Source of the DNA: Candidatus Aminicenantes bacterium
GTDB taxonomy: Bacteria > Acidobacteriota > Aminicenantia > UBA2199
Reading direction: 5' to 3'
Assembly: GCA_963732485.1 (NCBI GenBank)
Contig: CAVSZS010000003.1
Span: 278,087-342,086 of the forward strand
Length of the DNA stretch: 64,000 bases
This document shows, one piece after another, positions 1 through 64,000 of the stretch. The notes beneath the pieces are model-generated. The model was not told the DNA's origin. It saw only the letters and a list, made by a program, of their open reading frames with translations, and made no database searches. A program made the position numbers and the translations under genes. Positions within the stretch are counted from its first letter, which is position 1. Each line of letters opens with the position of its first letter.

Positions 1-243
1 CGTGTCACGGAGCGGAGTTCAAACGGCCAGCGGCGGCCCAACGCCGATCTCCCCAGAATTCTGATCAATACCAGGCGCAAGGCCAGCAGGGGATTTTTCC
101 GGGGACGAACGGGCAGGACGATGACGCTCGCGCACAGTCTGCTGGCTTCGCCGGGCGAGGCCGACCGCAAACCGGTCGGAATGACGAGCAAGGTGACGTC
201 ATACGCCGCAGCGAGGCATTCCAGGTTGCGGAACGCCCTCATG
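1..243 (-). CDS. partial CDS (first 81 codons only; gene continues beyond window start): putative glycosyltransferase N-terminus (GT-B fold)
   Basis: Minus-strand ATG at 241-243 with GGAGG upstream. Translation MRAFRNLECLAAAYDVTLLVIPTGLRSASPG... looks like a GT1/GT4 N-terminal Rossmann start. Truncated by the window edge. Confidence 0.3.
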
Positions 244-301
244 GCCAAACCGCCTCCGGTCGGACACGGCGTGATCGGACTCAAATAAAGGGCCCGCGGT
301 T

Positions 302-2128
302 TCAAGGCCGGATTCCCCCTGCCGCCTTGTTCTGCAAGGCGGTGATCAGGCGCTGCCGGCGGCTCACTTTTTTAAGTTGGACGAGCAGGTACCAGCAGCC
401 ATACAGCAAGATCATGCTGGGAGAACGGAGCAGGAAACGAAGGTGGCGGAAGGCGGAACGGTCATGCAGCTGCAGGCCAAGCTGCATGAGCCGGGCATGG
501 CAGATGAAGCGGTCGTGCCCCTTCACCGCCAAGCGCAAATCGAGCAGCGCGGTCAGGTAGCGGATGGATTCCGCGGCGGCTCCGGGCTGGCGCTGGGCAT
601 TTCCGGAGTGGATGCGGACCAATGAGAGAATACGCGGATGGAAGACGAACCGGCATCCCCGCTGGGCGAGCTCGAGCAGCAAAAGCCTTTCTTCGCCCAT
701 GCACAGGTCCGCTTGGAAGGGGGATTCCCCCAGGCAGGCTCTGCGGAACATGACGGAATTGATGGGAATGGCGAAGCGCAGGATCTCGCGGAAGGGATTC
801 TTTTCCAGGCGCTTGCCGTCAAACAGGTCGATCAGCCAGAATTTGGCCCGGACGGAGGCTTCCGGGCTTTGTTCCGAACGCGTCAGGACGGAGGGCACTG
901 AGGCAAAGCACATGCGGCTGCGGCAGACTACTATATCGGCGCCGGGATGGTCGTCGAGGAAATCCATGTTCAGTTCCAGAGCGCGGGCGTGGAGGAGATC
1001 GTCATCGTCGAGAAAAACCACCAAATCGCCTGTGGCTTTGGCCAGGCCGAAATTTCGAGCCGCGCTTACGCCCATGTTCTTTTTGAGGTGGAAAATGGAG
1101 ATGGATGGGTCCCAGTCGCCGATTTTCGCCATTTCCCTGCGGTTTTCCTCTGTTGAGCCGTCGTCGACGATGATGATTTCCGCCGCCGAGTGGCTTTGCC
1201 GGAGCAGTGAGCGGACGGCCATGCGCAGCAGCACGGGACGGTCGCAAGTGGGGACGATGACCGAGATGCGGGCGCCCGGGCGCCGCCGTAAGGGTTCCGG
1301 CGGCAGGAACTTCCTGGCGATGACATTGTAGGTGGTGTCGATCTCGCGGATGAATTTTTCGCTGATCATGGCGGCATGGAATGCCGAAAAATCGCGCCTA
1401 TTCTCCGACCACCAGAGATGTGCCCACAGGTGCATGCTGTAAATGCCGTGAAAATCACGGTCGCATCCCTGGAGCAACAGGTGGAGCCCGTGCGGCGTCC
1501 AAAGATGCCTGTAGAAACTCCGCGCCGGTTCAATGTGGATCAGTCCCGGATACCGCTGGCTGAGTTCGAACGGCAGCAGGGTCGAATGATTGCTCCATGT
1601 CCCGTTAAAAGCGGGGTGCATGCGCTCCAGCCAAATGCGTCCGAAAGCGGCGTCCTTTTTGGCCATGATCAAGGCGTTGCACAAGGATTGCCGTTTTTCG
1701 CCGGTGTCAGCGCAGACGATATCGCCCTCCTGTCCCAGGACGAAGTCGTGCTTCCAGAGTTCTTCCGGGAACGGCTGGACGAAAAGGGTATCGATATCGG
1801 CATAGACCCCGCCGTACTCGAGCAGTTTTTCCAGGCGGATGAAATCGGACTGGTGGGCGTAGCGGTACTTCCAGCAGGCGCGGTTTTTCAGCCCATAACG
1901 GGAAAAAGATATACGGTGTTTGCTGGCGATGCGCAGGGGGACCACTCTCCGCTTAGCGAGTTCCCAATAGGGCCCATAAGGTTCATGGTGATAAAAAAAG
2001 AGGATGCGATCGGGTTCATGGACCTGGAAACAGCTCTCGATGCAGAGAAAATGGCAGAGGTGGAAGGGTTGCCTCTGCCTTTTCATCCCGTAGATGAAAA
2101 TGAACTGCTTGGGGATCGTCGCGGTCAT
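302..2128 (-). CDS. two-domain glycosyltransferase: N-terminal DXD sugar-binding (GT32-like) domain fused to C-terminal GT2 domain
   Basis: 608-aa ORF. The N-terminal ~250 aa carries the Gly_transf_sug-type region (YADIDTLFVQPF, DXD). The C-terminal part has GT2 hallmarks ISVIVPTCDRP...IIIVDDGSTE...VVFLDDDD. Lies in the same operon as the other glycan genes. Confidence 0.7.
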   Translation of the reverse strand: MTATIPKQFIFIYGMKRQRQPFHLCHFLCIESCFQVHEPDRILFFYHHEPYGPYWELAKRRVVPLRIASKHRISFSRYGLKNRACWKYRYAHQSDFIRLEKLLEYGGVYADIDTLFVQPFPEELWKHDFVLGQEGDIVCADTGEKRQSLCNALIMAKKDAAFGRIWLERMHPAFNGTWSNHSTLLPFELSQRYPGLIHIEPARSFYRHLWTPHGLHLLLQGCDRDFHGIYSMHLWAHLWWSENRRDFSAFHAAMISEKFIREIDTTYNVIARKFLPPEPLRRRPGARISVIVPTCDRPVLLRMAVRSLLRQSHSAAEIIIVDDGSTEENRREMAKIGDWDPSISIFHLKKNMGVSAARNFGLAKATGDLVVFLDDDDLLHARALELNMDFLDDHPGADIVVCRSRMCFASVPSVLTRSEQSPEASVRAKFWLIDLFDGKRLEKNPFREILRFAIPINSVMFRRACLGESPFQADLCMGEERLLLLELAQRGCRFVFHPRILSLVRIHSGNAQRQPGAAAESIRYLTALLDLRLAVKGHDRFICHARLMQLGLQLHDRSAFRHLRFLLRSPSMILLYGCWYLLVQLKKVSRRQRLITALQNKAAGGIRP

Positions 2129-3267
2129 CGATCGACCTTGTTGCAGGCCGTGATCAATTTGCCGGTGATGGCGGTTGGATCGAATCGGGCTGCGATATGG
2201 GCTCCCAGCAATAGCCCCTTGTGACGGGCTTCTTCGCGATGGTCAAACACATGGCGCATCAGTTTCGCGGCGTGATCCAGGTCGGGCTCGGCCCAGCGCT
2301 GCTCGGCGGTGTAAGAAGGCCAGCCGTTCGGGTCATTCACCGCTGTCAATTGGAAATCGACCAGGTAGGCCAGCTCCGGGGGGAGGTAGTCCAACTGCCC
2401 GCCGTACCCGGTGATGATCACCGGCTTGGCCGCGGCCGCCGCCTGGAACGCCCCCAGACCCCAGCCTTCGGAATGGCAGAGCGAAACGAAGCAGTCGCCC
2501 CGTGCCTGCACTGCGGCCAGGTTGGCGGCATCGAACTCGCGGTCCAACAGCAGCACTGGTGCCAGGCCTTTTTTCCCACGCCCGAGCCGCCGCAAGGCGG
2601 CCCGGCTGCTTGCGCCCCGTCTGCATATGCCTGTTGCCGTAAGATCACGGCGGCTGGTCTTGATCACGAGCCGTACAGGTTCATTTGCCCGGAACGCCCG
2701 CCAATAACTCTGGATGGTGTACCCAATGGCTTTGCGGTTCGTCCAAGAACCGATGGTATAGAATACGAAGTCATCCGCCGGAAACTCCCAGGGGAACGGT
2801 GGCGGGTTCGTGCCGGGAGGATCGGGGATGTGCGGGACGACATCCATGGGGACGGCTACGCCCGAGCTCTGGAACACTTCCCGGTTCCAGCGGCAAGGGA
2901 CCAGCAGGCGGTCAAGCCGATTGAGCAGCGGCGGCCAGTGAACGGGCAGGCGGTCTGTCTCCCAGACGCAATAGCCGATCATCCGCTTCCCGGGTTCCGC
3001 CCGGAACGAGTTCGGGAAATATTCGGGTGGGACATGCAGGAGTACCGTGTCGTATTCCAGTGGCCGGTTGCAGAGCGGATCGAGCGCCGGGTCGCCTACG
3101 CTTCTTCCACCGCAGGGACGGTGGTGCGGGAAGCGGCGGAATCCCGGCCGCAGCGGCGTCCAGGTGACGGGGAAATCCGCAGCATGCAATCCCAGAAGAT
3201 AATTCCGGGCGGCATTGCCGTATCCGCTCGGGCCGAGGAACGAGATATAGCGGATTCCGCGTGCCAT
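2125..3267 (-). CDS. glycosyltransferase family 1 (GT4-like)
   Basis: ORF 2125..3510 trimmed to the ATG at 3265-3267 (MARGIRYISFLGPSGYG...), 1 nt after the upstream stop. C-terminal GT-B motif EGWGLGAFQAAAAAKPVIITGYGGQLDYL. Paralog of the next gene. Confidence 0.65.
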   Translation of the reverse strand: MARGIRYISFLGPSGYGNAARNYLLGLHAADFPVTWTPLRPGFRRFPHHRPCGGRSVGDPALDPLCNRPLEYDTVLLHVPPEYFPNSFRAEPGKRMIGYCVWETDRLPVHWPPLLNRLDRLLVPCRWNREVFQSSGVAVPMDVVPHIPDPPGTNPPPFPWEFPADDFVFYTIGSWTNRKAIGYTIQSYWRAFRANEPVRLVIKTSRRDLTATGICRRGASSRAALRRLGRGKKGLAPVLLLDREFDAANLAAVQARGDCFVSLCHSEGWGLGAFQAAAAAKPVIITGYGGQLDYLPPELAYLVDFQLTAVNDPNGWPSYTAEQRWAEPDLDHAAKLMRHVFDHREEARHKGLLLGAHIAARFDPTAITGKLITACNKVDR

Positions 3268-3268
3268 T

Positions 3269-4474
3269 TCAATCCGCTTCCAGGACCGCCAGGAGGCGGC
3301 CGATGATTTTATCGGCGGCGTATTCGCTGCGGATCCGGTTCTGCAGGATCTTCGCCTTGGCTCGGGCCGCGACAGGGTCGTTGAAGACCCGGTGCATGGA
3401 TGAGACGGCTTCGGCGAACCGCGGTTCCGCCCAGAGTTGGCTTGGATCGAAAAAGCGGCGGTTGTCGTCGTCCCTGGCCGAAACCAAGTCGCAGCCAACA
3501 AGGTGGGCATGGTCCGGGTCGAGGTAATCCAGCTGCCCGCCCCAGTCCGTGACGATCACCGGATTGCCGAATGATGCGGCGTCAAAGACGCCCATGCCCC
3601 ATCCTTCGCCGTGGGTCAGGGAAAGGTAGCAATCGCCCCGCAGATGCAGGGCTGTGATTTCGTTTTCAGCCAATTCCGCGGTGATCAATTCGATCCGTCC
3701 GCCGTTCGGACGGCGGGCAACGATGCTCCTGAGCTGTCCGTCCGCGTCGGGGCGGAAGGTGACCTGCGGCGGGACGTGCAGGTTATTGCGCAGGCGGACG
3801 TAAAGGCTTTTAAAAAAAACGTGACGGGTCATCCGGGTATGGCGGTAGGCCTGGGGGAATGTCTTGATAACGAACAGGACCGGGTCTTCCCGGCGGAACG
3901 CTTCCAGGTAGCAGCGGATGGCCAGGTCCAGGTTCTTGCGCGCTGTCCAGGTTTCGATGGCATAGAAGACGAAAGGCCGGCCGCCTTGCCGCCGCAGCGG
4001 AGCGCTGGTTGCGGCAGTGGAAGCGATATGGGGGATGACCGTTGTCGGGATCGTGATGCCGCAGCGGACCAGCGTCTCCCGGTTCCAGCGCGATGGCACG
4101 AGCAAGTGGTCGATTCCCTCCAGGCAAGATGGCCAGAAAGACGGGATGCGGTCCGTTTCCCAGGCCGTGTAGCCGAAGATCCGCCGGCCCTTTTCCAAAG
4201 CTGCCCAGCGGGGAAAAAGTTCGGGAGGCGTGTGAATGATTACCGTGTCGTACTCCAGTGGGCGGTTGCAGGACGGGTCCAGCTCGGGGTCACCGATGGC
4301 CCTTCCGGTGAAGGGCTCCAGCCCCAGACCCCAGGAACTCCCCGGGACCATCGGGGTCCAGGTGAAGGGGATGCCGCGCTGGCGCAAGCCAAGCATGTAG
4401 CGCTTGGCGGCGGCAAAGAAGCCAAGCGCCCCATATAGGGAGATGTACTTGATGCCCCTGAGCACATCAGCCAC
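3269..4474 (-). CDS. glycosyltransferase family 1 (tandem paralog of 2125..3267)
   Basis: 401 aa: MADVLRGIKYISLYGALGFF ... EGWGMGVFDAASFGNPVIVTDWGGQLDYLDPD. Collinear similarity to its neighbour indicates tandem duplication. Confidence 0.65.
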   Translation of the reverse strand: MADVLRGIKYISLYGALGFFAAAKRYMLGLRQRGIPFTWTPMVPGSSWGLGLEPFTGRAIGDPELDPSCNRPLEYDTVIIHTPPELFPRWAALEKGRRIFGYTAWETDRIPSFWPSCLEGIDHLLVPSRWNRETLVRCGITIPTTVIPHIASTAATSAPLRRQGGRPFVFYAIETWTARKNLDLAIRCYLEAFRREDPVLFVIKTFPQAYRHTRMTRHVFFKSLYVRLRNNLHVPPQVTFRPDADGQLRSIVARRPNGGRIELITAELAENEITALHLRGDCYLSLTHGEGWGMGVFDAASFGNPVIVTDWGGQLDYLDPDHAHLVGCDLVSARDDDNRRFFDPSQLWAEPRFAEAVSSMHRVFNDPVAARAKAKILQNRIRSEYAADKIIGRLLAVLEAD

Positions 4475-6281
4475 GGATCGCTCCGTCCAGTTTGAAGACC
4501 CGCTCGACCCCCCGCAGGATGCCCGGCTTATGGGAGACGATGATGGTCGTGCACCGTCCCGACAACTCGCCGAGAATGTCGGCCAGGACCGCTTCCGCCT
4601 CGCGGTCCAGGTTGGCCGATGCCTCGTCCAGGATCAACAGCGCCGGGCGTCGTAAGAAAGCCCTTGCCAGCGCCAACCTTTGCTTTTCCCCAGAGGAGAG
4701 CCCTTCCTCATTCTCCTGGATCAGATAATCGCAGCCGCCGGGCAGGCCGCTGACCAATTTCTCCAGGCGAACCAGGCGCAAGGCGTCCCAAATCTCCGAC
4801 TCGCTGGCCTGCCGTGCCGCTCCATAGAGCATGTTATCTCGTATCGATCCCTGAATCAGAAAATGGTCTTCGCTGACATAGCCGACTGTGATGTCGCGGC
4901 GGCCGATGACGCCGCCGGGGACGCCGTCGATGAGGATCTCCCCGCCGCCGGGCGTCAGTATCCCCAGGATCAGTCCCAGCAGCGTGCTTTTTCCGCACCC
5001 GTTCGCCCCGGTAATGCCGAAGCGGGCGCCTGGCGGGATGCTCAAGGAAAGATTGTCGATGACCGGTTGCGTCTGCTCCGGCCAGGAGAATGTCAGGCGT
5101 TCCAGGACGATTCCCGGCGGCCGCCGCGCCATGGCCGGGGGCGGTCCGTCCGGCAGCATGGGCATGCCCGATGTAGTCGCGCTGCCTCGTTTCGCTTCAA
5201 ACAGGCTGAAACGCTTTTCGGGTCTGACCGCAACGGCCAACTCTTCCGCCGGCATGCCGTTGAAAATACGCACAGCCATGTCGAACTGCGGTCGATATAG
5301 GCTCAGCAGGCCGATCTTCTCAAAGATCGGCATCAGGTTGCGTGAAAATGCCTGGAAGAGGTAGACGAAGCCCACGAGTTCCACCGCCGGAGTATGGAAA
5401 TAGCCCATATTCATGCCCACGATCAATGCCAGGCAAAGGATGCCGAAGAATGGCGGCATGACGACGGCCAGGTTGCGATAATAAAAAGTCCGCTTGCTGT
5501 GGCGGAAATAGCTCAGGCTGGAATCGACGAAACTCCGGTATTCCCGGTCCTCGATGCGCATGACGCGGATGAGGAACCAATTGCGGCAGATGCGGATCAG
5601 TGAGCGCTCCAGCACGATCCGCTCCCGGGGAACGTGCGCCGCTTCGCGCTTGATGGCGCGGTTCACCTTGTGCAGCAGCAGGCTGAAACCGCCCAGGCAG
5701 CCGATGCCCAGCAGGGTTTCCTTCCAGGCCAGGAACAGCATGCCCAGCAGGAGAAGGAAGGACAAGCAAAGGTTGGACGCCAGTTCGACGGCGCAATAAA
5801 CGTAATCGGAAGCCTTGGGGATGTACTCATTCATGACCATGTTGATCTGGCTCTGCGATACCGGGTGCTCGCCTTTCCAGAGCAGCATGCGGTACCCCTG
5901 GACGATCTTCAAGCGGCCGCGCACCAATTCCAGCATGGCGTGCAGGGCATGGCGCGAGGACAACTGGAACAGGGCCCGGAATCCGCCGACCGCAACCAGG
6001 ATGAAGAGAACCGTCACCGGGCTGGTGGTGCGGATGTCCATGATGACCCAGCGCGGGAACTTGGCGGCCGGTACCAGCTTCAGCAGGTTCAGGAACAGGA
6101 TCAGGATCAGTGTGAGCATGTATTCGCTCGCGGCCAGGAAAAAAGTGGACCCCAAGCCGATCCCGGCCCAGGCCACCCCCTTGCCGGCCAGCAGCCGGAG
6201 TACGTTGCGTATCCCGGCGGCCATCCCGGCGCCATGGTCCCCGGAAGGCGGATGGGCGCGACTGCATGGCCTTTTTTTCAT
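4467..6281 (-). CDS. ABC exporter, fused permease + ATP-binding half-transporter (MsbA/type-I exporter class)
   Basis: 604 aa. N-terminal multi-TM domain. C-terminal NBD with Walker A GANGCGKST, signature LSSGEKQRLALARAF and Walker B LLILDEAS. Start overlaps the Stealth gene stop (ATGA). Confidence 0.8.
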   Translation of the reverse strand: MKKRPCSRAHPPSGDHGAGMAAGIRNVLRLLAGKGVAWAGIGLGSTFFLAASEYMLTLILILFLNLLKLVPAAKFPRWVIMDIRTTSPVTVLFILVAVGGFRALFQLSSRHALHAMLELVRGRLKIVQGYRMLLWKGEHPVSQSQINMVMNEYIPKASDYVYCAVELASNLCLSFLLLLGMLFLAWKETLLGIGCLGGFSLLLHKVNRAIKREAAHVPRERIVLERSLIRICRNWFLIRVMRIEDREYRSFVDSSLSYFRHSKRTFYYRNLAVVMPPFFGILCLALIVGMNMGYFHTPAVELVGFVYLFQAFSRNLMPIFEKIGLLSLYRPQFDMAVRIFNGMPAEELAVAVRPEKRFSLFEAKRGSATTSGMPMLPDGPPPAMARRPPGIVLERLTFSWPEQTQPVIDNLSLSIPPGARFGITGANGCGKSTLLGLILGILTPGGGEILIDGVPGGVIGRRDITVGYVSEDHFLIQGSIRDNMLYGAARQASESEIWDALRLVRLEKLVSGLPGGCDYLIQENEEGLSSGEKQRLALARAFLRRPALLILDEASANLDREAEAVLADILGELSGRCTTIIVSHKPGILRGVERVFKLDGAIRG

Positions 6282-7336
6282 GAACGTCTTGCCTGTTTTT
6301 CGAAGCGAACCGGGTCGGGGAAAAACTCCTGCAGGAAGTCGTGCAGACGGTGCAGTAGCGGATGGTCGGCCGGTGCCTCCTCCAGGTCGTCATTGATGCA
6401 GAAGAATTTCGGCCTCAGACGGCCTATGCGGGTCAGCTTTTCGTTGACGCGTGGGAGGTCGTCCTCCAGCATCAGAAAAAAGTTGTCTTCGGATTCCCAA
6501 TCCAGCGCCACGGCCGACACGCGGCCGGCATAGCGGTCCGATTCCAGCAGTGAGTAGAAATAGGCCAGCCGCAGGACCAGGTCGTCATGGGATCGGAAGC
6601 GGTGGCTCCGGGTCGCGCGGAATTCGTCGGCGAGCAGAAACTCCAAATCCGCAAGCATTTCACGGTCATAAAGTTGCGGCGTGTGGGCTGGAAGCTTCCG
6701 CTGCGGCCGGCGGTGCAGGCAGCGGTCCTTCCAGGTGCAACGATACGCCGGCGACGCCTTTTTCCGCCTCGGCCGCCATAAACCGTCCAGCACCCTGACG
6801 GTGTGCAGGTAGGCTCGGTCGTGGACGGGGCCACGGGCAAAATGGCGGTTGACGGTGGTCGGCTCCACGAAAAAGCGGTATCCGCCGTCCTCGGGGAGAA
6901 AATCTTCACGCCGCGTTGCCCGGCCCAGGTACACATCGTCGTTCATATAAAGGAAACGGCGGGACAGGCCGGGGATGCGGTGCAGATTGAGCTCGATGGC
7001 GCAGGAATTGAATGTGGGCAGGCAGGAAGGGTCGGGAAAGACCGTTTCATGAAAGACCAGGCGGATGCGCCGGTCGTGACGGTTCAACCATTTCGGCGCC
7101 TGGCCGTTGGTGACGATGTGGATGTTCCCGGTCCAGGGAGCGAAAGATTCCAGCGAGCGCAGCGAATAGCGCAATTCATCGTTGTCGCGGAAACGATGGT
7201 CGCCGGTGGCTTCACCGGTCACTATGCCGCCATGACGGGCGGCGTGAAAGGCGAGTTGCCGCTGAAAACAGGGGTCGGCGCCGTCCACCCAAAGATAGAC
7301 CACATCGATTTTTTCCGTGTCGGAGCGTGCGTCCAT
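6278..7336 (-). CDS. Stealth-family sugar-1-phosphotransferase (capsule/EPS phosphotransferase)
   Basis: Stealth conserved regions read directly: CR1 DVVYLWVDGADP, CR2 DNDELRYSLRSLESFAPW, CR3 YMNDDVYLG. The start is either ATG 7334-7336 (1 nt after the methyltransferase stop) or the upstream in-frame ATG at 7420, which would overlap the preceding gene. Confidence 0.8.
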   Translation of the reverse strand: MDARSDTEKIDVVYLWVDGADPCFQRQLAFHAARHGGIVTGEATGDHRFRDNDELRYSLRSLESFAPWTGNIHIVTNGQAPKWLNRHDRRIRLVFHETVFPDPSCLPTFNSCAIELNLHRIPGLSRRFLYMNDDVYLGRATRREDFLPEDGGYRFFVEPTTVNRHFARGPVHDRAYLHTVRVLDGLWRPRRKKASPAYRCTWKDRCLHRRPQRKLPAHTPQLYDREMLADLEFLLADEFRATRSHRFRSHDDLVLRLAYFYSLLESDRYAGRVSAVALDWESEDNFFLMLEDDLPRVNEKLTRIGRLRPKFFCINDDLEEAPADHPLLHRLHDFLQEFFPDPVRFEKQARRS

Positions 7337-7337
7337 C

Positions 7338-8030
7338 TCAATTGCCACGGCGCGTACCCGGATTCCCGGCAGCGACGCGCTCGAAGAACGAGATGCGGAA
7401 AGGGCGTTCGGGATCGCCATGCAGCTTGGTCCCGAGCAGTCGCAGCCGGATGTCTTCCTGCAGAAAAGCGTCCCAGTCCTGCTCGAGCCGGAACCCCCCC
7501 CAGACGAGTGCCAGAGTGCCGCCGTCGGCCAGCAGCGCTGTCAACTTGTTTCGCACGGCCAAGCGCATGCGCAGCGGCCGCCAAAAGAAATAAAGGATCT
7601 CGGCGGCGATGATCAGGTCGTATGAACCTTTTTCCCGCAGGCGGAGGAAGTCGATGTGACGGATGCTCACCTGGCCAAGATGACCGCAGCGGCGGGAAGC
7701 CAGAGCCGCGGCCTTTTCAGAAATATCCACGCCGGTCACCTGTTTCCCCCGCCGGGCCAACATTTCGGTGAAGACGCCGATGCTGCAGCCGATCTCGAGA
7801 ATATGGTCATAGGAAGGTCGTGGCAGTTCGGCAAGGAGGGCGTTGTATTTCCTTTTTTCGTACGGACTGGATTCGTAGTTCCATGGATCGCGGTGGCGAT
7901 AAACGTGGGCGAAATAGGATTGTCCGAACTCTCGCAGCCCCAGGCGGCGGCAGAACGATCCCCAGATGCCAAGCGCCGCGGCACGGAACCCGATTTCGCC
8001 CCGGCCCAGCCGGCGCAGATTCAGGAGCAT
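7338..8030 (-). CDS. class I SAM-dependent methyltransferase
   Basis: 230 aa. Motif I ILEIGCSIGVFT, then VTGVDIS and the acidic post-II/III region DLIIAAEILYF. NodS/TPMT-like fold. Confidence 0.65.
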   Translation of the reverse strand: MLLNLRRLGRGEIGFRAAALGIWGSFCRRLGLREFGQSYFAHVYRHRDPWNYESSPYEKRKYNALLAELPRPSYDHILEIGCSIGVFTEMLARRGKQVTGVDISEKAAALASRRCGHLGQVSIRHIDFLRLREKGSYDLIIAAEILYFFWRPLRMRLAVRNKLTALLADGGTLALVWGGFRLEQDWDAFLQEDIRLRLLGTKLHGDPERPFRISFFERVAAGNPGTRRGN

Positions 8031-8935
8031 GAGTGCGCCTCGCTGCCCGAACCCTGCGCCGGCGTTTTTTCAGGCATCGTCCAGCCGCGCCAGCGCAAGG
8101 CGTTGACCCCGACATGAAGATGTTTTTTAACTTGCATGCTGTCGTCGCTCATGGCTGCCAAGTGGTCGAGCGGGGCAGCCGCGAAAACTTCGACCGCGCG
8201 GCAGGCGCGGCCAAGCAGGACCCCCTGGCAACACTGCACGTGCAGGGCGAGGTCGAAGATGAATTGCGATTGCGTGCGGTAACCCCTGAGCAGCGCCCGC
8301 TTGGAATCAAGAAAATTGCTGATATCCAGTACCATGTCGATCTCCTCCAGGGGGATCGGTGCGCGGAGCTGGAAAAAATAGGGGGCGATGCCGTCGGCCT
8401 TTGACAGCAGCAGGGCTTTGGCGGCCAGGAAAGCCGTGGTCCTGTGATCGGGATGGGGATCGCGCGGGTAAGGCATCAGCAGGAGCTCGGGCTTCTCTTT
8501 GTCCAGGATCGCCACAATTTTTTCGATCAGGACCGGATTTTCCCGCAAACGGCCGTCGGGTTGGTTAAAGAAGTAGGTCTGTCGGATGCCGAGGGCGCTT
8601 CCGGCCGCCTTGGTTTCGCGCAGGCGCGAGGAAATGTAGGCGAGCCGCTCGATGCCGGTGCGGTCGGCGGAACTGTCGGTCAAGTAAATGCAGGTGATCC
8701 GGGCGCCCAGACGATGATAGTGCGCTATCAGGCCAGCGCAGCCGATGATCTCGTCGTCCATATGCGGGACCAGCAGTACGATCCTTTGCCGGGACGGCAC
8801 GCCCTGCTGAAAGGGTTTGTTTTGCACCAGCGCCTGATAGCGCTGGCTTTGCCAGTAACATATCGTCCGGTTGATCCCTTTCAATATCTGCAATGCGGAG
8901 TGATGCAGCGGACCGTTTAGTAACTGGTCAACCAT
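8021..8935 (-). CDS. PIG-L/LmbE family N-acetylglucosaminyl deacetylase
   Basis: LLVPHMDDEIIGCAG (the HxDDE motif of the PIG-L family) and a downstream HPDH metal-binding signature (DPHPDHRTT). First gene of the 8935->302 operon. Confidence 0.7.
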   Translation of the reverse strand: MVDQLLNGPLHHSALQILKGINRTICYWQSQRYQALVQNKPFQQGVPSRQRIVLLVPHMDDEIIGCAGLIAHYHRLGARITCIYLTDSSADRTGIERLAYISSRLRETKAAGSALGIRQTYFFNQPDGRLRENPVLIEKIVAILDKEKPELLLMPYPRDPHPDHRTTAFLAAKALLLSKADGIAPYFFQLRAPIPLEEIDMVLDISNFLDSKRALLRGYRTQSQFIFDLALHVQCCQGVLLGRACRAVEVFAAAPLDHLAAMSDDSMQVKKHLHVGVNALRWRGWTMPEKTPAQGSGSEAHSCS

Positions 8936-9084
8936 GGGTCATGCACAATACCGATTTTTCGGTTTTTCATGAAGGCGCTTGGGGGAAAAAATAAAATACG
9001 GTTTCGGTCCATGCAAAAAGGATTTTAGAAAGTATTGACGAAAATTGCAAGATGCGCGTCGCCCGGCGCAGGCCTAGCGCCTTA

Positions 9085-9195
9085 GCTTTACTTTTGCCTT
9101 TTGCCTTCGTTTCTTCAATCGCCGTAAATTCTGGTGCTCTTCTCTAACTTTTGTCTTTTCTTGCCGTACACCGTCTAGCGTGTACCGTCTACGCT
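9085..9195. repeat. intergenic heptamer-repeat element, copy a (CTTTACTTTTGCCTTTTGCC ... CTTTTCTTGCCGTACACCGTCTAGCGTGTACCGTCTACG)
   Basis: Shares the CTTTTGCC heptad run and the CTTGCCGT(A/C)..ACCGTCTACCG core with the elements at 52968-53046 and 57148-57220. Contains the small palindrome GTACAC-N8-GTGTAC. Lies between the atpK stop and the glycan operon start. Confidence 0.5.
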
Positions 9196-9199
9196 CGCC

Positions 9200-9631
9200 T
9201 TAGCCGATGACTCCCAGCATGAAGACCATGATGAACAGCGCCACGGTCTCGATCAGGCCGATGACCATGATGAAGTTGCCGAAGCCCTTGCCGGTCTCGG
9301 CGAAGGCGTCGGCGGCGCAGGCGCCGGCCTTGCCCTGGTACCAGGCCGAAACGCCCATGGCCAGGCCGCCGAAGACGCCGATGCCCAGGAGCATGCCCGG
9401 GTCCAGTTTGCCGACGGCCGACTTGAGGGCGTTCATGAGGATGAAGCCGTAAACGGTCTGCGTCAGGGGCGCGCCGACAAAAGCCACCAGCATGAAGGGG
9501 GCGGGCTTGTTGAGGGCGAAGCACTTTTTCCAGGCGCCGATGGCGGCCATGCCGGCCACGCCGGCGCCGATGCCGGAGCCGACGGCGGCCAGGGCCATGG
9601 TGGCCGCGATTCCGATCAGTCCAAAGTTCAT
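9200..9631 (-). CDS. atpK: V-type ATP synthase subunit K (proteolipid c, 4-TM duplicated 16-kDa type)
   Basis: 143 aa, glycine-rich TM hairpins (GSGIGAGVAGMAAIGA) and the conserved GLIETVALF carboxylate helix. Last gene of the V-ATPase operon. Confidence 0.85.
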   Translation of the reverse strand: MNFGLIGIAATMALAAVGSGIGAGVAGMAAIGAWKKCFALNKPAPFMLVAFVGAPLTQTVYGFILMNALKSAVGKLDPGMLLGIGVFGGLAMGVSAWYQGKAGACAADAFAETGKGFGNFIMVIGLIETVALFIMVFMLGVIG

Positions 9632-9634
9632 GTT

Positions 9635-11467
9635 CTACTCCTTAAAGGGTTTGTAGGGCTTTCCCGACCATTCCATGCCCAGGTGCCCGGAAAACTCCAG
9701 CATGTTCAAACGCACGCCGTGAACGACGACCGACAGGGCGCCCATGGCCATGTTCAGCGAGTGCCCCAGCAGCAGGATGAGGAAGCCGACGACGATGCCG
9801 GGCGCGCCGCTGCCGAAGCCGGCAGCGATGGCGTTGAAGCTCTTGGAGATTTCGATCCCGGCCAGGCCGACGGCAAAGAGGCGGATATAGGAGATGATGT
9901 CCGAAAAAGCGCTGATGCTGCTCAAGAAGGTGGTCAGCAGGTTGGCGGCGCCCATGGCCGCGCCGCGCCAGAAACGCCCCTCCTGCTGGGAGAACAGGAC
10001 AACGGCCAAAAAGCCGCAGGCGATCATCCACTTGGCGTGCAGCGGGACGGGGAAGCGCTCGCCGCTGATCACCAGGCTCAACACCAGGTAGTACAGGCCC
10101 AGGACCATGGACAGCCATCCCAGCTGGGCGAGCGAGCGGATGAAAGGTTTGGCGCGGGCCTGGCGCAGGAAGCTCCAGAAATGGGCGATCGAAATGTGGG
10201 CGGCGCCGACGGTGAAGAAGATGATCTTGAACGTCTCGCCGCTCCTGGGGTTGAAGGCCGAGAGCGCCGGCACGATCATCCAGGACAGTCCGGGCAGGGC
10301 GGCCAGCTTTTGCGAGCCGAACCAGGTGCCGGTCAGGGCCCCCCAGAGGATGGTCGCGAGGCTCAACAGCAGCAGCAGGGAGAGAAACGGCGGCGGCGTT
10401 TCGCCCCGGCGCCGCGAGCGGCGGGACAGGAAAGCGGCGGCGCAAAAAAAGATGAGCCCGTATCCGGCGTCGCCGATGATAGCCGCGAAAAAGAAGGTGA
10501 AGAACAGCAGGAAAAAAAAGCTGATGTCGAATTCGCGATAGCCGGGGATGGTCCCCAGCAGCTGGAATACGGGGCTGATGATGTCGATCCATTTGTGGTT
10601 GCGGACAACCGTCGGCACGTCGTCTGCGGCGGCGGGGTCCTGCAGCAGCAGGGCCCAGCCATTGTCCCGGCAGCAATCCCTCAGCTTCTGGGTTTGGTCG
10701 GCCGGCAGGAAGCCGCCCAGGTAGGAGAGCGCGTCGGTATGGCCCATGGCCGCTGTCGCTTCAGCGAACTCGACCTCGCGGCCGGAGGCCACGACGGCGC
10801 GCTGAAGATCGCCGGCCGCGGCAGCGAGCCGCTCCATGTCCAGGTGCAGCCGCTCGCGGGCGGAACGGTTCGCGGCCCGAAGCTCCTCCAGCCGGGCGGC
10901 GTCAAGACGGGGCGGCTCGAGCGCCTTGAACTCGCAAGCGAACGCGGTCCCCGCTTTCAGGACCACGGCGACCCAGAGCAGTGCCTTGCCGCGCTTGACG
11001 ACGAAGGCGTCGCCGCCTTGCGGCAGCAGGCCGAGCTGGGCGGGCGGGACCTCGTAGAACCTGACCTCGAGGCCCGCGTCGCGGATGGCCTGCAATTCAG
11101 CGAGCGCCACGCCCTGCCATTCGCGGAGGCGGTCCTCCTCCCGCGCGAGGGCTCCCTGTTCTTCATCGAGCCGGCGCAGGCCCTCCTGCGTGTCCATGAT
11201 GGCGCGCGCCGTGGCCAGGGCGGTTTCGAGGCCGCCTTCCGCCAGCTGCGTATCCTGCGCGGACCCTGAAGCTCCGTGCCGGGGGGGAGCGATCACGGCC
11301 AGGGCTTTTTCGAGAAGCCCCGTCTTTTCCCGCCACTCCTGGGCCGGCAGGACCTGGGCGGGGACATCGCTGAGGTGCAGAACGCCGAGCTGGCGCAGCC
11401 GCTGCAGCGCCTGCGCCTTGCTCTCGCGGCGGGCGATCACCGTCGCTTTCTTCATGGCGACGATCAT
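9635..11467 (-). CDS. atpI: V-type ATP synthase subunit I (a subunit)
   Basis: ORF 9635..11884 trimmed to ATG 11465-11467 (MIVAMKKATVIARRESKAQALQRLRQLGVLHL...), which overlaps the atpD stop (ATGA). Soluble coiled-coil N-domain plus multi-TM C-domain. The upstream ORF extension is Arg/Pro-rich junk. Confidence 0.75.
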   Translation of the reverse strand: MIVAMKKATVIARRESKAQALQRLRQLGVLHLSDVPAQVLPAQEWREKTGLLEKALAVIAPPRHGASGSAQDTQLAEGGLETALATARAIMDTQEGLRRLDEEQGALAREEDRLREWQGVALAELQAIRDAGLEVRFYEVPPAQLGLLPQGGDAFVVKRGKALLWVAVVLKAGTAFACEFKALEPPRLDAARLEELRAANRSARERLHLDMERLAAAAGDLQRAVVASGREVEFAEATAAMGHTDALSYLGGFLPADQTQKLRDCCRDNGWALLLQDPAAADDVPTVVRNHKWIDIISPVFQLLGTIPGYREFDISFFFLLFFTFFFAAIIGDAGYGLIFFCAAAFLSRRSRRRGETPPPFLSLLLLLSLATILWGALTGTWFGSQKLAALPGLSWMIVPALSAFNPRSGETFKIIFFTVGAAHISIAHFWSFLRQARAKPFIRSLAQLGWLSMVLGLYYLVLSLVISGERFPVPLHAKWMIACGFLAVVLFSQQEGRFWRGAAMGAANLLTTFLSSISAFSDIISYIRLFAVGLAGIEISKSFNAIAAGFGSGAPGIVVGFLILLLGHSLNMAMGALSVVVHGVRLNMLEFSGHLGMEWSGKPYKPFKE

Positions 11468-12069
11468 GCCGCCCCCTCCCTGTGCAACAGGTTCTTCTTG
11501 GCGATCTTGCCCCTGACCACTGCGGCGGTCTGCTGGTCGCCCAGGTATATATTGATCTTGCGGATGCTTTCGATCGCCTCGGGGATCTTGACCTTCTCGA
11601 ACAGGTTCACCCGCTGGCTCGTCACCCGCAATTCGGCCGCCAGCAGTTCGACCTGCCGCCGCCGCAGGCCGATCTCGACGTCCAGACGGGCGAGCCCGGC
11701 GAAAAGGTCGAGGGCGGCGTCCACCCAGGGGGGGGTCAGGAACAGGTCGTGGCCCGCGGTCGTGAAGGCGATGGACGTGAACATCGGGATCTCCACGCCG
11801 GCGATATTGGCCGGCTCGGTCTCCACGCGTGCGACGCGCAGCCAGTCCGAGAAGGGGAACGGCTCGGCAAAGAGCTCCAGCCACGGCGCCGCGCCGTCGG
11901 CCAGCTCCCGGCGTTTCCGGGTTTCGTCGGCCAGCCGGCCTTCGAGCTGCCGGATGACCATCTGCAGCTGCTGCTTTTTGAGGAGCAGCGTCGGCAGGTA
12001 GCGGCGGTAGCGCCGCAGGGCGTCCTTGCGCCTCTTCAGCTCGGTCTTGGTCAGCTTGACGGCGGCCAT
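11464..12069 (-). CDS. atpD: V-type ATP synthase subunit D
   Basis: 201 aa, MAAVKLTKTELKRRKDALRRYRRYLPTLLLKKQQLQ..., basic coiled-coil central stalk subunit. Synteny B-D-I. Confidence 0.85.
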   Translation of the reverse strand: MAAVKLTKTELKRRKDALRRYRRYLPTLLLKKQQLQMVIRQLEGRLADETRKRRELADGAAPWLELFAEPFPFSDWLRVARVETEPANIAGVEIPMFTSIAFTTAGHDLFLTPPWVDAALDLFAGLARLDVEIGLRRRQVELLAAELRVTSQRVNLFEKVKIPEAIESIRKINIYLGDQQTAAVVRGKIAKKNLLHREGAA

Positions 12070-12071
12070 GC

Positions 12072-13381
<1,310 letters not shown>

Positions 13382-13385
<4 letters not shown>

Positions 13386-15169
13386 GAGCGGTCCCCTTGC
13401 TGCCGTTTGTCGAGCGTGTCCAGGATGCGGCCGCCTTTTTCGTCGCGGCCGGCCTGCTTGCCGGCCACAAACGCCGTGATTTCGTTTTCGAGCCTGCGGA
13501 ATTCGTCGCCCTGCCATTCGCAGACGTTGTAGTCGAGAAACTTCTGGCGCAGGCCGTTAAAAAAGGTGCGGGCCGCCTCCTTGCCGTCGAACTGGAAGCG
13601 GGAGACCAGGACCGAGAACAGCAGGCGGAAGAGATGCTGCTGGCGCTCGGTGGAGACGGCGGCGTCGACGGGATCGTAGGTGTCCTGCTGCAGGTAGACG
13701 GCGTCGAGGAACTCGCCCTTGAGAAACAGCTCGTAATCCTCCAGCGAGGTGCCTTCCTCGCCGACGACCTTCATCATCTGGCTGACCTCGTTGCCGCGGA
13801 AAAGCAGGTCGCGGGCGTAGGCGGTGCCAACGGCGTCGATCGACCCCTTGTACTTGCTCCAGCTCTCCAGGGGGTGAATGGCGGGATACTTGCGGGCGTC
13901 GGAGCGCTCGCGGGAGAGGCCGTGGAAGGCGCCGACCACCTTCAGCGTCGATTGGGTCACCGGCTCGTCGAAGTTGCCGCCGGCCGGGCTGACCGTGCCG
14001 CCGATGGTGATCGACCCGGTGCTGTTGTCGCGCAGGCGTACCAGCCCCGCGCGCTCATAGAATCCGGCGATGACCGACTCGAGGTAGGCGGGAAACGCCT
14101 CCTCGCCGGGGATCTCTTCCAGGCGGCCCGACATTTCGCGCAGCGCCTGCGCCCAGCGCGAGGTCGAATCGGCCAGCAGCAGGACGTGCAGCCCCATTTG
14201 CCGGTAGTACTCGGCCAGGGTGACGGCGGTGTAGACCGACGCCTCGCGGGCGGCGACCGGCATGGAGCTGGTGTTGCAGATGATGATGGTGCGCTCCATC
14301 AGCGTGCGGCCCGTCCTGGGGTCGGGAAGCAGGGGAAACTCCCGCAGCGTCTCGACGACCTCGCCGGCGCGTTCGCCGCAGGCGGCGATGATGACGATGT
14401 CGATCTCGGCGTTGCGGCTCGTGGCCTGCTGCAAAACGGTCTTGCCGGCTCCGAACGGCCCGGGGATGCAGTAGGTGCCGCCGCGGGCGACGGGGATGAA
14501 CGTGTCGATGATGCGGATCTTGGTGACCATCGGTTCGCTGGGCCGCAGCCGTTCGCGGTAGCAGGTGACCGGGCGCTTGACCGGCCAGTAAAAGCTCATG
14601 GAGACCGGGAAGCGGCCGCCCTTGTCGTCCTCGAGCTCGGCGATCGTTTCGTTGATGGTGTACTCTCCCGCCGGGACGATCGTGACGACCTTCATGACCC
14701 CGCTCATGTGGAAGGGGACCATGATGCGGTGGCTGAAGATGCCTTCCGGCACGGTCGCGAGCGTGTCGCCGGCCGTGACCGCGTCGCCGGGCCTGGCCGC
14801 CGGCGTGAAGCGCCACTTCTTGTTGTCGTCGAGAGGGCTGAGGTAGACGCCGCGCTCGAGAAAAAAGCCGCACTGGGCGGCCAGCTCCGGAAGCGGGTTC
14901 TGCAGCCCGTCGTAGATCTGCGCCAGCAGGCCGGGACCCAGGCGCACGGAGAGGAGCTCGGAGGTGAACTCGACCTCGTCGCCGATGCCGATGCCGCGCG
15001 ACATCTCAAAAACCTGCATCTCGGCCAGGCTGCCGCGGATGCGGATGACTTCCGACTTCAGCTTTTTCCCGGCGCAGTCCACGTAGGCGACCTCGTTCAT
15101 CGAGATATCGCCCGCGACCTGGACGGTGACCATGTTGCCGTTGACGCCGATGACCTTTCCTTTCGTCAT
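13382..15169 (-). CDS. atpA: V-type ATP synthase catalytic subunit A
   Basis: 595 aa. P-loop GPFGAGKT, N-terminal beta-barrel [18 protein letters not shown] and the non-homologous insert region typical of A subunits. Confidence 0.9.
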
Positions 15170-15170
15170 G

Positions 15171-15713
15171 TCAGTACTCCGTGTTGATCAGGATGCGGGC
15201 GTATTCTGCCGCGAACGCTTTACGGCCGGGCTCGGGCCGCCAGCGGCTCCGGCGTTCCAGAAGCAGCAGCTTCAGGCGATAGACGATCAGGCGGTCCAGG
15301 CCGAACTGGGTCCCCGTCTCGAGTTCCTCAAGGCAAGACCAGCGCCTGCGATCCAGCGCGGTTTCGCTTGCCAGGGGCGAGCCGGAAGCCAGAGCTTCCT
15401 TGACGACCAGGGGCAGGCCGGCGCGGAACGGGGCCGGGCGCAGGAACGGCTCCGGGTCGAGACCCAGCCGCTGGGCGCGCTGCCGGGCCAGCTCGTTGCG
15501 CAATGCAGTTTCCCACCCGGAATAGTCGCGCCAAACGCCGGGATCGCCGGGGCGCACGTCGAGCTCAGCCAACGTGATGCGGGAGAGCAGGGCGAAGTCG
15601 GCGGCAACGACATGCTCATGGCAGAGCCGGAGCAAGGCCGGGCTGTCCAGCGGCGGCGGACCGTCGGCCATGAGCATGGGCAGCGACGCCACGAGGTAGT
15701 AATACTGGGTCAA
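15171..15713 (-). CDS. hypothetical protein in the V-ATPase operon (occupies the slot of the small conserved hypothetical, possibly C/d-like, of chlamydial/spirochaete/Bacteroidetes-type operons)
   Basis: 180 aa with no readable catalytic motif. Assignment is by synteny only (between atpE and atpA). Confidence 0.35.
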   Translation of the reverse strand: MTQYYYLVASLPMLMADGPPPLDSPALLRLCHEHVVAADFALLSRITLAELDVRPGDPGVWRDYSGWETALRNELARQRAQRLGLDPEPFLRPAPFRAGLPLVVKEALASGSPLASETALDRRRWSCLEELETGTQFGLDRLIVYRLKLLLLERRSRWRPEPGRKAFAAEYARILINTEY

Positions 15714-15714
15714 G

Positions 15715-16350
15715 TTATGAATCCTGTTTCAGCGCGTCGGCGACGATCCCGGCCATGACCGGGTTCAGGAATACGGCGAGGCTCTCGGCAATGCTAGCGG
15801 CGGAAAAGTCATAATAGGACTGCCCGTCTTTTTCGGAGACGCGAAAGCCGTCGCTGACATCCGCGGAGGCGCGGATCTCGATTCCGGCCGCGATCGTTGC
15901 GGCCAGGGCCTGGCGCAGCGCCTTGGCCAGCGCTTCAAGGCGGTCAGGGGGCAGGAGCAGCTCGATCCGCTCCTGGCGTTCGGGCGTCCAGTTGGCGACC
16001 AAAGCGACGATGGCGGCGGTGATCTCCTTGTCATGGAGGGCGGCGGCGGTCTTCTCCTTCAGCAGCGCGGCGAACAGGACCTCAAGCTGCTTCCTGACCT
16101 GCAGCAGCAGGTCACGGGACGCCTGCTTGAGGGACTCGCGGCCGGAGTGCTCCAACCGCTCCTGTTCCTGCCGGGCCTTGGCCAGCAGCGCGTCGGCCTG
16201 CTCCCGGGCGGCGGCCACGATGCCGTCGGCCTTCTCCCTGGCTTGCCGGAGCAGGGCGTCGCTTTCCCGGCGGGACTTGTCCACGCCGTCGCGATGGATG
16301 GTATCGATGAGTTCCTTCAGTTGCACGTCGGGGATGTCTTTGGCTTCCAT
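15715..16350 (-). CDS. atpE: V-type ATP synthase subunit E (peripheral stalk)
   Basis: 211 aa, highly charged Ala/Glu/Arg-rich coiled coil (LLRQAREKADGIVAAAREQADALLAKARQEQERLE). First gene of the operon. Confidence 0.65.
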   Translation of the reverse strand: MEAKDIPDVQLKELIDTIHRDGVDKSRRESDALLRQAREKADGIVAAAREQADALLAKARQEQERLEHSGRESLKQASRDLLLQVRKQLEVLFAALLKEKTAAALHDKEITAAIVALVANWTPERQERIELLLPPDRLEALAKALRQALAATIAAGIEIRASADVSDGFRVSEKDGQSYYDFSAASIAESLAVFLNPVMAGIVADALKQDS

Positions 16351-16407
16351 GACTGAATTTTAGGGGAAGCGGCGATTCCTGTCAACCCTGAGCTCGATGC
16401 CAAGATT

Positions 16408-16503
16408 GTGAAAAGTGATCAGTGAAAAGTGAAAGGTGAAGGCAATGGAACGAACGATCGCTTTACTGCTGTTTCATTTCACTTTTTACTTTTCACTATT
16501 CAC
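16408..16503. repeat. inverted heptamer-repeat element (GTGAAAA x5 arm / TTTTCAC arm around a ~30-nt core)
   Basis: Left arm GTGAAAAGTGATCAGTGAAAAGTGAAAGGTGAAGG (16408-16442). Right arm TCATTTCACTTTTTACTTTTCACTATTCAC (16474-16503) is its imperfect reverse complement. The right arm overlaps the last 5 codons and stop of the Fe-S gene, and the element sits upstream of atpE. Confidence 0.6.
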
Positions 16504-17634
16504 TTGTCTTTTAAAGATATCACTAATGAAATAAACAGACACGTCGAGGTTTTCTTTCAGTTGCATGTAACATCCCGGGCAGGAGGTGACCACGGCGGCG
16601 GCGCCCAGTTCGTCGAGCCGCGCCGATTTTTTATTCAGGATCTTTTTCGAAGTCGATGGGAAGCCCACCTTGAAGATGCCGCCGAAGCCGCAGCACAAGG
16701 CGGAGTCGTCGTCGCGAAAGCGCTCGCCGAACTGCTCCAGGAAATGGCGCGCCTCTTTTTGCAGCTTCAGCGATTTCAGGTTGTGGCAGGGGTCGTGATA
16801 CGTGAACGCTCCCTGGAAGCGATCGGCGAAGCGCGGGTCGATCGCGGCCGAGGAGCAGTGGCGGAACATGAAGTCGCCCAGCTCGAATACCTCGATCCCG
16901 GGCAGATCGTAGTATTTTCGGAAAGCCAGCACGCCGGTGGAGCATGGCGCGACGATGCGCTTGAAGCGGAATTTCCTGAACACGGCCGCGTTTTTCTTTT
17001 TCAGCGCGGCGAACTTCTCGCCCCAGCCCTGCGAGAGATAGGGGAAGCCGCAGCATTGCAGCCCCGGCGGGTAGAGGACGCTGAAGCCCTGCTTTTCCAG
17101 GAGCGTCTTGATGTCGATCGTGCGCTGCGGGTAGAAGTAGGTGAAGACGCAGCCCGGGAAGAGCAGAATGTCGTATTCCTTGCCCGGGTCGCCGCCGCTG
17201 ATCTTTTTCAGGTCGGCTTTTTGCATCGCGGGCAGGGAAAGCCTTCTCTTCAGCGGCGTGCGCGCCAGGAGGCGCGGCAGCCAGAGGACCCGGCGCAGGA
17301 TGAACTCCTGGTAGAAAAACAGGGCGGTCTTCTTCAGCCAGGGGATGCGCTTTCCCGCCGCGGCGTGGTTGCGCTGCTCGATCATCATGCGGGTGAACTC
17401 GACCCCCTGCGGGCAGGCGTGCTCGCAGCCGCCGCAGACCAGGCACTGGTAGAGCAGGGAGCGGTTGCGCGCGTTGGGCGCCAGGCGGCCGTCGGCCAGG
17501 GCCTTGGCCAGGTTGACCTTGCCGCGCGGCGAGTTCGGTTCCGTGAGCTCGGCCTGGTAGACCGGGCAGGCCGACTGGCAGGTGCCGCAGTCGGCGCAGA
17601 GCTTGGCGATCTCGCTGATGGTTTTTTCAGCCAT
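16486..17634 (-). CDS. (Fe-S)-binding oxidoreductase subunit with two 4Fe-4S ferredoxin motifs and two CCG domains (GlcF/GlpC/LutA-like)
   Basis: CADCGTCQSACPV and CLVCGGCEHACPQG clusters, then two CCG(F) cysteine-rich domains (LQCCGFPYL, LCCGFGGI ... TSCPGC). Confidence 0.7.
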   Translation of the reverse strand: MAEKTISEIAKLCADCGTCQSACPVYQAELTEPNSPRGKVNLAKALADGRLAPNARNRSLLYQCLVCGGCEHACPQGVEFTRMMIEQRNHAAAGKRIPWLKKTALFFYQEFILRRVLWLPRLLARTPLKRRLSLPAMQKADLKKISGGDPGKEYDILLFPGCVFTYFYPQRTIDIKTLLEKQGFSVLYPPGLQCCGFPYLSQGWGEKFAALKKKNAAVFRKFRFKRIVAPCSTGVLAFRKYYDLPGIEVFELGDFMFRHCSSAAIDPRFADRFQGAFTYHDPCHNLKSLKLQKEARHFLEQFGERFRDDDSALCCGFGGIFKVGFPSTSKKILNKKSARLDELGAAAVVTSCPGCYMQLKENLDVSVYFISDIFKRQVNSEK

Positions 17635-17767
17635 TGCCAGCCATTATAGCAGAAGCGGCCAGGGAGCCCAATTTCCGTTCTGCTTGCGCTGTGGGAAATT
17701 TTGGCTTACACTCGGTTCTGCGACGGAAATAAAAATCGCGATGGGACTCTGACGCGAGGATCGAGCC

Positions 17768-18875
17768 ATGGGAAAAGAATTCTGCCCGCGCTGCGGAAAA
17801 AAAATGGAGAAGCGCCGCCTGGAGGACCGGGACCGGGACTACTGCCCGGCCTGCCGCGCCGTGGCGCTACGAGAACCCGGTGCCGGCGACGGCGGTCGTG
17901 GTGCTCAACGAACGCCATGAGCTGCTGCTCGTGCGGCGCGCCGTGGAGCCGGCGCTGGGCAAGTGGTGCCTGCCCGGCGGCTTCCAGGAGACGGGCGAGA
18001 CCCCCGAACAGTGCGCCCTGCGCGAGCTGCGCGAGGAGACCGGGCTCAGTGGCCGCGTGGAGGAGTGGCTGGGCATGGAGATGAGCCTGAACCCCTTGGC
18101 TGGCGAGGTGCTGGTCGTCGGCTACCGCGTCCGCGCCGGCGGCGAAACGCCGCAAGCGGGCGATGACGCGTTGGCCGCGGCCTATTTCCCCCTGGGCGGA
18201 CTTCCCGAGCTGGCCTTCCGGAGCCACGCGCGCATCATCGAGCGCGCCGGCAGGCCGCTCCTGGCGCGGCTGGGTTTCCGCGACCTGCCGGGCGGCGCCT
18301 ACGTTGTCACCAGCAACGATCACGAGCGCGTGGCCCGCGAAGCCTGCCGCGGCGGCGCCCGTGTCGTCCAGTACCGCGAAAAAGACGCGCCCGCCGTGCG
18401 GCGGCTGGAGACGGCCCGCCGCATCCGCGGCTTCTGCCGCGAGAGCGGCACGCTGTTCATTGTCAACGACCAGCTCGACATCGCCATGCTCAGCGAAGCC
18501 GACGGCGTGCACCTTGGTCAGGACGACGTCGCCATCGCCGATGCCCGCCGGCTGCTGGGACCGGGGATGATCATCGGCATCTCCTGCTCGTCGCTGGCGG
18601 AAGCCGAAGACGCCGAGCGCCGCGGGGCCGATTACCTGGGGGTGGGCGCCGTCATCGCCACGCCGACCAAGGAAGGCTACCCGCTGGTGGGCCTGGACGG
18701 CCTGAGCCGCATCGCCGCCGCCGCCGCCGTCCCCGTCGTGGCCATCGGCGGCGTCAACCTGGGCAACATGGCCGCCATGAAAGCGGCCGGGGCGAAGTAC
18801 CCGGCCATGGTGCGCGAGTTCCAGGAAGATACGGCGGCGCGGGTGGTGGCGGTAAATCAGATTTACAAATCGTAG
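17768..18875 (+). CDS. thiE: Zn-ribbon NUDIX hydrolase domain fused to thiamine-phosphate synthase (ThiE); apparent +1 frameshift near 17855-17866
   Basis: ATG 17768 encodes MGKEFCPRCGKKMEKRRLEDRDRDYCPACRAV (a CxxC...CxxC ribbon). The reading frame then switches into the ORF encoding RYENPVPATAVVVLNERHELLLVRRAVEPALGKWCLPGGFQETGETPEQCALRELREETG (Nudix box), followed by a complete ThiE domain (HLGQDD..., GISCSSLAEAEDAERRGADYLGVGAVIATPTK). The downstream frame has no ATG before the Nudix fold. Confidence 0.55.
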
Positions 18876-18907
18876 GGGCGATCCGCTGGATCGTCCTGCC
18901 CAATTCC

Positions 18908-19723
18908 TTATGAAATCTTCAACCTCTTTTCAATCTCGCTGCCGTCCAGGTTGTACAGCGCATCCAGGAACTGCACCTGCAGGCTGCCGGGCCCGGACGA
19001 TTTTTCGGCGGCGATCTCGCCGGCAATGCCCATCACGGCCATGGCGGCGGCAGTGGCCCTGAAAAAGTCGGGCTCGACGGCGGCGAAGGCGCCGCACAGC
19101 GCCGTGGCCGTGCAGCCCAGTCCGGTGACCTTCGGCATCAGCGCGTGGCCGTTCCTGATCAAAACCATTTTATCCTTGTGAATGATGGTATCGGTTTCGC
19201 CGCTGACGCATACCACGCCGCCCAGCTGCTGGCTCAGGTGACGGGCGCTGTCCATGGCGGCTTCGGTGGCGGAAGCGCTGTCAACGCCCCTGGTTTTTGC
19301 CGAATCGTCAACCATGGCCATGATCTCCGAGGCGTTGCCGCGCACGATGGCCGGTGGCACGGTTTGGATCAGCTCGCGGACCGTTCGCGTGCGGTAGGGG
19401 GTGGCGCCGGCGCCGACGGGGTCGAGCACGATGGGGATGCCTTTGTTTTTGGCCCGGCGTGCGGCCTTGAACATCGCTTCCACCCAGTGGCCGCTCAAGG
19501 TGCCGATGTTGATGACCAGCGCCGTGGCGATGCCGACCATGTCCTCGACCTCCTCGCCGGCGTGGGCCATGACCGGCGAGGCGCCGACGGCCAGCAGGGC
19601 ATTGGCCGTCGAGTTCATGACCACGTAGTTGGTGATGTTGTGCACCAGGGGGGACTTGGTGCGCACGAGTTCCAGGTCTTCAATGATTTCCTTTGCGGTC
19701 AGCTTCATGATTCGCTCACTCAT
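18908..19723 (-). CDS. thiM: hydroxyethylthiazole kinase
   Basis: 271 aa, strong family match ([27 protein letters not shown] ... GTLS ... [13 protein letters not shown]). Convergent with thiE. Confidence 0.85.
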
Positions 19724-19730
19724 TACCTAA

Positions 19731-19821
19731 GTGAAAAGTGAAAAGTAAAAAGTAAAAAGTTAAAACCCGAGGAGTATTGCTCCGGGTTCTTACCTTTCAC
19801 TTTTCACTACTCACTTTTCAC
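19731..19821. repeat. inverted heptamer-repeat element (GTGAAAA-type) enclosing an intrinsic-terminator-like hairpin
   Basis: Left arm GTGAAAAGTGAAAAGTAAAAAGTAAAAAGTTAAAA. Core hairpin AACCCGAGGAGTATTGCTCCGGGTT. Right arm CTTACCTTTCACTTTTCACTACTCACTTTTCAC is the reverse complement of the left arm. On the minus strand the hairpin is followed by a T-rich run, giving a terminator for the upstream transporter gene. The element also abuts the thiM start. Confidence 0.6.
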
Positions 19822-19829
19822 AAAGGGCG

Positions 19830-20546
19830 TTATAGTCCTAAAAACTGAACTGCCAGCCCTGAAAGGAATATGGTGGCGCCGGCCATGGCGTGGGCGTAGC
19901 GCTCCAGGCGCCCCAGGCGCACGAAGCTCAGGCCCCAGGAGGAGAGGGAGATGATGGCCAGCATGGTGGCGATGGTGGCTACGGCGAAGACCGCGGCGAC
20001 GAGGACGACGCCGGCCATGCTGTGCTTGGCCGCCGGGTACATGATCAGCGGGATCAGCGGCTCGCAGGGGCCGAAAACGAAGAGGGTGAAGAGTATCCAG
20101 GGCGTGATGTTGGCTTTCGCCTTGCGTTCGTGAACATGAACGTGTTCGCTCTCGTGCTGGTGCAGGTGGTCGTGGACCGCGCCGTCGGCATGGGCGTGGG
20201 CGTGATTATGGGGGCGGTTCTTGAAGGCCCGGTGCAGCCCCCAGATGAGATAGGCGAAGCCGAAGCCGATGAACAGCCAGGCGGCGGCGTTGCCGCGCCA
20301 GGATTCGCTGGCCTCGAGCCGGTTGACGGCCAGGCCCAGGGCCAGGCCGATGAAGCCCAGCAGCACGGAGCTCATGACGTGGCCCAGGCCTGAGAAAAAA
20401 GCGATGGTCAGGGTTTTTCGCAGCGGCCATTGCCGGGCCTTGGCCATGGCGATGAAGGGCAGGTAGTGGTCGGGGCCGATCAGGGTGTGAAAGAAGCCCA
20501 GCGCCATCGCCGTCCCGGCCAGTATCCAGATTTCGTTGCTGATCAT
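19830..20546 (-). CDS. metal (Ni/Co-type) transporter with His-rich loop (NicO/RcnA-like membrane protein)
   Basis: 238 aa, about 6 TM segments, conserved HTLIGPDH in TM1 and a central loop HNHAHAHADGAVHDHLHQHESEHVHVHE. Family guess from these motifs only. Confidence 0.5.
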   Translation of the reverse strand: MISNEIWILAGTAMALGFFHTLIGPDHYLPFIAMAKARQWPLRKTLTIAFFSGLGHVMSSVLLGFIGLALGLAVNRLEASESWRGNAAAWLFIGFGFAYLIWGLHRAFKNRPHNHAHAHADGAVHDHLHQHESEHVHVHERKAKANITPWILFTLFVFGPCEPLIPLIMYPAAKHSMAGVVLVAAVFAVATIATMLAIISLSSWGLSFVRLGRLERYAHAMAGATIFLSGLAVQFLGL

Positions 20547-20614
20547 GGGCTGTCAGTTCTCCGTTGTATTTGCAGTCCGCATTATAGCATAAAATCCCGG
20601 GTCGCCGCAGCGGG

Positions 20615-21375
20615 CTATTGCTTCAGCGCCGCCTTGGAGAAAACGGCGTCGGGAATGGCGGCGTCGAACTCGATCTCATGGATGACGAATTCGGTCCCCC
20701 GGCCTTCCTTCATCGCGTCCTTGAAGCGGGCGCGATCGGGCACCCAGCGGCCGTCGAAGCGGCGCACGCTCTCCACCGTGGTGGTCTTGAGCAGCTTGCC
20801 GCCGCGGGCGAACAGCTCCTCCTTCAGGACGGTGAAGCGCTCGCGGTCCACCCACAGCCGCCGCCTGGGATAGGCGGCGTCGGCTTTCTTCGCCTCCAGG
20901 TCGAGGATGCGGCACGGCCGGCCCAGGAGCGTCTCCTCGCCGCTGAGCGCGGCCGCGTGGTTGCCCAGCAGGGTCGGGTCCTCCATCATGTCCTCGTAGG
21001 AGAGGTCGGAGCCCATGACCGACTGGCGCAGCATGTGGCCGGCGATGAGGATGATGCGATCACTGCCGGGGTAATAGGTCCATAACTGGTCGCCCAGCTT
21101 CAGCATCTTCGTTCCCCGTTCGCGTGGCGGGATCGAGGTACTCGGAGAACGACTTCTCCGTCCCGCGGATCCAGGACCTGATACGGACAGTGCGGCTGCC
21201 GCGGCGGCCGTGGATGATCATCTCCGAGAGAATCACCTTGCTGCCGGCGGCCCGGTTCTCGTCGATCTTTCTCAGGATGTCGTCGGGGCTTTCCACGGCG
21301 GCCCCGGCCGAGAGTCCGCCGCCGGCCAGGACCAAGACCATGAACGGGATGACGAACGCTGCCTGTTGCTTCATG
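20615..21375 (-). CDS. LolA-like outer-membrane lipoprotein-sorting fold protein (signal peptide), apparently split by a frameshift near 21118
   Basis: ATG at 21373-21375 with a GGAG RBS. Encodes signal peptide MKQQAAFVIPFMVLVLAGGGLSAGAA plus ...SEMIIHGRRGSRTVRIRSWIRGTEKSFSEYLDPA, then reads a stop. The +1 frame continues REREGTKMLKLGDQLWTYYPGSDRIILIAGHMLRQSVMGSDLSYEDMMED... to 20615. Together these reconstitute a typical ~250-aa LolA-like protein. Confidence 0.5.
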
Positions 21376-22646
21376 TTTCCAACTCCTTGAGCAGCCGCGA
21401 CGTCTGCCGCTTGAAGATGGCCCGGCCCGCCGTAGCCGCGCCGAGCACGGTGGCGGCCAGGCCCGGCAGGAACCCGATGACGTAGGTCGCTGCCGGTCAC
21501 CCGGGCGTGAAATCGCGTCGACATCAGCATGGAGGCGTTCCTCATCATGGCGCTGAAGTCCAGGCCGTGCTCCTGCACATAGAAGGCCAGGGCCAGCCCC
21601 AGGACCGTGCCGACAAAGGAGCCGACCAGGCCGATGACCGCCGCCTCGGCGATCAGCGAGCGGTATACCTGCCCCTTGGTTTCGCCCATGGCCAGGCGCA
21701 CGCCGATCTCGCCGTAGCGGCGGATGTTGCCCATGAGGCCGGCGTTCCACAGCACGATGAACATGGCGACTAGAAAAACGACCACGATGATGCCCAGCAT
21801 GGCATCCACCCAGCCCAGCATCTGGCCCATGCCGCTCATGGCGATCAGGGTCTCCATGCGCGGTGCGAAGGGATCCTCCACTGCCGCGAAAAGACCGTTG
21901 AAGCGCCGCGCCTCGGCTTCGGCCATTTCGCGATCGTAAAAGCCGGCACGAAAGAAGCCGACGATCTCGGCGGCGGCGTCGTCCATGTCCAGCGCGGCGC
22001 GGGCGTCGGCGAGGTCCACGATCATCATGCCGCGGTCCATGGCCGGCGCGCCGAAACGGAAGGTGCCGGCGACGATGAAGTTCTTCGTGGCCATGCCGCC
22101 ATGCATGGTGCTGGCGATCAGGGTGGCAGTGGCGCCGGGCCCGATCCCCAGGTTGGCGGCGAACTCGTCCGCCAGCAGGACCTCCCCCGGCTTGCGCGGC
22201 AGGGCGCCCCTGACCAGCGCCGGCTCCAGGTCGAGGATGCCCGGTTCCGGCGAAGCGCCGGAAAACAGGTCGACGGCCAGGCCGCCCACCGGGCCCTGGG
22301 CCCGGGTCTCGCCGTTCGCGTCGGGCACGTCGAGCAGTCCGGCGAAGCGGATGCGCGGCGTCCATGAGAAGGCGGGAAAATCCCGGCGCAGGCGCTCCAT
22401 GAGTTCGGCGGTCCCGGTCAGGGCCGCGTCGTTTGGCAGCTGGTCTCGCTCGTCCGCGTAGGCCCTGCTCATGACCGCCACGTGCCCCGAGCCCAGGCGG
22501 GCGCTGGTTCCCAGGAAGCCGACCGCGAAGCCCTTGATCCAGGCGAACATGACCACTGTCAGCATGACGCCGAACACGACCGTGAGCAGCGGGAACAGGC
22601 TGCGCGAGCGGTCGCGCCATAATCCCAGGCAGAGGAAGCGGATCAT
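21372..22646 (-). CDS. ABC transporter permease, FtsX/MacB/LolE family; C-terminal frameshift near 21495
   Basis: ORF 21060..22856 trimmed to ATG 22644-22646 (MIRFLCLGLWRDRSRSL...), which overlaps the upstream stop (ATGA). After ...ASMLMSTRFHARVTGSD the frame becomes Arg/Gly/Pro junk. The +1 frame reads YVIGFLPGLAATVLGAATAGRAIFKRQTSRLLKELET* (a plausible final TM plus tail) and ends by overlapping the next ATG. Confidence 0.55.
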
Positions 22647-23815
22647 GACAGCCTCCCGCGCAGGGCGTCGGTGGGCTTGAGGCGGGCAATACGCCGCGTG
22701 GGCAGCAGGCTGACCAAGGTCGTCACCAGCATGGAGACCAGGACGATGCCCAGGATGAGCCCGACACTGTAGGCCGGGTAGATCCTTTCGCCGATGGAAA
22801 TTCCCATGTCCTCGGTGCCGGCGGGTACGGGGAATCCGACCCGGGCCTGCAGCCACAGCAGCGGCAGGCCGTACAGCATCCCCAGGATGACGGCCAGGAC
22901 CCCGTGCAGGGCGCCTTCCAGGGTAAAGAGCCGGACAACCTGTCCGCGGGTGAAGCCCAGGGCGACCAGGGTGCCGATCTCGCGGCGGCGGCGAAAGATG
23001 GCCAGTACCTGGGTGTCGAAGATAGCCAGCATGCCCAGCGAAAGGAAAATGATCAGGAAGACCGTGCGGCCATAGCTCTTGGCCTTGACCAGTTCGCGCA
23101 GATCGCGCAGCAGGTAGTCGACGTCGCGGAAAGTCCAGCCCGGCAGCGCTCCCGGGGGCTTCGTGCCGCGGGCCAGGACCACCAAGGTGGCTTCGTGCGG
23201 CAAGCGCGCCATGGCCTGCAGCCGGTCCAGCGGCAGCCAGGCCTGGTTGCTGTCGATGGCGGCGACCGTCGTCTTCATGACGTGGGCGACTCGGGCATCC
23301 TGGGCGTTGAACGCCCCGCCCGGCTCGCGCCAGCGCAGCGTGATCGCGTCACCTGTGGCGAGCCCGGCTGCCTTGGCGAAACGGCCGCCGATGAGGGCCG
23401 GCAGATCGTTGCCGGCAGCGGCCATTTCCGCGGTCGGGAAATCCAGGACGCGCTGCCCGGGGTCGATGCCCTTGAGCAGGATGGAGCGCATGCGGCCGCG
23501 CGGGTAGATGCTCCCCTGCAGGATCAGCACGGCAGCGGCCCGGCTGTTGGCGACCATTGTCTGCAGGGCCGGGGGCAGCGGCGCGTGAGCCTCCTCCAGG
23601 GTCAACGGGTCGTAGGGGTCGTATTTTTCCTGCCAATACTGGCCGCCGCCGAACTCGATGGCCTGGGCGGCCCGGGCGGCCTGCTCGTCCATGCCTGAGA
23701 CCAGCCCCTGGTTCCAGGTCGCGACCACCAGGGCGATGGAGATGATAAGGGCGTTGAGCCAGGCGCGGATGCCGGTGCCCAGCACGTTGCGCAGGGCCAG
23801 GCGCAGGGTCAGCAT
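22643..23815 (-). CDS. ABC transporter permease, FtsX/MacB/LolC family
   Basis: 390 aa with an N-terminal TM, a large periplasmic domain and a C-terminal FtsX 3-TM bundle (...FLSLGMLAIFDTQVLAIFRRRREIGTLVALGFTRGQV...). Confidence 0.7.
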   Translation of the reverse strand: MLTLRLALRNVLGTGIRAWLNALIISIALVVATWNQGLVSGMDEQAARAAQAIEFGGGQYWQEKYDPYDPLTLEEAHAPLPPALQTMVANSRAAAVLILQGSIYPRGRMRSILLKGIDPGQRVLDFPTAEMAAAGNDLPALIGGRFAKAAGLATGDAITLRWREPGGAFNAQDARVAHVMKTTVAAIDSNQAWLPLDRLQAMARLPHEATLVVLARGTKPPGALPGWTFRDVDYLLRDLRELVKAKSYGRTVFLIIFLSLGMLAIFDTQVLAIFRRRREIGTLVALGFTRGQVVRLFTLEGALHGVLAVILGMLYGLPLLWLQARVGFPVPAGTEDMGISIGERIYPAYSVGLILGIVLVSMLVTTLVSLLPTRRIARLKPTDALRGRLS

Positions 23816-24534
23816 GGCTCCGTCCCCGGCTTGTTCTGCGGGCCGCAGCTCTCGTCCCGGGCGACCCGGCCGTCGACCAGGGTGATCTTGCGCCGCAGGT
23901 AGCCGATCACTTTTTCGTCGTGGGTGGCGAACAGGAAAGAGGTGGCCAACTGGCGGTTCAACTTTTCCATGGTCTTGAGGATATGGTGGGAGTTCTCGGC
24001 GTCCAGGTTGGCGGTGGGCTCATCGGCCAGCAGCAGCGGCGGGCGCTTGACCATGGCCCGGGCGATGGCCACGCGCTGGCTTTCGCCGCCCGACAGCTGC
24101 GACGGCCGCGAATTGGCCCGGTCAGCCAGTCCCACCCATTCCAGGGCGTCCATGACCATTTTCTTGCGCTGCGGCGCGGATGTTTTCAGCAGCAACAGCG
24201 GGAACTCAACGTTCTCGTAGGCGGTATAGACCGGCAGCAGGTTGAAGGTCTGGAATATGAAGCCGATGGAGCGGTTGCGCAGCCAGGCGGACTCGCGGTG
24301 CGAGAGGGTCTCCACCTTGCGGCCCAGCACGTCGGCGCTGCCCGAGGTGGGAACGTCCAGGGTGCCGACGATGTTCAAGAAGGTGGTCTTGCCCGAGCCG
24401 CTGGGACCGACCAGCCCGGCAAATTCCCCGGTCTTGAAGCTCAGGGTCACCTGGTTCAGCGCCGTGACCTGCGCTGAGCCCATGGGGAAGATCTTGACCA
24501 GATTTTCGGTTCGGATCAGTTGTTCAGCGGCCAT
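23809..24534 (-). CDS. ABC transporter ATP-binding protein (LolD/MacB-type)
   Basis: Walker A GPSGSGKTT, Q-loop, signature LSGGESQRVAIARAM, Walker B LLLADEPTANLD, H-loop. Confidence 0.85.
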   Translation of the reverse strand: MAAEQLIRTENLVKIFPMGSAQVTALNQVTLSFKTGEFAGLVGPSGSGKTTFLNIVGTLDVPTSGSADVLGRKVETLSHRESAWLRNRSIGFIFQTFNLLPVYTAYENVEFPLLLLKTSAPQRKKMVMDALEWVGLADRANSRPSQLSGGESQRVAIARAMVKRPPLLLADEPTANLDAENSHHILKTMEKLNRQLATSFLFATHDEKVIGYLRRKITLVDGRVARDESCGPQNKPGTEPC

Positions 24535-24555
24535 TTTCGCCTCCGTTGCCTTGTA

Positions 24556-25710
24556 TCATAAGTTCCATACCGCCAGCAGCTGCACGCCCCTGCCGACGAA
24601 CATGCCGGCGGTGGACAGGTTCTGCGGACCGGCGGCCTGTCCGGGGTTCCAGAAAACCATCACGTGGAACTGCCAGTGATCGGTGGTCCGCTGCCAGCTG
24701 ACGAAATTATATGCCTTTTGGCCGCGCCAGTCGAAATAAACGATCGCGCTGAGGCTGTCCAGCAGCCCCAGCGGGTAGCGGGCGAGCAGGCCTGAGAAAG
24801 TGAGGCCGCCGCCCGCTGTCGCCAGCGGCGTCGCGACCGCCTGGGAAAAGAACTGCTCCGCCAGCAGGTAAAGGCCGTTGCCCAGGGCAAAGGTATAATC
24901 GACTCCCGCGGCCAGCGAGCGCTGCCAGGACAAGGGCGAGGTGCCCGCGAGGGGAACATTAAGGATCGGGCGGTCCTGATGGACGAATGCGCCCTCGACC
25001 CAGAGCCCGACGCCGACGTCCCATTTGCCGTCCAGGGCGAAGCGGCTCTCTCCGGCCGCCGGGCCGGCTGGATCGCCCGTGATGGCAATGCGGCGGAAGT
25101 GGACCGTGGCCGCCGCTTCCCCGGAGAAAATGGGCACCTGGAAGCGGCCGCCGAATTCAGGGGTGCGCCGCGCCGTGGGCAGCGTCTCCCAACCCTTGCG
25201 ATCGTTGTTGCCGTACAGCCCCCACAGCCAGGCGTTGGCGTTGTTTCTGAAATAATAGCGCAGCAGCAGCCCCCAGGCGCCGTCGGTGAGTTGCAGCGGG
25301 TCGCGCGGGTCGATGCTGTCGAACCACATCAGGGGGCGAAAGACCGTTGCCGAGCCGAAGTTGAGCTTCTGCAGTCCCAGGCGCGCTTCAAAGCGCTGCG
25401 TGGAGAGGCGCAGCCACAGCCGGTAGGGCCGGAACTCGCCGTCGAGGGCCGGGTCGCTCCAGGCGGGGGCCGATCCGGACGCGGCGGCGGCCAGGGAAAA
25501 TTCGCTGTCGAGCTTCCAGCCGCTGCCGATCTCCCTGGCCAGCGACACGGCCGGCTGCCAGCGCAGGCCGAAGCGGGGCGTCGAAGGCAAGCCATCGTTC
25601 AGCGACAGCCAGCCGCTCCATTGGCTGCTGAATTCCGTCTCCACTCCCGGCAGGGGAGCGCGCAGACCGGCGGCCAGTATCAGGGCGGCGAGCAGCAGGC
25701 GTCGTTTCAT
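24556..25710 (-). CDS. hypothetical exported protein, probable outer-membrane beta-barrel
   Basis: ORF trimmed to MKRRLLLAALILAAGLRAPLPG (signal peptide) at 25708-25710. Has alternating amphipathic beta-strand patterns rich in aromatics. First gene of the ABC operon. No motif recognised. Confidence 0.4.
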   Translation of the reverse strand: MKRRLLLAALILAAGLRAPLPGVETEFSSQWSGWLSLNDGLPSTPRFGLRWQPAVSLAREIGSGWKLDSEFSLAAAASGSAPAWSDPALDGEFRPYRLWLRLSTQRFEARLGLQKLNFGSATVFRPLMWFDSIDPRDPLQLTDGAWGLLLRYYFRNNANAWLWGLYGNNDRKGWETLPTARRTPEFGGRFQVPIFSGEAAATVHFRRIAITGDPAGPAAGESRFALDGKWDVGVGLWVEGAFVHQDRPILNVPLAGTSPLSWQRSLAAGVDYTFALGNGLYLLAEQFFSQAVATPLATAGGGLTFSGLLARYPLGLLDSLSAIVYFDWRGQKAYNFVSWQRTTDHWQFHVMVFWNPGQAAGPQNLSTAGMFVGRGVQLLAVWNL

Positions 25711-26501
25711 TTTTTGCTTACTCCGCTGGCCGGGCGCGCCGCCTGCCATAGCGCGACGAAGCGTTCCGGCGCCAGCTGCTCGGCGCGGGCGCTGACGGGC
25801 AATCCGCAGGCGGCAAACGCGGCGGCCAGGGCGTCTTTGGCGATGTGGGGCGCCAGGTTGTTGCCCAGGGTCTTGCGGCGCTCGGCGAAGCACCATTTTA
25901 CGAACCGGTAGAATTCATCCGCCGCGGACGCGTGCGAGAAGTCCGCGGGCCGCGCGGCGATCACGGTGGACATGATGCGCGGTGCCGGAGTGAAGGCGCC
26001 GGCCGAGACATGAAAGCAGCGGCGCACCTGAAAAAGCAGCTGGAACAGCACCGACTGGGCGTTGTATTTTTTGCCCCCCGGCACGGCGAGGATCTTGTCG
26101 ACGAAATCCTTCTGCAGCATCAGCACCGCGGCGCTGATCCGGCCGTGCTGGGCGATCGACCAGTCGATCAGTTCCTTGGAGATGTGGTAGGGCAGGTTGC
26201 CGATCACGGCGACACGTTCTGCGCCGTAGAGCGCCGCCAGGTCGATCTCCAGGATGTTTTCCTGGATGATCCGCGGACCGTCGCCAAAGCGCTCGCGCAG
26301 CGCATTGGCGAGGAAGCGGTCGATCTCCACCAATGTAACCCGCTCGTCGGGGACATTCTGCAGCAGCAACGCGCTGAGGATCCCCGGGCCGGACCCAATC
26401 TCTAAAACCAATCCCGTCTGCGGCAGAAAGGCGTTGATGATTTTGGCGGCGATGTTCTTGTCGTGCAGGAAGTTCTGGCCGAGTTTTGCTGACGCTGGCA
26501 T
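25707..26501 (-). CDS. rsmA: 16S rRNA (adenine1518/1519-N6)-dimethyltransferase
   Basis: MPASAKLGQNFLHDKNIAAKII...VLEIGSGPGILS...IGNLPYHIS are classic KsgA motifs. Start trimmed to ATG 26499-26501. Confidence 0.8.
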   Translation of the reverse strand: MPASAKLGQNFLHDKNIAAKIINAFLPQTGLVLEIGSGPGILSALLLQNVPDERVTLVEIDRFLANALRERFGDGPRIIQENILEIDLAALYGAERVAVIGNLPYHISKELIDWSIAQHGRISAAVLMLQKDFVDKILAVPGGKKYNAQSVLFQLLFQVRRCFHVSAGAFTPAPRIMSTVIAARPADFSHASAADEFYRFVKWCFAERRKTLGNNLAPHIAKDALAAAFAACGLPVSARAEQLAPERFVALWQAARPASGVSKK

Positions 26502-26644
26502 GCGAGGATTATAGGCGCTGCCGGGGAAATTTCCAACTGCCCGGCTTTTGCTTGACTTCCCGGCCATTCAACCCTAGAATCGATCCGGGAAAAAACGTTT
26601 TTCCCCGTGAGAAAATCCACCATTTCCGGCTTCAGCGAGGGGGC

Positions 26645-27562
26645 ATGGCTACAGCCGTTTGCATACGTGACCGCGACGATTGGGGAGCGAACACGGACAA
26701 CATGGTCGTGGTTGCCCCGGCCAGTCGGCCTGACAGGGTCCTGGTTGCGATTTTGCGCAGGCTGCGCGACTGGCTGCTTGGCACTGTTCTGGCGATTCCT
26801 TCGGGGAGCGGCATGCCCGGCGCGCGCTGCGTGCGGCTGCTCGCGGTGGTCGCGGTGCATAACGAGATGGCCTTCCTGCCGGGATTCCTGGCCAACGTGG
26901 CTCCGCATGTCGACGGCATCGTGGCCCTTGATGACGGCTCGACCGACGGCAGCCCCGACCTGCTGCAGGCGAACCCATCCGTCCTGGAAGTGCTGCGCGT
27001 CCCTGCCGGCAGGCCGTTCTGGGATGAAGTGGGTAATTTCAAGAATCTGCACAAGACCGCGCTGCGCCACGGGGCCGAATGGATCATCGCCCTGGATGCC
27101 GACGAGCGATTGGAGTGCCAATTCCGCGAGCGTGCCGAGCGGGTCATCCGCCGCGGGCGGCGGTTCGGTCTGGCCGCCTTCACCGTGAAACTGCGCGAAC
27201 TCTGGGATGCGGTCGACATGTACCGCTGTGACGGCTTGTGGGGCCGGAAACGAGTGCCGCGGCTGTTCGCTGCCCTGGCCGACCACCGCTTCGATTGCCG
27301 GCCGCTGCATGCCGAGAAGGCGCCGCTGCAGGCCCGCGTTGCCGGACATTACATCGGCGCCGACCTGGAGATCTATCACCTGCGCTCCCAGCGCCCCGAG
27401 GATCGCGCGGCCCGGCGCGACCGCTACAAGGCACTGGATCCCGACGCCATCTGGCAGCCGGGCATCGGTTACGACTATCTCACGGACGAGCGCCGACTGC
27501 GCCGGTGTCGCATCGCCGCCCGGCGCATGTACCTGGAGACCGCAAGTGGCCGCCGGGATTGA
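26645..27562 (+). CDS. glycosyltransferase family 2
   Basis: RLLAVVAVHNEMAFLPGFLANVAPHVDGIVALDDGSTDGS ... IIALDADERL. Start chosen at ATG 26645 by alignment with the paralog 28806..29603, so the start is uncertain. Confidence 0.6.
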   Translation: MATAVCIRDRDDWGANTDNMVVVAPASRPDRVLVAILRRLRDWLLGTVLAIPSGSGMPGARCVRLLAVVAVHNEMAFLPGFLANVAPHVDGIVALDDGSTDGSPDLLQANPSVLEVLRVPAGRPFWDEVGNFKNLHKTALRHGAEWIIALDADERLECQFRERAERVIRRGRRFGLAAFTVKLRELWDAVDMYRCDGLWGRKRVPRLFAALADHRFDCRPLHAEKAPLQARVAGHYIGADLEIYHLRSQRPEDRAARRDRYKALDPDAIWQPGIGYDYLTDERRLRRCRIAARRMYLETASGRRD

Positions 27563-27593
27563 TTCCGGCCCGCCCATGCCCTGTCCCGGCGCC

Positions 27594-28766
27594 ATGAACG
27601 TCCTGGTGATCGGCAACTATTTTGACCGCGACGGCCTGACGTCCAAGGTGCTGAGCGAAGGCAGGTATCTCGCCCCCCTGGGCGTGCGCCTGGTGATCGT
27701 CGTGCCCAAGAACCCCTTCGCCAGAGCGGGCGCCGCTGCCAAGCTCCGGGCGCTGGGCTACACGTTCTATTGCGCCCTGACCCATTTCCGTGTCATCTAC
27801 TTTTTCTTCCCGTTCACCGTCCTGCGCCTGAACCGCATCATGCGCCGGGAAAAGATCGACCTGCTGCACGTGAACCACGGAAAGACCTTGTTGCTGGGGG
27901 CGATCCTGAGCTGGCTGCGCAAGGTCCCGCTGGTTTACACCATCCACGGCGTAAGCCGTCGCGAGCTGCCGCGGGTGGGGAAGAACCTGCTGTTCCGCCG
28001 CGTCTCCCGCGTGCTTCCGGTCTCCGAGGAGAGCGCCGCTTTCTTTGCCAGCCGGGTGCGCTTCCCGGCGGAGCGCGTCGTCGTCCTGCGCAACGCCATC
28101 GATTTTTCGCATTTCGCCCCCGGGGCGGGGAGCCCAGGCAACGGGCTCGACCTTCTCTACCTCTCGCGTCTTGACCAGGACAAGCGCGCGGCGGTGGAAG
28201 CCGCCATGGGCGCCATGGCTCTGATCGCTTCCGACCGGTCGCAGCCCCGGTTGCGTATCCTGGGCGACGGCCGCCAATGCGCCGCGGTCATGAAGAAAGC
28301 GCGGATGATCAATGATCGCCTGGGCCGGGAGGCGATCGTCGTCGAGGGCTGGGCGGAAGATCCGGCGCCGCACATGCGCAAGGCCGCTGCCGTGCTGGGG
28401 GTGGGGCGCTGCGTGCTGGAGGCCATCGCCGCCGGCCGGCCGGTCCTGGTCTTGGGCAATGAGGAGATTGGGGGGCTGGTCACGGAGTCGAATTTCTTCA
28501 GCCTGCAAAAAGCGAATTTTTCAGGGCGCGGGGCTGGTGTGGTCACTTCCAGCGACAACCTGCTGCGGGAACTGCGGCGGCTGTCCGCAACGGCAGCGGG
28601 CAGCGCGGCACTCCGCACACTGGCCCGCGCTGATCATGACGCTGCCAGGATAGCGCCTGCCATCAAGGATATCTTTCAGCAGGCGATCCTGTCTTCATCG
28701 CGGCACCCCGATGCCGGGGCGGCCTTGCCGGGATCCAATGTTCCTTCCGGGCATGAAAACCCGTGA
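27594..28766 (+). CDS. glycosyltransferase family 1 (GT4-like)
   Basis: ORF 27207..28766 trimmed to MNVLVIGNYFDRDGLTSKVL at ATG 27594. GT-B fold with an EX7E-region analogue (AVLGVGRCVLEAIAAGRPVLVLGNEEIGGLV). Confidence 0.65.
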   Translation: MNVLVIGNYFDRDGLTSKVLSEGRYLAPLGVRLVIVVPKNPFARAGAAAKLRALGYTFYCALTHFRVIYFFFPFTVLRLNRIMRREKIDLLHVNHGKTLLLGAILSWLRKVPLVYTIHGVSRRELPRVGKNLLFRRVSRVLPVSEESAAFFASRVRFPAERVVVLRNAIDFSHFAPGAGSPGNGLDLLYLSRLDQDKRAAVEAAMGAMALIASDRSQPRLRILGDGRQCAAVMKKARMINDRLGREAIVVEGWAEDPAPHMRKAAAVLGVGRCVLEAIAAGRPVLVLGNEEIGGLVTESNFFSLQKANFSGRGAGVVTSSDNLLRELRRLSATAAGSAALRTLARADHDAARIAPAIKDIFQQAILSSSRHPDAGAALPGSNVPSGHENP

Positions 28767-28805
28767 GGCGGGCGCCGGAAGCAGAGCGTACGCTCAGGCC
28801 TCCGT

Positions 28806-29603
28806 TCACTCCTCGTATCCCCGTTTCCGGGGAACGGGACACAGGCGCAGACCCGTCTCGTCTGTGAGATAGGCATAGCCTATTCCAGGTTGGTAACGGG
28901 CCTGGGGATCGAACTGCTCATTGCGCCGGCGGCGGGCTTCCCGATCCTGGCGCTGAACCATGCGCAAATGGTAGACGATGAGATCGGCGATGGGGAAGGA
29001 GCCGCGGAATTTCCCCTGCAACGGGGCCTTGGCGCCATGGATAGGGCGTTCATCGAACTGGTGGTCGGCCAGTGCCCGGAAGAAGCGCGGCTGGGTTTTC
29101 CGCCCCCAGATGCCGTCGACGCGGAAGGCGTGCGGCGAATCCCACAGTTCGCGAAAATGGATCCCGAAAGCCGTCAGGCCGATCGAGGAGCCTCTGCGGA
29201 TCACCCGCTCGGCCCGGGTCCTGAATTCGCGCTCCAGCCGCTCGTCGGCGTCAACGGCGATGATCCATTCGGCTCCGTGGCGCAATGCGGCTTCGACCAG
29301 ACGGCGGTGATTGCCCGGTTGATCCCAGTGGGGACGTTCCGCCGGGTTGCGCAGCAGCTCCAGCACCATGGGCGACGCGGCCAGCAGGAGATCGCTGCCA
29401 TCGCTGGAGCCGTCGTCCAGGGCGATGATGCCGTCGACGTGGGGCGCCACATTGCGCAGCAGCCCGGGAAGGAAGCGGATCTCGTTGCGGACCATCAGCG
29501 TTGCCAGAATCCGGGTGCGCCGGCGCGGTCCCGCGCCCGGGACCAGTTTTCGCGAAGGCACGTGCCGCCGGCAGCCCAGCCAGGTTTTCCAGAAGGTTTT
29601 CAT
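28806..29603 (-). CDS. glycosyltransferase family 2 (paralog of 26645..27562, convergent)
   Basis: ILATLMVRNEIRFLPGLLRNVAPHVDGIIALDDGSSDGS ... IIAVDADERLE. Roughly half identical to the plus-strand GT2 along its whole length. Confidence 0.6.
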   Translation of the reverse strand: MKTFWKTWLGCRRHVPSRKLVPGAGPRRRTRILATLMVRNEIRFLPGLLRNVAPHVDGIIALDDGSSDGSDLLLAASPMVLELLRNPAERPHWDQPGNHRRLVEAALRHGAEWIIAVDADERLEREFRTRAERVIRRGSSIGLTAFGIHFRELWDSPHAFRVDGIWGRKTQPRFFRALADHQFDERPIHGAKAPLQGKFRGSFPIADLIVYHLRMVQRQDREARRRRNEQFDPQARYQPGIGYAYLTDETGLRLCPVPRKRGYEE

Positions 29604-29634
29604 CGCGCGCTCGCGCTCTCGTCGGGCCAAGGGG

Positions 29635-30366
29635 CTACTTCCCGTCGCAGTAGGCATCGATCACTTCGGCAGCGGGCCCGTCCATGCGGATGCGCCCTTT
29701 TTCCAGCCAGATGGCCCGTCCGCAGTATTTCTTGAGAAACGCGTGGTCGTGCGAGGTCATGATCATGGTGCGCGGCGATTCCGCCAGGCGGATGAAATAG
29801 GCGTTGCACTCGCGGAAGAACGCCTGGTCCACGTGGACGAACGTCTCGTCGAAAACGAGAAATTCGGCGGGCGCCTGGAACACGATGCTGAGGGCCAGGC
29901 GCTGGCGCTGGCCCAGGGAAAGGTCGCGCAGCGGGGCATACCCCAGGGCCGTGATGTCGGCGGCATCCAGTATCTTCGCCACCAGCGGTTTCGTCTGCTT
30001 GCGCTTCATGCCGCAGACGGCGCCGAAGAGGTAGATGTTGTCGATCACCGGCAGGTCCGCGTTCTGGCCGATCCAGAATTTGAACAATGCCAGCGGCTCC
30101 ATCGCCACCTTCATGCTGCCGGCGCTGGGAGAGATGATGCCGGCCACCAGGCGCAGCAGGGTGGTCTTTCCCGAGCCGTTGCCGCCGATGACCGCGACCT
30201 TTTCCCCGCGCCGGATGGCGAAGGAAACGTCGCGCAGCGCCCACATCTCCATGAAGAGCTTTTCCGGCCCCCAGAGCGCCTTCAGCGCCCGCAGGGTGGA
30301 GCGCTGGCGCTTCAGCACCCGGTAGCGCTTGGCGGCATGGTCGGCATGTACCATCGGCTCGTTCAT
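29635..30366 (-). CDS. wzt: ABC transporter ATP-binding protein, Wzt/TagH-type (polysaccharide export)
   Basis: ORF 29635..31446 trimmed to MNEPMVHADHAAKRYRV at ATG 30364-30366, overlapping the wzm stop. Walker A GGNGSGKTT, signature LSLGQRQRLALS, Walker B LVFDE. Confidence 0.8.
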   Translation of the reverse strand: MNEPMVHADHAAKRYRVLKRQRSTLRALKALWGPEKLFMEMWALRDVSFAIRRGEKVAVIGGNGSGKTTLLRLVAGIISPSAGSMKVAMEPLALFKFWIGQNADLPVIDNIYLFGAVCGMKRKQTKPLVAKILDAADITALGYAPLRDLSLGQRQRLALSIVFQAPAEFLVFDETFVHVDQAFFRECNAYFIRLAESPRTMIMTSHDHAFLKKYCGRAIWLEKGRIRMDGPAAEVIDAYCDGK

Positions 30367-31178
30367 GTGCGGTCCAGTGCCTCCCCTTCCCAGCGCAGAA
30401 AAATGAGGTACGACGCGCACAGCGTGACGGCGCCCGAAATGAGGCAATGGGCGAGCAGCGGCGCCGCGAGCGCACCTCCCTCCATGAATATGGCGCGGAA
30501 GGCCTTCAGGAACGGAGCCAGCGGGTTCAGCCAGGAGATGAGCGAGCGCATGGCGGGGGAGAGGCTTTCCAGCGCGTAGAAAACCGGCGTAACGAAAAGG
30601 AACAGGCGCGCCATGATGGCCCAGACATGCTCCACGTCGCGCGCGAAGCAAAAGGCGAGCGACAGGGCCAGCCCGACCCCCAGCACCAGGGCGAGGAATG
30701 ACAGCAGGATCGGGACGAACAGCAGTGCGGATTTCCATGAGTAAAATCCGTACGCCAGGCTGATCACGGTGCAGATCGCCAGTTCGATGGCGAATTTCCA
30801 GGCGTTGATCGAGATGGTGGCCAGCACGAGGTTTTCGCGCGGGATGGTGGAGTTCAGGGCGATGTCGCGGTTGTAGCTGATGACCTTGAGCAGGTACGAA
30901 GTGGCGGTGATGAAAAAATTCACCATGATGATGCCCGTCAGCAGGTAGAGCGGATAGCCCGGGATGCCGCGCCCGAAATGGCGGCTGAACACGAAGTACA
31001 TGGAGGCCAGCATGGCCGCGGTGCCGATCAGGCTCCACAAACCGCCCAGCAGCGAATGATAGTCGCTGGCCTTGATGTTGGCCCGCACCATTTCCAGCAG
31101 GATGGTGCGGTTGGCCGGACGGGCCAGCCGCCTGGCGCGGTTTGCGAGACGGGCGCGGAAGGAGAGCCCCGGGATCAT
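30363..31178 (-). CDS. wzm: ABC-2 type transporter permease, Wzm-type
   Basis: ORF trimmed to MIPGLSFRARLANRARRLARPANRTILLEMVRANIKASDY (ATG 31176-31178), followed by 6 TM helices. Canonical ABC-2 N-terminus. Confidence 0.75.
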   Translation of the reverse strand: MIPGLSFRARLANRARRLARPANRTILLEMVRANIKASDYHSLLGGLWSLIGTAAMLASMYFVFSRHFGRGIPGYPLYLLTGIIMVNFFITATSYLLKVISYNRDIALNSTIPRENLVLATISINAWKFAIELAICTVISLAYGFYSWKSALLFVPILLSFLALVLGVGLALSLAFCFARDVEHVWAIMARLFLFVTPVFYALESLSPAMRSLISWLNPLAPFLKAFRAIFMEGGALAAPLLAHCLISGAVTLCASYLIFLRWEGEALDRT

Positions 31179-32215
31179 GGCCCGGCCCCGCTGAAACCGG
31201 CGCGCGGTTTTTTTCGCGATCCCAGGCCGGCGCAGAAAAATCCCGCCCGCGAAGACGTTTCCAGGAGCAGCAAAACGGGCCAGTAGGCCAGGAAGCGGGC
31301 CGGCCAGCCGGTTTGCCAGGCGCGCCAGCACGACCAGTAGAGCGCGGCCGCCACGGAGCGCAGCGCCAGCCGCGCCAGGCCGGGGATGCTCGCCGCCTTC
31401 GGCTCCGGAGCGGCGCTGAGGCGCCAGGAGGCCTGGCCGCTGGCAAAGGCGATTTTTAGCGCCGCTCCCAGGCGGGGATCGTTGCGGTGGCGGATGCGCA
31501 CACCGGGCGCGTAATGGACCGCAATGCCGACGGCGCGCAGGCGGCGGGTGAACTCCGTGTCCTCGCCGCGGGCGAACGATTCGTCGAAGCCGCCGATCTG
31601 CCCGAACACGTCGCTGCGGAAGGCGGCGCCTCCCGCCGCTTCCAGGTCATGGTCGGTGCGGACCGCGGTGCCGGGCCGGGTGCGGCGCCACGAGACGCGG
31701 CGGCCCGTCGCCTCCCCGCGTGGGAGCAGGCGGCGGATCACGCTCGCCTCCTGGTAGGCGTGAAGCGCCCGGCCGAGGAAACCGCCGCCGGCCAGGACGA
31801 CGTGAAAGCGCAACACCCGGGCCTGCGGCTGCTCCGTGAAAAAGCCGCAGATCGCGCGCGCGTAGCCCGGCGGCAGCAGGTAGTCGTCGGCGACTATGGC
31901 CGTCAGCGCCGTGCAGCTGTGGCGGATGCCGGTGTTCCGTGCCGCCGCGATGCCCCGCTGCGGCTGGAAAACGTAGCGCCACCCCGGCCGCGAAGCGGTC
32001 AGCGAGCGCACCATCTCCGCCGTGCCGTCGGAGGATCCGTCGTCGACCACCACGAAATGCAGGGGCATTCCCGGGTCATCCAGGGCGAAAAGCGATTCCA
32101 GGCAGCCGCGCAGCAGTTCGCGGCGATCGCGGGTGAGCACGATGATGGTGAGCCCCCTGGAGGCACCATTCGTGTCGTGCGTGAAATCCTGGCCTGGCAG
32201 CGCCGATTTTGACAT
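31175..32215 (-). CDS. glycosyltransferase family 2
   Basis: LTIIVLTRDRRELLRGCLESLFALDD ... HFVVVDDGSSDGT ... and the DXD region IVADDYLL. Start trimmed to MSKSALPGQDF. Confidence 0.65.
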   Translation of the reverse strand: MSKSALPGQDFTHDTNGASRGLTIIVLTRDRRELLRGCLESLFALDDPGMPLHFVVVDDGSSDGTAEMVRSLTASRPGWRYVFQPQRGIAAARNTGIRHSCTALTAIVADDYLLPPGYARAICGFFTEQPQARVLRFHVVLAGGGFLGRALHAYQEASVIRRLLPRGEATGRRVSWRRTRPGTAVRTDHDLEAAGGAAFRSDVFGQIGGFDESFARGEDTEFTRRLRAVGIAVHYAPGVRIRHRNDPRLGAALKIAFASGQASWRLSAAPEPKAASIPGLARLALRSVAAALYWSCWRAWQTGWPARFLAYWPVLLLLETSSRAGFFCAGLGSRKKPRAGFSGAGP

Positions 32216-32346
32216 GGAGGGATTATAAGCCCAAGGCCGGTGATTTTCCAGCGCGGTCAACAGAAAGTGTTAGTGTTTTGGATTCGTGAGGTTTGAAACT
32301 TTAGATTTATTCGGAATCTGGGAATAGCGTCTTTTCGCGCCACATG

Positions 32347-33345
32347 TCACTCGTTACGCGTCACGAAGCTCTTTCTATTTCTTAATTTCTCTTTCCACTC
32401 GGGTATGAGATGCCGGGGCCGCTTGCCGGCCAGCGCCTGGCGCACGGCCTCGACGGTCATCAGCGCCATCTGCCGCCGCGTTTGCCGGGTGGCGCTGCCC
32501 AGGTGCGGCAGGAGCACCACGTTCGCCAGGCTGCGCAATTTTTCGCTGACGGCCGGCTCGTTCTCGTAGACGTCAAGGCCGGCGCCGAAGAGCTCGCGCT
32601 TCTCGAGGGCCGCGGCCAGGGCTTCCTCGTCCATCAGCGGTCCGCGGGCGGTGTTGATGAAGATGGCGTCCTTTTTCATCAGGGCGAAGACGTCGCGGCC
32701 GAACAGGTGGCGCACGCTCGGCGAATAGGGCAGGTGCAGCGAGACGACGTCGGCGCTGCGGATCAGCTCCAGGAATGTGACGCGGGCGAAGCCGTACTTT
32801 TCCTCGATGCCCGGCTTGGCGCCGCGCGAATAAAAGAAGACCTTCATGCCGTGGGCGCGAGCGCGCAGGGCCACGGCCAGGCCGATACGCCCCATGCCCA
32901 CGATGCCCAGGATGGCGCCGTTCAGCTCCTTGCCCAGCAGCAGGCCGGCCTGCCAGCCGCTGAAGCCGCCGGAGCGGACCAAGGCGTCGCCCTCGACCAG
33001 GCGCCGCGCCACGGCGAGAATCAGGGCCATGGCCAGGTCGGCGGTGGCGTTGGTCAGGACGTCTGGAGTGTGGGTGACCAGCACGTTGCGCTCCAGGGCA
33101 CGGCCGACGTCGATGTTGTTGTAGCCGACGGCGAAATTGGCGATGACCTTCAGCTTGGGCATGGCGTTGATGGCCGCGGCGTCAATGGGGTCGGAGAGAA
33201 AGCTGATCAGGGCGGCGGCGTCGGGGTGGCGCCGGCAGCAGGAGGCCAGGCCGCCCTCGTCGTCGGCGATCAGCAGCTGGAATTCGCGGCGCAGGCGCTC
33301 AACGGCGTCGTCGTGGTAGCGGTGGGCGAGAATGACTTTTTTCAT
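32347..33345 (-). CDS. D-isomer-specific 2-hydroxyacid dehydrogenase (glyoxylate/hydroxypyruvate reductase-like)
   Basis: ORF trimmed to MKKVILAHRY. NAD motif GIVGMGRIGLAVA and the catalytic region NTARGPLMDEEAL...LDVYENEP. Confidence 0.8.
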   Translation of the reverse strand: MKKVILAHRYHDDAVERLRREFQLLIADDEGGLASCCRRHPDAAALISFLSDPIDAAAINAMPKLKVIANFAVGYNNIDVGRALERNVLVTHTPDVLTNATADLAMALILAVARRLVEGDALVRSGGFSGWQAGLLLGKELNGAILGIVGMGRIGLAVALRARAHGMKVFFYSRGAKPGIEEKYGFARVTFLELIRSADVVSLHLPYSPSVRHLFGRDVFALMKKDAIFINTARGPLMDEEALAAALEKRELFGAGLDVYENEPAVSEKLRSLANVVLLPHLGSATRQTRRQMALMTVEAVRQALAGKRPRHLIPEWKEKLRNRKSFVTRNE

Positions 33346-33986
33346 TTTGCGATATGCTTCGCGATGGCCTGGAAGGCGCGGTGGAACTCGGCGGCGAATT
33401 TTTCCCTGGCAGCGAAGGGGCGGATCCCCGTCGCCTCGACGCGGTCGCTGAGCACGACCAGGGCGTGGAACGGGCGGCCCAGGAACCAGCGCAGCGGGAA
33501 CAGCTCCATCTCCACGATGTCGGCGCGGCGGGCGCGCTGCGCCGCCAGCCACGCCGGCGTCTCGCGCTGGATCACATCCACGCTCACGCCGCGCACGGCG
33601 GGGAAGGAGCGGTCGGCGAAGGTCTTGAGCGGCAGGGTGGAGCGGGAAAAGCGCTTGAAGATCGAACTGGGGATGACGTCCCTGACCTGCACCGCCGCGG
33701 GGGCGCGGAAGCGCGGGGCCAGCGCCCCGGCCGACCCCAGGAAAAAGATTTCCTTTTCCTCCAGGCTGCCGACCAGCCCCAGCAAGGTGAACAGGTGCGG
33801 GTAGCCGAGAAAGCCGCTGATGACGGCATGGTCGGCGAAAACCAGCAGCGAGGAATGGAGCAGGGAGTGCCGGCGCTCGGCCCGCTGCTGCAGCTCGGCG
33901 AGCAGGGGGCCTTGCGAAAAATGCGGCACCAGGACCAGGGAGGGGGGCAGGGCGAACTGCCGTGGGTGAAAAAGAGATGGCTTCAT
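33342..33986 (-). CDS. purine-nucleoside phosphorylase/MTA-SAH nucleosidase family protein (possibly futalosine hydrolase-like)
   Basis: 214 aa with phosphorylase-family-1 fold features (GSAGALAP ... RADIVEMELFPL). Subfamily cannot be fixed from sequence alone. Confidence 0.45.
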   Translation of the reverse strand: MKPSLFHPRQFALPPSLVLVPHFSQGPLLAELQQRAERRHSLLHSSLLVFADHAVISGFLGYPHLFTLLGLVGSLEEKEIFFLGSAGALAPRFRAPAAVQVRDVIPSSIFKRFSRSTLPLKTFADRSFPAVRGVSVDVIQRETPAWLAAQRARRADIVEMELFPLRWFLGRPFHALVVLSDRVEATGIRPFAAREKFAAEFHRAFQAIAKHIAK

Positions 33987-33997
33987 GATGGAAACAA

Positions 33998-34070
33998 TGG
34001 GCGATGCAGGATTCGAACCTGCGACTCCTACCGTGTGAAGGTAATACTCTAGCCGCTGAGTTAATCGCCC
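33998..34070 (-). tRNA. tRNA-Val (anticodon CAC)
   Basis: 73 nt: GGGCGAT-TA-ACTC-AGCGGCTAG-AGT-A-TTACC-TTCACAC-GGTAG-GAGTC-GCAGG-TTCGAAT-CCTGC-ATCGCCC-A. Acceptor, D, anticodon and T stems all pair. Anticodon loop TTCACAC, T-loop TTCGAAT, no encoded CCA. Confidence 0.85.
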
Positions 34071-34181
34071 AGAGCCGATATTATAAGATGAAAAGCGCTT
34101 GCGGTCAAGAGTTTCGCCGAGGCCGAACTATCCGCCGGAGCAAAGAGGTTCGGGGAGAAGCCTGCTCCGCCCCGGCGCCGG

Positions 34182-34210
34182 TTGGCAAGCCGGGCATTTT
34201 TATGTATAAT
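34182..34210 (+). promoter_or_regulatory. sigma70-like promoter TTGGCA-17bp-TATAAT upstream of the ClC gene
   Basis: TTGGCA at 34182-34187, a 17-nt spacer, TATAAT at 34205-34210, about 65 nt before the CDS start. Confidence 0.5.
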
Positions 34211-34275
34211 CAATTCTACTCAACGCGAGAATCGATCCCTTCTCCCGCGAAATCTACAAGGCAGGGGCAGATGTA

Positions 34276-36003
34276 TTGAAGAATGCAGTAAAGAAGTTTA
34301 TCAGCGGCCATTTTCCGAGAAAAGTTCCCGATAATATCGGCATTGCCATCCAGACGGGAACGCTGGGCCTGCTGGCCGGGCTCTCCTCCGTCCTGTTCAT
34401 GTGGATGGTCAACCTTGTGTATTCGCGGACCTTCCTGAGCTTCGCCGCGGGCTCGCCGCGGGCCTTCATTCTTTCCAGCCTGCTGACCATCGTCGTCACT
34501 TCCGCTGCCGTGGGATTCCTGCTCAACGTATTCAGCCCCGAGGCGGCCGGCAGCGGCATCCCCCAGGTCAAATCGGCCTACTGGAAGGATCTCGGCTACA
34601 TGAAGATCCGGCCGGTCCTGGTGAAGTTCGTGGCCGGCGTATTAAGCATCGGCGGCGGCAACAGCCTCGGCCGCGAAGGCCCCTCGGTGTTCATCGGCAG
34701 CGGCGTCGCCGCCAATGCCGACGCCATGTTCGGCACGCCCCTGCGGGGACGGAGGGGTGCGGCGGTCATCGGCGCCTCGGCCGGGCTGGCCGCAGCCTTC
34801 AACGCCCCGCTTGCCGCCATCGCCTTCGTAATCGAGGAGATTGTCGGCGACCTGAACAACCGCTATCTCGGCCGCGTCGTCCTCTCCTCGGTGATCGGTG
34901 CCTTCGTCGTTTATGCCCTGATCGGCCGCCAACCTGCATTCGTCCTCCCCCCCATCGAGAACATTTCCTGGCTTCATTACCTAATCGTTCCCGTGGTCGC
35001 CCTGGCCGCCGCCCTGGCCGGCGTCGTCTTTCAGCGCGCTACCCTGCGCTGGCGCCTGCGCCTGCGCAAGCAGAAGCGCATCCCCGCCTGGTTGATGCCC
35101 GTCCTGGGCGGCCTGCTGACCTGGGTCATCGGCTGCACGGTGTTCCTCGCCGTAGGCAAGATCGGCGTCTTCGGGCTGGGCTACCAGGATCTTTCCAGCG
35201 CCCTGGGCAATCACTTCGAATGGAAGGTCGCCGGCGTTATGGTCGTGGCCAAGCTGCTGGCCATGATTATTGGCTACAGTTTCGGCGGCTGCGGCGGCAT
35301 CTTCGCCCCCCTGCTGTTCGTCGGCGGCATGGCCGGCTATTTCCTGGGTGGGCTGGCACGGCTATGGATTCCCCTCACCCCCGCCGACCAGATCGTGCTG
35401 GGTGTCGTGGGTATGAGCGCCTGCCTGGGGGCAGCCGTCCGGGCGCCGCTGACCTCGATGCTGATCGTCTTCGAGATGACGCACCAGTTCACCCTGGTGC
35501 CCAGCCTGCTGCTGGGAACGATCATCAGCCAGTGGGCGGCGCGCTATGCGGGCAAGCTTAATTTCTACGATGCCCTGCTGGTGCAGGATGGCCACGAGCT
35601 GCACAAGATCCATCCCCCGGTCGATTTGCAGGGCTGGCAGAACCTGCCGGTCTCGGCCATCGCCAACCCGGCTCCGGTCATGCTGGGCAGCCTCGGCGGG
35701 GACGAGATGCGCGAGAAGCTGGACCACTTTCCCTTTAACAGCTTTCCGCTGCTGGAGAAGGGCAAGGTAAGGGGAATCGTGACCCGGCAGGCCATGGAGA
35801 AGGCCGGGCTCAGCGGCGGCCCTCCCGAGGTCCTGAAGGCCGCCTTTTGCTATCCCGAGCAGACGGTGCGCGAGATCGGCAAGAAATTTCTGGAATCCTC
35901 CGCCTATGTGCTGATCGTCGTGGATAGGGATACGAAGGCCGTTAGGGGAATCGTCACGCTCCACGACCTGATCCGCGCCCAGGCCGCGATTTTAAATGGC
36001 TGA
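34276..36003 (+). CDS. ClC family chloride channel / H+-Cl- antiporter with C-terminal CBS domains
   Basis: 575 aa. ClC motifs GSGIP, GREGP and GIFAP/GxFxP. C-terminal tandem CBS-like region (PLLEKGKVRGIVTRQ...VRGIVTLHDLI). The 5' end may use a TTG/GTG start. Confidence 0.85.
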   Translation: MKNAVKKFISGHFPRKVPDNIGIAIQTGTLGLLAGLSSVLFMWMVNLVYSRTFLSFAAGSPRAFILSSLLTIVVTSAAVGFLLNVFSPEAAGSGIPQVKSAYWKDLGYMKIRPVLVKFVAGVLSIGGGNSLGREGPSVFIGSGVAANADAMFGTPLRGRRGAAVIGASAGLAAAFNAPLAAIAFVIEEIVGDLNNRYLGRVVLSSVIGAFVVYALIGRQPAFVLPPIENISWLHYLIVPVVALAAALAGVVFQRATLRWRLRLRKQKRIPAWLMPVLGGLLTWVIGCTVFLAVGKIGVFGLGYQDLSSALGNHFEWKVAGVMVVAKLLAMIIGYSFGGCGGIFAPLLFVGGMAGYFLGGLARLWIPLTPADQIVLGVVGMSACLGAAVRAPLTSMLIVFEMTHQFTLVPSLLLGTIISQWAARYAGKLNFYDALLVQDGHELHKIHPPVDLQGWQNLPVSAIANPAPVMLGSLGGDEMREKLDHFPFNSFPLLEKGKVRGIVTRQAMEKAGLSGGPPEVLKAAFCYPEQTVREIGKKFLESSAYVLIVVDRDTKAVRGIVTLHDLIRAQAAILNG

Positions 36004-36312
36004 ATATTGCTGAGCGCTGATCGCCGCCAGGGTTCGGCCACGAACAGCTCGGGTTGACTTTTTTTTCGTGGCAAGTATCATGATAGCCAGCATCGGAAAA
36101 TGGGTGCGGTGGCATGGACTTTTGCTGCCGCAGGGCACGTCGGGGTGGTCGGGCCGCCATCCGTTAATACGCTGATCATGCCATGCGCATGATTTTGGCG
36201 TAATCATGGAGGTGGTGATGAATGGTTTGCTTGGTCTGGGAAAAGAACGTTGCCCGGAGATCGGATGTGGGATGGCGATTTTTCCATTATTCCCCGGCAA
36301 AAAGAAAAATTC

Positions 36313-37782
36313 ATGAACTGGAACAAGGAGATTCTGAAGAATTTCACCAAGAAAATGATCGCCAACCATCATTTTGTCGTGGTGTCATCCCGTGAACCCT
36401 ATATCCACTCCTATTCCAACCAGGGAATCGAATATATCACGCCGGCCAGCGGCATGGCAACCGCCATCATGCCCATCATGACCGCTTGCGGCGGCGTCTG
36501 GATCGCCCACGGCTCCGGCGAGGCCGATCGGGACGTCGTGGATGAGCAAGATCATATTGCTGTTCCCCCCGCTGACCCGAAATACACACTGCGCCGGATT
36601 TGGCTTTCCAAGGAGGAAGAGGAAGGCTTCTATTACGGATATGCCAATGAAGGGCTATGGCCTCTTAGCCATATAGTATATTCCCGGCCGACGTTCCGGG
36701 AAAAAGACTGGGAGATGTACTGCCACGTCAATGAAAAATTCTGCGAAGCCGTGCTCCAGGAGCTGCACGGAAAACCCGGGTTTGTTTTCATTCAGGATTA
36801 TCATTTTGCTATGCTCCCCCGCATGATCAAAGCAAAGCGTCCCGATGTCGTGGTGGCCCAATTCTGGCACATCCCCTGGCCCAACCGTGAGGCATTCCGC
36901 GTTTGCCCCCACGGTAACGAGATCCTGGACGGCCTTCTGGGAAATGATATCCTGGGCTTCCATCTGCGCTACCATTGCCTGAATTTCCTGGACACCATCA
37001 ATCATAACATCGAGGCCATTGTCAACCATGAAAGGTTCTCGGTAACACGGCATGGGCGGGAAAGCCTGATCAGAGCCTTTCCTATCAGCATTGATTTTGA
37101 TGCGATTACAGAGATCGCCCGCAGCAAGGAAACCGATCGGCGAGTGGCTGAAATCCGCAGCGATTTTCATGTGCGCGGCAAGTTGCTTGGCGTGGGTGTC
37201 GACCGCATCGACTATACCAAGGGCATCATCGAGCGGTTCGCCGCCATCGACCGCTTTTTGGAAAAATGTCCTGCCTACATCGGAAAATTCGTTTTTATGC
37301 AGTTGGGCCCGATCTCACGGATCCATATTCCCAGATACCGGGAATACAATGATGCCGTCTATCATGTCATGCTCGAGATCAATGACAAATGGAGGATCAA
37401 GGACTGGCAGCCGATCATCATGAAAAAGATCCATTTGTCGCTGGGCGAGGTGGTGGCGTATTTCCGGGCAGCTGAGCTGTGCATCGTGAGTTCGATCCAT
37501 GACGGGATGAACCTGGTGGCCAAGGAGTTCGTCGCGGCGCGGGTCGACCATGACGGCGTTTTGCTGCTCAGCCAGTTTACCGGGGCAGCCAGAGAGTTGC
37601 CCGAAGCGTTGATGGTCAATCCGCTGGCAGTCGATCAGTTCGCCGATCAAATCCGCAACGGCCTGGAAATGCCAGCCGCTGAAAGAAAACGTTGTATGAT
37701 CGCCATGCGCAACAATGTCGAGCGCAACAATGTCTTTCGCTGGGCGGGGCATATTCTCGAAGAGATGAAAAAAAGGAGGTAA
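36313..37782 (+). CDS. GT20-family alpha-glucosyl-phosphate synthase (OtsA/GgpS-like paralog)
   Basis: ORF trimmed to MNWNKEILKNF. HFVVVSSREPY...GLWPLSHIV...FIQDYHFAMLP...FWHIPWP...GVDRIDYTKGI are GT20 retaining-GT motifs. N-terminal region resembles GgpS (HREPY) more than canonical OtsA. Confidence 0.65.
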   Translation: MNWNKEILKNFTKKMIANHHFVVVSSREPYIHSYSNQGIEYITPASGMATAIMPIMTACGGVWIAHGSGEADRDVVDEQDHIAVPPADPKYTLRRIWLSKEEEEGFYYGYANEGLWPLSHIVYSRPTFREKDWEMYCHVNEKFCEAVLQELHGKPGFVFIQDYHFAMLPRMIKAKRPDVVVAQFWHIPWPNREAFRVCPHGNEILDGLLGNDILGFHLRYHCLNFLDTINHNIEAIVNHERFSVTRHGRESLIRAFPISIDFDAITEIARSKETDRRVAEIRSDFHVRGKLLGVGVDRIDYTKGIIERFAAIDRFLEKCPAYIGKFVFMQLGPISRIHIPRYREYNDAVYHVMLEINDKWRIKDWQPIIMKKIHLSLGEVVAYFRAAELCIVSSIHDGMNLVAKEFVAARVDHDGVLLLSQFTGAARELPEALMVNPLAVDQFADQIRNGLEMPAAERKRCMIAMRNNVERNNVFRWAGHILEEMKKRR

Positions 37783-37785
37783 GGC

Positions 37786-38430
37786 GTGTCCCTGTTTTAC
37801 TTTAAAACGCGTTTAAACCTGGTGGAAATTCTGGGAATCAGGGTGAGCAATGTGCCCGACCTGCTCGAGCAGATCCGCCAGGTGCCGGGCTCTTCCATCT
37901 ATCACCATACGCACCGCTTTCTGCAGCAGCACAATTATCTTTGCCCCGAGCCGCCCAATGATTTCGCTTTCTGGATCAGCAATACCCTGAGGCTGAATGA
38001 CCTGGGCGAGCAGCTGGCCAGCGTCGATACGATCCGGTTTGTCAGGATCAACGACTTGCGCGATGCCTTAAGCGGCATCATCGAAAAGTACTTGCAGCGA
38101 AAATCCGATAAGATGGCCTTTTGCCAGGAAGGCGAAGAATTCCACTTTATGTCCTGCCGGACCTTTGTTTTTGCGACCGACCATCAGGCGGCCGACACTG
38201 CGGAATTCATCCAAGCGCTACGCACCATCAGCACCAACTCGCTGTACTACCATATATTCGAGTCCCGGCTGCGACTGGGCCAGGTAGGCAATGATTTTTC
38301 CCTCTGGTTCGAAGCCAACGGCCGCCGCCAGCTCGCCGCCGAGATCGCCAAGCTGGACCCGTATACCATCACCCTCGAGGGCCTGCGAAAAAAAATCATC
38401 CAAATCGTGGAGAAACATGCTGCAAATTAA
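37786..38430 (+). CDS. hypothetical protein (unknown function, embedded in trehalose/glucoside synthesis cluster)
   Basis: 214 aa, GTG start 4 nt after the GT20 stop. No recognisable motif. Soluble, lower-GC codon usage like its neighbours. Confidence 0.4.
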   Translation: MSLFYFKTRLNLVEILGIRVSNVPDLLEQIRQVPGSSIYHHTHRFLQQHNYLCPEPPNDFAFWISNTLRLNDLGEQLASVDTIRFVRINDLRDALSGIIEKYLQRKSDKMAFCQEGEEFHFMSCRTFVFATDHQAADTAEFIQALRTISTNSLYYHIFESRLRLGQVGNDFSLWFEANGRRQLAAEIAKLDPYTITLEGLRKKIIQIVEKHAAN

Positions 38431-39640
38431 AGATTATACCGATATCATCGGGCAAAGCGTGATTGATGAGCTCTTGGTTCTGTCCAAGCACCTGCAGGGG
38501 AAAAGGATCCAGAACATCAATTCCACCGCGGTCGGCGGCGGCGTGGCGGAGATCCTGAACCGTATGCTGCCCCTGCTGCAGGAATTGGGTGTCGACGCCC
38601 GCTGGGACGTGATCCGCGGCGACGAACGGTTCTTCGCCATTACCAAGAAAATGCACAATGCCCTGCACGGGGTGAACGAAACCATCACTGCCGAGGACCT
38701 GGAATATTTTTTGGAGACCAATGAACGGAATGTCGCGGCCATGGATTTGAACTACGATATCCATTTCATCCATGACCCGCAGCCCATCGGCTTGATCCGC
38801 GAAAGACCCCGGGTCGGAGGCAAATGGATCTGGCGCTGCCACATCGATTTCACCGCTCCGGATCAAAAGCTGTGGGAGTTTTTAAAAGGATTTATTGAAA
38901 TGTATGATGCGGCCGTGTTTTCAGCTCCTGCGTTCGCCAGAAGCTTGCCCATTCGCCAGGCCTTAATCTCGCCTTCGATCGATCCGCTCAGCGACAAGAA
39001 CAAGGACCTGCCCCAGGAATTTATTGATTCGGTTTTTCAAAAGTACGGGATCGACCAGAATAGGCCGATCGTCTGCCAGATCTCGAGGTTCGACTACCTG
39101 AAGGATCCGCTGGGCGTAATCGAAGCGTACAAGCTTGCCAAGGAGCATGTGGACTGTCAACTGGTGCTGGCCGGGGGCGGGGCGGTGGATGACCCGGAGG
39201 GTATGCGCGTGCTCGCCGACGTCCGCCAGGCCGCGGAAAATGACCCGGATATTTTTGTCCTGTTCCTGCCGCCTGCCGCCGATCTGGAAATCAACGCCTT
39301 GCAGCGGGGATCGAGCATCGTTTTACAGAAGTCGCTGAAGGAGGGCTTCGGACTGACCGTGGCCGAGGCGCTATGGAAATCCAAGCCCGTGATCGCGACG
39401 GCGGTGGGTGGCATCCAGCTGCAGATCGCCCACAAGTATTCCGGCATCCTGACCCATTCCATCGAGGGTACCGGCTTCTGGATCAAGCAGCTTCTGAACG
39501 AACCGGAATACGCCACGAAATTGGGCGTGAACGGCCGTGAACACATCAAGAACAATTACCTGATCTTCAGGCATTTGCGCGATTACCTGCTGCTTTTCCT
39601 TTCCGTTTTCGAAACCAAGGATGTCGTTTATTATGGATGA
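38417..39640 (+). CDS. treT: trehalose glycosyltransferring synthase TreT (GT4)
   Basis: 407 aa. INSTAVGGGVAEIL, WRCHIDFTAPD, SPSIDPLSDKN and KEGFGLTVAEALWKSKPVIATAVGGI are collinear with remembered archaeal TreT sequences (VNSTSFGGGVAEIL / WRCHIDLS / PPSIDPLSEKN / REGFGLTVTEAMWKGKPVIGRAVGGI). Recognised from memory, not searched. Confidence 0.7.
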   Translation: MLQIKDYTDIIGQSVIDELLVLSKHLQGKRIQNINSTAVGGGVAEILNRMLPLLQELGVDARWDVIRGDERFFAITKKMHNALHGVNETITAEDLEYFLETNERNVAAMDLNYDIHFIHDPQPIGLIRERPRVGGKWIWRCHIDFTAPDQKLWEFLKGFIEMYDAAVFSAPAFARSLPIRQALISPSIDPLSDKNKDLPQEFIDSVFQKYGIDQNRPIVCQISRFDYLKDPLGVIEAYKLAKEHVDCQLVLAGGGAVDDPEGMRVLADVRQAAENDPDIFVLFLPPAADLEINALQRGSSIVLQKSLKEGFGLTVAEALWKSKPVIATAVGGIQLQIAHKYSGILTHSIEGTGFWIKQLLNEPEYATKLGVNGREHIKNNYLIFRHLRDYLLLFLSVFETKDVVYYG

Positions 39641-39738
39641 ATGCCTGCGGAATAGTACTGCCGCCAGGGTCGCCCGGGAGCAAGGGGCTCCATCCTCCAT
39701 CCTGAAGAAGATTCTGCACCAGGGATTGGCGAAATAAG

Positions 39739-41949
39739 ATGGCCAGACTGCTGATCGTTTCCAATCGCCTGCCCGTGACCATTTCCCGGGAGACTGGTGA
39801 ATATCATCTTCAGCAGAGCGCCGGAGGGCTGGCCACGGGATTGAGATCCTTCCTGAAGCGCCAGGAAAAACTCCCGGAATTCAATCTGAAATATCTCTGG
39901 GTCGGCTGGCCCGGCATCTCCATCCATGCCCGGGAAGCAAAAGAAACGGAAGTCCTGAAGAAGAAGCTGCACAAGCTGAATTGCTGGCCCGTTTTCCTTT
40001 CCGAGAGCGAAATGGAAAATTTTTATTACGGTTTTTGCAACAAGACCATCTGGCCCCTCTTCCACTATTTTCCGTCCTATGTCGAATATGAAAAAGACTT
40101 TTGGCTCGATTTCATCAAGGTAAACCGCATCTTTTGCGACGCCCTGTTGGAGTTCGTCCGCGAAGACGATGTCATCTGGATCCATGACTATCACCTGATG
40201 CTGCTGCCGCAGATGATTCGTGCAAAATTCCCCGGGATCAAGATCGGTTTCTTCCTGCATATCCCCTTCCCCACCTTCGAGATCTTCCGCCTGCTGCCGG
40301 GTAAATGGCGCCGGGAGATCCTGTACGGCATCCTGGGCGCGGATCTGGTCGGGTTTCACACCAACGACTATACCCAATACTTTTTGCGCTGCGCGCTGCG
40401 CATCCTGGGATTGGAACACGAGATGGGCAGGATCATGCTCGAGGACCGTCTGGTCATGGTCGACACCTTCCCCATGGGCATCGATTTCCAATCCTTCCAT
40501 CGGGCCGTGAGGGAAAAAGCGGTGAAAAAAGAGAGGGCCCGGCTCAAGAAGGAATTGAAAAAAACAAAGACCATCCTCTCGATCGACCGGCTGGATTACT
40601 CCAAAGGCATCCTCAACCGCCTGCAGGGCTTCGAACTTTTCCTGGAGCAGAACCCCGGCTGGCTGGAAAAGGCGCAGCTGGTCATGGTCGTGGTCCCTTC
40701 GCGGGTCGGGGTCACCCACTATGCGCGCACCAAGAAACAGATCGACGAGGCGGTTGGCAAGATCAACGGCAAATACGCCACGTTGACCTGGACGCCGATC
40801 TTATACCAGTTCAGGTCTTTGGCTTTCCCGTTGCTGGCCGCGCTTTACTCCCTGTGCGACGTCGCCCTGGTCACGCCCCTGCGCGACGGCATGAACCTGG
40901 TCGCCAAGGAATATGTCGCCAGCAAGTCCGTGGGCGCCGGTGTCCTGATCCTGAGCGAGAATGCCGGCGCCGTCGAGGAGCTGGGAGAAGCCATCGTCAT
41001 CAACCCCTTCTATGTCGAAGAGATCGCCCGGGCCATCCAGGAGGCACTGACCATTCCGGAGGATGAGCAGCTGAAGCGGCTGAAAGCCATGCAGTTCAGG
41101 CTGCAGCGCTACGATGTGTTCCGCTGGGCGGCAGATTTCCTGCACCACCTGGACTCCAGCCGCGAGGTTCAGAAAAAAGTGGAAGTGCGCATGCTTGGCG
41201 GCAGCCGGGAACGGCTGCTGGCGGAGTTTCGCCAGGCTGGCAAGCGGCTGGTCTTCCTGGATTATGACGGGACGTTGGTTCCGATCGTGAAGCACTATTC
41301 CCAGGCCGCCCCGGATCAGGAAATTTTACGACTCCTCGGGATTCTGGCCGCCGACAGGCGCAACCAGCTCGTGATCGTCACCGGCCGTGACCGCAAAACC
41401 ATTTCCGAGTGGCTTTGGATTGAGAACTGCGGCTTCATCGCCGAGCACGGAGCCTGGATCAAGGAAAGCGGCGGAGATTGGACCCGGATGAAGGCCTTGG
41501 ACGCGGAATGGAAAGGACAGATCCTGCCCGCGCTGGAGATTTATACCGATCGGCTTCCCGGATCCTTTGTCGAGGAAAAGGAATTTTCCCTGACCTGGCA
41601 TTTTCGCAACGCCGACCCGGAATTAGGAATATTGCGAGCCAAGGAGCTGATGGATTATCTCATCAGCTTCACCGCCAATCAGGATCTTCAGGTACTGCAA
41701 GGAAAAAAAGTGGTCGAAATCCGCAACGCCGGGATCAACAAGGGGCTGGCGGCGGCACACTGGCTGGCAAAAGAAGAGTTCGAATTCATCCTGGCGGCCG
41801 GCGATGACTGGACGGATGAGGACCTCTTCAAGGTCCTGCCGGAAACGGCGTACTCTATCAAAGTCGGTATCTCGTCTTCTTTGGCCAGGTTCAATGTGAT
41901 CAACTATAATGAGATCCGGAAGCTGTTGGAGCAGTTGAACAAAAAATAA
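39739..41949 (+). CDS. otsAB: bifunctional trehalose-6-phosphate synthase / trehalose-6-phosphate phosphatase (OtsA-OtsB fusion)
   Basis: 736 aa. N-terminal GT20 domain [13 protein letters not shown]...SAGGLATGL...IWPLFHY...[12 protein letters not shown]-terminal HAD phosphatase [14 protein letters not shown]...[10 protein letters not shown]. Confidence 0.85.
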
Positions 41950-41950
41950 C

Positions 41951-43003
41951 ATGTGGAAAAATTATTCGCCCTTGTTCGCGCCGTTGGCCTTTGTGGCCGG
42001 TTCTTTGATCCTTGGCTTGCTGGGCAAAAGGTTCATCCTGAAAAAAATCGAGAAATTCACCCGCAGGACCAGCTGGCGGGGCGATGACATCCTGGTCGCC
42101 GCCCTGGAGAGGTGGATCGTCTGGTGGTTCCTCTTTGCCGGCGCTTACCTGGCCACCATGAGCATCCCCGTGAAAGCGAATCTTCTGAAGCTGATCCACC
42201 ACGTCATCCTGATCCTGATCCTCTTGAGCCTGACGGTTTTTGCTGCCAATATGAGCGTGAATTTCGTCAATCTGTATTCTGAAAACCTGAAGGAGTCCAT
42301 CCCCAGGACGACCATCTTCGCCAACCTGACCCGGGTATTCGTTTTTTTGATCGGCATTTTGATCATCTTCAATACCTTGGGGATCTCCATCGCCCCCATT
42401 CTCACGGGTCTGGGAATCGGGGGGCTGGCCGTCGCCCTGGCCATGCAGGAAACCCTGGCCAACCTTTTTTCCGGCCTGCAGATCATTGCTTCGAAGCAGG
42501 TCCGGCCGGGGGACTATATTCGCCTGGAAAGCGGTGAAGAGGGATTCATCGTCGATATCAACTGGCGCAACACGACGGTGCGCGAGCTCGGCAATAACGT
42601 GAACATTATCCCCAACTCCCGCATTGCCAAGACCATCGTCAAGAATTATTCCCTTCCGGAAAAGGCCATGTCCGTGCTGATCCAGGTGGGGGTCGACTAT
42701 GACAGCGATCTGGAAAAGGTCGAATCGGCGACCCGGGAGGTGGCACGAGAGGTGATGCGCGAGATCCCGGGCGGTGTGGGCGATTTCGAGCCTTTCATCC
42801 GCTACCACACCTTCGGCGACTCCTCCATTGATTTTACGGTCATCCTGCGTGTGAACGAATTCGTGGACCAATATGTTGTCAAACACGAATTCATCAAGCG
42901 CTTGCACAAGCGCTATCAATCCGCGGGGATCACCATACCGTTCCCCATCCGCACGGTCCATTTCGCTGGCGGCATGCCGTCGCCATTTCCCAAAGCGAAA
43001 TGA
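41951..43003 (+). CDS. mechanosensitive ion channel, MscS family
   Basis: 350 aa. 3 TM helices, then pore helix GIGGLAVALAMQETLANLFSGLQI and the MscS beta domain GDYIRLESGEEGFIVDINWRNTTVRELGNNVNIIPNSRI. Confidence 0.8.
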   Translation: MWKNYSPLFAPLAFVAGSLILGLLGKRFILKKIEKFTRRTSWRGDDILVAALERWIVWWFLFAGAYLATMSIPVKANLLKLIHHVILILILLSLTVFAANMSVNFVNLYSENLKESIPRTTIFANLTRVFVFLIGILIIFNTLGISIAPILTGLGIGGLAVALAMQETLANLFSGLQIIASKQVRPGDYIRLESGEEGFIVDINWRNTTVRELGNNVNIIPNSRIAKTIVKNYSLPEKAMSVLIQVGVDYDSDLEKVESATREVAREVMREIPGGVGDFEPFIRYHTFGDSSIDFTVILRVNEFVDQYVVKHEFIKRLHKRYQSAGITIPFPIRTVHFAGGMPSPFPKAK

Positions 43004-43065
43004 AGTGGGGTTCGTCCCGACGGGACTTGACTTCGCGCGATTCTTTGGCATAGAATGCGCCCATC

Positions 43066-43596
43066 ATGGCAGAATCAAGGTTCAAGCACTTCTTCAAATA
43101 CGTAGTCATCGACATCCTGCTGGCGGCGCTGATCTCGTTCTTCCTCATCAACTACGTCGTCTCGGCCTTCCGCATCGACGGCGATTCCATGGAGCCCCTG
43201 CTGCGCGCCGGTGAGCGGGTCCTGATCTCCAAGCTGGCCGTGCGCCACGGCAACCTGCGCCGCTTCGACATCGTGGTCACGTACAAGCCCGACGAACCCG
43301 ACAAGTCGTTGATCAAGCGCATCATCGGCCTGCCCGGGGAGATTATCGAGGTGCGCGGCGGCCAGGTGCTGGTCAATGACAAACTGCTGAAGCAGCCCAT
43401 GGTCGACGGCGCCGTCAGCCGCTCGCCCGAGGACATGAAGGCGCTGCTCATCCCGCGCGGCATGTACTTCGTCATGGGCGACAACCGCGGTGTCAGCTTC
43501 GATTCGCGCCTGTTCGGCCCGGTGCCCGAGAAGTACGTTTTCGGCAAGGCTTTTTTCCGTTACTGGCCCCCGGCGACCATGGGCAAGATCGAGTAA
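43066..43596 (+). CDS. lepB: signal peptidase I
   Basis: 176 aa. Catalytic Ser box IDGDSMEP, Lys box KRIIGLPGE and the GDNR box YFVMGDNRGVSFDSR. Confidence 0.85.
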   Translation: MAESRFKHFFKYVVIDILLAALISFFLINYVVSAFRIDGDSMEPLLRAGERVLISKLAVRHGNLRRFDIVVTYKPDEPDKSLIKRIIGLPGEIIEVRGGQVLVNDKLLKQPMVDGAVSRSPEDMKALLIPRGMYFVMGDNRGVSFDSRLFGPVPEKYVFGKAFFRYWPPATMGKIE

Positions 43597-43709
43597 GACC
43601 GGCGCGGTCCCGGTGCCGGGAGCGGCGCCGTAATATTTTATCCTTTGTTATCGGCTGCTTGCGGCAGCCAATATTTACGCCGCGGCAGGAATATGGTATA
43701 AATACAGCG

Positions 43710-44930
43710 ATGAAACTCCGGAAAACCCTTTTGACGCTGGTTGTTTTTCTCTGCCTTGCCTCCGGACCGGGGTTCTCTGCCGACATCGAGGAGCTGAAGC
43801 GCTCGGTGGTGGAGATCGGCCGCCTGGAATTCCGCCGCGACGTGCCGGTGCGCTACCTGGACCGCGCCGCTCTGAAAACCTATATCGAGCGCCTTTTCGA
43901 AGAGGATTATCCCGACGAGCTGGCGAACCGGGAAGAGGAGTTCCTCTACTGGATGGGCTTCACCCGCGAAAAGATCGCGCTCAAGCCCCTGCGCCGCGCC
44001 ATCATCCTGGAAAACGTCGGCGGCATGTACAACGAGAAAACCAAGGAGTTGCTGGCCGTCGAGGAGTTCCGCAGCGTGGACATGCTCAACGCGCCGGCGC
44101 TGGCCCACGAGCTGCGCCATGCCGTCCAGGACCAGCACTTCCCGCTGGCCGCTCTGCTCGGCGACCTCTCCGATTTTGACGACCGCAAGCTGGCGGCGCT
44201 GGCCGCCGTCGAAGGCGACGCCACCCTGGTGATGGTCGAGCAGATGGGCTTCGACCCCGACCTGCTCAGCGGCGCCTTCAGCCCCGAGAACGTCCTCTCC
44301 TTTTCCGCCCTGGCCGGCGCCACCACGCTGGCCTCTGCTCCCGACGTCGTCAAGTTCCAGCTGCTCATGCCCTACCTGGAGGGATTGAAGTTCAGCCGGG
44401 CGATCGTCAAGGAGCGGAAATGGAAAGGGTTGAACCGGGTGCTGGGGCAAAAGCCGCTTTCCTCGGAGCAGATCCTGCATCCGCGCAAATACAGCAGCGG
44501 CGAAAAGCCGCAGGCCGTGTTCACCCGTTTCCGCCCCGGCCGCGGCGAGCAGCTGCATTCGGGAGTGATCGGGGAATACTACCTGAACGTCCTGCTGAAG
44601 CAGGGGCTGGAGGTCCAGGACGCTGCCGCCGGCTGGGGCGGCGACCTCTTCACCCTCTACCGCGACGGCGATTCCCGCCTGCTGCTCTGGGAGTCCCATT
44701 GGGACACTCCCGGCGACGGTGTCCGCTTCCACGCCGACTTCCGCCGCTTTCTGGAGCGTGAGTTCCGGGTGAATTTCAAGGACGGCCGCGAGCAGGGCCG
44801 CCCGTTCATCGCCGGCAATTCCGTTGCCGGTTATTTTTTCCTGCTGCGCGACGGCGCCCGCCTGTTCTACGCCCGCAGCAACGACCGAGAACGCATCAAC
44901 GAGCTAATCAGCGGAGGTATATATGATTAA
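43710..44930 (+). CDS. hypothetical secreted protein with HExxH motif (putative zinc-dependent peptidase-like)
   Basis: Signal peptide MKLRKTLLTLVVFLCLASGPGFSA, then HELRH at about residue 125 and a Glu-rich downstream region. No further family assignment possible. Confidence 0.4.
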   Translation: MKLRKTLLTLVVFLCLASGPGFSADIEELKRSVVEIGRLEFRRDVPVRYLDRAALKTYIERLFEEDYPDELANREEEFLYWMGFTREKIALKPLRRAIILENVGGMYNEKTKELLAVEEFRSVDMLNAPALAHELRHAVQDQHFPLAALLGDLSDFDDRKLAALAAVEGDATLVMVEQMGFDPDLLSGAFSPENVLSFSALAGATTLASAPDVVKFQLLMPYLEGLKFSRAIVKERKWKGLNRVLGQKPLSSEQILHPRKYSSGEKPQAVFTRFRPGRGEQLHSGVIGEYYLNVLLKQGLEVQDAAAGWGGDLFTLYRDGDSRLLLWESHWDTPGDGVRFHADFRRFLEREFRVNFKDGREQGRPFIAGNSVAGYFFLLRDGARLFYARSNDRERINELISGGIYD

Positions 44931-45486
44931 CGCCACCCAGATCCGCAGGGGAATGATCATCCTGATGGATAACAAGTTGTACCGCGTCGAGGAGATGGAC
45001 CATGTCACTCCCGGACGCTATAAGTCGACCATCCACGTCAAGATGCGCGACCTGGAGAGCAATGTCCGCTCCCCGTTCCGTTTCGGCTCTTCCGACCGCG
45101 TGGAGAAGGTCACCCTCGACACCAAGGAGGTCACCTACTCCTACCACGACGGCACCAACTACATCTTCATGGACACCGCCACCTACGACCAGGTCAGCCT
45201 GGACGAGGAGTTCATCGGCGACAACTCCTTCTACCTGAAGGAGAACGAGGTTTACCAGATGGAGTTCTTCCAGGGCAAGCCGATCAACATTGTGCCGCCG
45301 CTCTCCATGGAGTTCGTGGTGGTCGAGACCGAAAAGAACATGAAAGGCTCCATGGTGCAGGCTTCCTACAAGCCGGCCAAGCTCGAGGGCGGCCTCGAGG
45401 TGACGGTGCCGCCGTTCATCGAGGTGGGCACGATCATCAAGATCGATACCCGCGACGGTTCCTATATCGAGCGCGTCAGCAAGTAA
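44923..45486 (+). CDS. efp: elongation factor P
   Basis: 187 aa, MINATQIRRGMIILMDNKLYRVEEMDHVTPGRYKSTIHVKMR..., three OB/KOW-like domains. The loop-tip residue at the E. coli K34 position is Arg (R32). Confidence 0.85.
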   Translation: MINATQIRRGMIILMDNKLYRVEEMDHVTPGRYKSTIHVKMRDLESNVRSPFRFGSSDRVEKVTLDTKEVTYSYHDGTNYIFMDTATYDQVSLDEEFIGDNSFYLKENEVYQMEFFQGKPINIVPPLSMEFVVVETEKNMKGSMVQASYKPAKLEGGLEVTVPPFIEVGTIIKIDTRDGSYIERVSK

Positions 45487-45495
45487 GCGTCTGCT

Positions 45496-45527
45496 GGGGC
45501 GCCCCGGTCGGCCCCGTTTTTTTATTT
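45496..45527 (+). terminator. rho-independent terminator after efp
   Basis: GGGGC-GCCCCGGTCG-GCCCC stem-loop followed by GTTTTTTTATTTG. Confidence 0.55.
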
Positions 45528-47324
45528 GTCGGCCAGCAGGTACGCCGCCAGGTAGATCAGGCGGCTCATGCTCTCCATCACCGTGCCGTCGAATTTTTCC
45601 ATACTGTCCGCCGGCGTGTGGTAGACATCGCTCATGCCGCTGAGAAAAAAGGCCCACGGCCGGCCGGCCGCGGCGAACGAGGCGTGGTCGCTGCCTCCCG
45701 ACATGCGGTCCATGTTGCGCGGCGTTTCGCGGAACAGGATGTCGAGGCCGATGCTGCGGTTGGCTTCCTCGAGCGCGCTCCGCAGCTCCGCGGCTTCGGC
45801 GTCGAGCGACAGGGGCAAAAACTTCTCCGCCTTGATCTTTTTCAGCAGGGCCGCGGAATCCTTGACGTCGAGCATGCGCAGCATGCGCTGCAGGCCCGCC
45901 TCGCTCCAGGGCATGGCGATCATGTCCAGGTTGAGGTAGGCCGCGGTGTGCTCCATGGCGAACAGGGGATGCTCCACGTACCAGCGCGACCCCAGCAGCC
46001 CCTCCTCCTCGCCGGTCCACAAACAGAAGACTACGCTGCGCTTGGGTTTCTGCGGGTTCAGCGCCATGGCGCGGGCGATGGCCAGGACGCCGCAGGCGCC
46101 CGAGGCGTTGTCCTCGGCGCCGTTGAAGATGTAGTCGCCCTGGCGGCCCAGGTGGTCGAGGTGGCCGCCGATGACGACGGCCTGCTCCTTGAGCTGCGGG
46201 TCGCTGCCCTCGATGAAGGCGACGACGTTGGCGCTCCTGACCAGCCCGTAACGCACGGCGTTGTTCAGGCGCAGGCGTGCGCCCTGCAGCGTGAAGGATT
46301 GCGGCTTGTACCGGACCGTGATCTTTTTCTGCAGCCCTTCGACCGTCTCGCCGGCTGCGGCCAGCACGGCGTCGGCCAGCTCGCGCGAGACGCGGACCAG
46401 GCTGCGGCCTTCCCAGGGCATGCCCTTGCTGCCGGGGATGAGGAGTTTCTTGCGGCTGTCGGACAGCATGGGCTTGTCGTCGCGCACCTGCTGCTGGCCG
46501 AGGATCTCCCAATGGATGTCGCCGCCGGCAGTGACGTCGTTCTTGACGACCAGCACGGCCAGGGCGCCGCGCTTGAACAGCGCCGCGGCCTTGGTGAAAT
46601 CGACGCCGCCGCGGCGCATGCTGGGCATGGCCGGGAAATACTTTTCCTTGACCTCTTTTTTCTGGAAAGGCGAGGCGGGATCGTCCCTGCCCGGGGCGTC
46701 GGAGAGGATCAGGACGATCTTGTCCCTGACGTCGATGCCGGCCAGGTCGTCGTAGCCGACGATCTTGTCGCTGATCCCGTAGCCGGCGAATACCACCGGC
46801 GCGCTGATGTCCAGCGGCAGGGAGGAAGCGAAGGTAAAGTCGACCTGCGGGGCGAAGGCGCGTGTGCGCCGGGCCTCGTTGACGCCCGACTCGAGGACGA
46901 TGCTGGCCGTGGATTCCAGCGCCTCCTTCATGGCGAACTCCTGCAGGAAGGAGCGCTCGGGTTTGGCGGCCGGTTGCGCCGGGCCGGGGCGAAAAGAGGC
47001 GATCATGGTTTTGGGCAGGTCGCCGCCCGGCTTCAGCCCCCAGAGGGTGAACAGGCTCTGGGCGTAGGCGGCGGCGGTGTCGTAGCCCTGCGTGCCGGTC
47101 TCGCGGCCCTCGAGCACGTCGTGGGAGAGGAAGGCCATCATGGCCATCAGGTCCTTGCCGGTGATCCCCTCGAAGCCGGTTAGCGCCGGCGCCGGCACGG
47201 CGATCGTTTTCTCTATGAGCTGCAGGTTCTTCATCATGTCGGCGGCCGGGTCCTTTTTTTCCTGAGCGGCGGACAGGGTGAGGAAAATTGCGAAGATGAC
47301 GATGGCAAAGAGCAGTTTTTTCAT
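45522..47324 (-). CDS. M28-family zinc aminopeptidase with PA domain (signal peptide)
   Basis: 600 aa. Signal peptide MKKLLFAIVIFAIFLTLSAAQ. M28 metal-ligand motifs HLDHLG and GAEDNASGACGVLAIARAM. Confidence 0.75.
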   Translation of the reverse strand: MKKLLFAIVIFAIFLTLSAAQEKKDPAADMMKNLQLIEKTIAVPAPALTGFEGITGKDLMAMMAFLSHDVLEGRETGTQGYDTAAAYAQSLFTLWGLKPGGDLPKTMIASFRPGPAQPAAKPERSFLQEFAMKEALESTASIVLESGVNEARRTRAFAPQVDFTFASSLPLDISAPVVFAGYGISDKIVGYDDLAGIDVRDKIVLILSDAPGRDDPASPFQKKEVKEKYFPAMPSMRRGGVDFTKAAALFKRGALAVLVVKNDVTAGGDIHWEILGQQQVRDDKPMLSDSRKKLLIPGSKGMPWEGRSLVRVSRELADAVLAAAGETVEGLQKKITVRYKPQSFTLQGARLRLNNAVRYGLVRSANVVAFIEGSDPQLKEQAVVIGGHLDHLGRQGDYIFNGAEDNASGACGVLAIARAMALNPQKPKRSVVFCLWTGEEEGLLGSRWYVEHPLFAMEHTAAYLNLDMIAMPWSEAGLQRMLRMLDVKDSAALLKKIKAEKFLPLSLDAEAAELRSALEEANRSIGLDILFRETPRNMDRMSGGSDHASFAAAGRPWAFFLSGMSDVYHTPADSMEKFDGTVMESMSRLIYLAAYLLADK

Positions 47325-47386
47325 GATTTCTCCTTGAGTAGAGTTCTACGAAAAAACAGGGGGAAAGTTACGGCGGGGAACCGGGC

Positions 47387-48208
47387 CTAGAATTCCACTC
47401 CGAAACGATTTTTCAGCGCCAGGGCGATGATCATGGTCAGGACCAGGTACCAGACCAGCCAGTGGGTCTCGAAGCCCAGCAACGAGATGCCGCGGGCCGG
47501 ATACTGGATGGAGATGGATGTGAGGGGCGCGCGCGGCGCCAGCAGCTTTTCAACCGGGTAGATGAAATGCGCCAGCGAAGAAGCGGCCATTTTTTTGTTG
47601 GAGAGCGCCAAAAGGCCGTTGCCGACGACCAGGTCCTTGCGGAAGGTGACGCCGTCGACGCTGATCGCGATGTCCGTCTTGCCCTTCTGCAGGGCCCGCA
47701 GCTTCCAGTCGACCTCGCCGAGCGCGTCGACATATACCGGGTTCATGACCGCCTGGTAGCCGGCGTTCGGGGCGAGGACGGCCTCCGCCGCGCCGATAGC
47801 GCCGGCAAAGTTCGCCTTGACCGTGATGCTCTCGCCGGGGCGGAAGGGGCGCATGCCGTAGCGGATGTCCATCTGCACGAAAAGCAGGAACATCAGCGGC
47901 AGCACCACCAGCAGCGGCAACAGGTTCAGCACGAAGTACTTGCCGGTATAGAACAGGCTCTTGAAGAACGAGCTGACGATGGTCTGCCAGAAGTCGCGGT
48001 AGAGGCGGATGGCCAGGATGTTGGCCTTGATCCGGTTCTTGGTATCCTTGACCCGGTTGGGGTTGGAGATGGCGCGGTAGACCGCCAGCACGAACAGCGA
48101 CGTGAGCAGGCTGAGGAACAGGATGCCCCAGAAGGGGGGCAGCTTGGCAAACGGCAGCAGCAGCAGGTCGCAGCCGCGCGTCAGGAAATGGTTGAGCTTC
48201 TGCGCCAT
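47387..48208 (-). CDS. hypothetical membrane protein
   Basis: 273 aa with about 3 TM helices in the N-terminal half and a soluble C-terminal region. Stop directly abuts the start of the small ORF 48209..48397. No motif recognised. Confidence 0.4.
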   Translation of the reverse strand: MAQKLNHFLTRGCDLLLLPFAKLPPFWGILFLSLLTSLFVLAVYRAISNPNRVKDTKNRIKANILAIRLYRDFWQTIVSSFFKSLFYTGKYFVLNLLPLLVVLPLMFLLFVQMDIRYGMRPFRPGESITVKANFAGAIGAAEAVLAPNAGYQAVMNPVYVDALGEVDWKLRALQKGKTDIAISVDGVTFRKDLVVGNGLLALSNKKMAASSLAHFIYPVEKLLAPRAPLTSISIQYPARGISLLGFETHWLVWYLVLTMIIALALKNRFGVEF

Positions 48209-48397
48209 CTAGGAGATGTAGCCCAGGCCGCTCAGCTTGTTGGCCAGCTCTTCCTTGTTGTCGCCGCTCTTGATCTTGTCGTATTCCTTGCCGATCAGGT
48301 CCTCGACCATCTCTTCCAGAGACGAATAACCGTGATGGGCGATGATGGCCTCGGCCTTCTGGTCGGCTTCCTTGCTGAGTTTGACTTTGCTGGACAT
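48209..48397 (-). CDS. small hypothetical protein (62 aa), possibly ribbon-helix-helix-like
   Basis: MSSKVKLSKEADQKAEAIIAHHGYSSLEEMVEDLIGK... shows an N-terminal beta-strand followed by two helices. Sits 10 nt downstream of the AlkP-family gene and immediately upstream of the membrane protein. Coding status is uncertain. Confidence 0.35.
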   Translation of the reverse strand: MSSKVKLSKEADQKAEAIIAHHGYSSLEEMVEDLIGKEYDKIKSGDNKEELANKLSGLGYIS

Positions 48398-48406
48398 GTG
48401 TTCCTC

Positions 48407-50374
48407 CTAGATGAGCGCCTTGCCGGTCATCGGCGCCGGCGTGGCAATGCCGAAATATTTCAAAATCGTGGGTGCGACGTCCTGCATGTTCGGTACCGGT
48501 TTCTGGATCTTGAAGCTGGAAATGAACGATGCCGGCACCTTCAGGGGATCGACGCAGTGGTCGCCTGACCACCAGCCCAGGTTGTCCATGATCATCTCGC
48601 GGCTGAAGGTGCCCAGGGCCGACTGGTCGCTGATGCGGTAGCCGCGGTCAAAGCCCAGGATGATGTCCGGGGCACGGTCGATATGGGCCTTGGAAAAATT
48701 GTCCTCGGAGATGTAAGCGCTGGAGATGACCTTCTGGCCGTTCTTGGGGTCGACGATGGCCTCCAGGCCGGCCTTGATCTTTTCCAGCAGGCGGCGCCGG
48801 TCGCCGGCGCTGACGCTGCCTTCGCGTTCCCGGCCCTTCATGTTCAGGTAGAGGCCGTTCAGGCCCATGGCGTAGGCCTTGCTGGCCGGCCAGTCGGCGT
48901 ATTCCAGGATCGAGACCTCGTCGGCCGCCTGCCCCGTCGTCAGCTTCAGGTAGCCTTCCTGGGCCAGCCAGTTGTTGACGTTGACCTCGCGGCGGAAGGG
49001 GCCGAAGCCGTGGTCGGACATGACCAGCACCGGCACGTCGGGACCGACGCCCTGCAGCGCCTTGCCCAGGACGCGGTCGAACTTGCGGTACATCTCCTCG
49101 GTGATGAAGCCGAACCTGCGGCTCTCCTCGGGGTGGTAGAACGGGTGCTCCTTGTCGTTGAGCGCCCAGAACATGTGCTGCCCCTGGTCCAGGGAGGAGA
49201 AATAAAAGAACAGCAGCCCCTCGCTCTGGCGCTGGAAGCGCTGCAGCTCGTAGGCGAACAGGCGCCGGCTCTCCTCGAACACCGACAGCGACTGCACGAT
49301 GTAGTTCTCCATGGAGAAGGTGCCGTTGCTCAGGGCCTTGGTGTCGGCCGGCAGGCCGATGGTGTGGTAGAGGCCGACCTTGTCGACCAGCTCGCGGCTG
49401 TAGCCGGCGGGCGTGCTGATGGGCACGGCGGGCTTGCGCGGGCTGAGATGGGTGGGGGAGATGTAGAGGCGGAAGCGCTCGCCCATTTCCATCAGGTAGA
49501 ACTTGACCATGCCGGTGATGCTGGCGAGGCCCGAGATTAGGGAGAACTCGATCTCCACCCAGTCGGAGTATTCCTTTTCGGCGACCAGGATCTCCTTGCC
49601 CTGGATGTCGATGCGCGCCGTGCGGTGGCGGTTGTCGACGTAGACCTTGAACGGCACCACGATGGGCTCGCCTTCCTTGAGCAGGTCGTTCTTCGGGCCC
49701 TCGATCTGCCCCTCCATGACGTTGTTCTCGTCGATGTAGGCGTAGTAGACCATGGCGGCGGAAAGCTCTGCCTGCGACTCGTGCTCGTCGGAGGTGTAGA
49801 GCGAGTAGACGCCGTAGGTGCCCTGGATGTCGGGCGTGCCCATGCCGGCCAGGGTGCGCTGCTTGCTGTCCGAGGGCGGGTAGTTGGTCGGCACCTTGAC
49901 GATGGTGGCGGGAATGCCGCGCTCCTCGAGATGGTCCCAGAATGCCGGGCCTTCGCGCTTGAGCACGACCTTGCCGGGCTTGAGCGGGATGCGGTACTTG
50001 CCCAGGTTGACCATCATGCGCGAGGGCAGGGTGTCGCTCTGGGCGAATATGGGAATGTAGGTTTCGGGATCGCGGTGCAGGAAGTCGAAGATGCCGAAGA
50101 CGCCGGGGTCGGCGCCGGTGATGAAGCTGCCCCAGGCCACCGGGCTCTGCGGCGGGATGGTCGAGCGCATCATGGTGAAGGTGCCGCGCTCGCCCAGGCG
50201 CTGCATGTTGGGCAGCTCGCCGCGCTGCATCAGGCGGTTGACGATGCCCGGGTCCATGCCGTCGAAGCCCAGCACCAGCATTTTTTTGCCCAGGGGCGCG
50301 CCGGCGCCGAAATTCATCATCGGGGCCGCGGCCGCCAGGACGCCGCCGCTTTTTATAAAATCCCTTCTTTTCAT
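48407..50374 (-). CDS. Tat-secreted alkaline-phosphatase-superfamily protein (type I phosphodiesterase/nucleotide pyrophosphatase-like)
   Basis: 655 aa. Twin-arginine signal MKRRDFIKSGGVLAAAAPMM. Metal/nucleophile region LVLGFDGMDPG and later SDHGFGP. Confidence 0.7.
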   Translation of the reverse strand: MKRRDFIKSGGVLAAAAPMMNFGAGAPLGKKMLVLGFDGMDPGIVNRLMQRGELPNMQRLGERGTFTMMRSTIPPQSPVAWGSFITGADPGVFGIFDFLHRDPETYIPIFAQSDTLPSRMMVNLGKYRIPLKPGKVVLKREGPAFWDHLEERGIPATIVKVPTNYPPSDSKQRTLAGMGTPDIQGTYGVYSLYTSDEHESQAELSAAMVYYAYIDENNVMEGQIEGPKNDLLKEGEPIVVPFKVYVDNRHRTARIDIQGKEILVAEKEYSDWVEIEFSLISGLASITGMVKFYLMEMGERFRLYISPTHLSPRKPAVPISTPAGYSRELVDKVGLYHTIGLPADTKALSNGTFSMENYIVQSLSVFEESRRLFAYELQRFQRQSEGLLFFYFSSLDQGQHMFWALNDKEHPFYHPEESRRFGFITEEMYRKFDRVLGKALQGVGPDVPVLVMSDHGFGPFRREVNVNNWLAQEGYLKLTTGQAADEVSILEYADWPASKAYAMGLNGLYLNMKGREREGSVSAGDRRRLLEKIKAGLEAIVDPKNGQKVISSAYISEDNFSKAHIDRAPDIILGFDRGYRISDQSALGTFSREMIMDNLGWWSGDHCVDPLKVPASFISSFKIQKPVPNMQDVAPTILKYFGIATPAPMTGKALI

Positions 50375-50504
50375 TTTTCCTCGGTTCGAACGGTCTTGCG
50401 GAGCCCCTTAATCATAACCCAAAACCGTCACGATTTCAACGGCCAATGGGTTTTTGCACCGGCGCCGGTTTGCTTTCCGCAGCGGCCTTCATGTACTATC
50501 GGGC

Positions 50505-52848
50505 ATGCGCGATATTTTCACCCCCGTCTTTCTCCTGGCGCTGGCCGCGCTTTTCCTGGCCGACGGCTGCGGGGCGGCGCCGTTCCTGGCGCGGCCGCTG
50601 GCGCTGCTGGCCTTCGCCCTGTTCCTGGCCCTATTCTTCCTGAAAAAATACCGCGCCGCCTATCCGGCAATCGCCGCCTGCGCCGCCCTGCTGCTCGTTG
50701 GCTCCTTCCTGGGCGCCAAAAGCGATTTTGCCGACGGTCCGGGCTTCGAAGTCGCGCCCGGCGAGTACGTCACCATCAGCGGTCGGCTTCTCGCTTTTCC
50801 GGAAATCGGCAACGGCCGCTCGCTGCTGCTGCTCCGCGCTTCCGCCTTCGCCTGGCCGGGGCGCCGCGTCGAGCGCGCGCTGAATGTCCGCGTGGTGGTG
50901 AGCGGCGACTGCCGCGAATTCCGCCGCGGCGACCGGGTCGAGATCGCTGCCCGCCTCGACCCGCGGCAGGTGAACCGCAATTTTTTCCCCAACCCGTACG
51001 AGAACTACCTGCTCTACAAGAACATCCGTTTGTCGGCCTACAGCAAGTCGGCGCAACTGGCGCATGTGGTGCAGCGGGGGAATGTCTTCTGGAGCGTCAT
51101 CGGCGCCTGGCGCGGCCGCGTGCGCCGGGCCATCGAGGGGCGCTACCTGGAAGGCGGCGTGCTGCGGCCGCCGGGAGTGTTTCTTGAAGCCACGCTGCTC
51201 GGCGACCGCGGCCGCCTGGAAAACGGGGAACAGGAGGTGCTGATCGGCAGCGGCGTCTTCCACCTGCTGGCCATCTCCGGGGCCAACATTGCCATCCTGG
51301 CCATGGTGTCGCTGCTGCTGTGCCGCTGGCTGCGCTTCTCCATCAGGCTGCGCTATGCCGTCACGGCGCTGCTGCTCCTCCTCTTCCTGGCGCTGTCCGG
51401 ATTCGATATCTCGGCCGAGCGCGCCGTGCTCATGGCGCTGCTGGTCTTTGCCGGGCGCGTCTGGTTCCTGGACGTGGAGCCCGCCAACATCATCTCATTC
51501 TGCGGCTTGCTGCTGCTGGCCCTCAACCCGGCGCAGTTCCTCGATCCCGGCTTCGCCCTGACCTTCGCCCTCACCGCCGCCATTCTCGCCGGCCGCCGCC
51601 TCTTCCTGCCCGGTCTGCGCCGGCTGCCGCGCTGGGCGGCCGAGCTGTTGTCGGCGAACCTGTCGGCGGCGCTCATGGCGCTGCCCCTGTCGCTGTACTA
51701 CTTCCAGCGCTACGCCTTTTCCGGCTTCTTCAGCGGCCTGCTGCTGGCGCCGCTGGCCGCCGTGGTCACCGTCTGCGGCGTTGTCCTGCTGCTGCTGGCC
51801 TGGCTGCCGGCAGCGGTCGCCACCCTGGCGTTGCTGCCCGCCGGCATCTGCCTCGACGCGTTCTTCGCCGCCAGCCGCTGGATATACGACCATGCCGCCC
51901 TGGGCGTCTTCCGTCCCGCGCCGCCGCTATGGCTGCTGGCAGTGATCGGCGTGTCGTTCTTCACCGTTTCCCGCCCCTGGCTGAAATGGCGCGCGCGGGC
52001 GGCAACGGCGCTGCTGCTGGCGGCGCTGCTCTGTTATATCTCGTTCTCCGCCGCCTTTGTACCGGCCCGGCCGCCTCGAGGTCTACTTCCTCGACGTCGG
52101 TCACGGCGACGCGGTGGTGGCGGTCTTTGCCAACGGCGACGCCCTGCTGGTCGACGGCGGTGGCGCCAGTTTTTCCGATTTTCAGGTCGGCCGGCGCCTG
52201 GTACTGCCTTTCCTGCTGCAAAAAAGGATCCGCGTGCGCTGGGCGGCCGCGACCCACTACCACCCCGACCACGCCCGGGGGCTGGCGGAGATCCTCGCCA
52301 TCCTGAAGCCCGAGGAACTGTGGCTCGCTTCCGCCGCCAAAGACGATGAGCATTACCGGCGCCTGCTGGCCGCCAGGCCGGAGAAGACGCGGCTGAGAGA
52401 GATCCGGCGGGGCTTCGTCACGCATGTCGGCGCCGGTTCGATCGCCTGTCTTTCTCCCCGGCATTTCATTCATGCTGCCAAATCCGGGAACAACCACTCC
52501 CTGGTCCTGCGCGTTGCCGACGGCCAGGCTTCTTTCCTGCTCCCCGGCGATATCGAGAAGGAGAGCGAATCCGAACTCGTCGGCGAGACCGCTTCCGGGC
52601 TGGCGGCTTCTGTTTTAAAACTTCCCCACCACGGCTCACGCACTTCCTCGTCGGCTCCTTTCCTTGACGCGGTCCGGCCCCGGGTGGCGGCGATCTCCCT
52701 GGCGGCGCAGAACGCCTACGGCTTTCCCCATCGCGAGGTCATCGAGCGCCTCAAGGAGCGCGGCATCAGATGGCTGAGCACGGACAGAAGAGGCGGCATC
52801 ATGATCGCGTCAGCGCCCGCGGGGCTTGAAATCGAAGTGTCGAAGTAA
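50505..52848 (+). CDS. comEC: DNA internalization competence protein ComEC/Rec2; apparent frameshift near 52060-52075
   Basis: Frame A (50505-) encodes the DUF4131 and Competence multi-TM domains (...VFHLLAISGANIAILA...), then turns into Arg/Gly junk after ...AAFVPARPP. Frame B from 52057 encodes the metallo-beta-lactamase domain YRPGRLEVYFLDVGHGDA...HYHPDHARG...LKLPHHGSRTS. Joined they give about 780 aa of standard ComEC architecture. Confidence 0.7.
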
Positions 52849-52869
52849 AAAAAATATTATCGAACTTAA

Positions 52870-53046
52870 GTGACAAGTGACGAGTGACGAGTGACAAGCG
52901 GCAAGCATTAGTCGATCTTGGATCCAGATCTTCTTTCCTGCTCAATAACATTCGCCAAGTGTTTTTTCTTCACTTTTGCCTTTTTACTTTTGCCTTTTGC
53001 CTTTTCTTGCCGTCTACCGTCTACCGTACACCGAGTGCTGTTTTCT
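52870..53046. repeat. composite heptamer-repeat element, copy b (GTGACAA/GTGACGA x5, spacer, then CTTCACTTTTGCC-heptads-CTTGCCGTCTACCGTCTACCGTACACCGAGTGCTGTTTTC)
   Basis: Left GTGACAAGTGACGAGTGACGAGTGACAAGCGGCAAGC (52870-52906). Right 52968-53046 matches 57148-57220 almost exactly at both ends, with extra internal heptads TTTTTAC/TTTTGCC and a duplicated GTCTACC. Confidence 0.6.
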
Positions 53047-53104
53047 TACTTTTTCCTTTCAAACTCCTCTTGACTCCTCCCCTCTCCCTCCATACAATCG
53101 ACGG

Positions 53105-54331
53105 ATGATGAAAAGCAAATTCTTTTTACTGGCCGTAATCCTGGCTTCGGCGGCAAGGCTGCCGGCCGCGGACAAGGCCTATCAGATCACCGAACTGCGC
53201 CCTGTCGTTGGCAACGGTGTGCAGTTGATCCTGCGCGACCTGGAAATCGAAGGCAAGCAGCTGCAGCTGGTCGTCTACGACCGCGACCGCCTGATCGACC
53301 TGGCCGCGGCCGAGGAAATCCCGGCGACCCGCGCCCGTAAGGGTGATATCCTTTTCCTCGGCAAGAGCAACGGTTCGGCCACGCAGATGATCATCACCCC
53401 GGGGCGCTCCGTACACCCCAAGCTGGCCAATGGCCAGCCCGGGGAGGCGAAGACCATCAACGAGCTCAGCCGCCGGCTGGCGGCCGAGACGGGCGCGAAC
53501 GCGCCGGTTGCGGCCGGGCGTGAAGCGGCCCCAACAACCGCTTTGAGCGCCGAACTGGATCGCGTGCGCCGCTCCTTTCTCTTCGTCCTCGAGTTCGCCC
53601 TGGGCGCGCCGTTCACCGCGTCCCAGGAGCGACTTATCCTCGACCAATTCAGTTCCGGCTGGTGGGCGGCCAAGAGCGCCGCTGAAAGGAAGACCTTCGG
53701 CCAGTATCCGCAGGTCGTGGCCTGGATCATGAAGGCGGGGCAGCGCGATCTTGAAGAGATGCGCCGGACCCTCGAGGAGACGACTCGCCAATGGTTGAAG
53801 GAGTCGCCCGCCTCCGACCCGGTGGTCGCCATGATCCGCGCCCGGCTTGCCGAACGCGGGCGGACGATCATCGCCGGCGAGCCGCCGCTCTCCGAGATGG
53901 CCGCCGCCGCCTTCTGCGAGCTCTATGCCTTCTCCCGCCTCCTGCGCCGAAACGGGGCGGCGCTGCCGGCGCAGCTTGAGGGCGCCGACGTGGCCGCGGC
54001 GCGCCGCGAGCTGCTGCGCGCCTGGCCCGGATTTTCCATTGCCGAGCGCGGCCAGGTGGCCACGGCGCCGGGGTTGTGGCTGGTGCTGCGCGCCCTGGTC
54101 GTCCACGGCGACCCCGGAGAGCGCGAAACGGCTCGCCGCCGGCTTCTTGCCGTTTCGGAAGCGGATGCCCGGACCGGCCAGGCCCGCGCGGCTTCGGGTG
54201 GCAAAGGCGACGATGCCGTGTCGGCCATGCTGAAGCACAACGTGCTGATGAACATCCGCCAGCAGACCTTCAACACCTACATGTGGAGCCGCGGCTTCAA
54301 TTACCAGCCGGCAACCGGCAAGATGTGGTGA
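53105..54331 (+). CDS. hypothetical secreted protein
   Basis: ORF trimmed to MMKSKFFLLAVILASAARLPAADKA (signal peptide), 408 aa. Ala/Arg/Glu-rich and helical, with no recognised motif. Confidence 0.4.
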   Translation: MMKSKFFLLAVILASAARLPAADKAYQITELRPVVGNGVQLILRDLEIEGKQLQLVVYDRDRLIDLAAAEEIPATRARKGDILFLGKSNGSATQMIITPGRSVHPKLANGQPGEAKTINELSRRLAAETGANAPVAAGREAAPTTALSAELDRVRRSFLFVLEFALGAPFTASQERLILDQFSSGWWAAKSAAERKTFGQYPQVVAWIMKAGQRDLEEMRRTLEETTRQWLKESPASDPVVAMIRARLAERGRTIIAGEPPLSEMAAAAFCELYAFSRLLRRNGAALPAQLEGADVAAARRELLRAWPGFSIAERGQVATAPGLWLVLRALVVHGDPGERETARRRLLAVSEADARTGQARAASGGKGDDAVSAMLKHNVLMNIRQQTFNTYMWSRGFNYQPATGKMW

Positions 54332-54463
54332 GCGCTGCCATGAAAAAAAGATGGTAGACGCCAGGGGTCAGATGTCAGCAAGAAGGGCGCTGGATTGGCA
54401 TTTCGCGGTCTTCCTTGCAAAATGGTGCCTGGCGAGAAAGGACAAAACCGGAGGAAAACAATC

Positions 54464-55537
54464 ATGCTGGTCTTTGTAGCTGTCGTTGTGCTGCTCGTTG
54501 TCGCGCGCTTCGCCATTCCAGCCGGAACGCCGCGCATCCGCCTGCGGGCCAAAGGCGGGCCGGCGCGGAGCATCGCCGCGCTGGAGAAACTGAGGATCGG
54601 CGGCAGCGATCAATGGCTGTTGCTGCGGTCCGAGAATACGGACAACCCGGTCATCCTCTTTCTCCACGGCGGGCCCGGCACATCGCAGCTGACGGCCAAC
54701 CGACGGAATACGCGCCTGCTCGAAAAACATTTTATCGTGGTGAATTGGGACCAGCGCGGAGCGGGCAAATCGTACGCGGCGATCGCCGCTGCCGACAAGA
54801 TGACCATCGAACAGTTCGTCGAGGATACGCGGGAACTGACAACCTGGCTCATGAAGCGGTTCGGCAAGGAGCGCATCGTCCTGGCCGGGCACTCGTGGGG
54901 CAGCGCCATCGGCGCGCTGACGGTAGCGAAATACCCCGAACTCTATCACGCCTATGTCGGCATCGGCCAGGTCGCCAACATGGAAGAGGGCGAAGCCGCG
55001 TCCTATCAGTGGACGCTGGAGCAGGCCAAAAAGCGAGGGCGGCGACGCGCCGTCAGGGCCCTGGAAAAAATAGGGCCGCCGCCGTACCAGGGTGACTGGC
55101 GGGCCAAGATGATCAGGGAAAGGAGCTACGTGGGGCGCTTTGGCGGCGAGGTGCATGGCAGTTCGATCGGGGCAACCGGCCTGGTGCTCGGCGGCCTGCT
55201 GTTCTCGCGCGAGTACGGCCTGGTTGACCGCATCTGTTATTTCAGAGGAATATTGGGCTCGATCGCGCTTCTTTGGCCGCAGTTGCTCAAGGTGGACCTG
55301 TTCAAGAGCGTGCCGGAACTCAAGGTCCCGGTCTTTTTCATGGCAGGGCGGCACGACCACGAGGTCCCCGCTGAAATCGCCGCCAGGTATTTTGCCGCGC
55401 TCCGGGCGCCGGCAAAGGAGCTGGTCTGGTTTGAGAATTCGGCGCACATGGTCAATTCCGAAGAAAGAGACGCATTCAACAAATTTCTTGTGGAGAACGT
55501 GCGGCCCCTCGCCGTCGATCGGAGCGCCTCTCGCTAG
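54464..55537 (+). CDS. alpha/beta-hydrolase fold protein (prolyl aminopeptidase/epoxide hydrolase-like)
   Basis: N-terminal TM/signal MLVFVAVVVLLVV. Oxyanion HGGPG, nucleophile elbow GHSWGS, C-terminal His (ENSAHM). RBS GGAGGA. Confidence 0.7.
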   Translation: MLVFVAVVVLLVVARFAIPAGTPRIRLRAKGGPARSIAALEKLRIGGSDQWLLLRSENTDNPVILFLHGGPGTSQLTANRRNTRLLEKHFIVVNWDQRGAGKSYAAIAAADKMTIEQFVEDTRELTTWLMKRFGKERIVLAGHSWGSAIGALTVAKYPELYHAYVGIGQVANMEEGEAASYQWTLEQAKKRGRRRAVRALEKIGPPPYQGDWRAKMIRERSYVGRFGGEVHGSSIGATGLVLGGLLFSREYGLVDRICYFRGILGSIALLWPQLLKVDLFKSVPELKVPVFFMAGRHDHEVPAEIAARYFAALRAPAKELVWFENSAHMVNSEERDAFNKFLVENVRPLAVDRSASR

Positions 55538-55643
55538 CGGCTGGTCATAAGCCCCGGCGCCAACGAACGTAGAGGGCAATGAAGGTTAAAAATAGAGTGG
55601 GGCGGGTCTTCCCGTTCGCAAAGCGTATCCGAACCCTGCGCCC

Positions 55644-56267
55644 TCAGGCCAGCACGATTTCCACAAAATCGTGATAGTGGTGGTGGTGAATGGTCGTGTT
55701 AAGGACCGGAATGACGGCATTGAGTGAAACGAAAAGATCGTGGTATTCCTTTTTGGACATCCAATGGGTGATTTCATTGAATCCGTCCGAATCCACACGG
55801 GTCATTGCTTTTCCCAGCAGATGGGAGAAGGTGCTTTTTTTGGCGGCAAGGGCAACGAACGTGGGCTCAATGATGACAATTTTTTTGGCGAATTTTCCCG
55901 CAATTTGAAACAGGCGATGTATTTCGGGCATTTGCAGGTGATGCAAAATGTCGCAGAGCAGAATGATATCCGCCGGGCCATAGTTTTCTTCCTTAAGGAT
56001 ATCCCCCACGCGGATGTTGCGGTTTTTTTTTTGCCCAAAGCTGACAAATTTATCGTTCAGGTCAATGCCCGAATACGCACAATCCGCGTGGAGATATTTC
56101 TTCATGCGGCCGAACCCGCAGGCCGGTTCAAAAACACTCATGCCATGGCCCACGATTTCTTTCAGGATCTTCAGCTTGTTTAAATAGAGAAAATGGATGC
56201 CGAGTTCGTACAGCAGGGGGTGGCGGTAGAAAATGGATTGCCGACGGGGCGGTTGTACCATGGACAT
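55644..56267 (-). CDS. class I SAM-dependent methyltransferase (low-GC gene)
   Basis: 207 aa. Motif I VFEPACGFGRM and the post-I acidic residue region SGIDLND. About 47% GC versus ~65% for neighbours. Confidence 0.55.
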   Translation of the reverse strand: MSMVQPPRRQSIFYRHPLLYELGIHFLYLNKLKILKEIVGHGMSVFEPACGFGRMKKYLHADCAYSGIDLNDKFVSFGQKKNRNIRVGDILKEENYGPADIILLCDILHHLQMPEIHRLFQIAGKFAKKIVIIEPTFVALAAKKSTFSHLLGKAMTRVDSDGFNEITHWMSKKEYHDLFVSLNAVIPVLNTTIHHHHYHDFVEIVLA

Positions 56268-56463
56268 GCTTGACTATCCCGTAATCCGAATTTGGGGAAT
56301 TCGTATTTGCGCGTATGTGCCTGTCAAAAGAATGGTACCAGTTAAAAGGATGTTTTTCAAGTAGGGGCGGGGTTATCCCGCCCTTACGGATGGTCCGGAC
56401 CCTGAACATCCATGAAATCAGTCTGCCTTTTCGCTTTTCACATGTGCTATATTTATCATTAGC

Positions 56464-57114
56464 ATGAAGCCACGGATCAAGATCTGCTGCATTGCCTCTG
56501 AAGAAGAAGCCAGGCTGGCCATTTCCTTCGGCGCCGCGGCCGTCGGGCTGGTCGCGGCCATGCCCAGCGGCCCGGGCCCGATCGCCGACTACCGCATCCG
56601 GCGCATCGCCGAGTCGGTGCCGCCGCCAGTGGCCACTTTCCTGCTGACCTGCGAGACCCGCGGCGGGGCCATCATCGCCCACCACCTGCGCACCCTGACC
56701 AGCACCATCCAGCTCGTGGACACGCCCGAGCCGGACGCGATCGCCACCATGCGCGCCATCCTGCCGGCCGTCAAGATCGTCCAGGTCATCCATGTCTGCG
56801 GCGAGGCCCAAATCGACGAGGCGCTGCAGGCCGCGGCGCATGTGGACGCGTTGCTTCTGGACTCAGGCAATCCCGCCCTGGCCGTGAAGGAGCTCGGCGG
56901 CACCGGCCGCATCCACGACTGGCGCCTCAGCCGCCGCATCGTCGAGTTGTCCCCGGTGCCCGTTTTTCTGGCCGGCGGCCTGCATGCCAACAACGTTCGC
57001 GCCGCCATCGACGCGGTGCAGCCCTTCGGCGTCGATTTGTGCAGCGGCGTGCGCAGCAACGGCCGCCTGGATCCGAAAAAGTTGGAAGCATTCTTCAACG
57101 CCGCCTGGAATTAG
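56464..57114 (+). CDS. trpF: phosphoribosylanthranilate isomerase
   Basis: 216 aa with the PRAI (beta/alpha)8 pattern: IKICCIASEEEARLA..., VDTPEP ... LLDSG ... GGTGRIHDW ... VFLAGGL. Not adjacent to other trp genes. Confidence 0.75.
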   Translation: MKPRIKICCIASEEEARLAISFGAAAVGLVAAMPSGPGPIADYRIRRIAESVPPPVATFLLTCETRGGAIIAHHLRTLTSTIQLVDTPEPDAIATMRAILPAVKIVQVIHVCGEAQIDEALQAAAHVDALLLDSGNPALAVKELGGTGRIHDWRLSRRIVELSPVPVFLAGGLHANNVRAAIDAVQPFGVDLCSGVRSNGRLDPKKLEAFFNAAWN

Positions 57115-57147
57115 GTCAAGGATCTTTCCCGAGTCCGGAGATCGCAA

Positions 57148-57220
57148 GTGCTTTTTCTTCACTTTTGCCTTTTCTTGCCGTAAGCCGTCAACCGTCTACC
57201 GTACACCGAGTTCTGTTTTC
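57148..57220. repeat. heptamer-repeat element, copy c (GTGCTTTTTCTTCACTTTTGCCTTTTCTTGCCGTAAGCCGTCAACCGTCTACCGTACACCGAGTTCTGTTTTC)
   Basis: Shares a 25-nt 5' block and a 29-nt 3' block with copy b (1 mismatch each). Lies between trpF and a small Cys-rich ORF. Confidence 0.6.
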
Positions 57221-57285
57221 CGCAAAGCTGCTTGAATTATTTGTCAGGGCAGGGTAAAGTTGGGTAATTGCGAGGGGGGGGGACA

Positions 57286-57480
57286 ATGAAGAGAAAAACG
57301 TACCAATGTGAAAAATGCCGAAAAGAAAAAACGATTCGGCAAGGCGAAAAAATACCCGGTTGCTGCGGCTTACCCATGACGCTCAAACTGGAAAGTTGCA
57401 CCAAGCCATTTGACGCCGAGACGGCGCGCGCCAATGCCGCTGACGAACCCTGCGACGACGGGACGGACCGGAACCAGTAG
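57286..57480 (+). CDS. small Cys-rich hypothetical protein (64 aa, zinc-ribbon-like)
   Basis: GAGGGGGGGG RBS, then MKRKTYQCEKCRKEKTIRQGEKIPGCCGLPM... with a CxxC and a CC pair. Sits 90 nt upstream of korA. Confidence 0.35.
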   Translation: MKRKTYQCEKCRKEKTIRQGEKIPGCCGLPMTLKLESCTKPFDAETARANAADEPCDDGTDRNQ

Positions 57481-57566
57481 CCCGGCCGGACGGCGATGGC
57501 TTACCCTTACGCGTTGAAAAAATATCGCGGTGGGCTTCAACAGGCCGACCTGATGATGGGGGCAGC

Positions 57567-59255
57567 ATGGCAAGAATCCTAGCGGATGACCTGGTTATCG
57601 TCCTGGCCGGGGAAGCCGGGCAGGGCATACAGTCCATCGAAAGCATCCTGGCGCAATTGCTGAAAATGAGCGGCTACAATTTTTTCTCGACTTCCGAGTT
57701 CATGTCGCGGGTCAGGGGCGGCGCCAACTCGACCGCCATCCGCGTCTCCGGCAAAAGGGCCGCCGGGTTTCTGGAGCGCATTGACATCCTGCTGCCGCTG
57801 CACAAGGAAGCGATTGCGCATCTTGGAAAAAGGATCACGCCGGACACGATCGTGATCGGCGAAAAGGACAAGATCGATCACCCAGGCATGATCGACATCC
57901 AGTTCACCGGGATGGCGGCGGAAATAGGCGCTGCCGTTTATGCCAACACGATTGCCGCGGGGTGCATTTGCGGACTCCTGAAAGTCGATGAAAAAGAGTG
58001 TGAAGACTTCATCCGTGGCTATTTTTCCGGAAAAAGCGAAGAAGTCAGGAGCAGGAATGTCGCGGCAATAAAGAAAGGCTACGCGGCCGGCAAAGGGCTG
58101 GTTGACATCAGCGTTGCCATTGAAAAAGATGTTGCCGTGAAAACCGAGCTGCTGCTCACGGGGTCCGATGCGATCGCCCTGGGCGCACTGGCGGGGGGCT
58201 GCGATTACGTTTGCGGTTATCCGATGTCGCCGGCGACCGGCGTCCTCGAAAAAATGGCCGCCTACGGCAAAAAATTCGCTATCATCGTCGAGCAGGTCGA
58301 GGACGAGATCGGCGTGGTCAACATGGCGCTTGGCGCCTGGTACGCGGGCGCCAGGGCGCTGGTCACGACCTCCGGCGGCGGCTTCGCCCTTATGAGCGAA
58401 GGCATCAGCCTGTGCGGCATGATCGAGTCGCCGTTGGTACTCCACCTGGCGCAGCGTCCGGGGCCGGCGACCGGGCTTCCCACCCGCAGCGAACAGGGAG
58501 ACCTGGACCTGGTCCTGCATGCCGGACACGGCGATTTCCCCCGCATCATTCTGGCGCCGGGAACGCTGGCGGAGGGATTCGCCCTGACCCGGAAGGCCTT
58601 CAACATGGCCGCCGCCTTCCAGGTCCCGGTTTTCATTTTGACGGACCAGTTTTTTGTCGACAGCCGGGGCAATACCCCGGTCTTCGCTGCCGGGGAGCTC
58701 GGAGTCGAGAAGCATGTCGTCAAAACGGCCATGGATTACAAAAGATTTTCCCTGACCGAAAACGGCATCTCTCCCCGCGGCATACCGGGTTACGGTTCCG
58801 GCCGTGTCTGCGCCGACAGCGACGAGCACGATGAAAGCGGGCATATCACCGAGGATCTCGACCTGCGGGTCAGGATGGTCGACAAGCGGCTTAAAAAAAT
58901 CGCGGCGATCCGGCCGGATATCATCGCGCCCAAATTGGTCGGCAGCAGCGAGTACAGGACGCTGGTCGTCTGCTGGGGGTCCACCTTCGCTACCGTATGC
59001 GAAGCGGTTGCAGCCTTGGGAAAAACGGATGTCGCCGTCCTGCATTTTTCCTGGCTGTTCCCCTTTCCGGAAGAAGCCGGTGCCTATTTGCAGAGAGCGG
59101 CCAGGCTGATTGTCGTGGAAGGCAATTCGTCGGCGCAGTTCGCAGGGCTGATCAAGCAGGCGACCGGGGTGGCCAGCGCTCACAACATCTTGAAATACAA
59201 CGGGCTGCCCTTCGCGGTGGAAGAAATCAAAAAAGAGATTCAAAAGTTCATTTGA
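57567..59255 (+). CDS. korA: 2-oxoacid:ferredoxin oxidoreductase alpha subunit (fused gamma+alpha type, KorA/OorA-like)
   Basis: 562 aa. N-terminal POR/KOR gamma domain ([13 protein letters not shown]) and alpha domain GYPMSPAT...GGGFALM. Pairs with the beta subunit downstream. Confidence 0.8.
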
Positions 59256-59268
59256 GCCGGAGGACGTC

Positions 59269-60129
59269 ATGAAAAATGTTTTTGATTTCGCGGACAAACC
59301 CGATATCGCCTGGTGTCCCGGCTGCGGCAACTATGCCGTTCGCCAGGAATTGCTGGCGGCGCTCAAGGAATTGCAACTCGACCCGGAGAACGTGGTGCTG
59401 GTTTCGGGGATCGGCCAGGCCGCCAAGATGCCGCATTACATCAACACCAGCTTTTTCAACGGGCTGCACGGACGCGCTCTGCCCGCGGCCACCGCCATCA
59501 AGGCCTGCAATCCGCAATTGACGGTCATTGCCGTCGGTGGCGACGGCGACATGTATGGCGAAGGCGGGAACCATTTTTTGCACGCCAGCAGGCGCAATCC
59601 CGATATCGCCCTGTTCGTGCACGACAACATGGTTTACGGGCTCACCAAGGGCCAGGCCGCGCCCACTTCCAGGCCGGGCATGGAAACCCCGGTCCAGGTT
59701 TTCGGCGTGTTTGAAAAGCCGCTCAATCCCATGGCCCTGGCGATTGCCCTGGATGTGACGTTCGTGGCCAGGGTTTTTTGCGCCGACATGGAGCAGACGA
59801 AAGAAGTGATGAAAAAGGCAATCGTGCACAAAGGGTTCGCCTTGGTGGACATATTCCAGCCGTGCGTTTCGTTCAACAAGGCCAACACCTTCAAATGGTT
59901 CAAGGACAATACCGCTTATTTGCCGGCCGGTTATGACCCTGCCGACCGGGCCGTTGCCTTTAAAAAATCCCTGGAAGAGGAACCGTTCCCGCTGGGAATC
60001 ATTTACCAAAGCGATCAGCGCACCACATTCGAGGATAACCTTGAAGTCTACAAAACGGACAAAACCCCGCTTTATGGAAGGGATGTCGACATGAAAATGG
60101 TCGACGCCGAGATCATGGCCAAAGTATAG
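59269..60129 (+). CDS. korB: 2-oxoacid:ferredoxin oxidoreductase beta subunit (TPP-binding)
   Basis: 286 aa. [10 protein letters not shown], and the TPP-binding region [44 protein letters not shown]. Confidence 0.85.
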
Positions 60130-60164
60130 GGGCAGGGGATGAGCGCATCCCTATTGCCGGCCTG

Positions 60165-60542
60165 CTATTCCCGCACCCCTGCTACGGCAATGGTCCAGGA
60201 GAAGGGGGGATGGGGGGCCACGATCTCAAGGTTGCCTTCGATGCGGTCTTCCGAGACAAAGACGCCGAGGAAATCGCAGCTCTTGCCGCCGATGAGCGTG
60301 GACACGAACTGGAATGCCACCTCACCTTCGCTGACCGTGTACGTGCCCGCGCCCTTGTTGCCGTCGATGGGGATCAGCATCCCTTTTTCGCTGCTGCCCT
60401 GGAACGTGAAGGCGAACTGCTCCTCGCTGTCGAAGAGGAATGACCAGTCGCCCGCGATGTTGTACGTTTCGCCTTTGCGGCATCCCGCCTGGAGCAGGAG
60501 CAGTAGGAGCAGAAACGGCAGCGCCGCTTTTTTCAGCTTCAT
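60165..60542 (-). CDS. hypothetical lipoprotein
   Basis: MKLKKAALPFLLLLLLLQAGC is a lipobox (LQAGC). 125 aa, beta-rich. Confidence 0.45.
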   Translation of the reverse strand: MKLKKAALPFLLLLLLLQAGCRKGETYNIAGDWSFLFDSEEQFAFTFQGSSEKGMLIPIDGNKGAGTYTVSEGEVAFQFVSTLIGGKSCDFLGVFVSEDRIEGNLEIVAPHPPFSWTIAVAGVRE

Positions 60543-60652
60543 CCTTCACCTCCCTGAAACAATGAATGAATTCTAGCATATTCGCTGGCAAAAATGCGGG
60601 GCAAGGGAAAACAATTCAAGGGGTGAATACGTTCAATGCACAAGGAGACAGG

Positions 60653-60916
60653 ATGGACACCCCAAAAAGATCATTCAACAAGCGGGCATTCACCGCCATA
60701 ATGTCCGGGCTCACGGCCCTGACCCTGCCCTTCACCGGCCTGATCCTGCATGGGTATTCGGAAGGCCGCATCAGCGGCGACGGGCATGCCTGGTTCACGC
60801 TGCATGTCGGTCTCGGTATTCTTTTCGTTGTTTTTGCCGCATGGCATGCCTTGATCAACCGCCGCGCCCTGCTGAACTACATCAAGGCAAGCGTGACGGG
60901 TTCGCAGGACAGGTAA
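60653..60916 (+). CDS. hypothetical small membrane protein
   Basis: AAGGAGA RBS 5 nt upstream. 87 aa with two TM helices, each with a conserved His (LILHGY ... AAWHALINRR). Confidence 0.3.
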   Translation: MDTPKRSFNKRAFTAIMSGLTALTLPFTGLILHGYSEGRISGDGHAWFTLHVGLGILFVVFAAWHALINRRALLNYIKASVTGSQDR

Positions 60917-60939
60917 TTAATCCTTAAATGGAGGTTAAA

Positions 60940-61641
60940 ATGAGCGGAATGGCGAAAAAAAGAGCGGTATTGGCTGCGGGGTTTATTCTCCTGGCGCTGG
61001 CCTGGGCTCAGGCGCAGGAGGTGCCGGGGCTCACGGCGGAACAGAAATTCTTTTTCGAGACTGTGGCGGCGCGGCGCTCGGTGCGCAGCTTCAAGGCCGA
61101 CGCGGTCAGCGACGCCCACCTGGCGATGATCCTCGACGCGGCGCGCATGGCGGCGTCGTCGGGCAACCAGCAGCCCTGGAAATTCCTCGTGGTCCGCGAC
61201 CGGCAAAAGATGGCTGCCTTGAAGCAGGCCTGCCTGGAAGCGGGGATGCTGCGCATCGCGGCCAGCGCCGGGACTGCCGCGGCGCCCGACCCGGACGCGG
61301 AGCAGGTCAAAAAGCTCCAGAAGTATTACGACACCATCTTCACGGCGCCGCTCTTTGTGGTCGTCCTGGTTGACAAGCAGTCCAAGTATCCCGACTACAA
61401 CCGCTTCGACGGCCCGATGGCCGTGGCCAACCTGATGCTCGCGGCCCGGGCGCTGGGCTACGGCACGGTCTTCTACACCGATACCATCGCCCCTGACGTG
61501 GCGCGTCGGGTCTTTCGCATCCCCGAGCGCTACGAGCAGGTCTGCATCACACCGATCGGGATTCCCAGCGAGTGGCCCACGTCCCCGGCCAAAAAGGAGT
61601 TGTCCGACTTTATCGTCAGCGAAAGCTTTTCAGGGGAATAG
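60940..61641 (+). CDS. nitroreductase-family flavoprotein with N-terminal signal peptide
   Basis: GGAGG RBS with a 5-nt spacer. Signal MSGMAKKRAVLAAGFILLALAWAQA, then the nitroreductase fold RRSVRSF...ASSGNQQPWKFLVV...LGYGTV. Confidence 0.6.
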   Translation: MSGMAKKRAVLAAGFILLALAWAQAQEVPGLTAEQKFFFETVAARRSVRSFKADAVSDAHLAMILDAARMAASSGNQQPWKFLVVRDRQKMAALKQACLEAGMLRIAASAGTAAAPDPDAEQVKKLQKYYDTIFTAPLFVVVLVDKQSKYPDYNRFDGPMAVANLMLAARALGYGTVFYTDTIAPDVARRVFRIPERYEQVCITPIGIPSEWPTSPAKKELSDFIVSESFSGE

Positions 61642-61688
61642 TACCGGCGGGCACGGCTCCCTGTCCCCGCTGCCCCGTGGAACAAGAG

Positions 61689-61708
61689 AAATTCAATTTA
61701 TTGAATTT
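61689..61708. promoter_or_regulatory. 20-bp perfect palindrome AAATTCAATTTATTGAATTT overlapping a putative -35 (TTGAAT) in an AT-rich promoter; candidate repressor operator
   Basis: Its reverse complement is identical to itself. A TATATC -10-like hexamer follows 16 nt after TTGAAT. About 100 nt upstream of the redoxin gene. Confidence 0.45.
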
Positions 61709-61807
61709 AGTTAAAATTTAATTATATCTTGATTTTATATTTCCGGGAACATACAATTAATTCGCGATTATTTTTGAGGCAAAAAATTATTCTCTTTTGG
61801 AGGCAAC

Positions 61808-62521
61808 ATGACGATCAGGTCTTTGAAAACAGGTTTCGCGATCCTGGTGCTGCTCGGCCTGCTGGCCGCGCCGCTGGCCGCCCAGGCCGCGGTGATCAAG
61901 AAGGCTTACCTGGGGCAGCCGATGTCGGACTTCGAGCTGTCGACTCTCGACGGCAAGCTGGTCAAGCTCTCGGCGCTGAAAGGCAGGAACGTGATGCTCG
62001 TCTTCCCGCGCGTCTTCTACGCCGCCGGCGGCGACTGCTCGATCTGCGGCTACCAGTATGCCGAGCTGGCCGACTGGTACCAGGCGGGGAAGTGGCAGGA
62101 GAAGTTCAACCTGGAAGTGCTCTACGTCTTTCCCTTCTCCCCTGATGTGATCCGCAGCTGGATCGCGCGCATCCCGGTGATGCTGGAAGCGGTCGAGGGC
62201 TGGAAGAACCCCAAGGAAGAGGACCTGAAGAACGAGGCGGTCGGGAAGTGGCGGGACCTGGCGCGCCAGACGTATCCCAAAAAGTACGTGTTCGCGACCG
62301 TCCCCATGCCCTTCCCGATCCTCGTCGATGAGAAGCGGGAGCTTTCCAGCGGGCTCGATCTTTTCCGCGAGGAGTGGAGCGGCGGCAAGGGTGAGCAAAA
62401 CATCCCCGCGATCTTCATCCTCGACAAGGACGGCGTCGTCCGCTTCAAGTTCATCAGCCAGCATACGGTCGACCGTCCCGGTGCGGACTATCTGGAGAAA
62501 ATGATGCGGGCGGTATTGTAA
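61808..62521 (+). CDS. periplasmic thioredoxin-fold redoxin (AhpC/TSA-like or thiol-disulfide oxidoreductase)
   Basis: Signal peptide MTIRSLKTGFAILVLLGLLAAPLAAQA. CSICGYQ active-site region in the thioredoxin-fold context VMLVFPRVFYAAGGDCSICG. Confidence 0.55.
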   Translation: MTIRSLKTGFAILVLLGLLAAPLAAQAAVIKKAYLGQPMSDFELSTLDGKLVKLSALKGRNVMLVFPRVFYAAGGDCSICGYQYAELADWYQAGKWQEKFNLEVLYVFPFSPDVIRSWIARIPVMLEAVEGWKNPKEEDLKNEAVGKWRDLARQTYPKKYVFATVPMPFPILVDEKRELSSGLDLFREEWSGGKGEQNIPAIFILDKDGVVRFKFISQHTVDRPGADYLEKMMRAVL

Positions 62522-62584
62522 AAATTCTGGCAGCGAAAAAATCCGCCCCCGGCGAACGGCACATTGCCGAAATCAAGGGCGGTT

Positions 62585-62790
62585 CTGTTGGGCACGGCAC
62601 GCCGTGCCCCTACGATCGGAATGGAATTCAATTGCGCGAACCAAGGGCACCCTGAAGGGGACGGACAAATCGATACGCTAAGGAGGGCGGATGATTTGTG
62701 CGGCGAGGGGTGCCCCTACACGCGAAAAATCGAAATCGCGGGCGGGTCACAGACCACGCCCCTACGAACGGAAATTGCCGGGAACGGCCT
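62585..62790. repeat. intergenic region with three copies of a degenerate ~30-nt direct repeat (TGCCCCTACG..CGGAAAT.GAAATYGCGSG) and a GGCACGGC-A-CGCCGTGCC hairpin
   Basis: Copies start at 62605 (TGCCCCTACGATCGGAATGGAATTCAATTGCGCG), 62711 (TGCCCCTACACGCGAAAAATCGAAATCGCGGG) and 62757 (CGCCCCTACGAACGGAAATTGCCGGG). Lies between convergent genes. Confidence 0.45.
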
Positions 62791-62840
62791 TGAATGTCTA
62801 AGGTCGAGATCTGACCCCGGAGTTAATGCCATCCCTTCTG

Positions 62841-63341
62841 CTACCTGTTGAATATTCGCAACGGGAAATCGAAGCTGGCGCAGACGCCGTGGAAGTTGTG
62901 CGCCTTGTTGAAATTCGAGAAAACGGTCAATCCCAGGACGCCGTGCTTCAACCGCACTTCGCACGGCCAGCCATGCGGGGCTCTGTACAGAGACGTTTTG
63001 CTGATGCCCAGGCCAAAGTTGAGCCGGTTGCGGCCGGAGCCGGAGCCCAGGGGGAGGGTTAGTCCCGCCAGGAGCGCCGCTTCCCGCGGATTGGGGCGCG
63101 AATTGCAATCCTGCGCCACCCAGCTTCCCCTGTAGGCGACATATACCCGCCGGCGACGGAATTCCACGCGATATTGAAACGCGGCGATTTCGCTGCCGGA
63201 CTTGTCCACGAAGCCCTTGCCGAGGGCGAAACCGATGGTCAATTGATTGTCCCGTTGCCACGCCGGCGTTCCGTCCGCCCGAACCGCGGTCGCCGCCAGG
63301 AAAACCAGCAGTGTCCCTGAAATCAGCGCTTTGATTTTCAT
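62841..63341 (-). CDS. small outer-membrane beta-barrel-like protein (signal peptide)
   Basis: Start trimmed to MKIKALISGTLLVFLAATAVRADG. About 165 aa of alternating beta-strand pattern with a C-terminal aromatic. Confidence 0.4.
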   Translation of the reverse strand: MKIKALISGTLLVFLAATAVRADGTPAWQRDNQLTIGFALGKGFVDKSGSEIAAFQYRVEFRRRRVYVAYRGSWVAQDCNSRPNPREAALLAGLTLPLGSGSGRNRLNFGLGISKTSLYRAPHGWPCEVRLKHGVLGLTVFSNFNKAHNFHGVCASFDFPLRIFNR

Positions 63342-63514
63342 CGCTCCCTCCTTCTTGAAAACGCACGTTTCTCGATCGTTGAACACCGGGGATTGCCGTA
63401 CGCGTTACCGGGCGCGAAAGAAAATCTTTTTTGGTCCGCGCTAGGGAACGCAAATTTGCGTTCCCTGCGTTGCGCATGTATATTATGGTTTTTTGTTTAT
63501 ACAGGAGATTTGGA

Positions 63515-63823
63515 ATGCCGGCTGAAAGAGTTGTGATCGTCGCGAATTTTCTCCAGGGCTGCGTGCCGCTGTTGGGATTGTTCGCCTATTTTCCGCAATG
63601 GAAAAAAATAGTGGCCAACAGGTCCAGCAAGGACATTTCCCTGACTTCCTGGCTGGTCTGGCTGCTCTCTTCGATAATCGCCATCTTCTATGCGGTCATT
63701 CAATACAGGATCACCGGCAAGGGCACGGCGCTGATCTTTTCCTCCGTGCTGGCGCTTGTATTTGTGTTCATAACCGTATGTTTGATCGCGCTATACAGAA
63801 AAGGCGATAGGTCAAGGACTTGA
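63515..63823 (+). CDS. SemiSWEET / PQ-loop sugar transporter (3-TM)
   Basis: MPAERVVIVANFLQGCVPLLGLFAYFPQWKKIVANRSSKDIS has a PQ motif in TM1 followed by the basic/DIS loop, as in bacterial SemiSWEETs. About 100 aa, 3 TM. Confidence 0.5.
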   Translation: MPAERVVIVANFLQGCVPLLGLFAYFPQWKKIVANRSSKDISLTSWLVWLLSSIIAIFYAVIQYRITGKGTALIFSSVLALVFVFITVCLIALYRKGDRSRT

Positions 63824-64000
63824 TCAGACAGGGCGAGCCGCTTTCCGTGATCGAGTTGAAGCCATACCCGCAATAATTCCCTTATACCGCCGGCCTTTTT
63901 CCTGCTATTGGACCGTAAAATCTTTGCTCAGCCATTGGCTGCAGATGAACTGGCCCTGGTCTTTGAACATGATATGGTAGTGCCCGGGGGGGACGGCAGG

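What the first reader, a model, noticed from the sequence alone, without database searches (positions are those of the whole stretch)
302..8935. Stealth-centred phosphoglycan synthesis/export operon with an unusual accessory gene set
Seven co-directional, mostly overlapping minus-strand genes lie here, plus a truncated GT at the window edge. They are a PIG-L-type de-N-acetylase, a class-I SAM methyltransferase, a Stealth sugar-1-phosphotransferase (CR1 DVVYLWVDG, CR2 ELRYSLRS, CR3 YMNDD, read directly), an MsbA-type fused ABC half-transporter, two tandem GT1 paralogs and a GT32-GT2 two-domain enzyme. Stealth enzymes build sugar-1-phosphate (phosphodiester-linked) polymers, for example meningococcal A/X-type capsules and the eukaryotic GlcNAc-1-phosphotransferase. 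Here the gene is combined not with a KpsMT/Ctr capsule transporter but with a type-I exporter. The deacetylase and methyltransferase suggest de-N-acetylated and/or methylated HexNAc-phosphate units. The predicted product is an undescribed anionic phospho-polysaccharide or phosphoglycolipid.
Basis: partly seen in the sequence, partly recalled or inferred. Interest (0 to 1): 0.7.

Follow-up and report, generated by a model that had tools for sequence, protein, structure and literature searches.

The report
Stealth phosphoglycan synthesis and export operon
This is a tightly packed operon from an uncultured anaerobic bacterium that most likely builds a lipid-linked sugar chain containing a sugar-phosphate bridge, tailors it by removing an acetyl group and adding a methyl group, and flips it across the membrane; every gene family is known, and only the combination is uncharacterised.

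Summary
Eight co-directional minus-strand genes (junctions -10 to +1 nt) encode a PIG-L deacetylase, a NodS-type SAM methyltransferase and a Stealth hexose-1-phosphotransferase (CR1-CR4 all above Pfam thresholds). They also encode a fused TMD-NBD ABC exporter, two paralogous GT4-like enzymes, a GT32-GT2 fusion and a GT4 cut by the window edge.

Relatives at 96, 75, 54 and 51% Stealth identity keep the same order. The 75% relative ends with a WecG/TagA-family transferase. The 54% relative is preceded by a WecA-type initiating transferase and a Wzy_C ligase-like protein. This points to assembly on polyprenyl-PP-GlcNAc and ABC flipping, as in H. pylori Wzk or C. jejuni PglK. It does not fit a Kps-type capsule or a free glycolipid.

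The conserved core across 62 species-level genomes is GT4-like + GT32 (+GT2+GT1). Stealth and this ABC occur in subsets. PIG-L plus NodS-MT occur only in this clade, as a clean two-gene indel. Methanothrix carries the same Stealth/GT core with a non-orthologous deacetylase, methyltransferase and Wzm/Wzt.

Verdict: a real, uncharacterised variant of a known kind of glycan pathway. The product chemistry is unproven. Interest is moderate.

The parts
8936..9199 (-). Intergenic spacer of 264 nt upstream of the operon, holding a sigma-70-like candidate promoter (TTGCAA-17-TAAAAT, 9050-9022).
   Evidence: The number of promoter-like matches in the region is no higher than in shuffled sequence, so this is only a candidate. 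No Rfam element was found.
8021..8935 (-). PIG-L/LmbE-family (CE14) zinc de-N-acetylase, 304 aa, with no TM segment.
   Evidence: Pfam PIG-L 2e-25. Best solved relatives are Pyrococcus diacetylchitobiose deacetylase (9e-15), BC1534 and BshB. The motifs PHMDDE (res 57) and HPDH (res 161) align with the PHPDD/HPDH motifs of the solved enzymes. No hydrophobic segment was found.
7338..8030 (-). NodS-like class-I SAM-dependent methyltransferase, 230 aa.
   Evidence: Pfam NodS 84 bits (GA 24). The NCBIfam NodS equivalog scores 81 bits against a cut-off of 300, so it is not an ortholog. The best PDB match is NodS 3ofj at 3e-18 over residues 46-178, including the N-terminal DPW region. SAM motif I is LEIGCSIG at residue 78.
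6278..7336 (-). Stealth-family hexose-1-phosphate transferase, 352 aa.
   Evidence: Pfam CR1-CR4 are all above threshold. PDB matches are the GNPTAB catalytic domain (2.8e-47) and M. tuberculosis CpsY 8j2n (1.5e-38). The start at Met29 of the maximal ORF follows from homologue lengths and external gene calls.
4467..6281 (-). Fused TMD-NBD ABC half-transporter, 604 aa, the proposed flippase or exporter of the lipid-linked glycan.
   Evidence: ABC_tran 2.2e-26. Walker A GANGCGKST, signature LSSGEKQR, Walker B LLILDEA and H-loop SHK are present. Hydrophobic segments fall in a 2+2+2 pattern separated by long loops. TMD homologues P0437 and P0420 (E 8.5e-18 and 1.2e-19 to this TMD) pass the Pfam ABC_membrane threshold. 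Orthologues co-occur with the GT cassette in five further independent lineages.
3269..4474 (-). GT4-like GT-B glycosyltransferase, paralog a, 401 aa, GTG start.
   Evidence: Weak Pfam Glycos_transf_1 hit, below GA. The profile matches PDB 3oy2 at 1.2e-12. It is conserved as the first of a tandem pair in L002, L003, L004 and Methanothrix.
2125..3267 (-). GT4-like GT-B glycosyltransferase, paralog b, 380 aa, 41% identical to paralog a.
   Evidence: The start at 3267 is fixed by alignment with orthologues and by external gene calls.
302..2128 (-). Two-domain glycosyltransferase, 608 aa. The N-terminal part is GT32 (Gly_transf_sug, DxD = DID at 111). The C-terminal part is a GT2 GT-A domain.
   Evidence: Pfam. 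The two domains are separate adjacent genes in L002/L072, L003, L004 and L070.
1..305 (-). N-terminal ~100 codons of a further GT4 glycosyltransferase, cut by the window edge. The start is TTG at 305, overlapping the upstream stop by 4 nt.
   Evidence: The N-terminus LKPRALYLSPITP... matches MKPHLLYLSPVTP... of the 419-aa GT4 in L002. An independent assembly of the same operon calls a 393-aa GT4 here.

Best explanation
The operon encodes a cytoplasmic-face assembly line for a polyprenyl-diphosphate-linked hetero-oligosaccharide or polysaccharide. The steps below are marked as inferred or as family-level inference.
1. Priming on undecaprenyl phosphate is done by a WecA-type enzyme encoded elsewhere (inferred).
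2. A WecG/TagA-type enzyme probably adds the second sugar. Its gene follows the GT4 in the sister operon and probably lies just beyond the window edge (inferred).
3. Three GT4-type enzymes, a GT32 domain and a GT2 domain extend the chain (family-level inference; donors unknown).
4. The Stealth enzyme inserts one phosphodiester-linked hexos(amin)e by transferring Hex(NAc)-1-phosphate from a UDP-sugar to a sugar hydroxyl, releasing UMP (family-level inference).
5. A separable two-gene tailoring module acts before export. PIG-L removes the N-acetyl group of a HexNAc residue, and the NodS-like enzyme methylates the freed amine. This is the logic NodB/NodS use on Nod factors (inferred).
6. The dedicated homodimeric ABC half-transporter, a divergent type IV/MsbA-PglK-class exporter, flips the finished lipid-linked glycan to the periplasmic face.
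7. An unlinked Wzy_C-type ligase attaches the glycan to its final acceptor, probably lipid A-core or a protein, since the organism looks diderm.
For: Shown:
- Eight translationally coupled genes, with the family assignments above.
- All enzymes lack TM segments and only the ABC protein is membrane-embedded. Synthesis and tailoring are therefore cytoplasmic and export comes last.
- Gene order is conserved at 96, 75, 54 and 51% Stealth identity.

Polyprenyl-PP linkage:
- The complete sister operon (L072) ends with a WecG/TagA-family gene (PF03808, 4e-54) and is bounded by unrelated genes.
- L004 has a Glycos_transf_4 (WecA/MraY-family) gene and a Wzy_C (O-antigen-ligase-family, 2e-16) gene immediately upstream.
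- In Methanothrix, Chloroflexota and Acidobacteriota the same Stealth/GT core is paired with Wzm/Wzt exporters. In Methanothrix a cis-prenyltransferase gene is also adjacent.

Precedents:
- WecA + GTs + a PglK-like ABC flippase (Wzk) + WaaL is the established H. pylori O-antigen route (PMC2841628).
- Stealth enzymes inside O-units are known (PMC3989065).

Tailoring pair:
- L003 and L004 are collinear at 84-87% DNA identity. They differ only by a 1.59-kb insertion that is exactly PIG-L + NodS-MT.
- The methyltransferase's best family and best solved relative are both NodS.
- Methanothrix has a CE4 (NodB-family) deacetylase plus a methyltransferase at the equivalent position.
- Terminal alpha-GlcNMe exists in a bacterial LPS core (PMC5542761).

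Diderm host: a LolA-like protein and MacB/FtsX-type permeases are encoded in the window.
Against: - No initiating phosphoglycosyltransferase, WecG or ligase was detected anywhere in the 64-kb window. tblastn with the L004 and L072 proteins was negative at 1e-5.
- The minimal cassette in Syntrophorhabdaceae (L070) also lacks all three.
- The presence of WecG in this genome is only inferred, because the DNA beyond the edge could not be retrieved.
- The ABC TMD is too divergent for a direct Pfam or PDB match.
- The ABC family lacks the canonical Q-loop glutamine.
- No sequence feature fixes the donor sugars, the residue that is deacetylated, or N- versus O-methylation. The NCBIfam NodS equivalog threshold is not met.
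- The methyltransferase domains fused to Stealth (P0112) or to this ABC family (P0336) are only about 26% identical to this methyltransferase. They do not support a specific functional link.
Confidence: 0.55

Rival explanations
1. The product is a phosphoglycolipid built on a membrane lipid, not on polyprenyl-PP. A GT4 puts GlcNAc on a lipid head group (phosphatidylinositol or diacylglycerol) and PIG-L de-N-acetylates it, as in PIG-A/PIG-L of GPI synthesis or MshA/MshB and BshA/BshB. Alternatively, Stealth itself transfers sugar-1-phosphate to a lipid alcohol. The other GTs extend the head group, and the MsbA-like ABC protein flips the glycolipid.
For: A GT4 gene sits directly next to PIG-L in L004, and BshB is among the best PIG-L matches. 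No priming phosphoglycosyltransferase is found in the window or in the self-contained L070 cassette. The NBD resembles the MsbA, CydDC and T1SS classes.
Against: The sister operon carries WecG/TagA, an enzyme family that acts on Und-PP-GlcNAc. WecA-type and Wzy_C genes abut the cassette in L004. The same core uses Wzm/Wzt exporters elsewhere, and those handle polyprenyl-PP-linked polymers. PIG-L is dispensable for the cassette, as shown by L003, L070 and many others, so it cannot be a core head-group step.
Confidence: 0.15
2. The pathway is the same, but the tailoring chemistry differs. The methyltransferase is an O- or phospho-methyltransferase that installs a chain-terminating, export-licensing methyl cap, as WbdD does in E. 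coli O8/O9a. PIG-L independently leaves a free amine.
For: Class-I methyltransferases recur with this system in non-orthologous forms. One is fused to Stealth (P0089, P0112). One is fused to this ABC family (P0336). A 451-aa methyltransferase sits next to a long Wzt in Methanothrix. The NodS equivalog threshold is not met.
Against: The methyltransferase is gained and lost strictly together with the deacetylase. Its closest family and closest solved structure are the N-methyltransferase NodS, including the NodS-specific N-terminal region. More distant relatives of this methyltransferase (40% identity) are not in glycan loci.
Confidence: 0.2
3. The locus makes a group-2-like capsule: a homopolymeric sugar-1-phosphate chain polymerised by Stealth, as in meningococcal serogroups A and X.
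For: Stealth enzymes are the polymerases of the NmA and NmX capsules (PMC5974469). The gene lies in an export operon.
Against: No KpsM/T, KpsE/D or KpsC/S equivalents are in the operon. The exporter is a fused half-transporter. Five additional GT domains are strictly co-conserved with it. The only ABC-2 transporter in the window belongs to a separate locus 20 kb away.
Confidence: 0.03
4. The locus makes a Nod-factor-like secreted lipo-chitooligosaccharide: the GT2 acts as a NodC-like synthase, followed by a deacetylase, NodS and an exporter.
For: A NodS-like methyltransferase next to a deacetylase, together with a GT2 and an ABC exporter, superficially mirrors nodBCS-IJ.
Against: The GT2 domain has no membrane-embedded processive-synthase part, and its NodC match is 3e-7 over the N-terminus only. 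No NodA acyltransferase is present. The deacetylase is PIG-L rather than NodB/CE4. The exporter is not NodIJ-type. The presence of Stealth and four other GTs would be unexplained.
Confidence: 0.02

Closest known systems
Stealth-containing O-antigen loci (WfgC of E. coli O152 / Shigella dysenteriae 12; gene 20D of Haemophilus parainfluenzae strain 20; PMC3989065)
   Same: A single Stealth gene is embedded among ordinary GT genes of a polyprenyl-PP-linked glycan pathway. It is predicted to insert one alpha-HexNAc-1-P-6-Hex phosphodiester into the unit.
   Different: The loci described there use ABC-transporter-dependent or Wzy-polymerase-dependent assembly. They have no PIG-L/NodS module and unrelated GT sets. 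No orthology beyond the Stealth family was shown here.
Helicobacter pylori Wzk / Campylobacter jejuni PglK route (WecA or PglC, cytoplasmic GTs, fused ABC half-transporter flippase, WaaL or PglB; PMC2841628)
   Same: Overall logic: complete assembly on the cytoplasmic face, a fused TMD-NBD ABC flippase instead of Wzx or Wzm/Wzt, and ligation by a Wzy_C-type enzyme. Such an enzyme is seen next to the cassette in L004.
   Different: The TMD here belongs to a small, divergent subfamily: 365 representatives among 1.84 billion proteins, with no direct Pfam or PDB hit. The family lacks the Q-loop glutamine. Flippase activity is untested, and WecA and the ligase are not in this window.
Neisseria meningitidis serogroup A/X capsule polymerases (Stealth enzymes, named CsaB and CsxA from my own knowledge) with the CtrABCD exporter
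   Same: They use the same Stealth catalytic family, which transfers hexosamine-1-phosphate.
   Different: Those enzymes are homopolymerases working with Kps/Ctr ABC-2 transporters on a lipid-Kdo primer. Here Stealth is one of seven or eight transferases and the transporter is of a different class.
NodB/NodS tailoring of rhizobial Nod factors (NodS structure: PDB 3ofj)
   Same: De-N-acetylation of a HexNAc followed by SAM-dependent N-methylation of the freed amine. The methyltransferase is NodS-like by Pfam and by its best PDB hit.
   Different: The deacetylase is PIG-L/CE14 rather than NodB/CE4. The substrate is presumably a lipid-linked glycan rather than a chitooligosaccharide. The methyltransferase does not meet the NodS equivalog threshold.
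Wall teichoic acid and ECA linkage-unit enzymes (TagO/WecA and TagA/WecG)
   Same: A WecG/TagA-family gene closes the sister operon and a WecA-family gene neighbours another relative. Together with a phosphodiester-forming enzyme, this gives a teichoic-acid-like construction principle.
   Different: There are no TagB/TagF polyol-phosphate transferases and no TagGH. Sugar-1-phosphate replaces glycerol or ribitol phosphate. The WecG gene was not seen in the window itself.
GT4 + PIG-L pairs of GPI, mycothiol and bacillithiol synthesis (PIG-A/PIG-L, MshA/MshB, BshA/BshB)
   Same: A retaining GT4 and a PIG-L-family deacetylase are encoded together. BshB is among the best matches.
   Different: Those pathways make small molecules or a PI-anchored core. 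Here the pair is embedded in a multi-GT export operon, and PIG-L is an optional accessory.

Membership tests
Stealth (hexose-1-phosphoryltransferase; Pfam PF17101/PF11380/PF17102/PF17103) | [quoted passage not shown] | tested here: met
   CR1 39.4 bits, CR2 143.7 bits, CR3 42.9 bits and CR4 44.1 bits, all above the gathering scores, at residues 36-57, 76-180, 245-283 and 332-379 of the 380-aa ORF.
Stealth (hexose-1-phosphoryltransferase; Pfam PF17101/PF11380/PF17102/PF17103) | Homology to experimentally characterised members (GNPTAB catalytic domain, CpsY) | tested here: met
   phmmer against PDB sequences gives 7s6n at 2.8e-47 and 8j2n (CpsY) at 1.5e-38. The CR3 segment PAHTPQLYDR aligns with PAHMPHMIDR of GNPTAB. 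A CR3 arginine (R419) is reported as strictly required in CpsY (PMC10668966), but the alignment to CpsY was not inspected residue by residue here.
Stealth (hexose-1-phosphoryltransferase; Pfam PF17101/PF11380/PF17102/PF17103) | Transfer of hexose-1-phosphate from a UDP-sugar to a sugar hydroxyl | not testable with these tools
   This needs an enzyme assay.
PIG-L / LmbE (CE14) zinc-dependent de-N-acetylase | The family domain, with the metal-binding/catalytic motifs (A/P)H(P)DD near the N-terminus and HxxH downstream | tested here: met
   PF02585 at 90.2 bits against GA 28.2. PHMDDE at residue 57 and HPDH at residue 161 align with PHPDD and HPDH of Pyrococcus diacetylchitobiose deacetylase.
NodS (Nod-factor N-methyltransferase) | Match to the Pfam NodS family and to the solved NodS structure | tested here: met
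   PF05401 at 84.4 bits against GA 24. 3ofj at E 3e-18 over residues 46-178.
NodS (Nod-factor N-methyltransferase) | Equivalog-level identity with rhizobial NodS (NCBIfam NF041650) | tested here: not met
   81.3 bits against a cut-off of 300. The protein is NodS-like, not NodS.
NodS (Nod-factor N-methyltransferase) | N-methylation of a de-N-acetylated terminal hexosamine | not testable with these tools
   Supported only indirectly, by strict co-inheritance with the deacetylase.
Type IV (MsbA/PglK/Sav1866-fold) ABC exporter half-transporter | NBD with Walker A, signature motif, Walker B + catalytic Glu, and H-loop | tested here: met
   GANGCGKST (425), LSSGEKQR (528), LLILDEA (548) and SHK (583). 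These are conserved in 134 of 136 aligned sequences (134 family members plus the window protein and MsbA). The canonical Q-loop Gln is absent: it is E471 here and A/P in most of the family.
Type IV (MsbA/PglK/Sav1866-fold) ABC exporter half-transporter | N-terminal six-helix ABC_membrane (PF00664) transmembrane domain | tested here: inconclusive
   The window protein gives no hit, and three orthologues give about 19 bits, below GA 28. The profile search against PDB and hhalign against the MsbA TMD were both negative. However, family members P0437 (37.2 bits) and P0420 (36.1 bits) pass GA over profile positions 3-246 of 274. They match the window TMD at E 8.5e-18 and 1.2e-19. Hydropathy shows the expected 2+2+2 helix pattern. 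The single-sequence AF2 model was unusable.
Wzk/PglK-type lipid-linked-glycan pathway | An initiating polyprenyl-phosphate HexNAc-1-P transferase and a WaaL/OTase-type ligase in the same system | tested here: not met
   Neither gene is in the 64-kb window. Both lie adjacent to the cassette in relative L004. The rest of the 344-kb source contig could not be read.
Group 2 (Kps/Ctr) capsule system | KpsM/KpsT ABC-2 transporter with KpsE/KpsD and KpsC/KpsS in the locus | tested here: not met
   None of these is among the operon products. The only ABC2_membrane protein in the window belongs to a separate locus at 30.4-31.3 kb.
CAZy GT4-type GT-B glycosyltransferase (the two tandem paralogs) | Significant match to GT-B/GT4 models or structures | tested here: met
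   Single sequences fall below the Pfam GA (21-24 bits). The 8-sequence profile hits GT4 B736L (3oy2) at 1.2e-12, then TreT, WbaZ-1 and BshA. Distant plasmid homologues are annotated as GT family 4. The N-terminal ~130 residues match nothing. The AF2 model was unusable.

The most novel reading that the evidence does not exclude
The operon may be one form of a so-far unrecognised glycan system that is modular and shared across domains. A conserved GT4-like/GT32/GT2/GT1 core occurs in many bacterial phyla and in Methanothrix. It recruits Stealth, a deacetylase + methyltransferase pair and an exporter in interchangeable, non-orthologous versions. Here the exporter belongs to a small ABC family of its own that lacks the Q-loop glutamine. 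The product would carry a zwitterionic N-methyl-hexosamine-1-phosphate cap. In the more radical version, Stealth primes synthesis directly on a lipid alcohol, so no classical initiating transferase is needed.
Probability: 0.15. Interest if true: 0.6.

Novelty: new variant of a known kind. Interest (0 to 1): 0.35.

Why it matters
If the model is right, this is an uncharacterised but widespread way of making phosphodiester-containing surface glycans in uncultured anaerobes of sediments and digesters, and by gene transfer in the methanogen Methanothrix. It would add a dedicated family of PglK/Wzk-like flippases that tolerate loss of the Q-loop glutamine. It would also add a PIG-L + NodS-like 'deacetylate then N-methylate' module that could produce the rare sugar N-methyl-hexosamine. 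Both would be useful parts for glycoengineering. For the biology of the organism itself it is probably one more surface-glycan locus. It does not overturn any current concept.

Tried and rejected
- The exact-sequence look-up of the 380-aa Stealth ORF failed because the start was wrong. Look-ups with other operon proteins found only short Logan contigs without DNA. The 344-kb source contig could not be read, so the genes left of the window remain unseen.
- The taxon could not be fixed. The nearest named relatives of the 2-oxoacid:ferredoxin oxidoreductase alpha subunit are MAGs labelled Binatia, Aminicenantes and Chrysiogenia at 81-90% identity.
- The profile of the ABC TMD against PDB sequences gave no hit at E<=10. 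hhalign against the E. coli MsbA TMD gave probability 0.8%. The single-sequence AlphaFold model of the ABC protein had pLDDT 40, and the two-sequence model of the GT4-like protein had pLDDT 33. Neither was usable, so no fold search was run.
- A Rosetta-stone argument from the Stealth-MT and MT-ABC fusions was rejected. Those methyltransferase domains are only about 26% identical to the operon's methyltransferase.
- The second ABC-type ORF at 29.6-31.4 kb is unrelated apart from the NBD. It belongs to a Wzm/Wzt locus.
- A distant homologue of the methyltransferase (40% identity, L073) is not in a glycan context.
- Rfam found nothing in 1-12000. The promoter and terminator scans were not above chance.
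- Literature searches for a characterised orthologous locus (Stealth with ABC, deacetylase and methyltransferase; NodS with LmbE; GT32 in O-antigen loci) found none.
- The plasmid collection holds only distant (<33% identity) GT4 homologues of the tandem GTs.

Full report
**1. What is in the sequence**

Between 1 and 8935 the minus strand carries eight consecutive genes:
- 8021-8935, 304 aa
- 7338-8030, 230 aa
- 6278-7336, 352 aa
- 4467-6281, 604 aa
- 3269-4474, 401 aa
- 2125-3267, 380 aa
- 302-2128, 608 aa
- 1-305, the first ~100 codons of a further gene cut by the window edge

The junctions are -10, +1, -4, -8, +1, -4 and -4 nt. GC by codon position is typical of coding sequence: GC3 0.73-0.80 against GC2 0.41-0.48. 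The long plus-strand ORFs in the region are shadow ORFs. Independent gene calls on two other assemblies of the same operon give the same protein lengths: 304/230/352/604/401/380/608, followed by a 393-aa GT4. A 264-nt spacer separates the operon from a V/A-type ATPase operon on the same strand. It contains one sigma-70-like match, but such matches are not above chance. G+C is 60-62% here, against 65-69% in the next 24 kb.

**2. Family assignments**

Pfam gives:
- PIG-L, 2e-25.
- NodS family, 1.3e-23, plus generic class-I methyltransferase models.
- Stealth CR2 2.8e-42, CR4 2e-11, CR3 4.7e-11 and CR1 4.9e-10.
- ABC_tran, 2.2e-26.
- Gly_transf_sug (GT32) 2e-9 and Glycos_transf_2 7e-29 in the 608-aa protein.

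Against solved structures:
- The Stealth protein matches the GlcNAc-1-phosphotransferase catalytic domain (2.8e-47) and M. tuberculosis CpsY (1.5e-38).
- The methyltransferase matches NodS (3ofj, 3e-18).
- The deacetylase matches Pyrococcus diacetylchitobiose deacetylase, BC1534 and BshB, with PHMDDE and HPDH aligned to their metal and catalytic motifs.

The two tandem GTs are 41% identical paralogs. Each scores below Pfam thresholds and has no NCBIfam model. A profile of eight orthologues hits the GT4 enzyme B736L (3oy2) at 1.2e-12, then TreT, WbaZ-1 and BshA. They are therefore GT-B/GT4-like, with an N-terminal ~130 residues that match nothing known.

Only the ABC protein has hydrophobic segments. 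These are arranged 2+2+2 with long intervening loops.

**3. The ABC transporter**

The NBD has all the catalytic motifs. Its best NCBIfam matches are the T1SS, CydDC, MsbA and PglK classes, but only over residues ~385-600.

The TMD gave several negative or weak results:
- No Pfam hit of its own, and 19-bit sub-threshold ABC_membrane hits in three orthologues.
- No PDB hit with a profile.
- No significant hhalign match to the MsbA TMD.

An exhaustive phmmer search of 1.84 billion representatives found only 365 relatives at E<=1e-3 (40 at <=1e-30). Almost all are 560-620 aa. Two of them, P0437 and P0420, pass the ABC_membrane gathering score over nearly the whole model. They match the window TMD at 8.5e-18 and 1.2e-19. 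The protein is therefore a divergent member of the type IV (MsbA/PglK-fold) exporters, shown by transitive homology.

An unexpected family trait is the absence of the canonical Q-loop glutamine. The family consensus is GYVG[A/P][E/D]PFLI, against LVSQNVHLF in MsbA, and the window protein has Glu471. Walker A, Walker B, the catalytic Glu, the signature Ser and the H-loop are conserved in 134 of 136 aligned sequences, which are 134 family members plus the window protein and MsbA.

**4. Conservation and modularity**

The closest relatives keep the gene order:
- L001 (96% Stealth identity) has the same V-ATPase neighbour.
- L002/L072 (75%) is shown in full in L072: PIG-L, NodS-MT, Stealth, ABC, GT4-like x2, GT32, GT2, GT4, WecG/TagA. 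It is flanked by unrelated genes.
- L004 (54%) reads Wzy_C, WecA-family, amine oxidase, GT4, PIG-L, NodS-MT, Stealth, ABC, GT4-like x2, GT32, GT2-GT1 fusion.
- L003 (51%) has the same order as L004 but without PIG-L and NodS-MT.

L003 and L004 are collinear at 84-87% DNA identity. They differ by a clean 1.59-kb indel that is exactly the PIG-L + methyltransferase pair. GT32 and GT2 are fused here but separate elsewhere. GT2 and GT1 are fused in L003, L004 and L070. These are ordinary fusions among cooperating GTs.

A scan of one genome per species with the GT4-like profile returned 62 loci:
- 44 have the GT4-like gene adjacent to GT32.
- 7 also have Stealth.
- 4 have this ABC family at full length.
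- 3 have both Stealth and this ABC: Desulfobacteraceae, Kiritimatiellota and Syntrophorhabdaceae.
- None has PIG-L or the NodS-like methyltransferase.

The word-based search found only 17 relatives of the methyltransferase at E<=1e-15. About eight of them are orthologues. A 40%-identical relative is not in a glycan locus. The picture is a conserved GT core, to which Stealth, an exporter and tailoring genes are added as modules.

**5. The Methanothrix version**

Three Methanothrix genomes carry MT (451 aa), Wzm, Wzt (425 aa), a CE4/NodB-family deacetylase, Stealth, GT4-like a and b, GT32, GT2 and GT1, with a cis-prenyltransferase nearby. L010, the one contig checked, is clearly archaeal (RIO1 kinase, PNO1-type KH protein). 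Orthologous Wzm/Wzt genes accompany the cassette in Chloroflexota and Acidobacteriota loci.

The same Stealth/GT core is thus combined with a non-orthologous deacetylase, a non-orthologous methyltransferase and a different class of ABC exporter. This supports three inferences:
- The glycan is assembled on a polyprenyl carrier.
- Deacetylation plus methylation is a recurrent tailoring theme for this glycan.
- The fused ABC protein here does the job that Wzm/Wzt does elsewhere.

**6. Most likely mechanism**

Und-P is primed by a WecA-type enzyme encoded elsewhere. A WecG/TagA-type enzyme and the three GT4-type, GT32 and GT2 activities build the chain on the cytoplasmic face. Stealth inserts a Hex(NAc)-1-phosphate. 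PIG-L and the NodS-like enzyme convert one HexNAc into HexNMe. The ABC homodimer flips the product, and a Wzy_C-type ligase transfers it.

The host seems diderm, because a LolA-like protein and MacB/FtsX permeases are encoded in the window. Lipid A-core is therefore a plausible acceptor.

Precedents exist for each element:
- WecA, GTs, Wzk and WaaL in H. pylori (PMC2841628).
- Stealth enzymes inside O-units (PMC3989065).
- NodB/NodS chemistry.
- Terminal alpha-GlcNMe in a Bradyrhizobium LPS core (PMC5542761).

Whether the product is a defined oligosaccharide or a repeating poly(oligosaccharide phosphate) cannot be decided from sequence.

Weak points are:
- No priming enzyme, WecG or ligase is in the window.
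- The self-contained L070 cassette lacks them too.
- N-methylation, as opposed to O-methylation, is inferred only from family resemblance and co-inheritance.

I put the overall model at about 0.55. The general statement that this is a Stealth-containing glycan assembly and export operon is near certain.

**7. Comparison with what is known, and novelty**

Every component belongs to a known family, and the pathway logic has precedents. Three things are not described, as far as the searches show:
- This conserved cassette as a unit.
- Its dedicated, Q-loop-less exporter subfamily.
- A PIG-L + NodS-like tailoring pair inside a surface-glycan operon.

It is not a Kps-type capsule locus, not a Nod-factor locus and not a NodS orthologue. 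I classify it as a new variant of a known kind, of moderate interest. Glycan loci are notoriously diverse, and nothing here contradicts current concepts.

Noticed in passing
window 4467-6281 (residue E471 of the ABC protein) and family members P0288-P0437: The whole ABC subfamily lacks the canonical Q-loop glutamine. The family consensus is GYVG[A/P][E/D]PFLI, against LVSQNVHLF in MsbA. All other ATPase motifs are conserved in 134 of 136 aligned sequences. This is unusual for a presumably homodimeric exporter.
   Followed up: partly
L009, L010, L011 (Methanothrix MAGs), e.g. L010:3883-16472: The same Stealth + GT4-like x2 + GT32 + GT2 + GT1 core (41-57% identity) sits on Methanothrix MAG contigs; L010, the one checked, is clearly archaeal. 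It sits with a CE4 deacetylase, a 451-aa methyltransferase, Wzm/Wzt and a cis-prenyltransferase. This implies inter-domain transfer of the cassette among co-occurring anaerobes.
   Followed up: partly
window 27207-32260: A second, separate glycan locus. It holds a GT4 (27207-28766, +), a GT2_4-like protein (28806-29657, -), a Wzt-like NBD (~29.7-30.4 kb, -), a Wzm ABC2_membrane protein (30363-31331, -) and a GT2 (31175-32260, -).
   Followed up: partly
window 31103-31194 (+): ARAGORN calls a 92-nt tRNA-Pro(TGG) here, antisense to the Wzm coding region. Its unusual length and position suggest a false positive or an odd element.
   Followed up: no
window 36250-43003: A trehalose island with lower G+C (53-57%, against ~65% in the flanks). 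It holds a GT20 OtsA-like protein (510 aa), a TreT trehalose synthase (449 aa) and an OtsA-OtsB fusion (736 aa), followed by an MscS channel. It is possibly a horizontally acquired osmoadaptation module.
   Followed up: no
window 9200-16350 (-): A V/A-type ATPase operon lies directly upstream of the glycan operon on the same strand. Pfam hits for the I, D, A, B and c subunits were seen in the 96% relative L001, where the arrangement is the same.
   Followed up: partly
window 20615-24534 (-): A LolA-like protein, two FtsX/MacB-type permeases and an ABC ATPase form a Lol- or MacB-like system. This indicates a diderm envelope.
   Followed up: no
P0336 (899 aa); P0089 and P0112 (603 and 613 aa); L071: A class-I methyltransferase is fused to the N-terminus of an ABC protein of this family. 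Separately, methyltransferases are fused to Stealth proteins. These methyltransferase domains are only ~26% identical to the operon's methyltransferase, so methylation recurs with the system but in non-orthologous forms.
   Followed up: partly
L070:10001-18940 (Syntrophorhabdaceae chromosome): A minimal, self-contained cassette: Stealth, ABC, one GT4-like gene and GT32, with a convergent GT2-GT1 fusion and an OafA-type acyltransferase (Acyl_transf_3 + SGNH). It has no priming enzyme or ligase nearby and is flanked by ClpB and arginase genes.
   Followed up: partly
window 3269-4474 and 2125-3267 (N-terminal ~130 residues of both GT4-like proteins): A highly conserved N-terminal region matches no Pfam, NCBIfam or PDB sequence. 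Its invariant motifs include TWTP, CN, Y.WET and VP..WN. It is presumably a family-specific acceptor-binding half of the GT-B fold.
   Followed up: partly

Follow-up and report, generated by a model that had tools for sequence, protein, structure and literature searches.

Convergent pairs of heptanucleotide repeat arrays have been described in Xanthomonas, where X. campestris carries 186 GGGAATC arrays and 70 convergent pairs (Rehm et al. 2015, PMC4692102), and where X. campestris and X. axonopodis contain 70-75 convergent two-array cases per genome, mostly of four units (PMC4692102). These pairs are 89-93% intergenic and are found at a mean of 28 nt past the upstream ORF, with 160 nt left to the following one; they are transcribed, rare between divergent genes and without an assigned function, and the arrays vary in both length and sequence between close relatives (PMC4692102). 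The class 3 repeats of G. metallireducens are pairs of 5 x MTYCTGA arrays regarded as putative global-regulator sites, for which binding of an IHF/HU-type protein was proposed without test (Aklujkar et al. 2009, PMC2700814). TAACTGA repeats, reported from marine Beggiatoaceae, Cyanobacteria and Bacteroidetes as 169 direct sets and one indirect set, have been proposed to bind S1, Csp or CsrA (MacGregor 2015, PMC4679880). Heptanucleotide repeats are also, according to Mrazek 2007 as summarised in PMC4679880, the most over-represented class of long SSR in many bacteria, where they are ascribed to polymerase slippage. The literature search returned nothing on the GTGAAAA unit studied here, on its spread across phyla or on the arm-order rule described below, and nothing specific on repeats in Aminicenantes or on links between heptamers and terminators.

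Three other types of element provide a background for comparison. The cyanobacterial STRR heptamers are, like the TAACTGA type, intergenic tandem heptamers with a patchy occurrence across phyla. Bidirectional intrinsic terminators combine an A-rich 5' flank, a stem-loop and a U-rich 3' flank that can be read on both strands, and are found just past stop codons. REP, BIME and REPIN sequences (Newbury, Higgins; Bertels & Rainey) are imperfect extragenic palindromes located at gene 3' ends or between cistrons, the inverted doublets of which form long hairpins that protect upstream mRNA or cause partial termination; their families consist of near-identical copies, mobilised by RAYT transposases and sharing a conserved tetranucleotide head.

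The stretch of DNA analysed here, 64 kb in length and referred to as the window, contains two elements, E1 (16408-16503) and E2 (19731-19821), each of about 95 bases and each composed of 4-5 GTGAAAA-like heptamers, a core and 4-5 TTTTCAC-like heptamers (Table 1). As in the convergent pairs described above, the arrays of both elements consist of 7-nt units, about 4-5 per array, on opposite strands and in convergent order around a spacer of variable length. An initial annotation had described the inverted heptamer repeat at E1, which the sequence bears out with a core of 33 nt, and had argued that its recurrence at E2 was not due to chance. All four arms present a period of 7 with 3.9-5.3 copies (TRF) and a G+C content of ~30-40%, against ~63% for the window, and E1 and E2 are the longest two inverted repeats of the 64 kb. 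In the minus-strand transcript, the left arm of E1 becomes the U-rich 3' arm and the right arm the 5' arm, which reads GTGAATA GTGAAAA GTAAAAA GTGAAAT. The two cores are unrelated; that of E2 is followed on the minus strand by UUUUAACUUUUUAC and is terminator-like. A two-unit 14-mer allowing up to 2 mismatches was matched 14 times in the window, versus 0.28 expected and with 0 of 100 shuffles reaching 14, and 13 of these 14 matches fall within E1 or E2. These counts and the folding results below, each set against shuffles, rule out chance or a low-complexity artefact for both elements. The identical element is present in independent JGI and NCBI assemblies.

Table 1. Positions of the heptamer elements, their parts and the neighbouring gene features in the window.
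Feature	Position	Strand or reading	Description
CCG/4Fe-4S (Fe-S) gene	16486-17634	minus	carries CCG and 4Fe-4S domains
Fe-S gene 3' end, VNSEK*	16486-16503	minus	last five codons and stop (TAA 16486-16488), inside E1 arm
Promoter TTGACA-17-TAAAAT	16357-16385	minus	sigma-70-type, near-consensus (11/12)
E1 left arm	16408-16442	plus reading	GTGAAAA GTGATCA GTGAAAA GTGAAAG GTGAAGG; five units
E1 core	16443-16475		33 nt (28 nt plus partial unit); weak internal stem-loop
E1 right arm	16476-16503	plus reading	ATTTCAC TTTTTAC TTTTCAC TATTCAC; four units
thiM (probable; hydroxyethylthiazole kinase) start	19706-19708	minus	22 nt after E2
E2 left arm	19731-19765	plus reading	GTGAAAA GTGAAAA GTAAAAA GTAAAAA GTTAAAA; five units
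E2 core	19766-19786		21-nt G+C hairpin, CCCGAGGAG-TATTG-CTCCGGG
E2 right arm	19787-19821	plus reading	TTCTTAC CTTTCAC TTTTCAC TACTCAC TTTTCAC; five units
DsbD_2-family gene stop	19830-19832	minus	8 nt before E2 in the direction of transcription
E3	52868-53030	plus	arrays GTGACRA x4, CTTTTGC x5, CCGTCTA x3
E4	57140-57225	plus	second copy of the E3 right-hand module: CTTTTGC/CCGTCTA arrays and ACACCGAGTKCTGTTTTC
E5	9040-9195	minus	reverse complement of the E3/E4 module: TAGACGG-type units, CAAGAAAAGACAAAAG

Folding of E1 as RNA yielded -38.9 kcal/mol (z -6.8) on the minus strand and -42.5 kcal/mol (z -5.7) on the plus strand, and folding of E2 yielded -56.0 kcal/mol (z -9.6) and -39.6 kcal/mol (z -6.6), respectively; 0 shuffles beat or equalled any of these folds on either strand, and the folds of E1 and E2 with DNA parameters were significant too (z -4.3 and -6.5). 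The arms pair on both strands (z -5.7 to -9.6), and the RNA stem of ~30 bp put forward in the initial annotation is recovered as a long, interrupted stem of 30-40 bp. E1 has a weak inner hairpin, and no U-tract comes after either full stem; the E2 core fits a terminator loosely, with a bulged G+C stem and then UUUUAACUUUUU, and a consensus terminator scan called neither element. A search of Rfam with E-values up to 10 returned only sub-threshold matches to animal and plant microRNA precursors, that is, generic hairpins, and on these grounds a known RNA family or riboswitch was rejected. Comparing the stability of the two strands in 21 co-directional pairs, the sense strand was the more stable in 11, the antisense strand in 9 and one was a tie (p = 0.8), and in the E1 family it is the antisense strand that has the more stable fold. 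Sense-strand G·U asymmetry, considered as a sign of RNA-level selection, was not found in these pairs. Given the lack of a sense-strand stability excess, RNA-level selection on the mRNA strand alone is not demonstrated.

The genes flanking E1 and E2 are all encoded on the minus strand and both elements lie just after minus-strand stop codons, a location that fits the terminator or RNA-stability role suggested at the outset. Downstream of E1 is a 211-aa ORF (atpE-like), the first of a V-type ATPase operon of which the A, B and c subunits were identified in the window and the D and I subunits were seen in a syntenic locus (L120). The promoter downstream of E1 is 22 nt from the element, its -10 box is separated from the ATG (16350) by 6 nt, which is a leaderless type of arrangement, and a promoter is conserved between E1 and the V-ATPase ATG in 5 of 5 orthologous loci. 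Because of this promoter, the operon transcript starts downstream of E1 and E1 falls outside the leader, so that the V-ATPase leader or attenuator role initially proposed for it is ruled out; judging from the promoter spacing, the operon mRNA is probably leaderless. The E1 hairpin is the sole structure in the spacer ahead of the conserved promoter. At E2, translation of thiM from the ATG at 19708 gives 266 aa, equal to the length called for the L123 orthologue. No promoter-like site was found between E2 and thiM, so that thiM must be transcribed through E2, which is thus no efficient terminator. A second promoter of leaderless type occurs at 53070-53107 (plus strand), where TTGACT-17-TACAAT is followed after exactly 6 nt by ATG, and the two promoters together suggest that leaderless mRNAs are common in the lineage of the window.

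The window was compared with four syntenic loci (L120, L122, L123 and L124), giving a set of five genomes. The Fe-S protein itself has no entry on record, but its homologues are numerous; the best match with a name is from Candidatus Aminicenantes at 72% identity, and it is on this match that the probable assignment of the window to Aminicenantes is based. Nearly all of the homologues end in ...SDIFKK* at 376 aa; a protein of 382 aa ending in RQV(N/K)SEK* occurs only in the window, P0002 and P0009. Translation of the E1 right arm confirmed that it codes for the VNSEK* end of the Fe-S gene. This had been read as invasion of, or co-evolution with, a coding 3' end, and while the overlap is real its cause is simple: the window lineage lost the Fe-S stop codon and a 9-nt spacer, so that the ORF runs six codons into the array, which provides the TAA, and the protein is extended by 6 aa. 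In all five loci the promoter is retained, and a hairpin with heptamer arms separates its -35 box from the stop codon. L120 and L122 have the same element and core as E1 of the window, one arm of L120 being longer by exactly two units (14 nt). The L123 element has a 5' arm of GTGACAA GTGACGA GTGACCA GTGACAA and a 3' arm of TCGTCAC TCGTTAC TCGTCAC, which enclose a different G+C hairpin, and that of L124 consists of (GTGACGC)4 ... (GCGTCAC)4 around a 250-nt core that itself holds inverted CCAAATT-type heptamer arrays.

Upon alignment, the five 5' arms are in register with four units each, in which GTRA is invariant and positions 5-7 are lineage-specific. These positions covary between arms: AAA, CGA and CGC in the 5' arm are matched, each in its own orthologue, by TTT, TCG and GCG in the 3' arm. 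In the L123 version of E2 only GUGA and UCAC pair, and GTRA is retained where positions 5-7 are unpaired; this retention hints at sequence recognition and not structure alone. Pairwise identity of E1 is 92.7% for the window and L120, 93.8% for the window and L122, and 88.5% for L120 and L122. At four-fold sites of the adjacent gene the corresponding values are lower, at 70%, 86% and 67%, and the pace of E1 evolution is hence about that of first and second codon positions. In the gene tree, the nearest relative of the window is L123 (92.7% at four-fold sites), with L122, L124 and L120 successively more distant, whereas the element type groups the window with L122 and L120, and the final ~15 nt of the Fe-S gene co-segregate with the element type. 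The pattern is one of long stasis broken by wholesale replacement, probably through block recombination.

Two further candidates were discarded. A miniature mobile element (MITE), as had been suggested initially, is not supported, since the five-genome alignment shows no target-site duplication at the borders of the elements and the internal sequences, including the cores of E1 and E2, differ among elements. A phase-variable SSR was rejected because the array lies upstream of the -35 box and the 14-nt difference of L120 leaves the promoter and both ORFs intact.

The window harbours other heptamer elements. E3 lies 19 nt past the end of the ComEC gene and about 20 nt ahead of a promoter; it is not self-complementary and its fold is no better than that of shuffles (z -0.3). 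Its left array, GTGACAA GTGACGA GTGACGA GTGACAA, is essentially the same as the L123 E1 arm. The ComEC gene itself looks split, with DUF4131 and Competence domains in the ORF at 50454-52349 and the metallo-beta-lactamase domain in an overlapping ORF in another frame at 52057-52848 (whole region 50454-52848), which could reflect a frameshift, a pseudogene or an assembly error. E4 differs from E3 by a 14-nt (two-unit) indel and is found after the end of a PRAI (trpF-like) gene, where a TTGAAT-17-TAAAGT motif and a small ORF rich in Cys (57286-57480) lie just downstream of it. [quoted passage not shown] Since E5 is the reverse complement of the E3/E4 module, the module is used in both orientations relative to transcription. 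E3-E5 are non-palindromic and do not fold better than shuffles, and E1, E3, E4 and E5 each end ~15-25 nt upstream of a -35 box.

Related arrangements were noted at several other sites. A degenerate TCAC-type arm, ATGTCAC TCGTTAC GCGTCAC, occurs in an A/T-rich spacer at 32340-32365 of the window and possibly represents a decayed element of the GTGACGC family. The L124 element (1874-2204) is a nested composite, with outer GTGACGC/GCGTCAC arms and an inner hairpin of CCAAATT-type and TTGGTGC-type heptamer arrays; its inner module and right arm are found again after the V-ATPase c-subunit gene of L120 (18540-18795), a site that is not orthologous, with 77% mean column identity over the alignment. 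A metagenome contig (WBZL01119228.1; L126, 440-740) carries two complete elements with GTGAAAG/GTGAAAA arms in direct tandem, and the near identity of their ~90-nt G+C-rich cores indicates duplication of the whole element beyond that of units. In L088, at 3849-3897, a near-perfect palindrome of GTGAAAG units is broken by NN in the assembly; such palindromes may cause assembly or masking trouble.

The distribution of the motif was assessed by scanning one genome per species with the pattern GTRAAAAGTRAAAAGTRAAA, which identified at least 119 genome stretches, so that E1 and E2 are not its sole occurrences. The phyla among the matches listed include Bacteroidota, Cyanobacteria, Acidobacteriota, Gemmatimonadota, Chloroflexota, Planctomycetota, Nitrospirota and Vulcanimicrobiota, and the GTGAAAA unit thus recurs in at least 8 phyla. 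Isolates were among the carriers, for example Terrimonas ginsenosidimutans, Sphingobacterium luzhongxinii, Alteromonas aquimaris, Photorhabdus cinerea and Moheibacter lacus. Among the matches listed, period-7 arrays number 219, against at most 27 for any other period from 4 to 12, and ~100 of them are additional to the seeded ones; the modal array has 4 units (301 arrays) and the spacers between paired arrays span 4-165 nt. At least 109 different heptamer unit families are present in the sampled loci, and at least 46 inverted heptamer pairs of many unit types were found (medians: length 95 nt, spacer 28.5 nt). The order of the arms among the matches listed is [GTGAAAA]n-core-[TTTTCAC]n in 28 cases and the reverse in 0. 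In the metagenome collection, a search for the reverse order gave 8 stretches, mostly 2-unit or spurious: one consists of two normal elements in tandem, three correspond to a single A/T-rich locus adjacent to a tRNA and two to one other locus, with only one presenting real arrays. Viral contigs yielded 1 versus 0 for the two orders, too few to be informative.

Inverted pairs among the matches listed lie at a median of 5 nt from the upstream stop codon, a distance that is indicative, as it stems from crude ORF calls in high-G+C DNA and is affected by the TGA/TAA contained in the units, which terminate any ORF entering an array. Within the same matches, 29 of 32 pairs have a gene 3' end on at least one side, and only 3 of 32 pairs and 16 of 139 single arrays (9-12%) lie between divergent genes, versus 20-24% expected. 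Single GTGAAAA arrays among these matches usually begin at the stop codon and read GUGAAAA in the mRNA sense in 37 cases and UUUUCAC in 12. An array followed by a G+C hairpin and a T-tract was seen in several foreign loci (e.g. L041, L083, L118, L112). A strict G+C hairpin with a T-tail right after the array was found in 8 of 160 arrays and 3 of 160 controls, with a small shift in z-score (p = 0.006), and the view of the arrays as extended flanks of canonical terminators, which these figures favour only weakly, was not retained.

We tentatively favour, at a little less than an even chance, the reading that E1 and E2 are bidirectional RNA hairpins that punctuate transcripts, as partial terminators or 3'-end barriers, and that are built and resized by 7-nt slippage. 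Transcription of either strand would produce 5'-(GUGAAAA)n - core - (UUUUCAC)n-3', in which a loop or small G+C hairpin joins an A-rich arm to a U-rich one, a layout that would amount to the A-tract, stem and U-tract of a bidirectional intrinsic terminator iterated every 7 nt. The interrupted stem of 30-40 bp would halt part of the RNA polymerase traffic, block 3'-to-5' exonucleases, or both, and may also be cut by RNase III. E1 would thereby insulate the V-ATPase promoter, parting the message of the Fe-S gene from the next transcription unit, and E2 would give differential expression of two co-transcribed genes (the DsbD_2-family gene and thiM), the likely modes being partial termination, a REP-like barrier to 3' exonucleases or RNase III processing. 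The arms would grow and shrink by replication slippage in 7-nt steps, while selection would maintain their complementarity.

Several observations speak for this hairpin reading. It explains the arm order, given that the reverse order would pair equally well and yet is unseen, the position at stop codons together with the depletion in promoter-only spacers, and the need for insulation right upstream of the conserved promoter at E1. Arm covariation and sequence constraint fit it, the exact 14-nt indels (L120 E1; E3 versus E4) count for slippage, the G+C cores with a U-rich run or T-tract (E2 and several foreign loci) count for a terminator, and the Xanthomonas pairs, by their position and transcription, offer a published parallel (PMC4692102). 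Against it count the weak core of E1 and full stems without a U-tract, the low number of arrays with a strict hairpin and T-tail (8/160), the absence of a sense-strand stability bias, the non-A/T units without a U-rich arm (GTGACGC in L124, GGGAATC in Xanthomonas) and the failure of E3-E5 to fold better than shuffles. The read-through of E2 required for thiM argues against efficient termination, and GTRA retention in the L123 E2 without pairing of positions 5-7 hints that it is not structure alone that is recognised.

In an alternative that we regard as unlikely, the arrays would be sites for a putative oligomeric protein that reads GTRA/TYAC every 7 nt on single-stranded RNA, single-stranded DNA or duplex DNA, the hairpin being secondary to binding or competing with it, as in a regulated antiterminator, a nucleoid protein or a global regulator. 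The invariance of GTRA across all units of the orthologous 5' arms in the five loci, next to positions 5-7 that differ between lineages, and the pairing of the L123 E2 through GUGA/UCAC only, would be expected of such sites, as would E1 conservation beyond the needs of pairing; strict arm order fits a protein needing its motif on the first-transcribed arm, and the existence of the non-palindromic arrays E3-E5 and the four-unit mode shared by the sampled loci and Xanthomonas point the same way. HutP reads UAG-N4 triplets with a 7-nt period on the 5' side of a terminator, and by analogy may serve as a precedent. Also in favour of this alternative, binding by IHF/HU or a global regulator has been proposed for the paired heptamer arrays of Geobacter (PMC2700814), and binding by S1, Csp or CsrA for TAACTGA arrays (PMC4679880). 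The alternative is nonetheless hard to square with at least 109 unit families and with GTGAAAA in many phyla if there is one specific binder, places successive sites off one face of duplex DNA because of the 7-bp period, and has to accommodate the E3/E4 module in both orientations relative to transcription. A more specific version, which we consider highly doubtful, would have each arm carry about four GURA sites for a ring- or filament-forming ssRNA-binding protein that loads on the first-transcribed arm and decides whether the hairpin forms. Were it true, the hundreds of gene-end hairpins per genome would be jointly regulated terminators or antiterminators, in a genome-wide control of read-through of the HutP/TRAP type across many phyla.

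Selfish or neutral origins, by which the palindromes would arise from 7-nt slippage and template-switch 'correction', or as REPIN/MITE-like DNA, and be tolerated just after genes, also appear improbable to us. Over-representation of heptanucleotide SSRs, ascribed to slippage (Mrazek 2007, as given in PMC4679880), the 14-nt indels and the lack of a strand bias in stability would all be expected under them, and so would the dispersal of modules at non-orthologous sites (the L124 core and L120 operon end; E3/E4/E5; the E3 left array and the L123 E1 arm) and the incongruence of element type and gene tree, with L123 differing and the outgroup L120 being the same, which indicates wholesale replacement or recombination. 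They do not account, however, for E1 evolving more slowly than four-fold sites over a large divergence, nor for a hairpin with 4-unit arms being kept at the same site in 5 of 5 genomes despite unit turnover; slippage or fold-back synthesis would yield both arm orders instead of the 28:0 seen among the matches listed, and the lack of target-site duplications and the unrelated cores of E1 and E2 do not suit mobile DNA. A role at the DNA level, in which A/T-rich palindromes would extrude as cruciforms or lagging-strand hairpins and work upstream of promoters as barriers or supercoil sinks, or else signal recombination or replication, seems very unlikely: although arms of about 30% G+C in a window of ~63% G+C, significant DNA folds (z -4.3 and -6.5), a stability symmetric between strands, as befits a duplex feature, and the ends of E1, E3, E4 and E5 about 15-25 nt upstream of a -35 box are in its favour, cruciform extrusion is disfavoured by the interruptions of the stems and by loops as large as 21-33 nt, no promoter adjoins E2, E3-E5 are non-palindromic, and symmetry leaves the arm order and the tight link to stop codons unexplained.

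Taken together, these analyses identify a real feature, the conserved members of a widespread class, for which transcript-end hairpins are the most likely explanation. Any explanation has to meet four constraints: the strict arm order, the presence of GTGAAAA in at least 8 phyla, the abutment on stop codons, and conservation or swapping at the orthologous site, where three lineages are conserved above the synonymous level and two close relatives have swapped units complementarily in both arms. If the elements are iterated bidirectional terminators or RNA-end protectors, then terminator predictors and operon maps of many uncultured phyla miss a class of signal; arrays that bind protein would instead point to a global layer of regulation that has gone unrecognised.

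Compared with known systems, E1 and E2 share with TAACTGA arrays an intergenic location, tandem heptamers in 2-6 or more copies and a patchy occurrence across phyla, but TAACTGA arrays are almost always direct and just upstream of starts, while E1 and E2 are inverted and just after stops. They resemble REP/BIME/REPIN sequences in being extragenic palindromes at gene ends and differ in that their arms are simple heptamer arrays; assignment to REP/REPIN, also raised in the initial annotation, was rejected because, in the 64 kb inspected, E1 and E2 have only heptamer arms in common and unrelated cores, and are not near-identical copies that include the spacer. The A-rich, stem and U-rich layout past stop codons is that of intrinsic terminators, and the E2 core with its U-rich run fits the canonical form loosely, yet the stems are long, A/U-rich and interrupted, the flanks are periodic arrays of 28-35 nt instead of a single tract of 7-9 nt, E1 is without a strong G+C stem and E2 must be read through for thiM. 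Geobacter class 3 repeats share arrays of about five heptamers on opposite strands, variable spacing, an intergenic location and many copies per genome, and differ in unit sequence. The Xanthomonas pairs share 7-nt units, convergent arrays, a position at gene 3' ends and rarity between divergent genes; their unit is G-rich and G-quadruplex-forming, whereas GTGAAAA is A/T-rich and without G4 potential, and the host phylum differs. E1 and E2 therefore belong to a described and functionally unexplained class, the convergent heptanucleotide-repeat pairs, for which they are ordinary; unlike in Xanthomonas, arm covariation and sequence constraint are documented here at one orthologous site, and these comparative data sharpen the question of the function of the class.

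Follow-up and report, generated by a model that had tools for sequence, protein, structure and literature searches.

A Putative Salt-Triggered Trehalose Operon with a Cation Riboswitch Aptamer in Its Leader and an Apparently Mosaic History in a Candidatus Aminicenantes Bacterium

Introduction

A block of genes with low GC content on one contig of a Candidatus Aminicenantes bacterium (CAVSZS010000003.1) raises the question of how several enzymes for trehalose came to be placed between neighbours of higher GC content, and by what signal they might be controlled. The sensing of salt for compatible-solute synthesis in bacteria is still explained mostly through indirect cues, among them turgor, K+ and glutamate. 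The stretch of DNA analysed here, referred to as the window, is 64,000 nucleotides long. An earlier sequence-only reading of it had described positions 36010-43003 as a module for solute synthesis and release, and had suggested that it was acquired horizontally as a unit and that one surplus enzyme makes a second glucoside. The block was compared with 133 related loci bearing DUF5752 from more than 10 phyla; single loci are written as L with a number.

Gene Content of the Block

The genes of the block and the two genes upstream of it are as follows.

33997-34071, minus strand: tRNA-Val
34276-36003, plus strand: ClC H+/Cl- exchanger with CBS domain (PF00654, PF00571)
36313-37782, plus strand: stand-alone GT20, putative OtsA-type trehalose-6-phosphate synthase, "type a" (PF00982 full length, E 5e-112)
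37786-38430, plus strand: DUF5752 / OrfY-family protein of 214 aa (PF19027, E 1e-64)
38417-39640, plus strand: TreT (PF21269 and PF00534)
39739-41949, plus strand: fused TPS/TPP, called TPSP (NCBIfam NF011071, PF00982, PF02358)
41951-43003, plus strand: MscS-type mechanosensitive channel (PF21088, PF00924 and PF21082, i.e. TM2/3, beta-domain and C-terminal domain, all above cut-off)

Domain and model searches showed the gene calls of the sequence-only reading for the block to be correct, and its description of a coherent module for synthesis and release of a compatible solute is supported. The first 14 nt of TreT overlap the end of the OrfY gene, the MscS start is located 1 nt past the TPSP stop, and the scan called neither a terminator nor a promoter in the interval from TreT to TPSP. 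As a part of the whole explanation proposed below, the block is probably a single same-strand operon that makes trehalose and releases solute, in which transcription would continue as far as MscS. The channel falls below every NCBIfam equivalog cut-off and is therefore a generic member of the MscS family. The ClC gene is a backbone neighbour outside the low-GC block and is syntenic in L001, L002 and L004. Its position adjoining the module, pointed out in the earlier reading, recurs near the cluster in other phyla, and 17 of the 133 loci have such a gene.

Leader of the Operon

The following elements were located between the ClC gene and the GT20 gene.

36054-36081, plus strand: sigma-70-like promoter, TTGACT-16 nt-TATCAT (consensus scan, 10/12 matches)
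36102-36162, plus strand: aptamer of the nhaA-I class (Li+-I / Na+-II type) riboswitch, stems P1 and P2 (Rfam RF03057)
36153-36216, plus strand: putative expression platform (minimum-free-energy fold)
36218-36316, plus strand: uORF of 32 codons, MNGLLGLGKERCPEIGCGMAIFPLFPGKKKNS, with its TGA overlapping the GT20 ATG as ATGA

The promoter is conserved: in L001, L002 and L004 it occupies the corresponding position behind ClC. The aptamer, which was overlooked in the sequence-only reading, lies between this conserved promoter and the first gene. With RF03057, whose gathering score is 37, it reaches 50.8 bits (E 4e-7) over the complete model (positions 1-55 of 55), and with our own covariance model R1 it reaches 61.3 bits. 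The conserved core GGGU...GCAGG...UGGUCGGGCCGCCA is present, and hairpins P1 and P2 are supported by covariation: in 11 operon-linked copies 94.5% of the cells are paired, compensatory changes are found in 10 of the 15 pairs, and none of 500 shuffles attained the observed value. Of the 133 loci with DUF5752, 24 from several phyla have the aptamer ahead of cluster genes and in the orientation of the operon, with E ≤1e-9 in nearly all of these matches.

In silico, the 3' strand of P2 (36153-36164) can pair with the Shine-Dalgarno region of the uORF, AUGGAGGUGGU (36206-36216), and this helix encloses a hairpin. Minimum-free-energy folding gave the same alternative helix for four other leaders, those of L169, L098, L101 and L088. 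L169 (ATGA) and L103 (TTGA) likewise have a uORF of comparable length that terminates on the start codon of GT20; in L098 and L099 it ends about 130 nt before GT20, and the coupling is not universal. The peptide sequence of the uORF shows no conservation. It is possibly a remnant of the small membrane-protein gene usually found downstream of an nhaA-I riboswitch.

This leader can be compared with the known members of the class. The published survey placed 16 of 944 nhaA-I representatives upstream of otsA, 3 upstream of mscS and 5 upstream of glycosyl-transferase genes; the otsA association was listed by the discoverers without testing, and a link to osmotic stress and trehalose was speculated (White et al. 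2022, PMC9646797). [quoted passage not shown] The window aptamer, above the Rfam threshold, has a putative on-switch architecture of the ribosome-binding-site access type. Most members control nhaA, whereas the window copy fronts a trehalose operon. The known Na+ variants use terminators (PMC9646797), while sequestration of the ribosome-binding site is predicted for the window leader. A uORF ending on the downstream start codon is undescribed in White et al. 2022 (PMC9646797). From these sequence features we infer a Li+ or Na+ ligand, on-switch logic and translational coupling.

The Two GT20 Proteins

The sequence-only reading had suggested that the GT20 protein additional to TPSP and TreT makes a second glucoside. 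In the stand-alone protein PF00982 is covered from 3 to 472 of 473, and the best solved-structure matches are all OtsA/TPS. The catalytic, UDP-binding and G6P-phosphate-binding residues of OtsA are all invariant in the alignment with the E. coli protein (alignment A4). These are R9, G22, Y76, W85, D130, H154, R262, K267, R300, D361 and E369, numbered as in the E. coli structure papers. The dN/dS value against L004 is 0.10. The model scores are 384.5 bits for OtsA, 447.9 for TPSP and 275.8 for GgpS, which fits worse than the other two; the protein lies below the equivalog cut-offs of both OtsA (TIGR02400, 564.85 bits) and GgpS (TIGR02398, 569 bits). It belongs to a divergent subfamily, and the term OtsA-type denotes a presumed function, not curated membership. 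TPSP has the GT20 and Trehalose_PPase domains (PF00982 and PF02358) in one chain, scores 1006.5 bits with NF011071 against a cut-off of 634, and its catalytic residues are invariant.

The partners of the GT20 protein at other loci also speak against a second glucoside. In three sampled orthologous loci (L036, L010, L026) the partner phosphatases score 139-154 bits with TIGR00685, for which the cut-off is 68, and 93 of the 133 loci carry a stand-alone TPP-like gene. Type a GT20 occurs in 97 loci and TPSP in 14; the two are mutually exclusive in 132 of 133, the window being the only locus with both. The phosphatase partner in the window is the phosphatase domain of TPSP, and a stub of a T6PP gene is left as well.

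39621-39737, plus strand: 5' stub of a lost stand-alone trehalose-phosphatase gene (MSFIMDECLR against MLFIMDECLR at the T6PP start of L169)

Homology of the stub extends to about 39675, where nucleotide homology to L169 stops, and the open frame continues to 1 nt before the TPSP ATG. Since GT20 and TPSP are found together only in the window and are alternatives elsewhere, the extra GT20 is most likely a redundancy left by replacement of a module, and not the source of a second glucoside.

The otsBA genes of Escherichia coli have the same chemistry of a GT20 synthase and a HAD phosphatase, and the OtsA active-site residues are retained in both GT20 copies of the window. The identity to E. coli OtsA is 29% for the stand-alone GT20 and 37% for the TPS domain of TPSP. 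No TreT, OrfY or MscS partner is present in the fetched region of E. coli otsBA. Expression of these genes depends on RpoS and osmotic stress and is not known to involve a riboswitch. The GgpS/GgpP pathway of glucosylglycerol also has in common a GT20-family synthase and a phosphorylated acceptor; however, the partner phosphatases at loci orthologous to the window are T6PP and not GgpP.

OrfY and TreT

The 214-aa protein, called unknown in the earlier reading, is a DUF5752 protein and a homologue of OrfY from Thermoproteus tenax (PDB 4CSO). It matches PF19027 over its full length with 218 bits against a cut-off of 23, and the family profile matches 4CSO with E 3.6e-27 (Foldseek E 4e-12). The N-terminal half aligns with the C-terminal half (E 2e-6), which makes it an internally duplicated two-repeat domain. 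Although the structure of this family has been solved, we know of no role for it.

TreT follows OrfY directly in 123 of 124 loci, an almost invariant pair, and their stop and start codons overlap in 79. The pair is accompanied either by the stand-alone OtsA-type GT20 and a trehalose-phosphatase or by the fused TPSP. TreT has the TreT-specific N-terminal domain and the GT1 C-terminal domain (PF21269, E 9e-55, and PF00534). It matches over its full length the structures 6ZJ4 (E 6e-120), its best structural relative and presumably a Thermoproteus TreT, and 2X6Q, Pyrococcus TreT (E 2e-94); the score with the Thermococcales-specific NCBIfam model is 349.5, below its cut-off of 775.

In-frame fusions of DUF5752 with the MscS beta-domain occur in at least 14 cluster representatives and 20 loci; its other fusion partners are a trehalose-phosphatase and maltokinase-like proteins. 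The occurrence of the MscS fusions in many lineages suggests a regulatory role for DUF5752.

The T. tenax treT-orfY operon and a unidirectional TreT pathway were reportedly described by Kouril et al. in 2008. The gene pair and its order are alike in the window and OrfY is homologous, with about 27% identity. Pyrobaculum ferrireducens likewise has the two genes adjacent with a 4-nt overlap, as does a MAG with an OrfY 77% identical to that of T. tenax. However, numerous His, Glu and Asp residues that are invariant in the bacterial OrfY family are missing from the archaeal OrfY, and the window pair, unlike that of T. tenax, is one part of a longer operon that also comprises GT20, TPSP, MscS and a riboswitch.

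A second T. tenax operon, msc-gt-tpsp, resembles the window in that it combines a fused TPSP with genes for a GT4 glycosyltransferase and a mechanosensitive channel, and a logic of stress synthesis with a release valve has been proposed for it (Zaparty et al. 2013, PMC3634074). The gene order differs from that of the window, and the T. tenax operon is without a stand-alone GT20. Its glycosyltransferase is PimA-like and activates TPSP via a complex, while the window GT4 is a bona fide TreT homologue; its channel has 197 residues and is transmembrane-only, while the window MscS has the full 350; and archaeal promoter elements only, with no riboswitch, were reported for it, while the window leader has a riboswitch (PMC3634074).

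Composition and Evolution of the Locus

The GC content of 36010-43003 is 54.8% and that of the remaining window 63.1%, so the drop claimed for the block is real. Each 1-kb bin from 36001 to 43000 lies at 0.53-0.56, while the neighbouring bins lie at 0.60-0.65. GC3 is also lowered, to 0.68-0.77 in the five block genes against 0.84 in ClC, 0.90 in LepB and 0.83 and 0.90 in the other immediate flank genes; values of 0.77 or less are also found in about one quarter of the other ORFs of the window, and the dip is not unique in degree. The tetranucleotide signature, normalised for base composition, gives r=0.90 for the block, the second lowest of 58 windows of 7 kb (range 0.87-0.97), and is no clear outlier.

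The GC content of OrfY-TreT follows that of the host over 87 loci (slope 0.88, r=0.93), and the window, with a deficit of -0.083, is the largest outlier among them; the mean deficit is -0.024 in other hosts with a flank GC of at least 0.58. The dip in the window therefore exceeds what the genes themselves impose. The low GC of the block is best explained by imported DNA. This part of the earlier claim of horizontal acquisition holds, while the part concerning a single unit does not agree with the comparisons that follow.

In four related genomes ClC and LepB flank the locus, which indicates that its position is ancestral. The same promoter and OrfY-TreT core occupy this slot in L001, L002 and L004, and decayed GT20 remnants in two of these three relatives show that GT20 had been there already. 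Compared with the closest relative, L001, the dS values are about 0.7 (OrfY-TreT) and 0.15 (TPSP), while the backbone has about 0.25 (0.24-0.28). One value above and one below the backbone mean at least two separate exchanges. The TPSP-MscS segment is 94-97% identical in nucleotides to that of the closest relative, and in L084-L086 the two genes are tightly paired at a different locus. The closest copy of GT20-OrfY-TreT, on another contig (L169), is flanked by an integrase with AbiEii and by a resolvase with a toxin-antitoxin pair.

The locus thus appears to have been assembled piecemeal by gene exchange among related bacteria, and not as one island. An ancestral GT20-OrfY-TreT-T6PP cluster would have stood between ClC and LepB; its OrfY-TreT alleles would later have been replaced by a diverged copy of lower GC, and a mobile TPSP-MscS pair would have replaced the stand-alone phosphatase.

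Two other histories have to be weighed against this one. It is very improbable that the whole 7-kb block is one acquired island, perhaps targeted near tRNA-Val, with an extra GT20 that makes a second glucoside such as glucosylglycerol. The dip in GC and GC3, greater than in other high-GC hosts, and the close cluster between recombinase genes in L169 would agree with it. However, the promoter, OrfY-TreT and the GT20 remnants in the same slot of the relatives, together with the two divergence strata, run against a single history; domain searches found no mobility genes in the window flanks, and tRNA-Val, proposed as an integration landmark, belongs to the backbone that all relatives conserve and is separated from the block by ClC. 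Acquisition as a unit is largely refuted, and the glucoside is opposed by the OtsA and GgpS scores, by the retained OtsA residues, by the T6PP partners of the orthologues and by their exclusion of TPSP elsewhere. It is quite improbable, too, that no transfer took place and that low GC, inherited vertically, is intrinsic to strongly conserved proteins rich in K, E, I, F and Y and to weakly expressed stress genes. GC1 and GC2 of the block are low, as in EF-P, L001 has the same dip, the amino-acid identities of the block are similar to those of the flanks, and the tetranucleotide signature would fit as well. Yet the same gene pair has a GC of 0.62-0.67 in other high-GC hosts, the window deficit is about 3 times the typical one, GC3 is lowered too, and the dS values are incompatible with one vertical history.

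Proposed Mechanism

These results allow us to propose, as a likely explanation, a salt-triggered trehalose operon with emergency release of solute, carrying a cation riboswitch in its leader and assembled stepwise. Transcription would begin at the promoter conserved among related genomes, and the leader would fold as an nhaA-I class aptamer. With no ligand, the 3' strand of P2 would pair with the ribosome-binding site of the uORF and translation would be off. At high cytoplasmic Na+ or Li+, P2 would form, the ribosome-binding site would be free and the uORF translated. Since the uORF stop and the GT20 start share bases in ATGA, translation could pass into the OtsA-type GT20 and the downstream genes. 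Trehalose-6-phosphate would be made by GT20 or the TPS domain and dephosphorylated by the TPP domain of TPSP, while by a second route TreT would form trehalose directly from NDP-glucose and glucose. OrfY would be the obligate partner of TreT, most likely as a regulatory or sensor domain and not an enzyme. On osmotic down-shock, MscS would vent the solutes.

The control part of this scheme might be different in two respects. The riboswitch is absent at the promoter of the three closest relatives, though the promoter is shared, and it must be dispensable for the core operon. This could mean that the aptamer is a non-functional passenger or insertion relic and that the promoter and unknown protein regulators alone drive the operon; the resemblance of the uORF to the leftover of a membrane-protein gene and the fold of the window leader, which is not exceptional against shuffled sequence (z = -1.56), would be in line with this. 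We regard it as unlikely in view of an intact aptamer well over the Rfam threshold, an alternative helix and uORF ending on the GT20 start codon that recur at independent loci, and the motif upstream of the cluster in 24 loci of several phyla. OrfY, in turn, could be a DNA-binding transcription factor of the operon instead of a TreT/MscS partner or sensor domain. The depositors of 4CSO named the molecule "ORFY protein, transcription factor", and it is a small protein whose gene lies within an operon that it may control. However, a search with Pfam DNA-binding domains gave no match in OrfY, its conservation is unusual (at least 50% identity across phyla, 54 invariant columns), its stop codon overlaps the TreT start in 79 of 123 loci, and it is fused to a channel domain and to the enzymes named above. 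A transcription factor is therefore unlikely here, and a sensor or regulatory domain is preferred.

Significance

A validated class of cation riboswitch directly before a trehalose operon offers a concrete and cloneable case for the association of this class with otsA. The comparison also defines a trehalose module of five components (GT20, T6PP or TPSP, OrfY, TreT and MscS) which is conserved in more than 10 mostly uncultured phyla. The fusions of OrfY/DUF5752 to MscS, trehalose-phosphatase and maltokinase-like proteins give the first functional lead for this family. The locus illustrates that an apparent island can be an old locus with repeatedly swapped contents.

As a tentative possibility only, DUF5752/OrfY may be, instead of a transcription factor, a sensor or regulatory domain dedicated to trehalose homeostasis. 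It would dock on both TreT and MscS, and synthesis and release valve would answer to one signal (trehalose, T6P or NDP-glucose, for example). Joined to a riboswitch that reads cytoplasmic Na+ and drives the operon via the uORF coupled to its first gene, it could make up a circuit free of protein regulators and widespread in uncultured phyla. If this is true, DUF5752 docking and the Na+ riboswitch would constitute a full circuit from ion sensing through compatible-solute synthesis to venting.

Gene content of the proposed operon

The low-GC block at 36010-43003 was correctly divided into genes by the sequence-only reading. Its features are the following:

36054-36081, sigma-70-like promoter TTGACT-16-TATCAT, ~20 nt upstream of the nhaA-I RNA
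36102-36162, operon strand, nhaA-I RNA (Rfam, 50.8 bits; gathering score 37)
36218-36316, 32-codon small upstream open reading frame (uORF), its TGA and the ATG of GT20 sharing the sequence ATGA
36313-37782, stand-alone GT20, full-length
37786-38430, OrfY, 214 residues
38417-39640, TreT
39739-41949, fused TPS/TPP (TPSP)
41951-43003, MscS, beginning 1 nt past the TPSP stop

The top solved-structure matches of the GT20 protein are all trehalose-6-phosphate synthases. TreT matches PDB 6ZJ4 (E 6e-120) and Pyrococcus TreT (E 2e-94), and its start overlaps the stop of OrfY by 14 nt. TPSP scores 1006 bits against the NCBI bifunctional synthase/phosphatase cut-off of 634; an exact-sequence look-up of this protein gave no match on record. 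The tRNA-Val gene was also found at its predicted position. An ARAGORN call of a 92-nt tRNA-Pro at 31103-31194 was not detected by the Rfam tRNA model at the gathering threshold and is probably a false positive.

Distribution of the gene cluster

The comparison covered 80 genome loci collected with a DUF5752 seed, 80 metagenome loci collected with a GT20 seed, and a few contigs reached through individual homologues. DUF5752, the family of OrfY, is present in 133 loci. TreT lies immediately 3' of OrfY in 123 of the 124 loci where the sequence permits the comparison, and the OrfY stop and TreT start overlap in 79 of these 123. Among the 133 DUF5752 loci, a stand-alone OtsA-type GT20 (type a) is found in 97, a stand-alone TPP-like gene in 93, MscS near the cluster in 57 and ClC in 17. 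A fused TPSP takes the place of the stand-alone genes in 14, and only one locus, the window, has the type a GT20 and TPSP together. All three stand-alone phosphatases sampled from cluster loci are above the TIGR00685 trehalose-phosphatase cut-off. The hosts, by name, are Aminicenantes, Acidobacteria, Omnitrophota, Elusimicrobia, Bacteroidota, Planctomycetota, Kryptoniota, Nitrospirota, Methanosaeta and others. OrfY and TreT also adjoin, overlapping by 4 nt, in Pyrobaculum ferrireducens and in a MAG with an OrfY 77% identical to the Thermoproteus tenax protein; in Pyrobaculum a divergent MscS gene lies upstream of this pair.

Product of the stand-alone GT20

It had been proposed that the additional GT20 makes a second glucoside, and no evidence for this was found. 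By alignment, both GT20 copies of the window retain all OtsA residues that act in catalysis, bind UDP or contact the glucose-6-P phosphate, the residue set being that of the E. coli OtsA structure. The stand-alone GT20 scores 384.5 bits with the OtsA model, 447.9 with the TPSP model and, lowest, 275.8 with the GgpS model, each under its equivalog cut-off. Its dN/dS of 0.10 against the related genome L004 indicates purifying selection. On the scores and the conserved residues, it is unlikely to be a GgpS, a VldE-like pseudo-glycosyltransferase or a non-catalytic GT20, and these readings were dropped.

Directly 3' of TreT, the first codons of a stand-alone trehalose-phosphatase (T6PP) are kept, reading MSFIMDECLR against MLFIMDECLR in contig L169; the homology stops at 39675 and TPSP is next. 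This stub suggests that in the usual GT20-OrfY-TreT-T6PP order the phosphatase was displaced when a TPSP-MscS pair came in, which would have left two synthases behind. The extra GT20 is most likely a redundancy of history, not pointing to another product.

In Omnitrophota-type loci the type a GT20 carries an N-terminal extension of ~260 residues (signal-anchor helix, extracytoplasmic domain, second transmembrane helix and HAMP-like linker). These proteins are predicted to be membrane-anchored sensors fused to trehalose-6-phosphate synthase; the window GT20 is without the extension.

GT20 with N-terminal extension
L059:1467-2303
L053:916-1752
L040:3394-4251
L051:1039-1902
L030:4093-4902

The OrfY protein

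The 214-residue protein, earlier called an unknown, belongs to Pfam DUF5752. The family profile matches PDB 4CSO ('OrfY from Thermoproteus tenax') over the full length with E 3.6e-27, and 4CSO is the only Foldseek match of the AlphaFold model (pLDDT 83). OrfY is internally duplicated, the halves aligning with E 2e-6. Among bacteria its conservation is unusual: identity across phyla is 50% or more, and 21 diverse sequences share 54 invariant columns. Searched with the profile, 1.84 billion representative proteins gave 988 DUF5752 members. The best 150 of the 988 include at least 14 proteins in which DUF5752 is fused to the membrane part and beta-domain of MscS, replacing its C-terminal domain, one trehalose-phosphatase-DUF5752 fusion and three to four maltokinase-like-DUF5752 fusions. 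The in-frame MscS::DUF5752 fusion was found at the DNA level in 20 fetched loci, in the order GT20, T6PP, MscS::DUF5752, TreT.

The constant coupling of OrfY to TreT, and its recurrent fusion to three other proteins linked to trehalose, suggest a module for regulation or sensing. The label of 4CSO in the PDB is 'transcription factor', which speaks for that function; set beside the coupling and the fusions, we consider it unlikely that OrfY is one. Literature searches on DUF5752, OrfY and 4CSO found nothing relevant. The high-GC proteins P0333, P0328 and P0344 from the profile search combine a maltokinase-like (Mak/Pep2-type) kinase with DUF5752 and tie OrfY to the TreS-Pep2-GlgE trehalose-to-glucan route.

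The leader and its riboswitch

The nhaA-I RNAs are the experimentally validated Li+-I riboswitch class, of which rare Na+-selective variants are termed Na+-II (PMC9646797). They turn expression on, with a KD for Li+ of ~30 mM and Na+ effective at ~tenfold higher concentration, and the published Li+/Na+ specificity nucleotide is position 54 (PMC9646797). A supplementary table of 944 representatives lists otsA downstream of 16, glycosyl transferases of 5 and mscS of 3 (PMC9646797).

In the minimum-free-energy fold of the window leader, aptamer stem P1 is formed and the 3' strand of stem P2 (36153-36164) is paired with AUGGAGGUGGU (36206-36216), the Shine-Dalgarno region of the uORF. Four other leaders (L169, L098, L101 and L088) fold with the same alternative helix, and a uORF of similar length ends on the GT20 start codon in L169 (ATGA) and L103 (TTGA). 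We infer that the leader may be a translational on-switch. Stabilization of P2 by the cation would free the ribosome-binding site, and translation of the uORF would be coupled to that of GT20. An intrinsic terminator past the aptamer (7-bp stem and UUUU, ~36176-36198) was also considered. It was dropped in favor of sequestration of the ribosome-binding site, because the terminator scan made no call and the fold places the hairpin inside the long-range helix.

A covariance model of the aptamer (R1) was built from 11 copies, with compensatory changes in 10 of 15 pairs; the observed covariation was reached by 0 of 500 shuffles. R1 locates the aptamer in 24 loci, every time on the operon strand, ahead of MscS, GT20, T6PP, a ClC-like gene or a small membrane protein of ~115 residues. 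L001, L002 and L004, the closest relatives, gave no riboswitch with Rfam or R1, and neither did the surroundings of the TPSP-MscS pairs of L084-L086. The metagenome scan gave no GT20 nearer than 66% identity. The 97%-identical contig L168, at 1957 bp, does not reach the leader.

In several loci a conserved small membrane protein of ~115-140 residues, with the motif RY.DI[RK]Y..GET.D..PAT.KHW and no Pfam family match, is encoded directly 3' of the riboswitch. Remnants of its gene may survive as the window uORF and as the 19-codon uORF in L098/L099.

Small membrane protein after the riboswitch
L101:1195-1540
L090:~590-930
L088:~4380-4720
L065:6411-6842
L169:14591-14953

In L029 an nhaA-I aptamer (268-327) is followed after ~300 nt by a c-di-AMP riboswitch (621-765, 79 bits), both upstream of a sensor-GT20 gene; this tandem could provide two-input control (cation and c-di-AMP) of a trehalose operon. 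In L044:616-2682 the riboswitch stands ahead of a pair of Band_7 (HflK/HflC-like) genes, with MscS next; in L084 and L085, too, Band_7 pairs adjoin the locus of Na/Ca exchanger, TPSP and MscS. A weaker nhaA-I-like motif, at L070:11873-11925 and L039:11348-11400, has TreT on one side and a distant ClC-family gene (27% identity to the window ClC) on the other, which suggests that some ClC homologues may themselves be under riboswitch control.

Base composition and history of the locus

The low GC content claimed for the block was borne out, at 54.8% against 63.1% for the rest of the window (whole-window mean 62.2%). All 1-kb bins of 36001-43000 are at 0.53-0.56, against 0.60-0.65 in the adjoining bins. 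GC3 is 0.68-0.77 in the five block genes; ClC has 0.84, and LepB, the following gene and EF-P have 0.83-0.90. Values of 0.77 or lower also occur in about one quarter of the remaining window ORFs. The dip is genuine and contiguous, but moderate. In the base-composition-normalized tetranucleotide signature the block is second lowest of 58 windows and no clear outlier. This signature is equivocal and was therefore left out as evidence for transfer. Across 87 loci the GC of OrfY-TreT follows that of the host (slope 0.88, r 0.93), and it is mostly 0.60-0.67 in the other hosts whose flanks have a GC of at least 0.58. The deficit in the window, -0.083, is the largest among the 87. Two other genes have lower GC than the block and may be separate foreign insertions:

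55644-56267 (-), methyltransferase-like gene, GC 0.48
63431-63823 (+), PQ-loop protein gene, GC 0.49

The three related genomes L001 (the closest), L002 and L004 share a backbone of tRNA-Val, ClC and promoter, followed by LepB, DUF8575, EF-P and peptidase M28.

Content of the slot between ClC and LepB
Window: GT20 intact; OrfY-TreT present; TPSP-MscS present; riboswitch present
L004: GT20 intact; OrfY-TreT present; TPSP-MscS absent; riboswitch absent
L001: GT20 last ~65 nt only, with nonsense change; OrfY-TreT present; TPSP-MscS present; riboswitch absent
L002: GT20 first ~24 and last ~35 codons only; OrfY-TreT present; TPSP-MscS absent; riboswitch absent

Because the relatives share the backbone and two of them contain GT20 remnants, the locus and its GT20-OrfY-TreT content are older than these lineages. 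Nucleotide identity to L001 is 88-92% in the backbone, 77-82% in ClC, 81-86% in OrfY-TreT and 94-97% in TPSP-MscS. The corresponding dS is 0.24-0.28 for LepB and EF-P, 0.70-0.73 for OrfY and TreT and 0.15 for TPSP. These strata require at least two separate exchanges. The earlier interpretation thus stands as to a coherent osmoadaptation module with imported DNA, but not as to its acquisition as a unit, given the two divergence strata and the core at the same slot in relatives. A link of the insertion to tRNA-Val was abandoned, since this gene is shared backbone in all three relatives. In our reading the site between ClC and LepB is ancestral and the present alleles were imported from lower-GC relatives.

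TPSP-MscS is located downstream of a Na+/Ca2+ exchanger gene in other relatives (78-85% protein identity), with homology to the window confined to the two ORFs. The nearest nucleotide relative of the window GT20-OrfY-TreT is in contigs L169/L170 (85.8%), in the order riboswitch, uORF, GT20, OrfY, TreT, T6PP, SNF transporter, second riboswitch, small membrane protein and Na+/Ca2+ exchanger. One flank of that cluster holds a tyrosine integrase and AbiEii, the other a serine resolvase and an HTH/Gp49 toxin-antitoxin pair (L169:6153-7471 and 16280-17793; also in L170), and arsenic-resistance genes adjoin. The cluster looks like a mobile 'salt island'.

The ClC gene of L001 (8108-9836) is in two pieces, 77-82% identical to the window ClC against ~90% for the backbone; it may be a pseudogene, a long-read misassembly or a portion of the exchanged segment. 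The taxonomic labels of the closest relatives L004, L002 and L021 clash ('Patescibacteria group', 'Chrysiogenia bacterium' and 'Candidatus Aminicenantes'). Gene content and neighbors favor an Aminicenantes-like lineage, and one or more of the labels is probably in error.

Relation to known systems

The chemistry of otsA and otsB is of a known kind, and so, reportedly, is the archaeal treT-orfY pair, from a 2008 paper on TreT. In the T. tenax msc-gt-tpsp operon, the GT4 activates TPSP and the channel is co-transcribed (PMC3634074). The association of the nhaA-I riboswitch with otsA has been noted, as an association only (PMC9646797). The parts of the window operon are all of known kinds; their union in one operon is new, as far as searched. 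Within the same searches, the wide spread of the five-component module among uncultured phyla, the putative uORF-coupled expression platform, the OrfY fusions and the stepwise assembly at a fixed locus are new as well.
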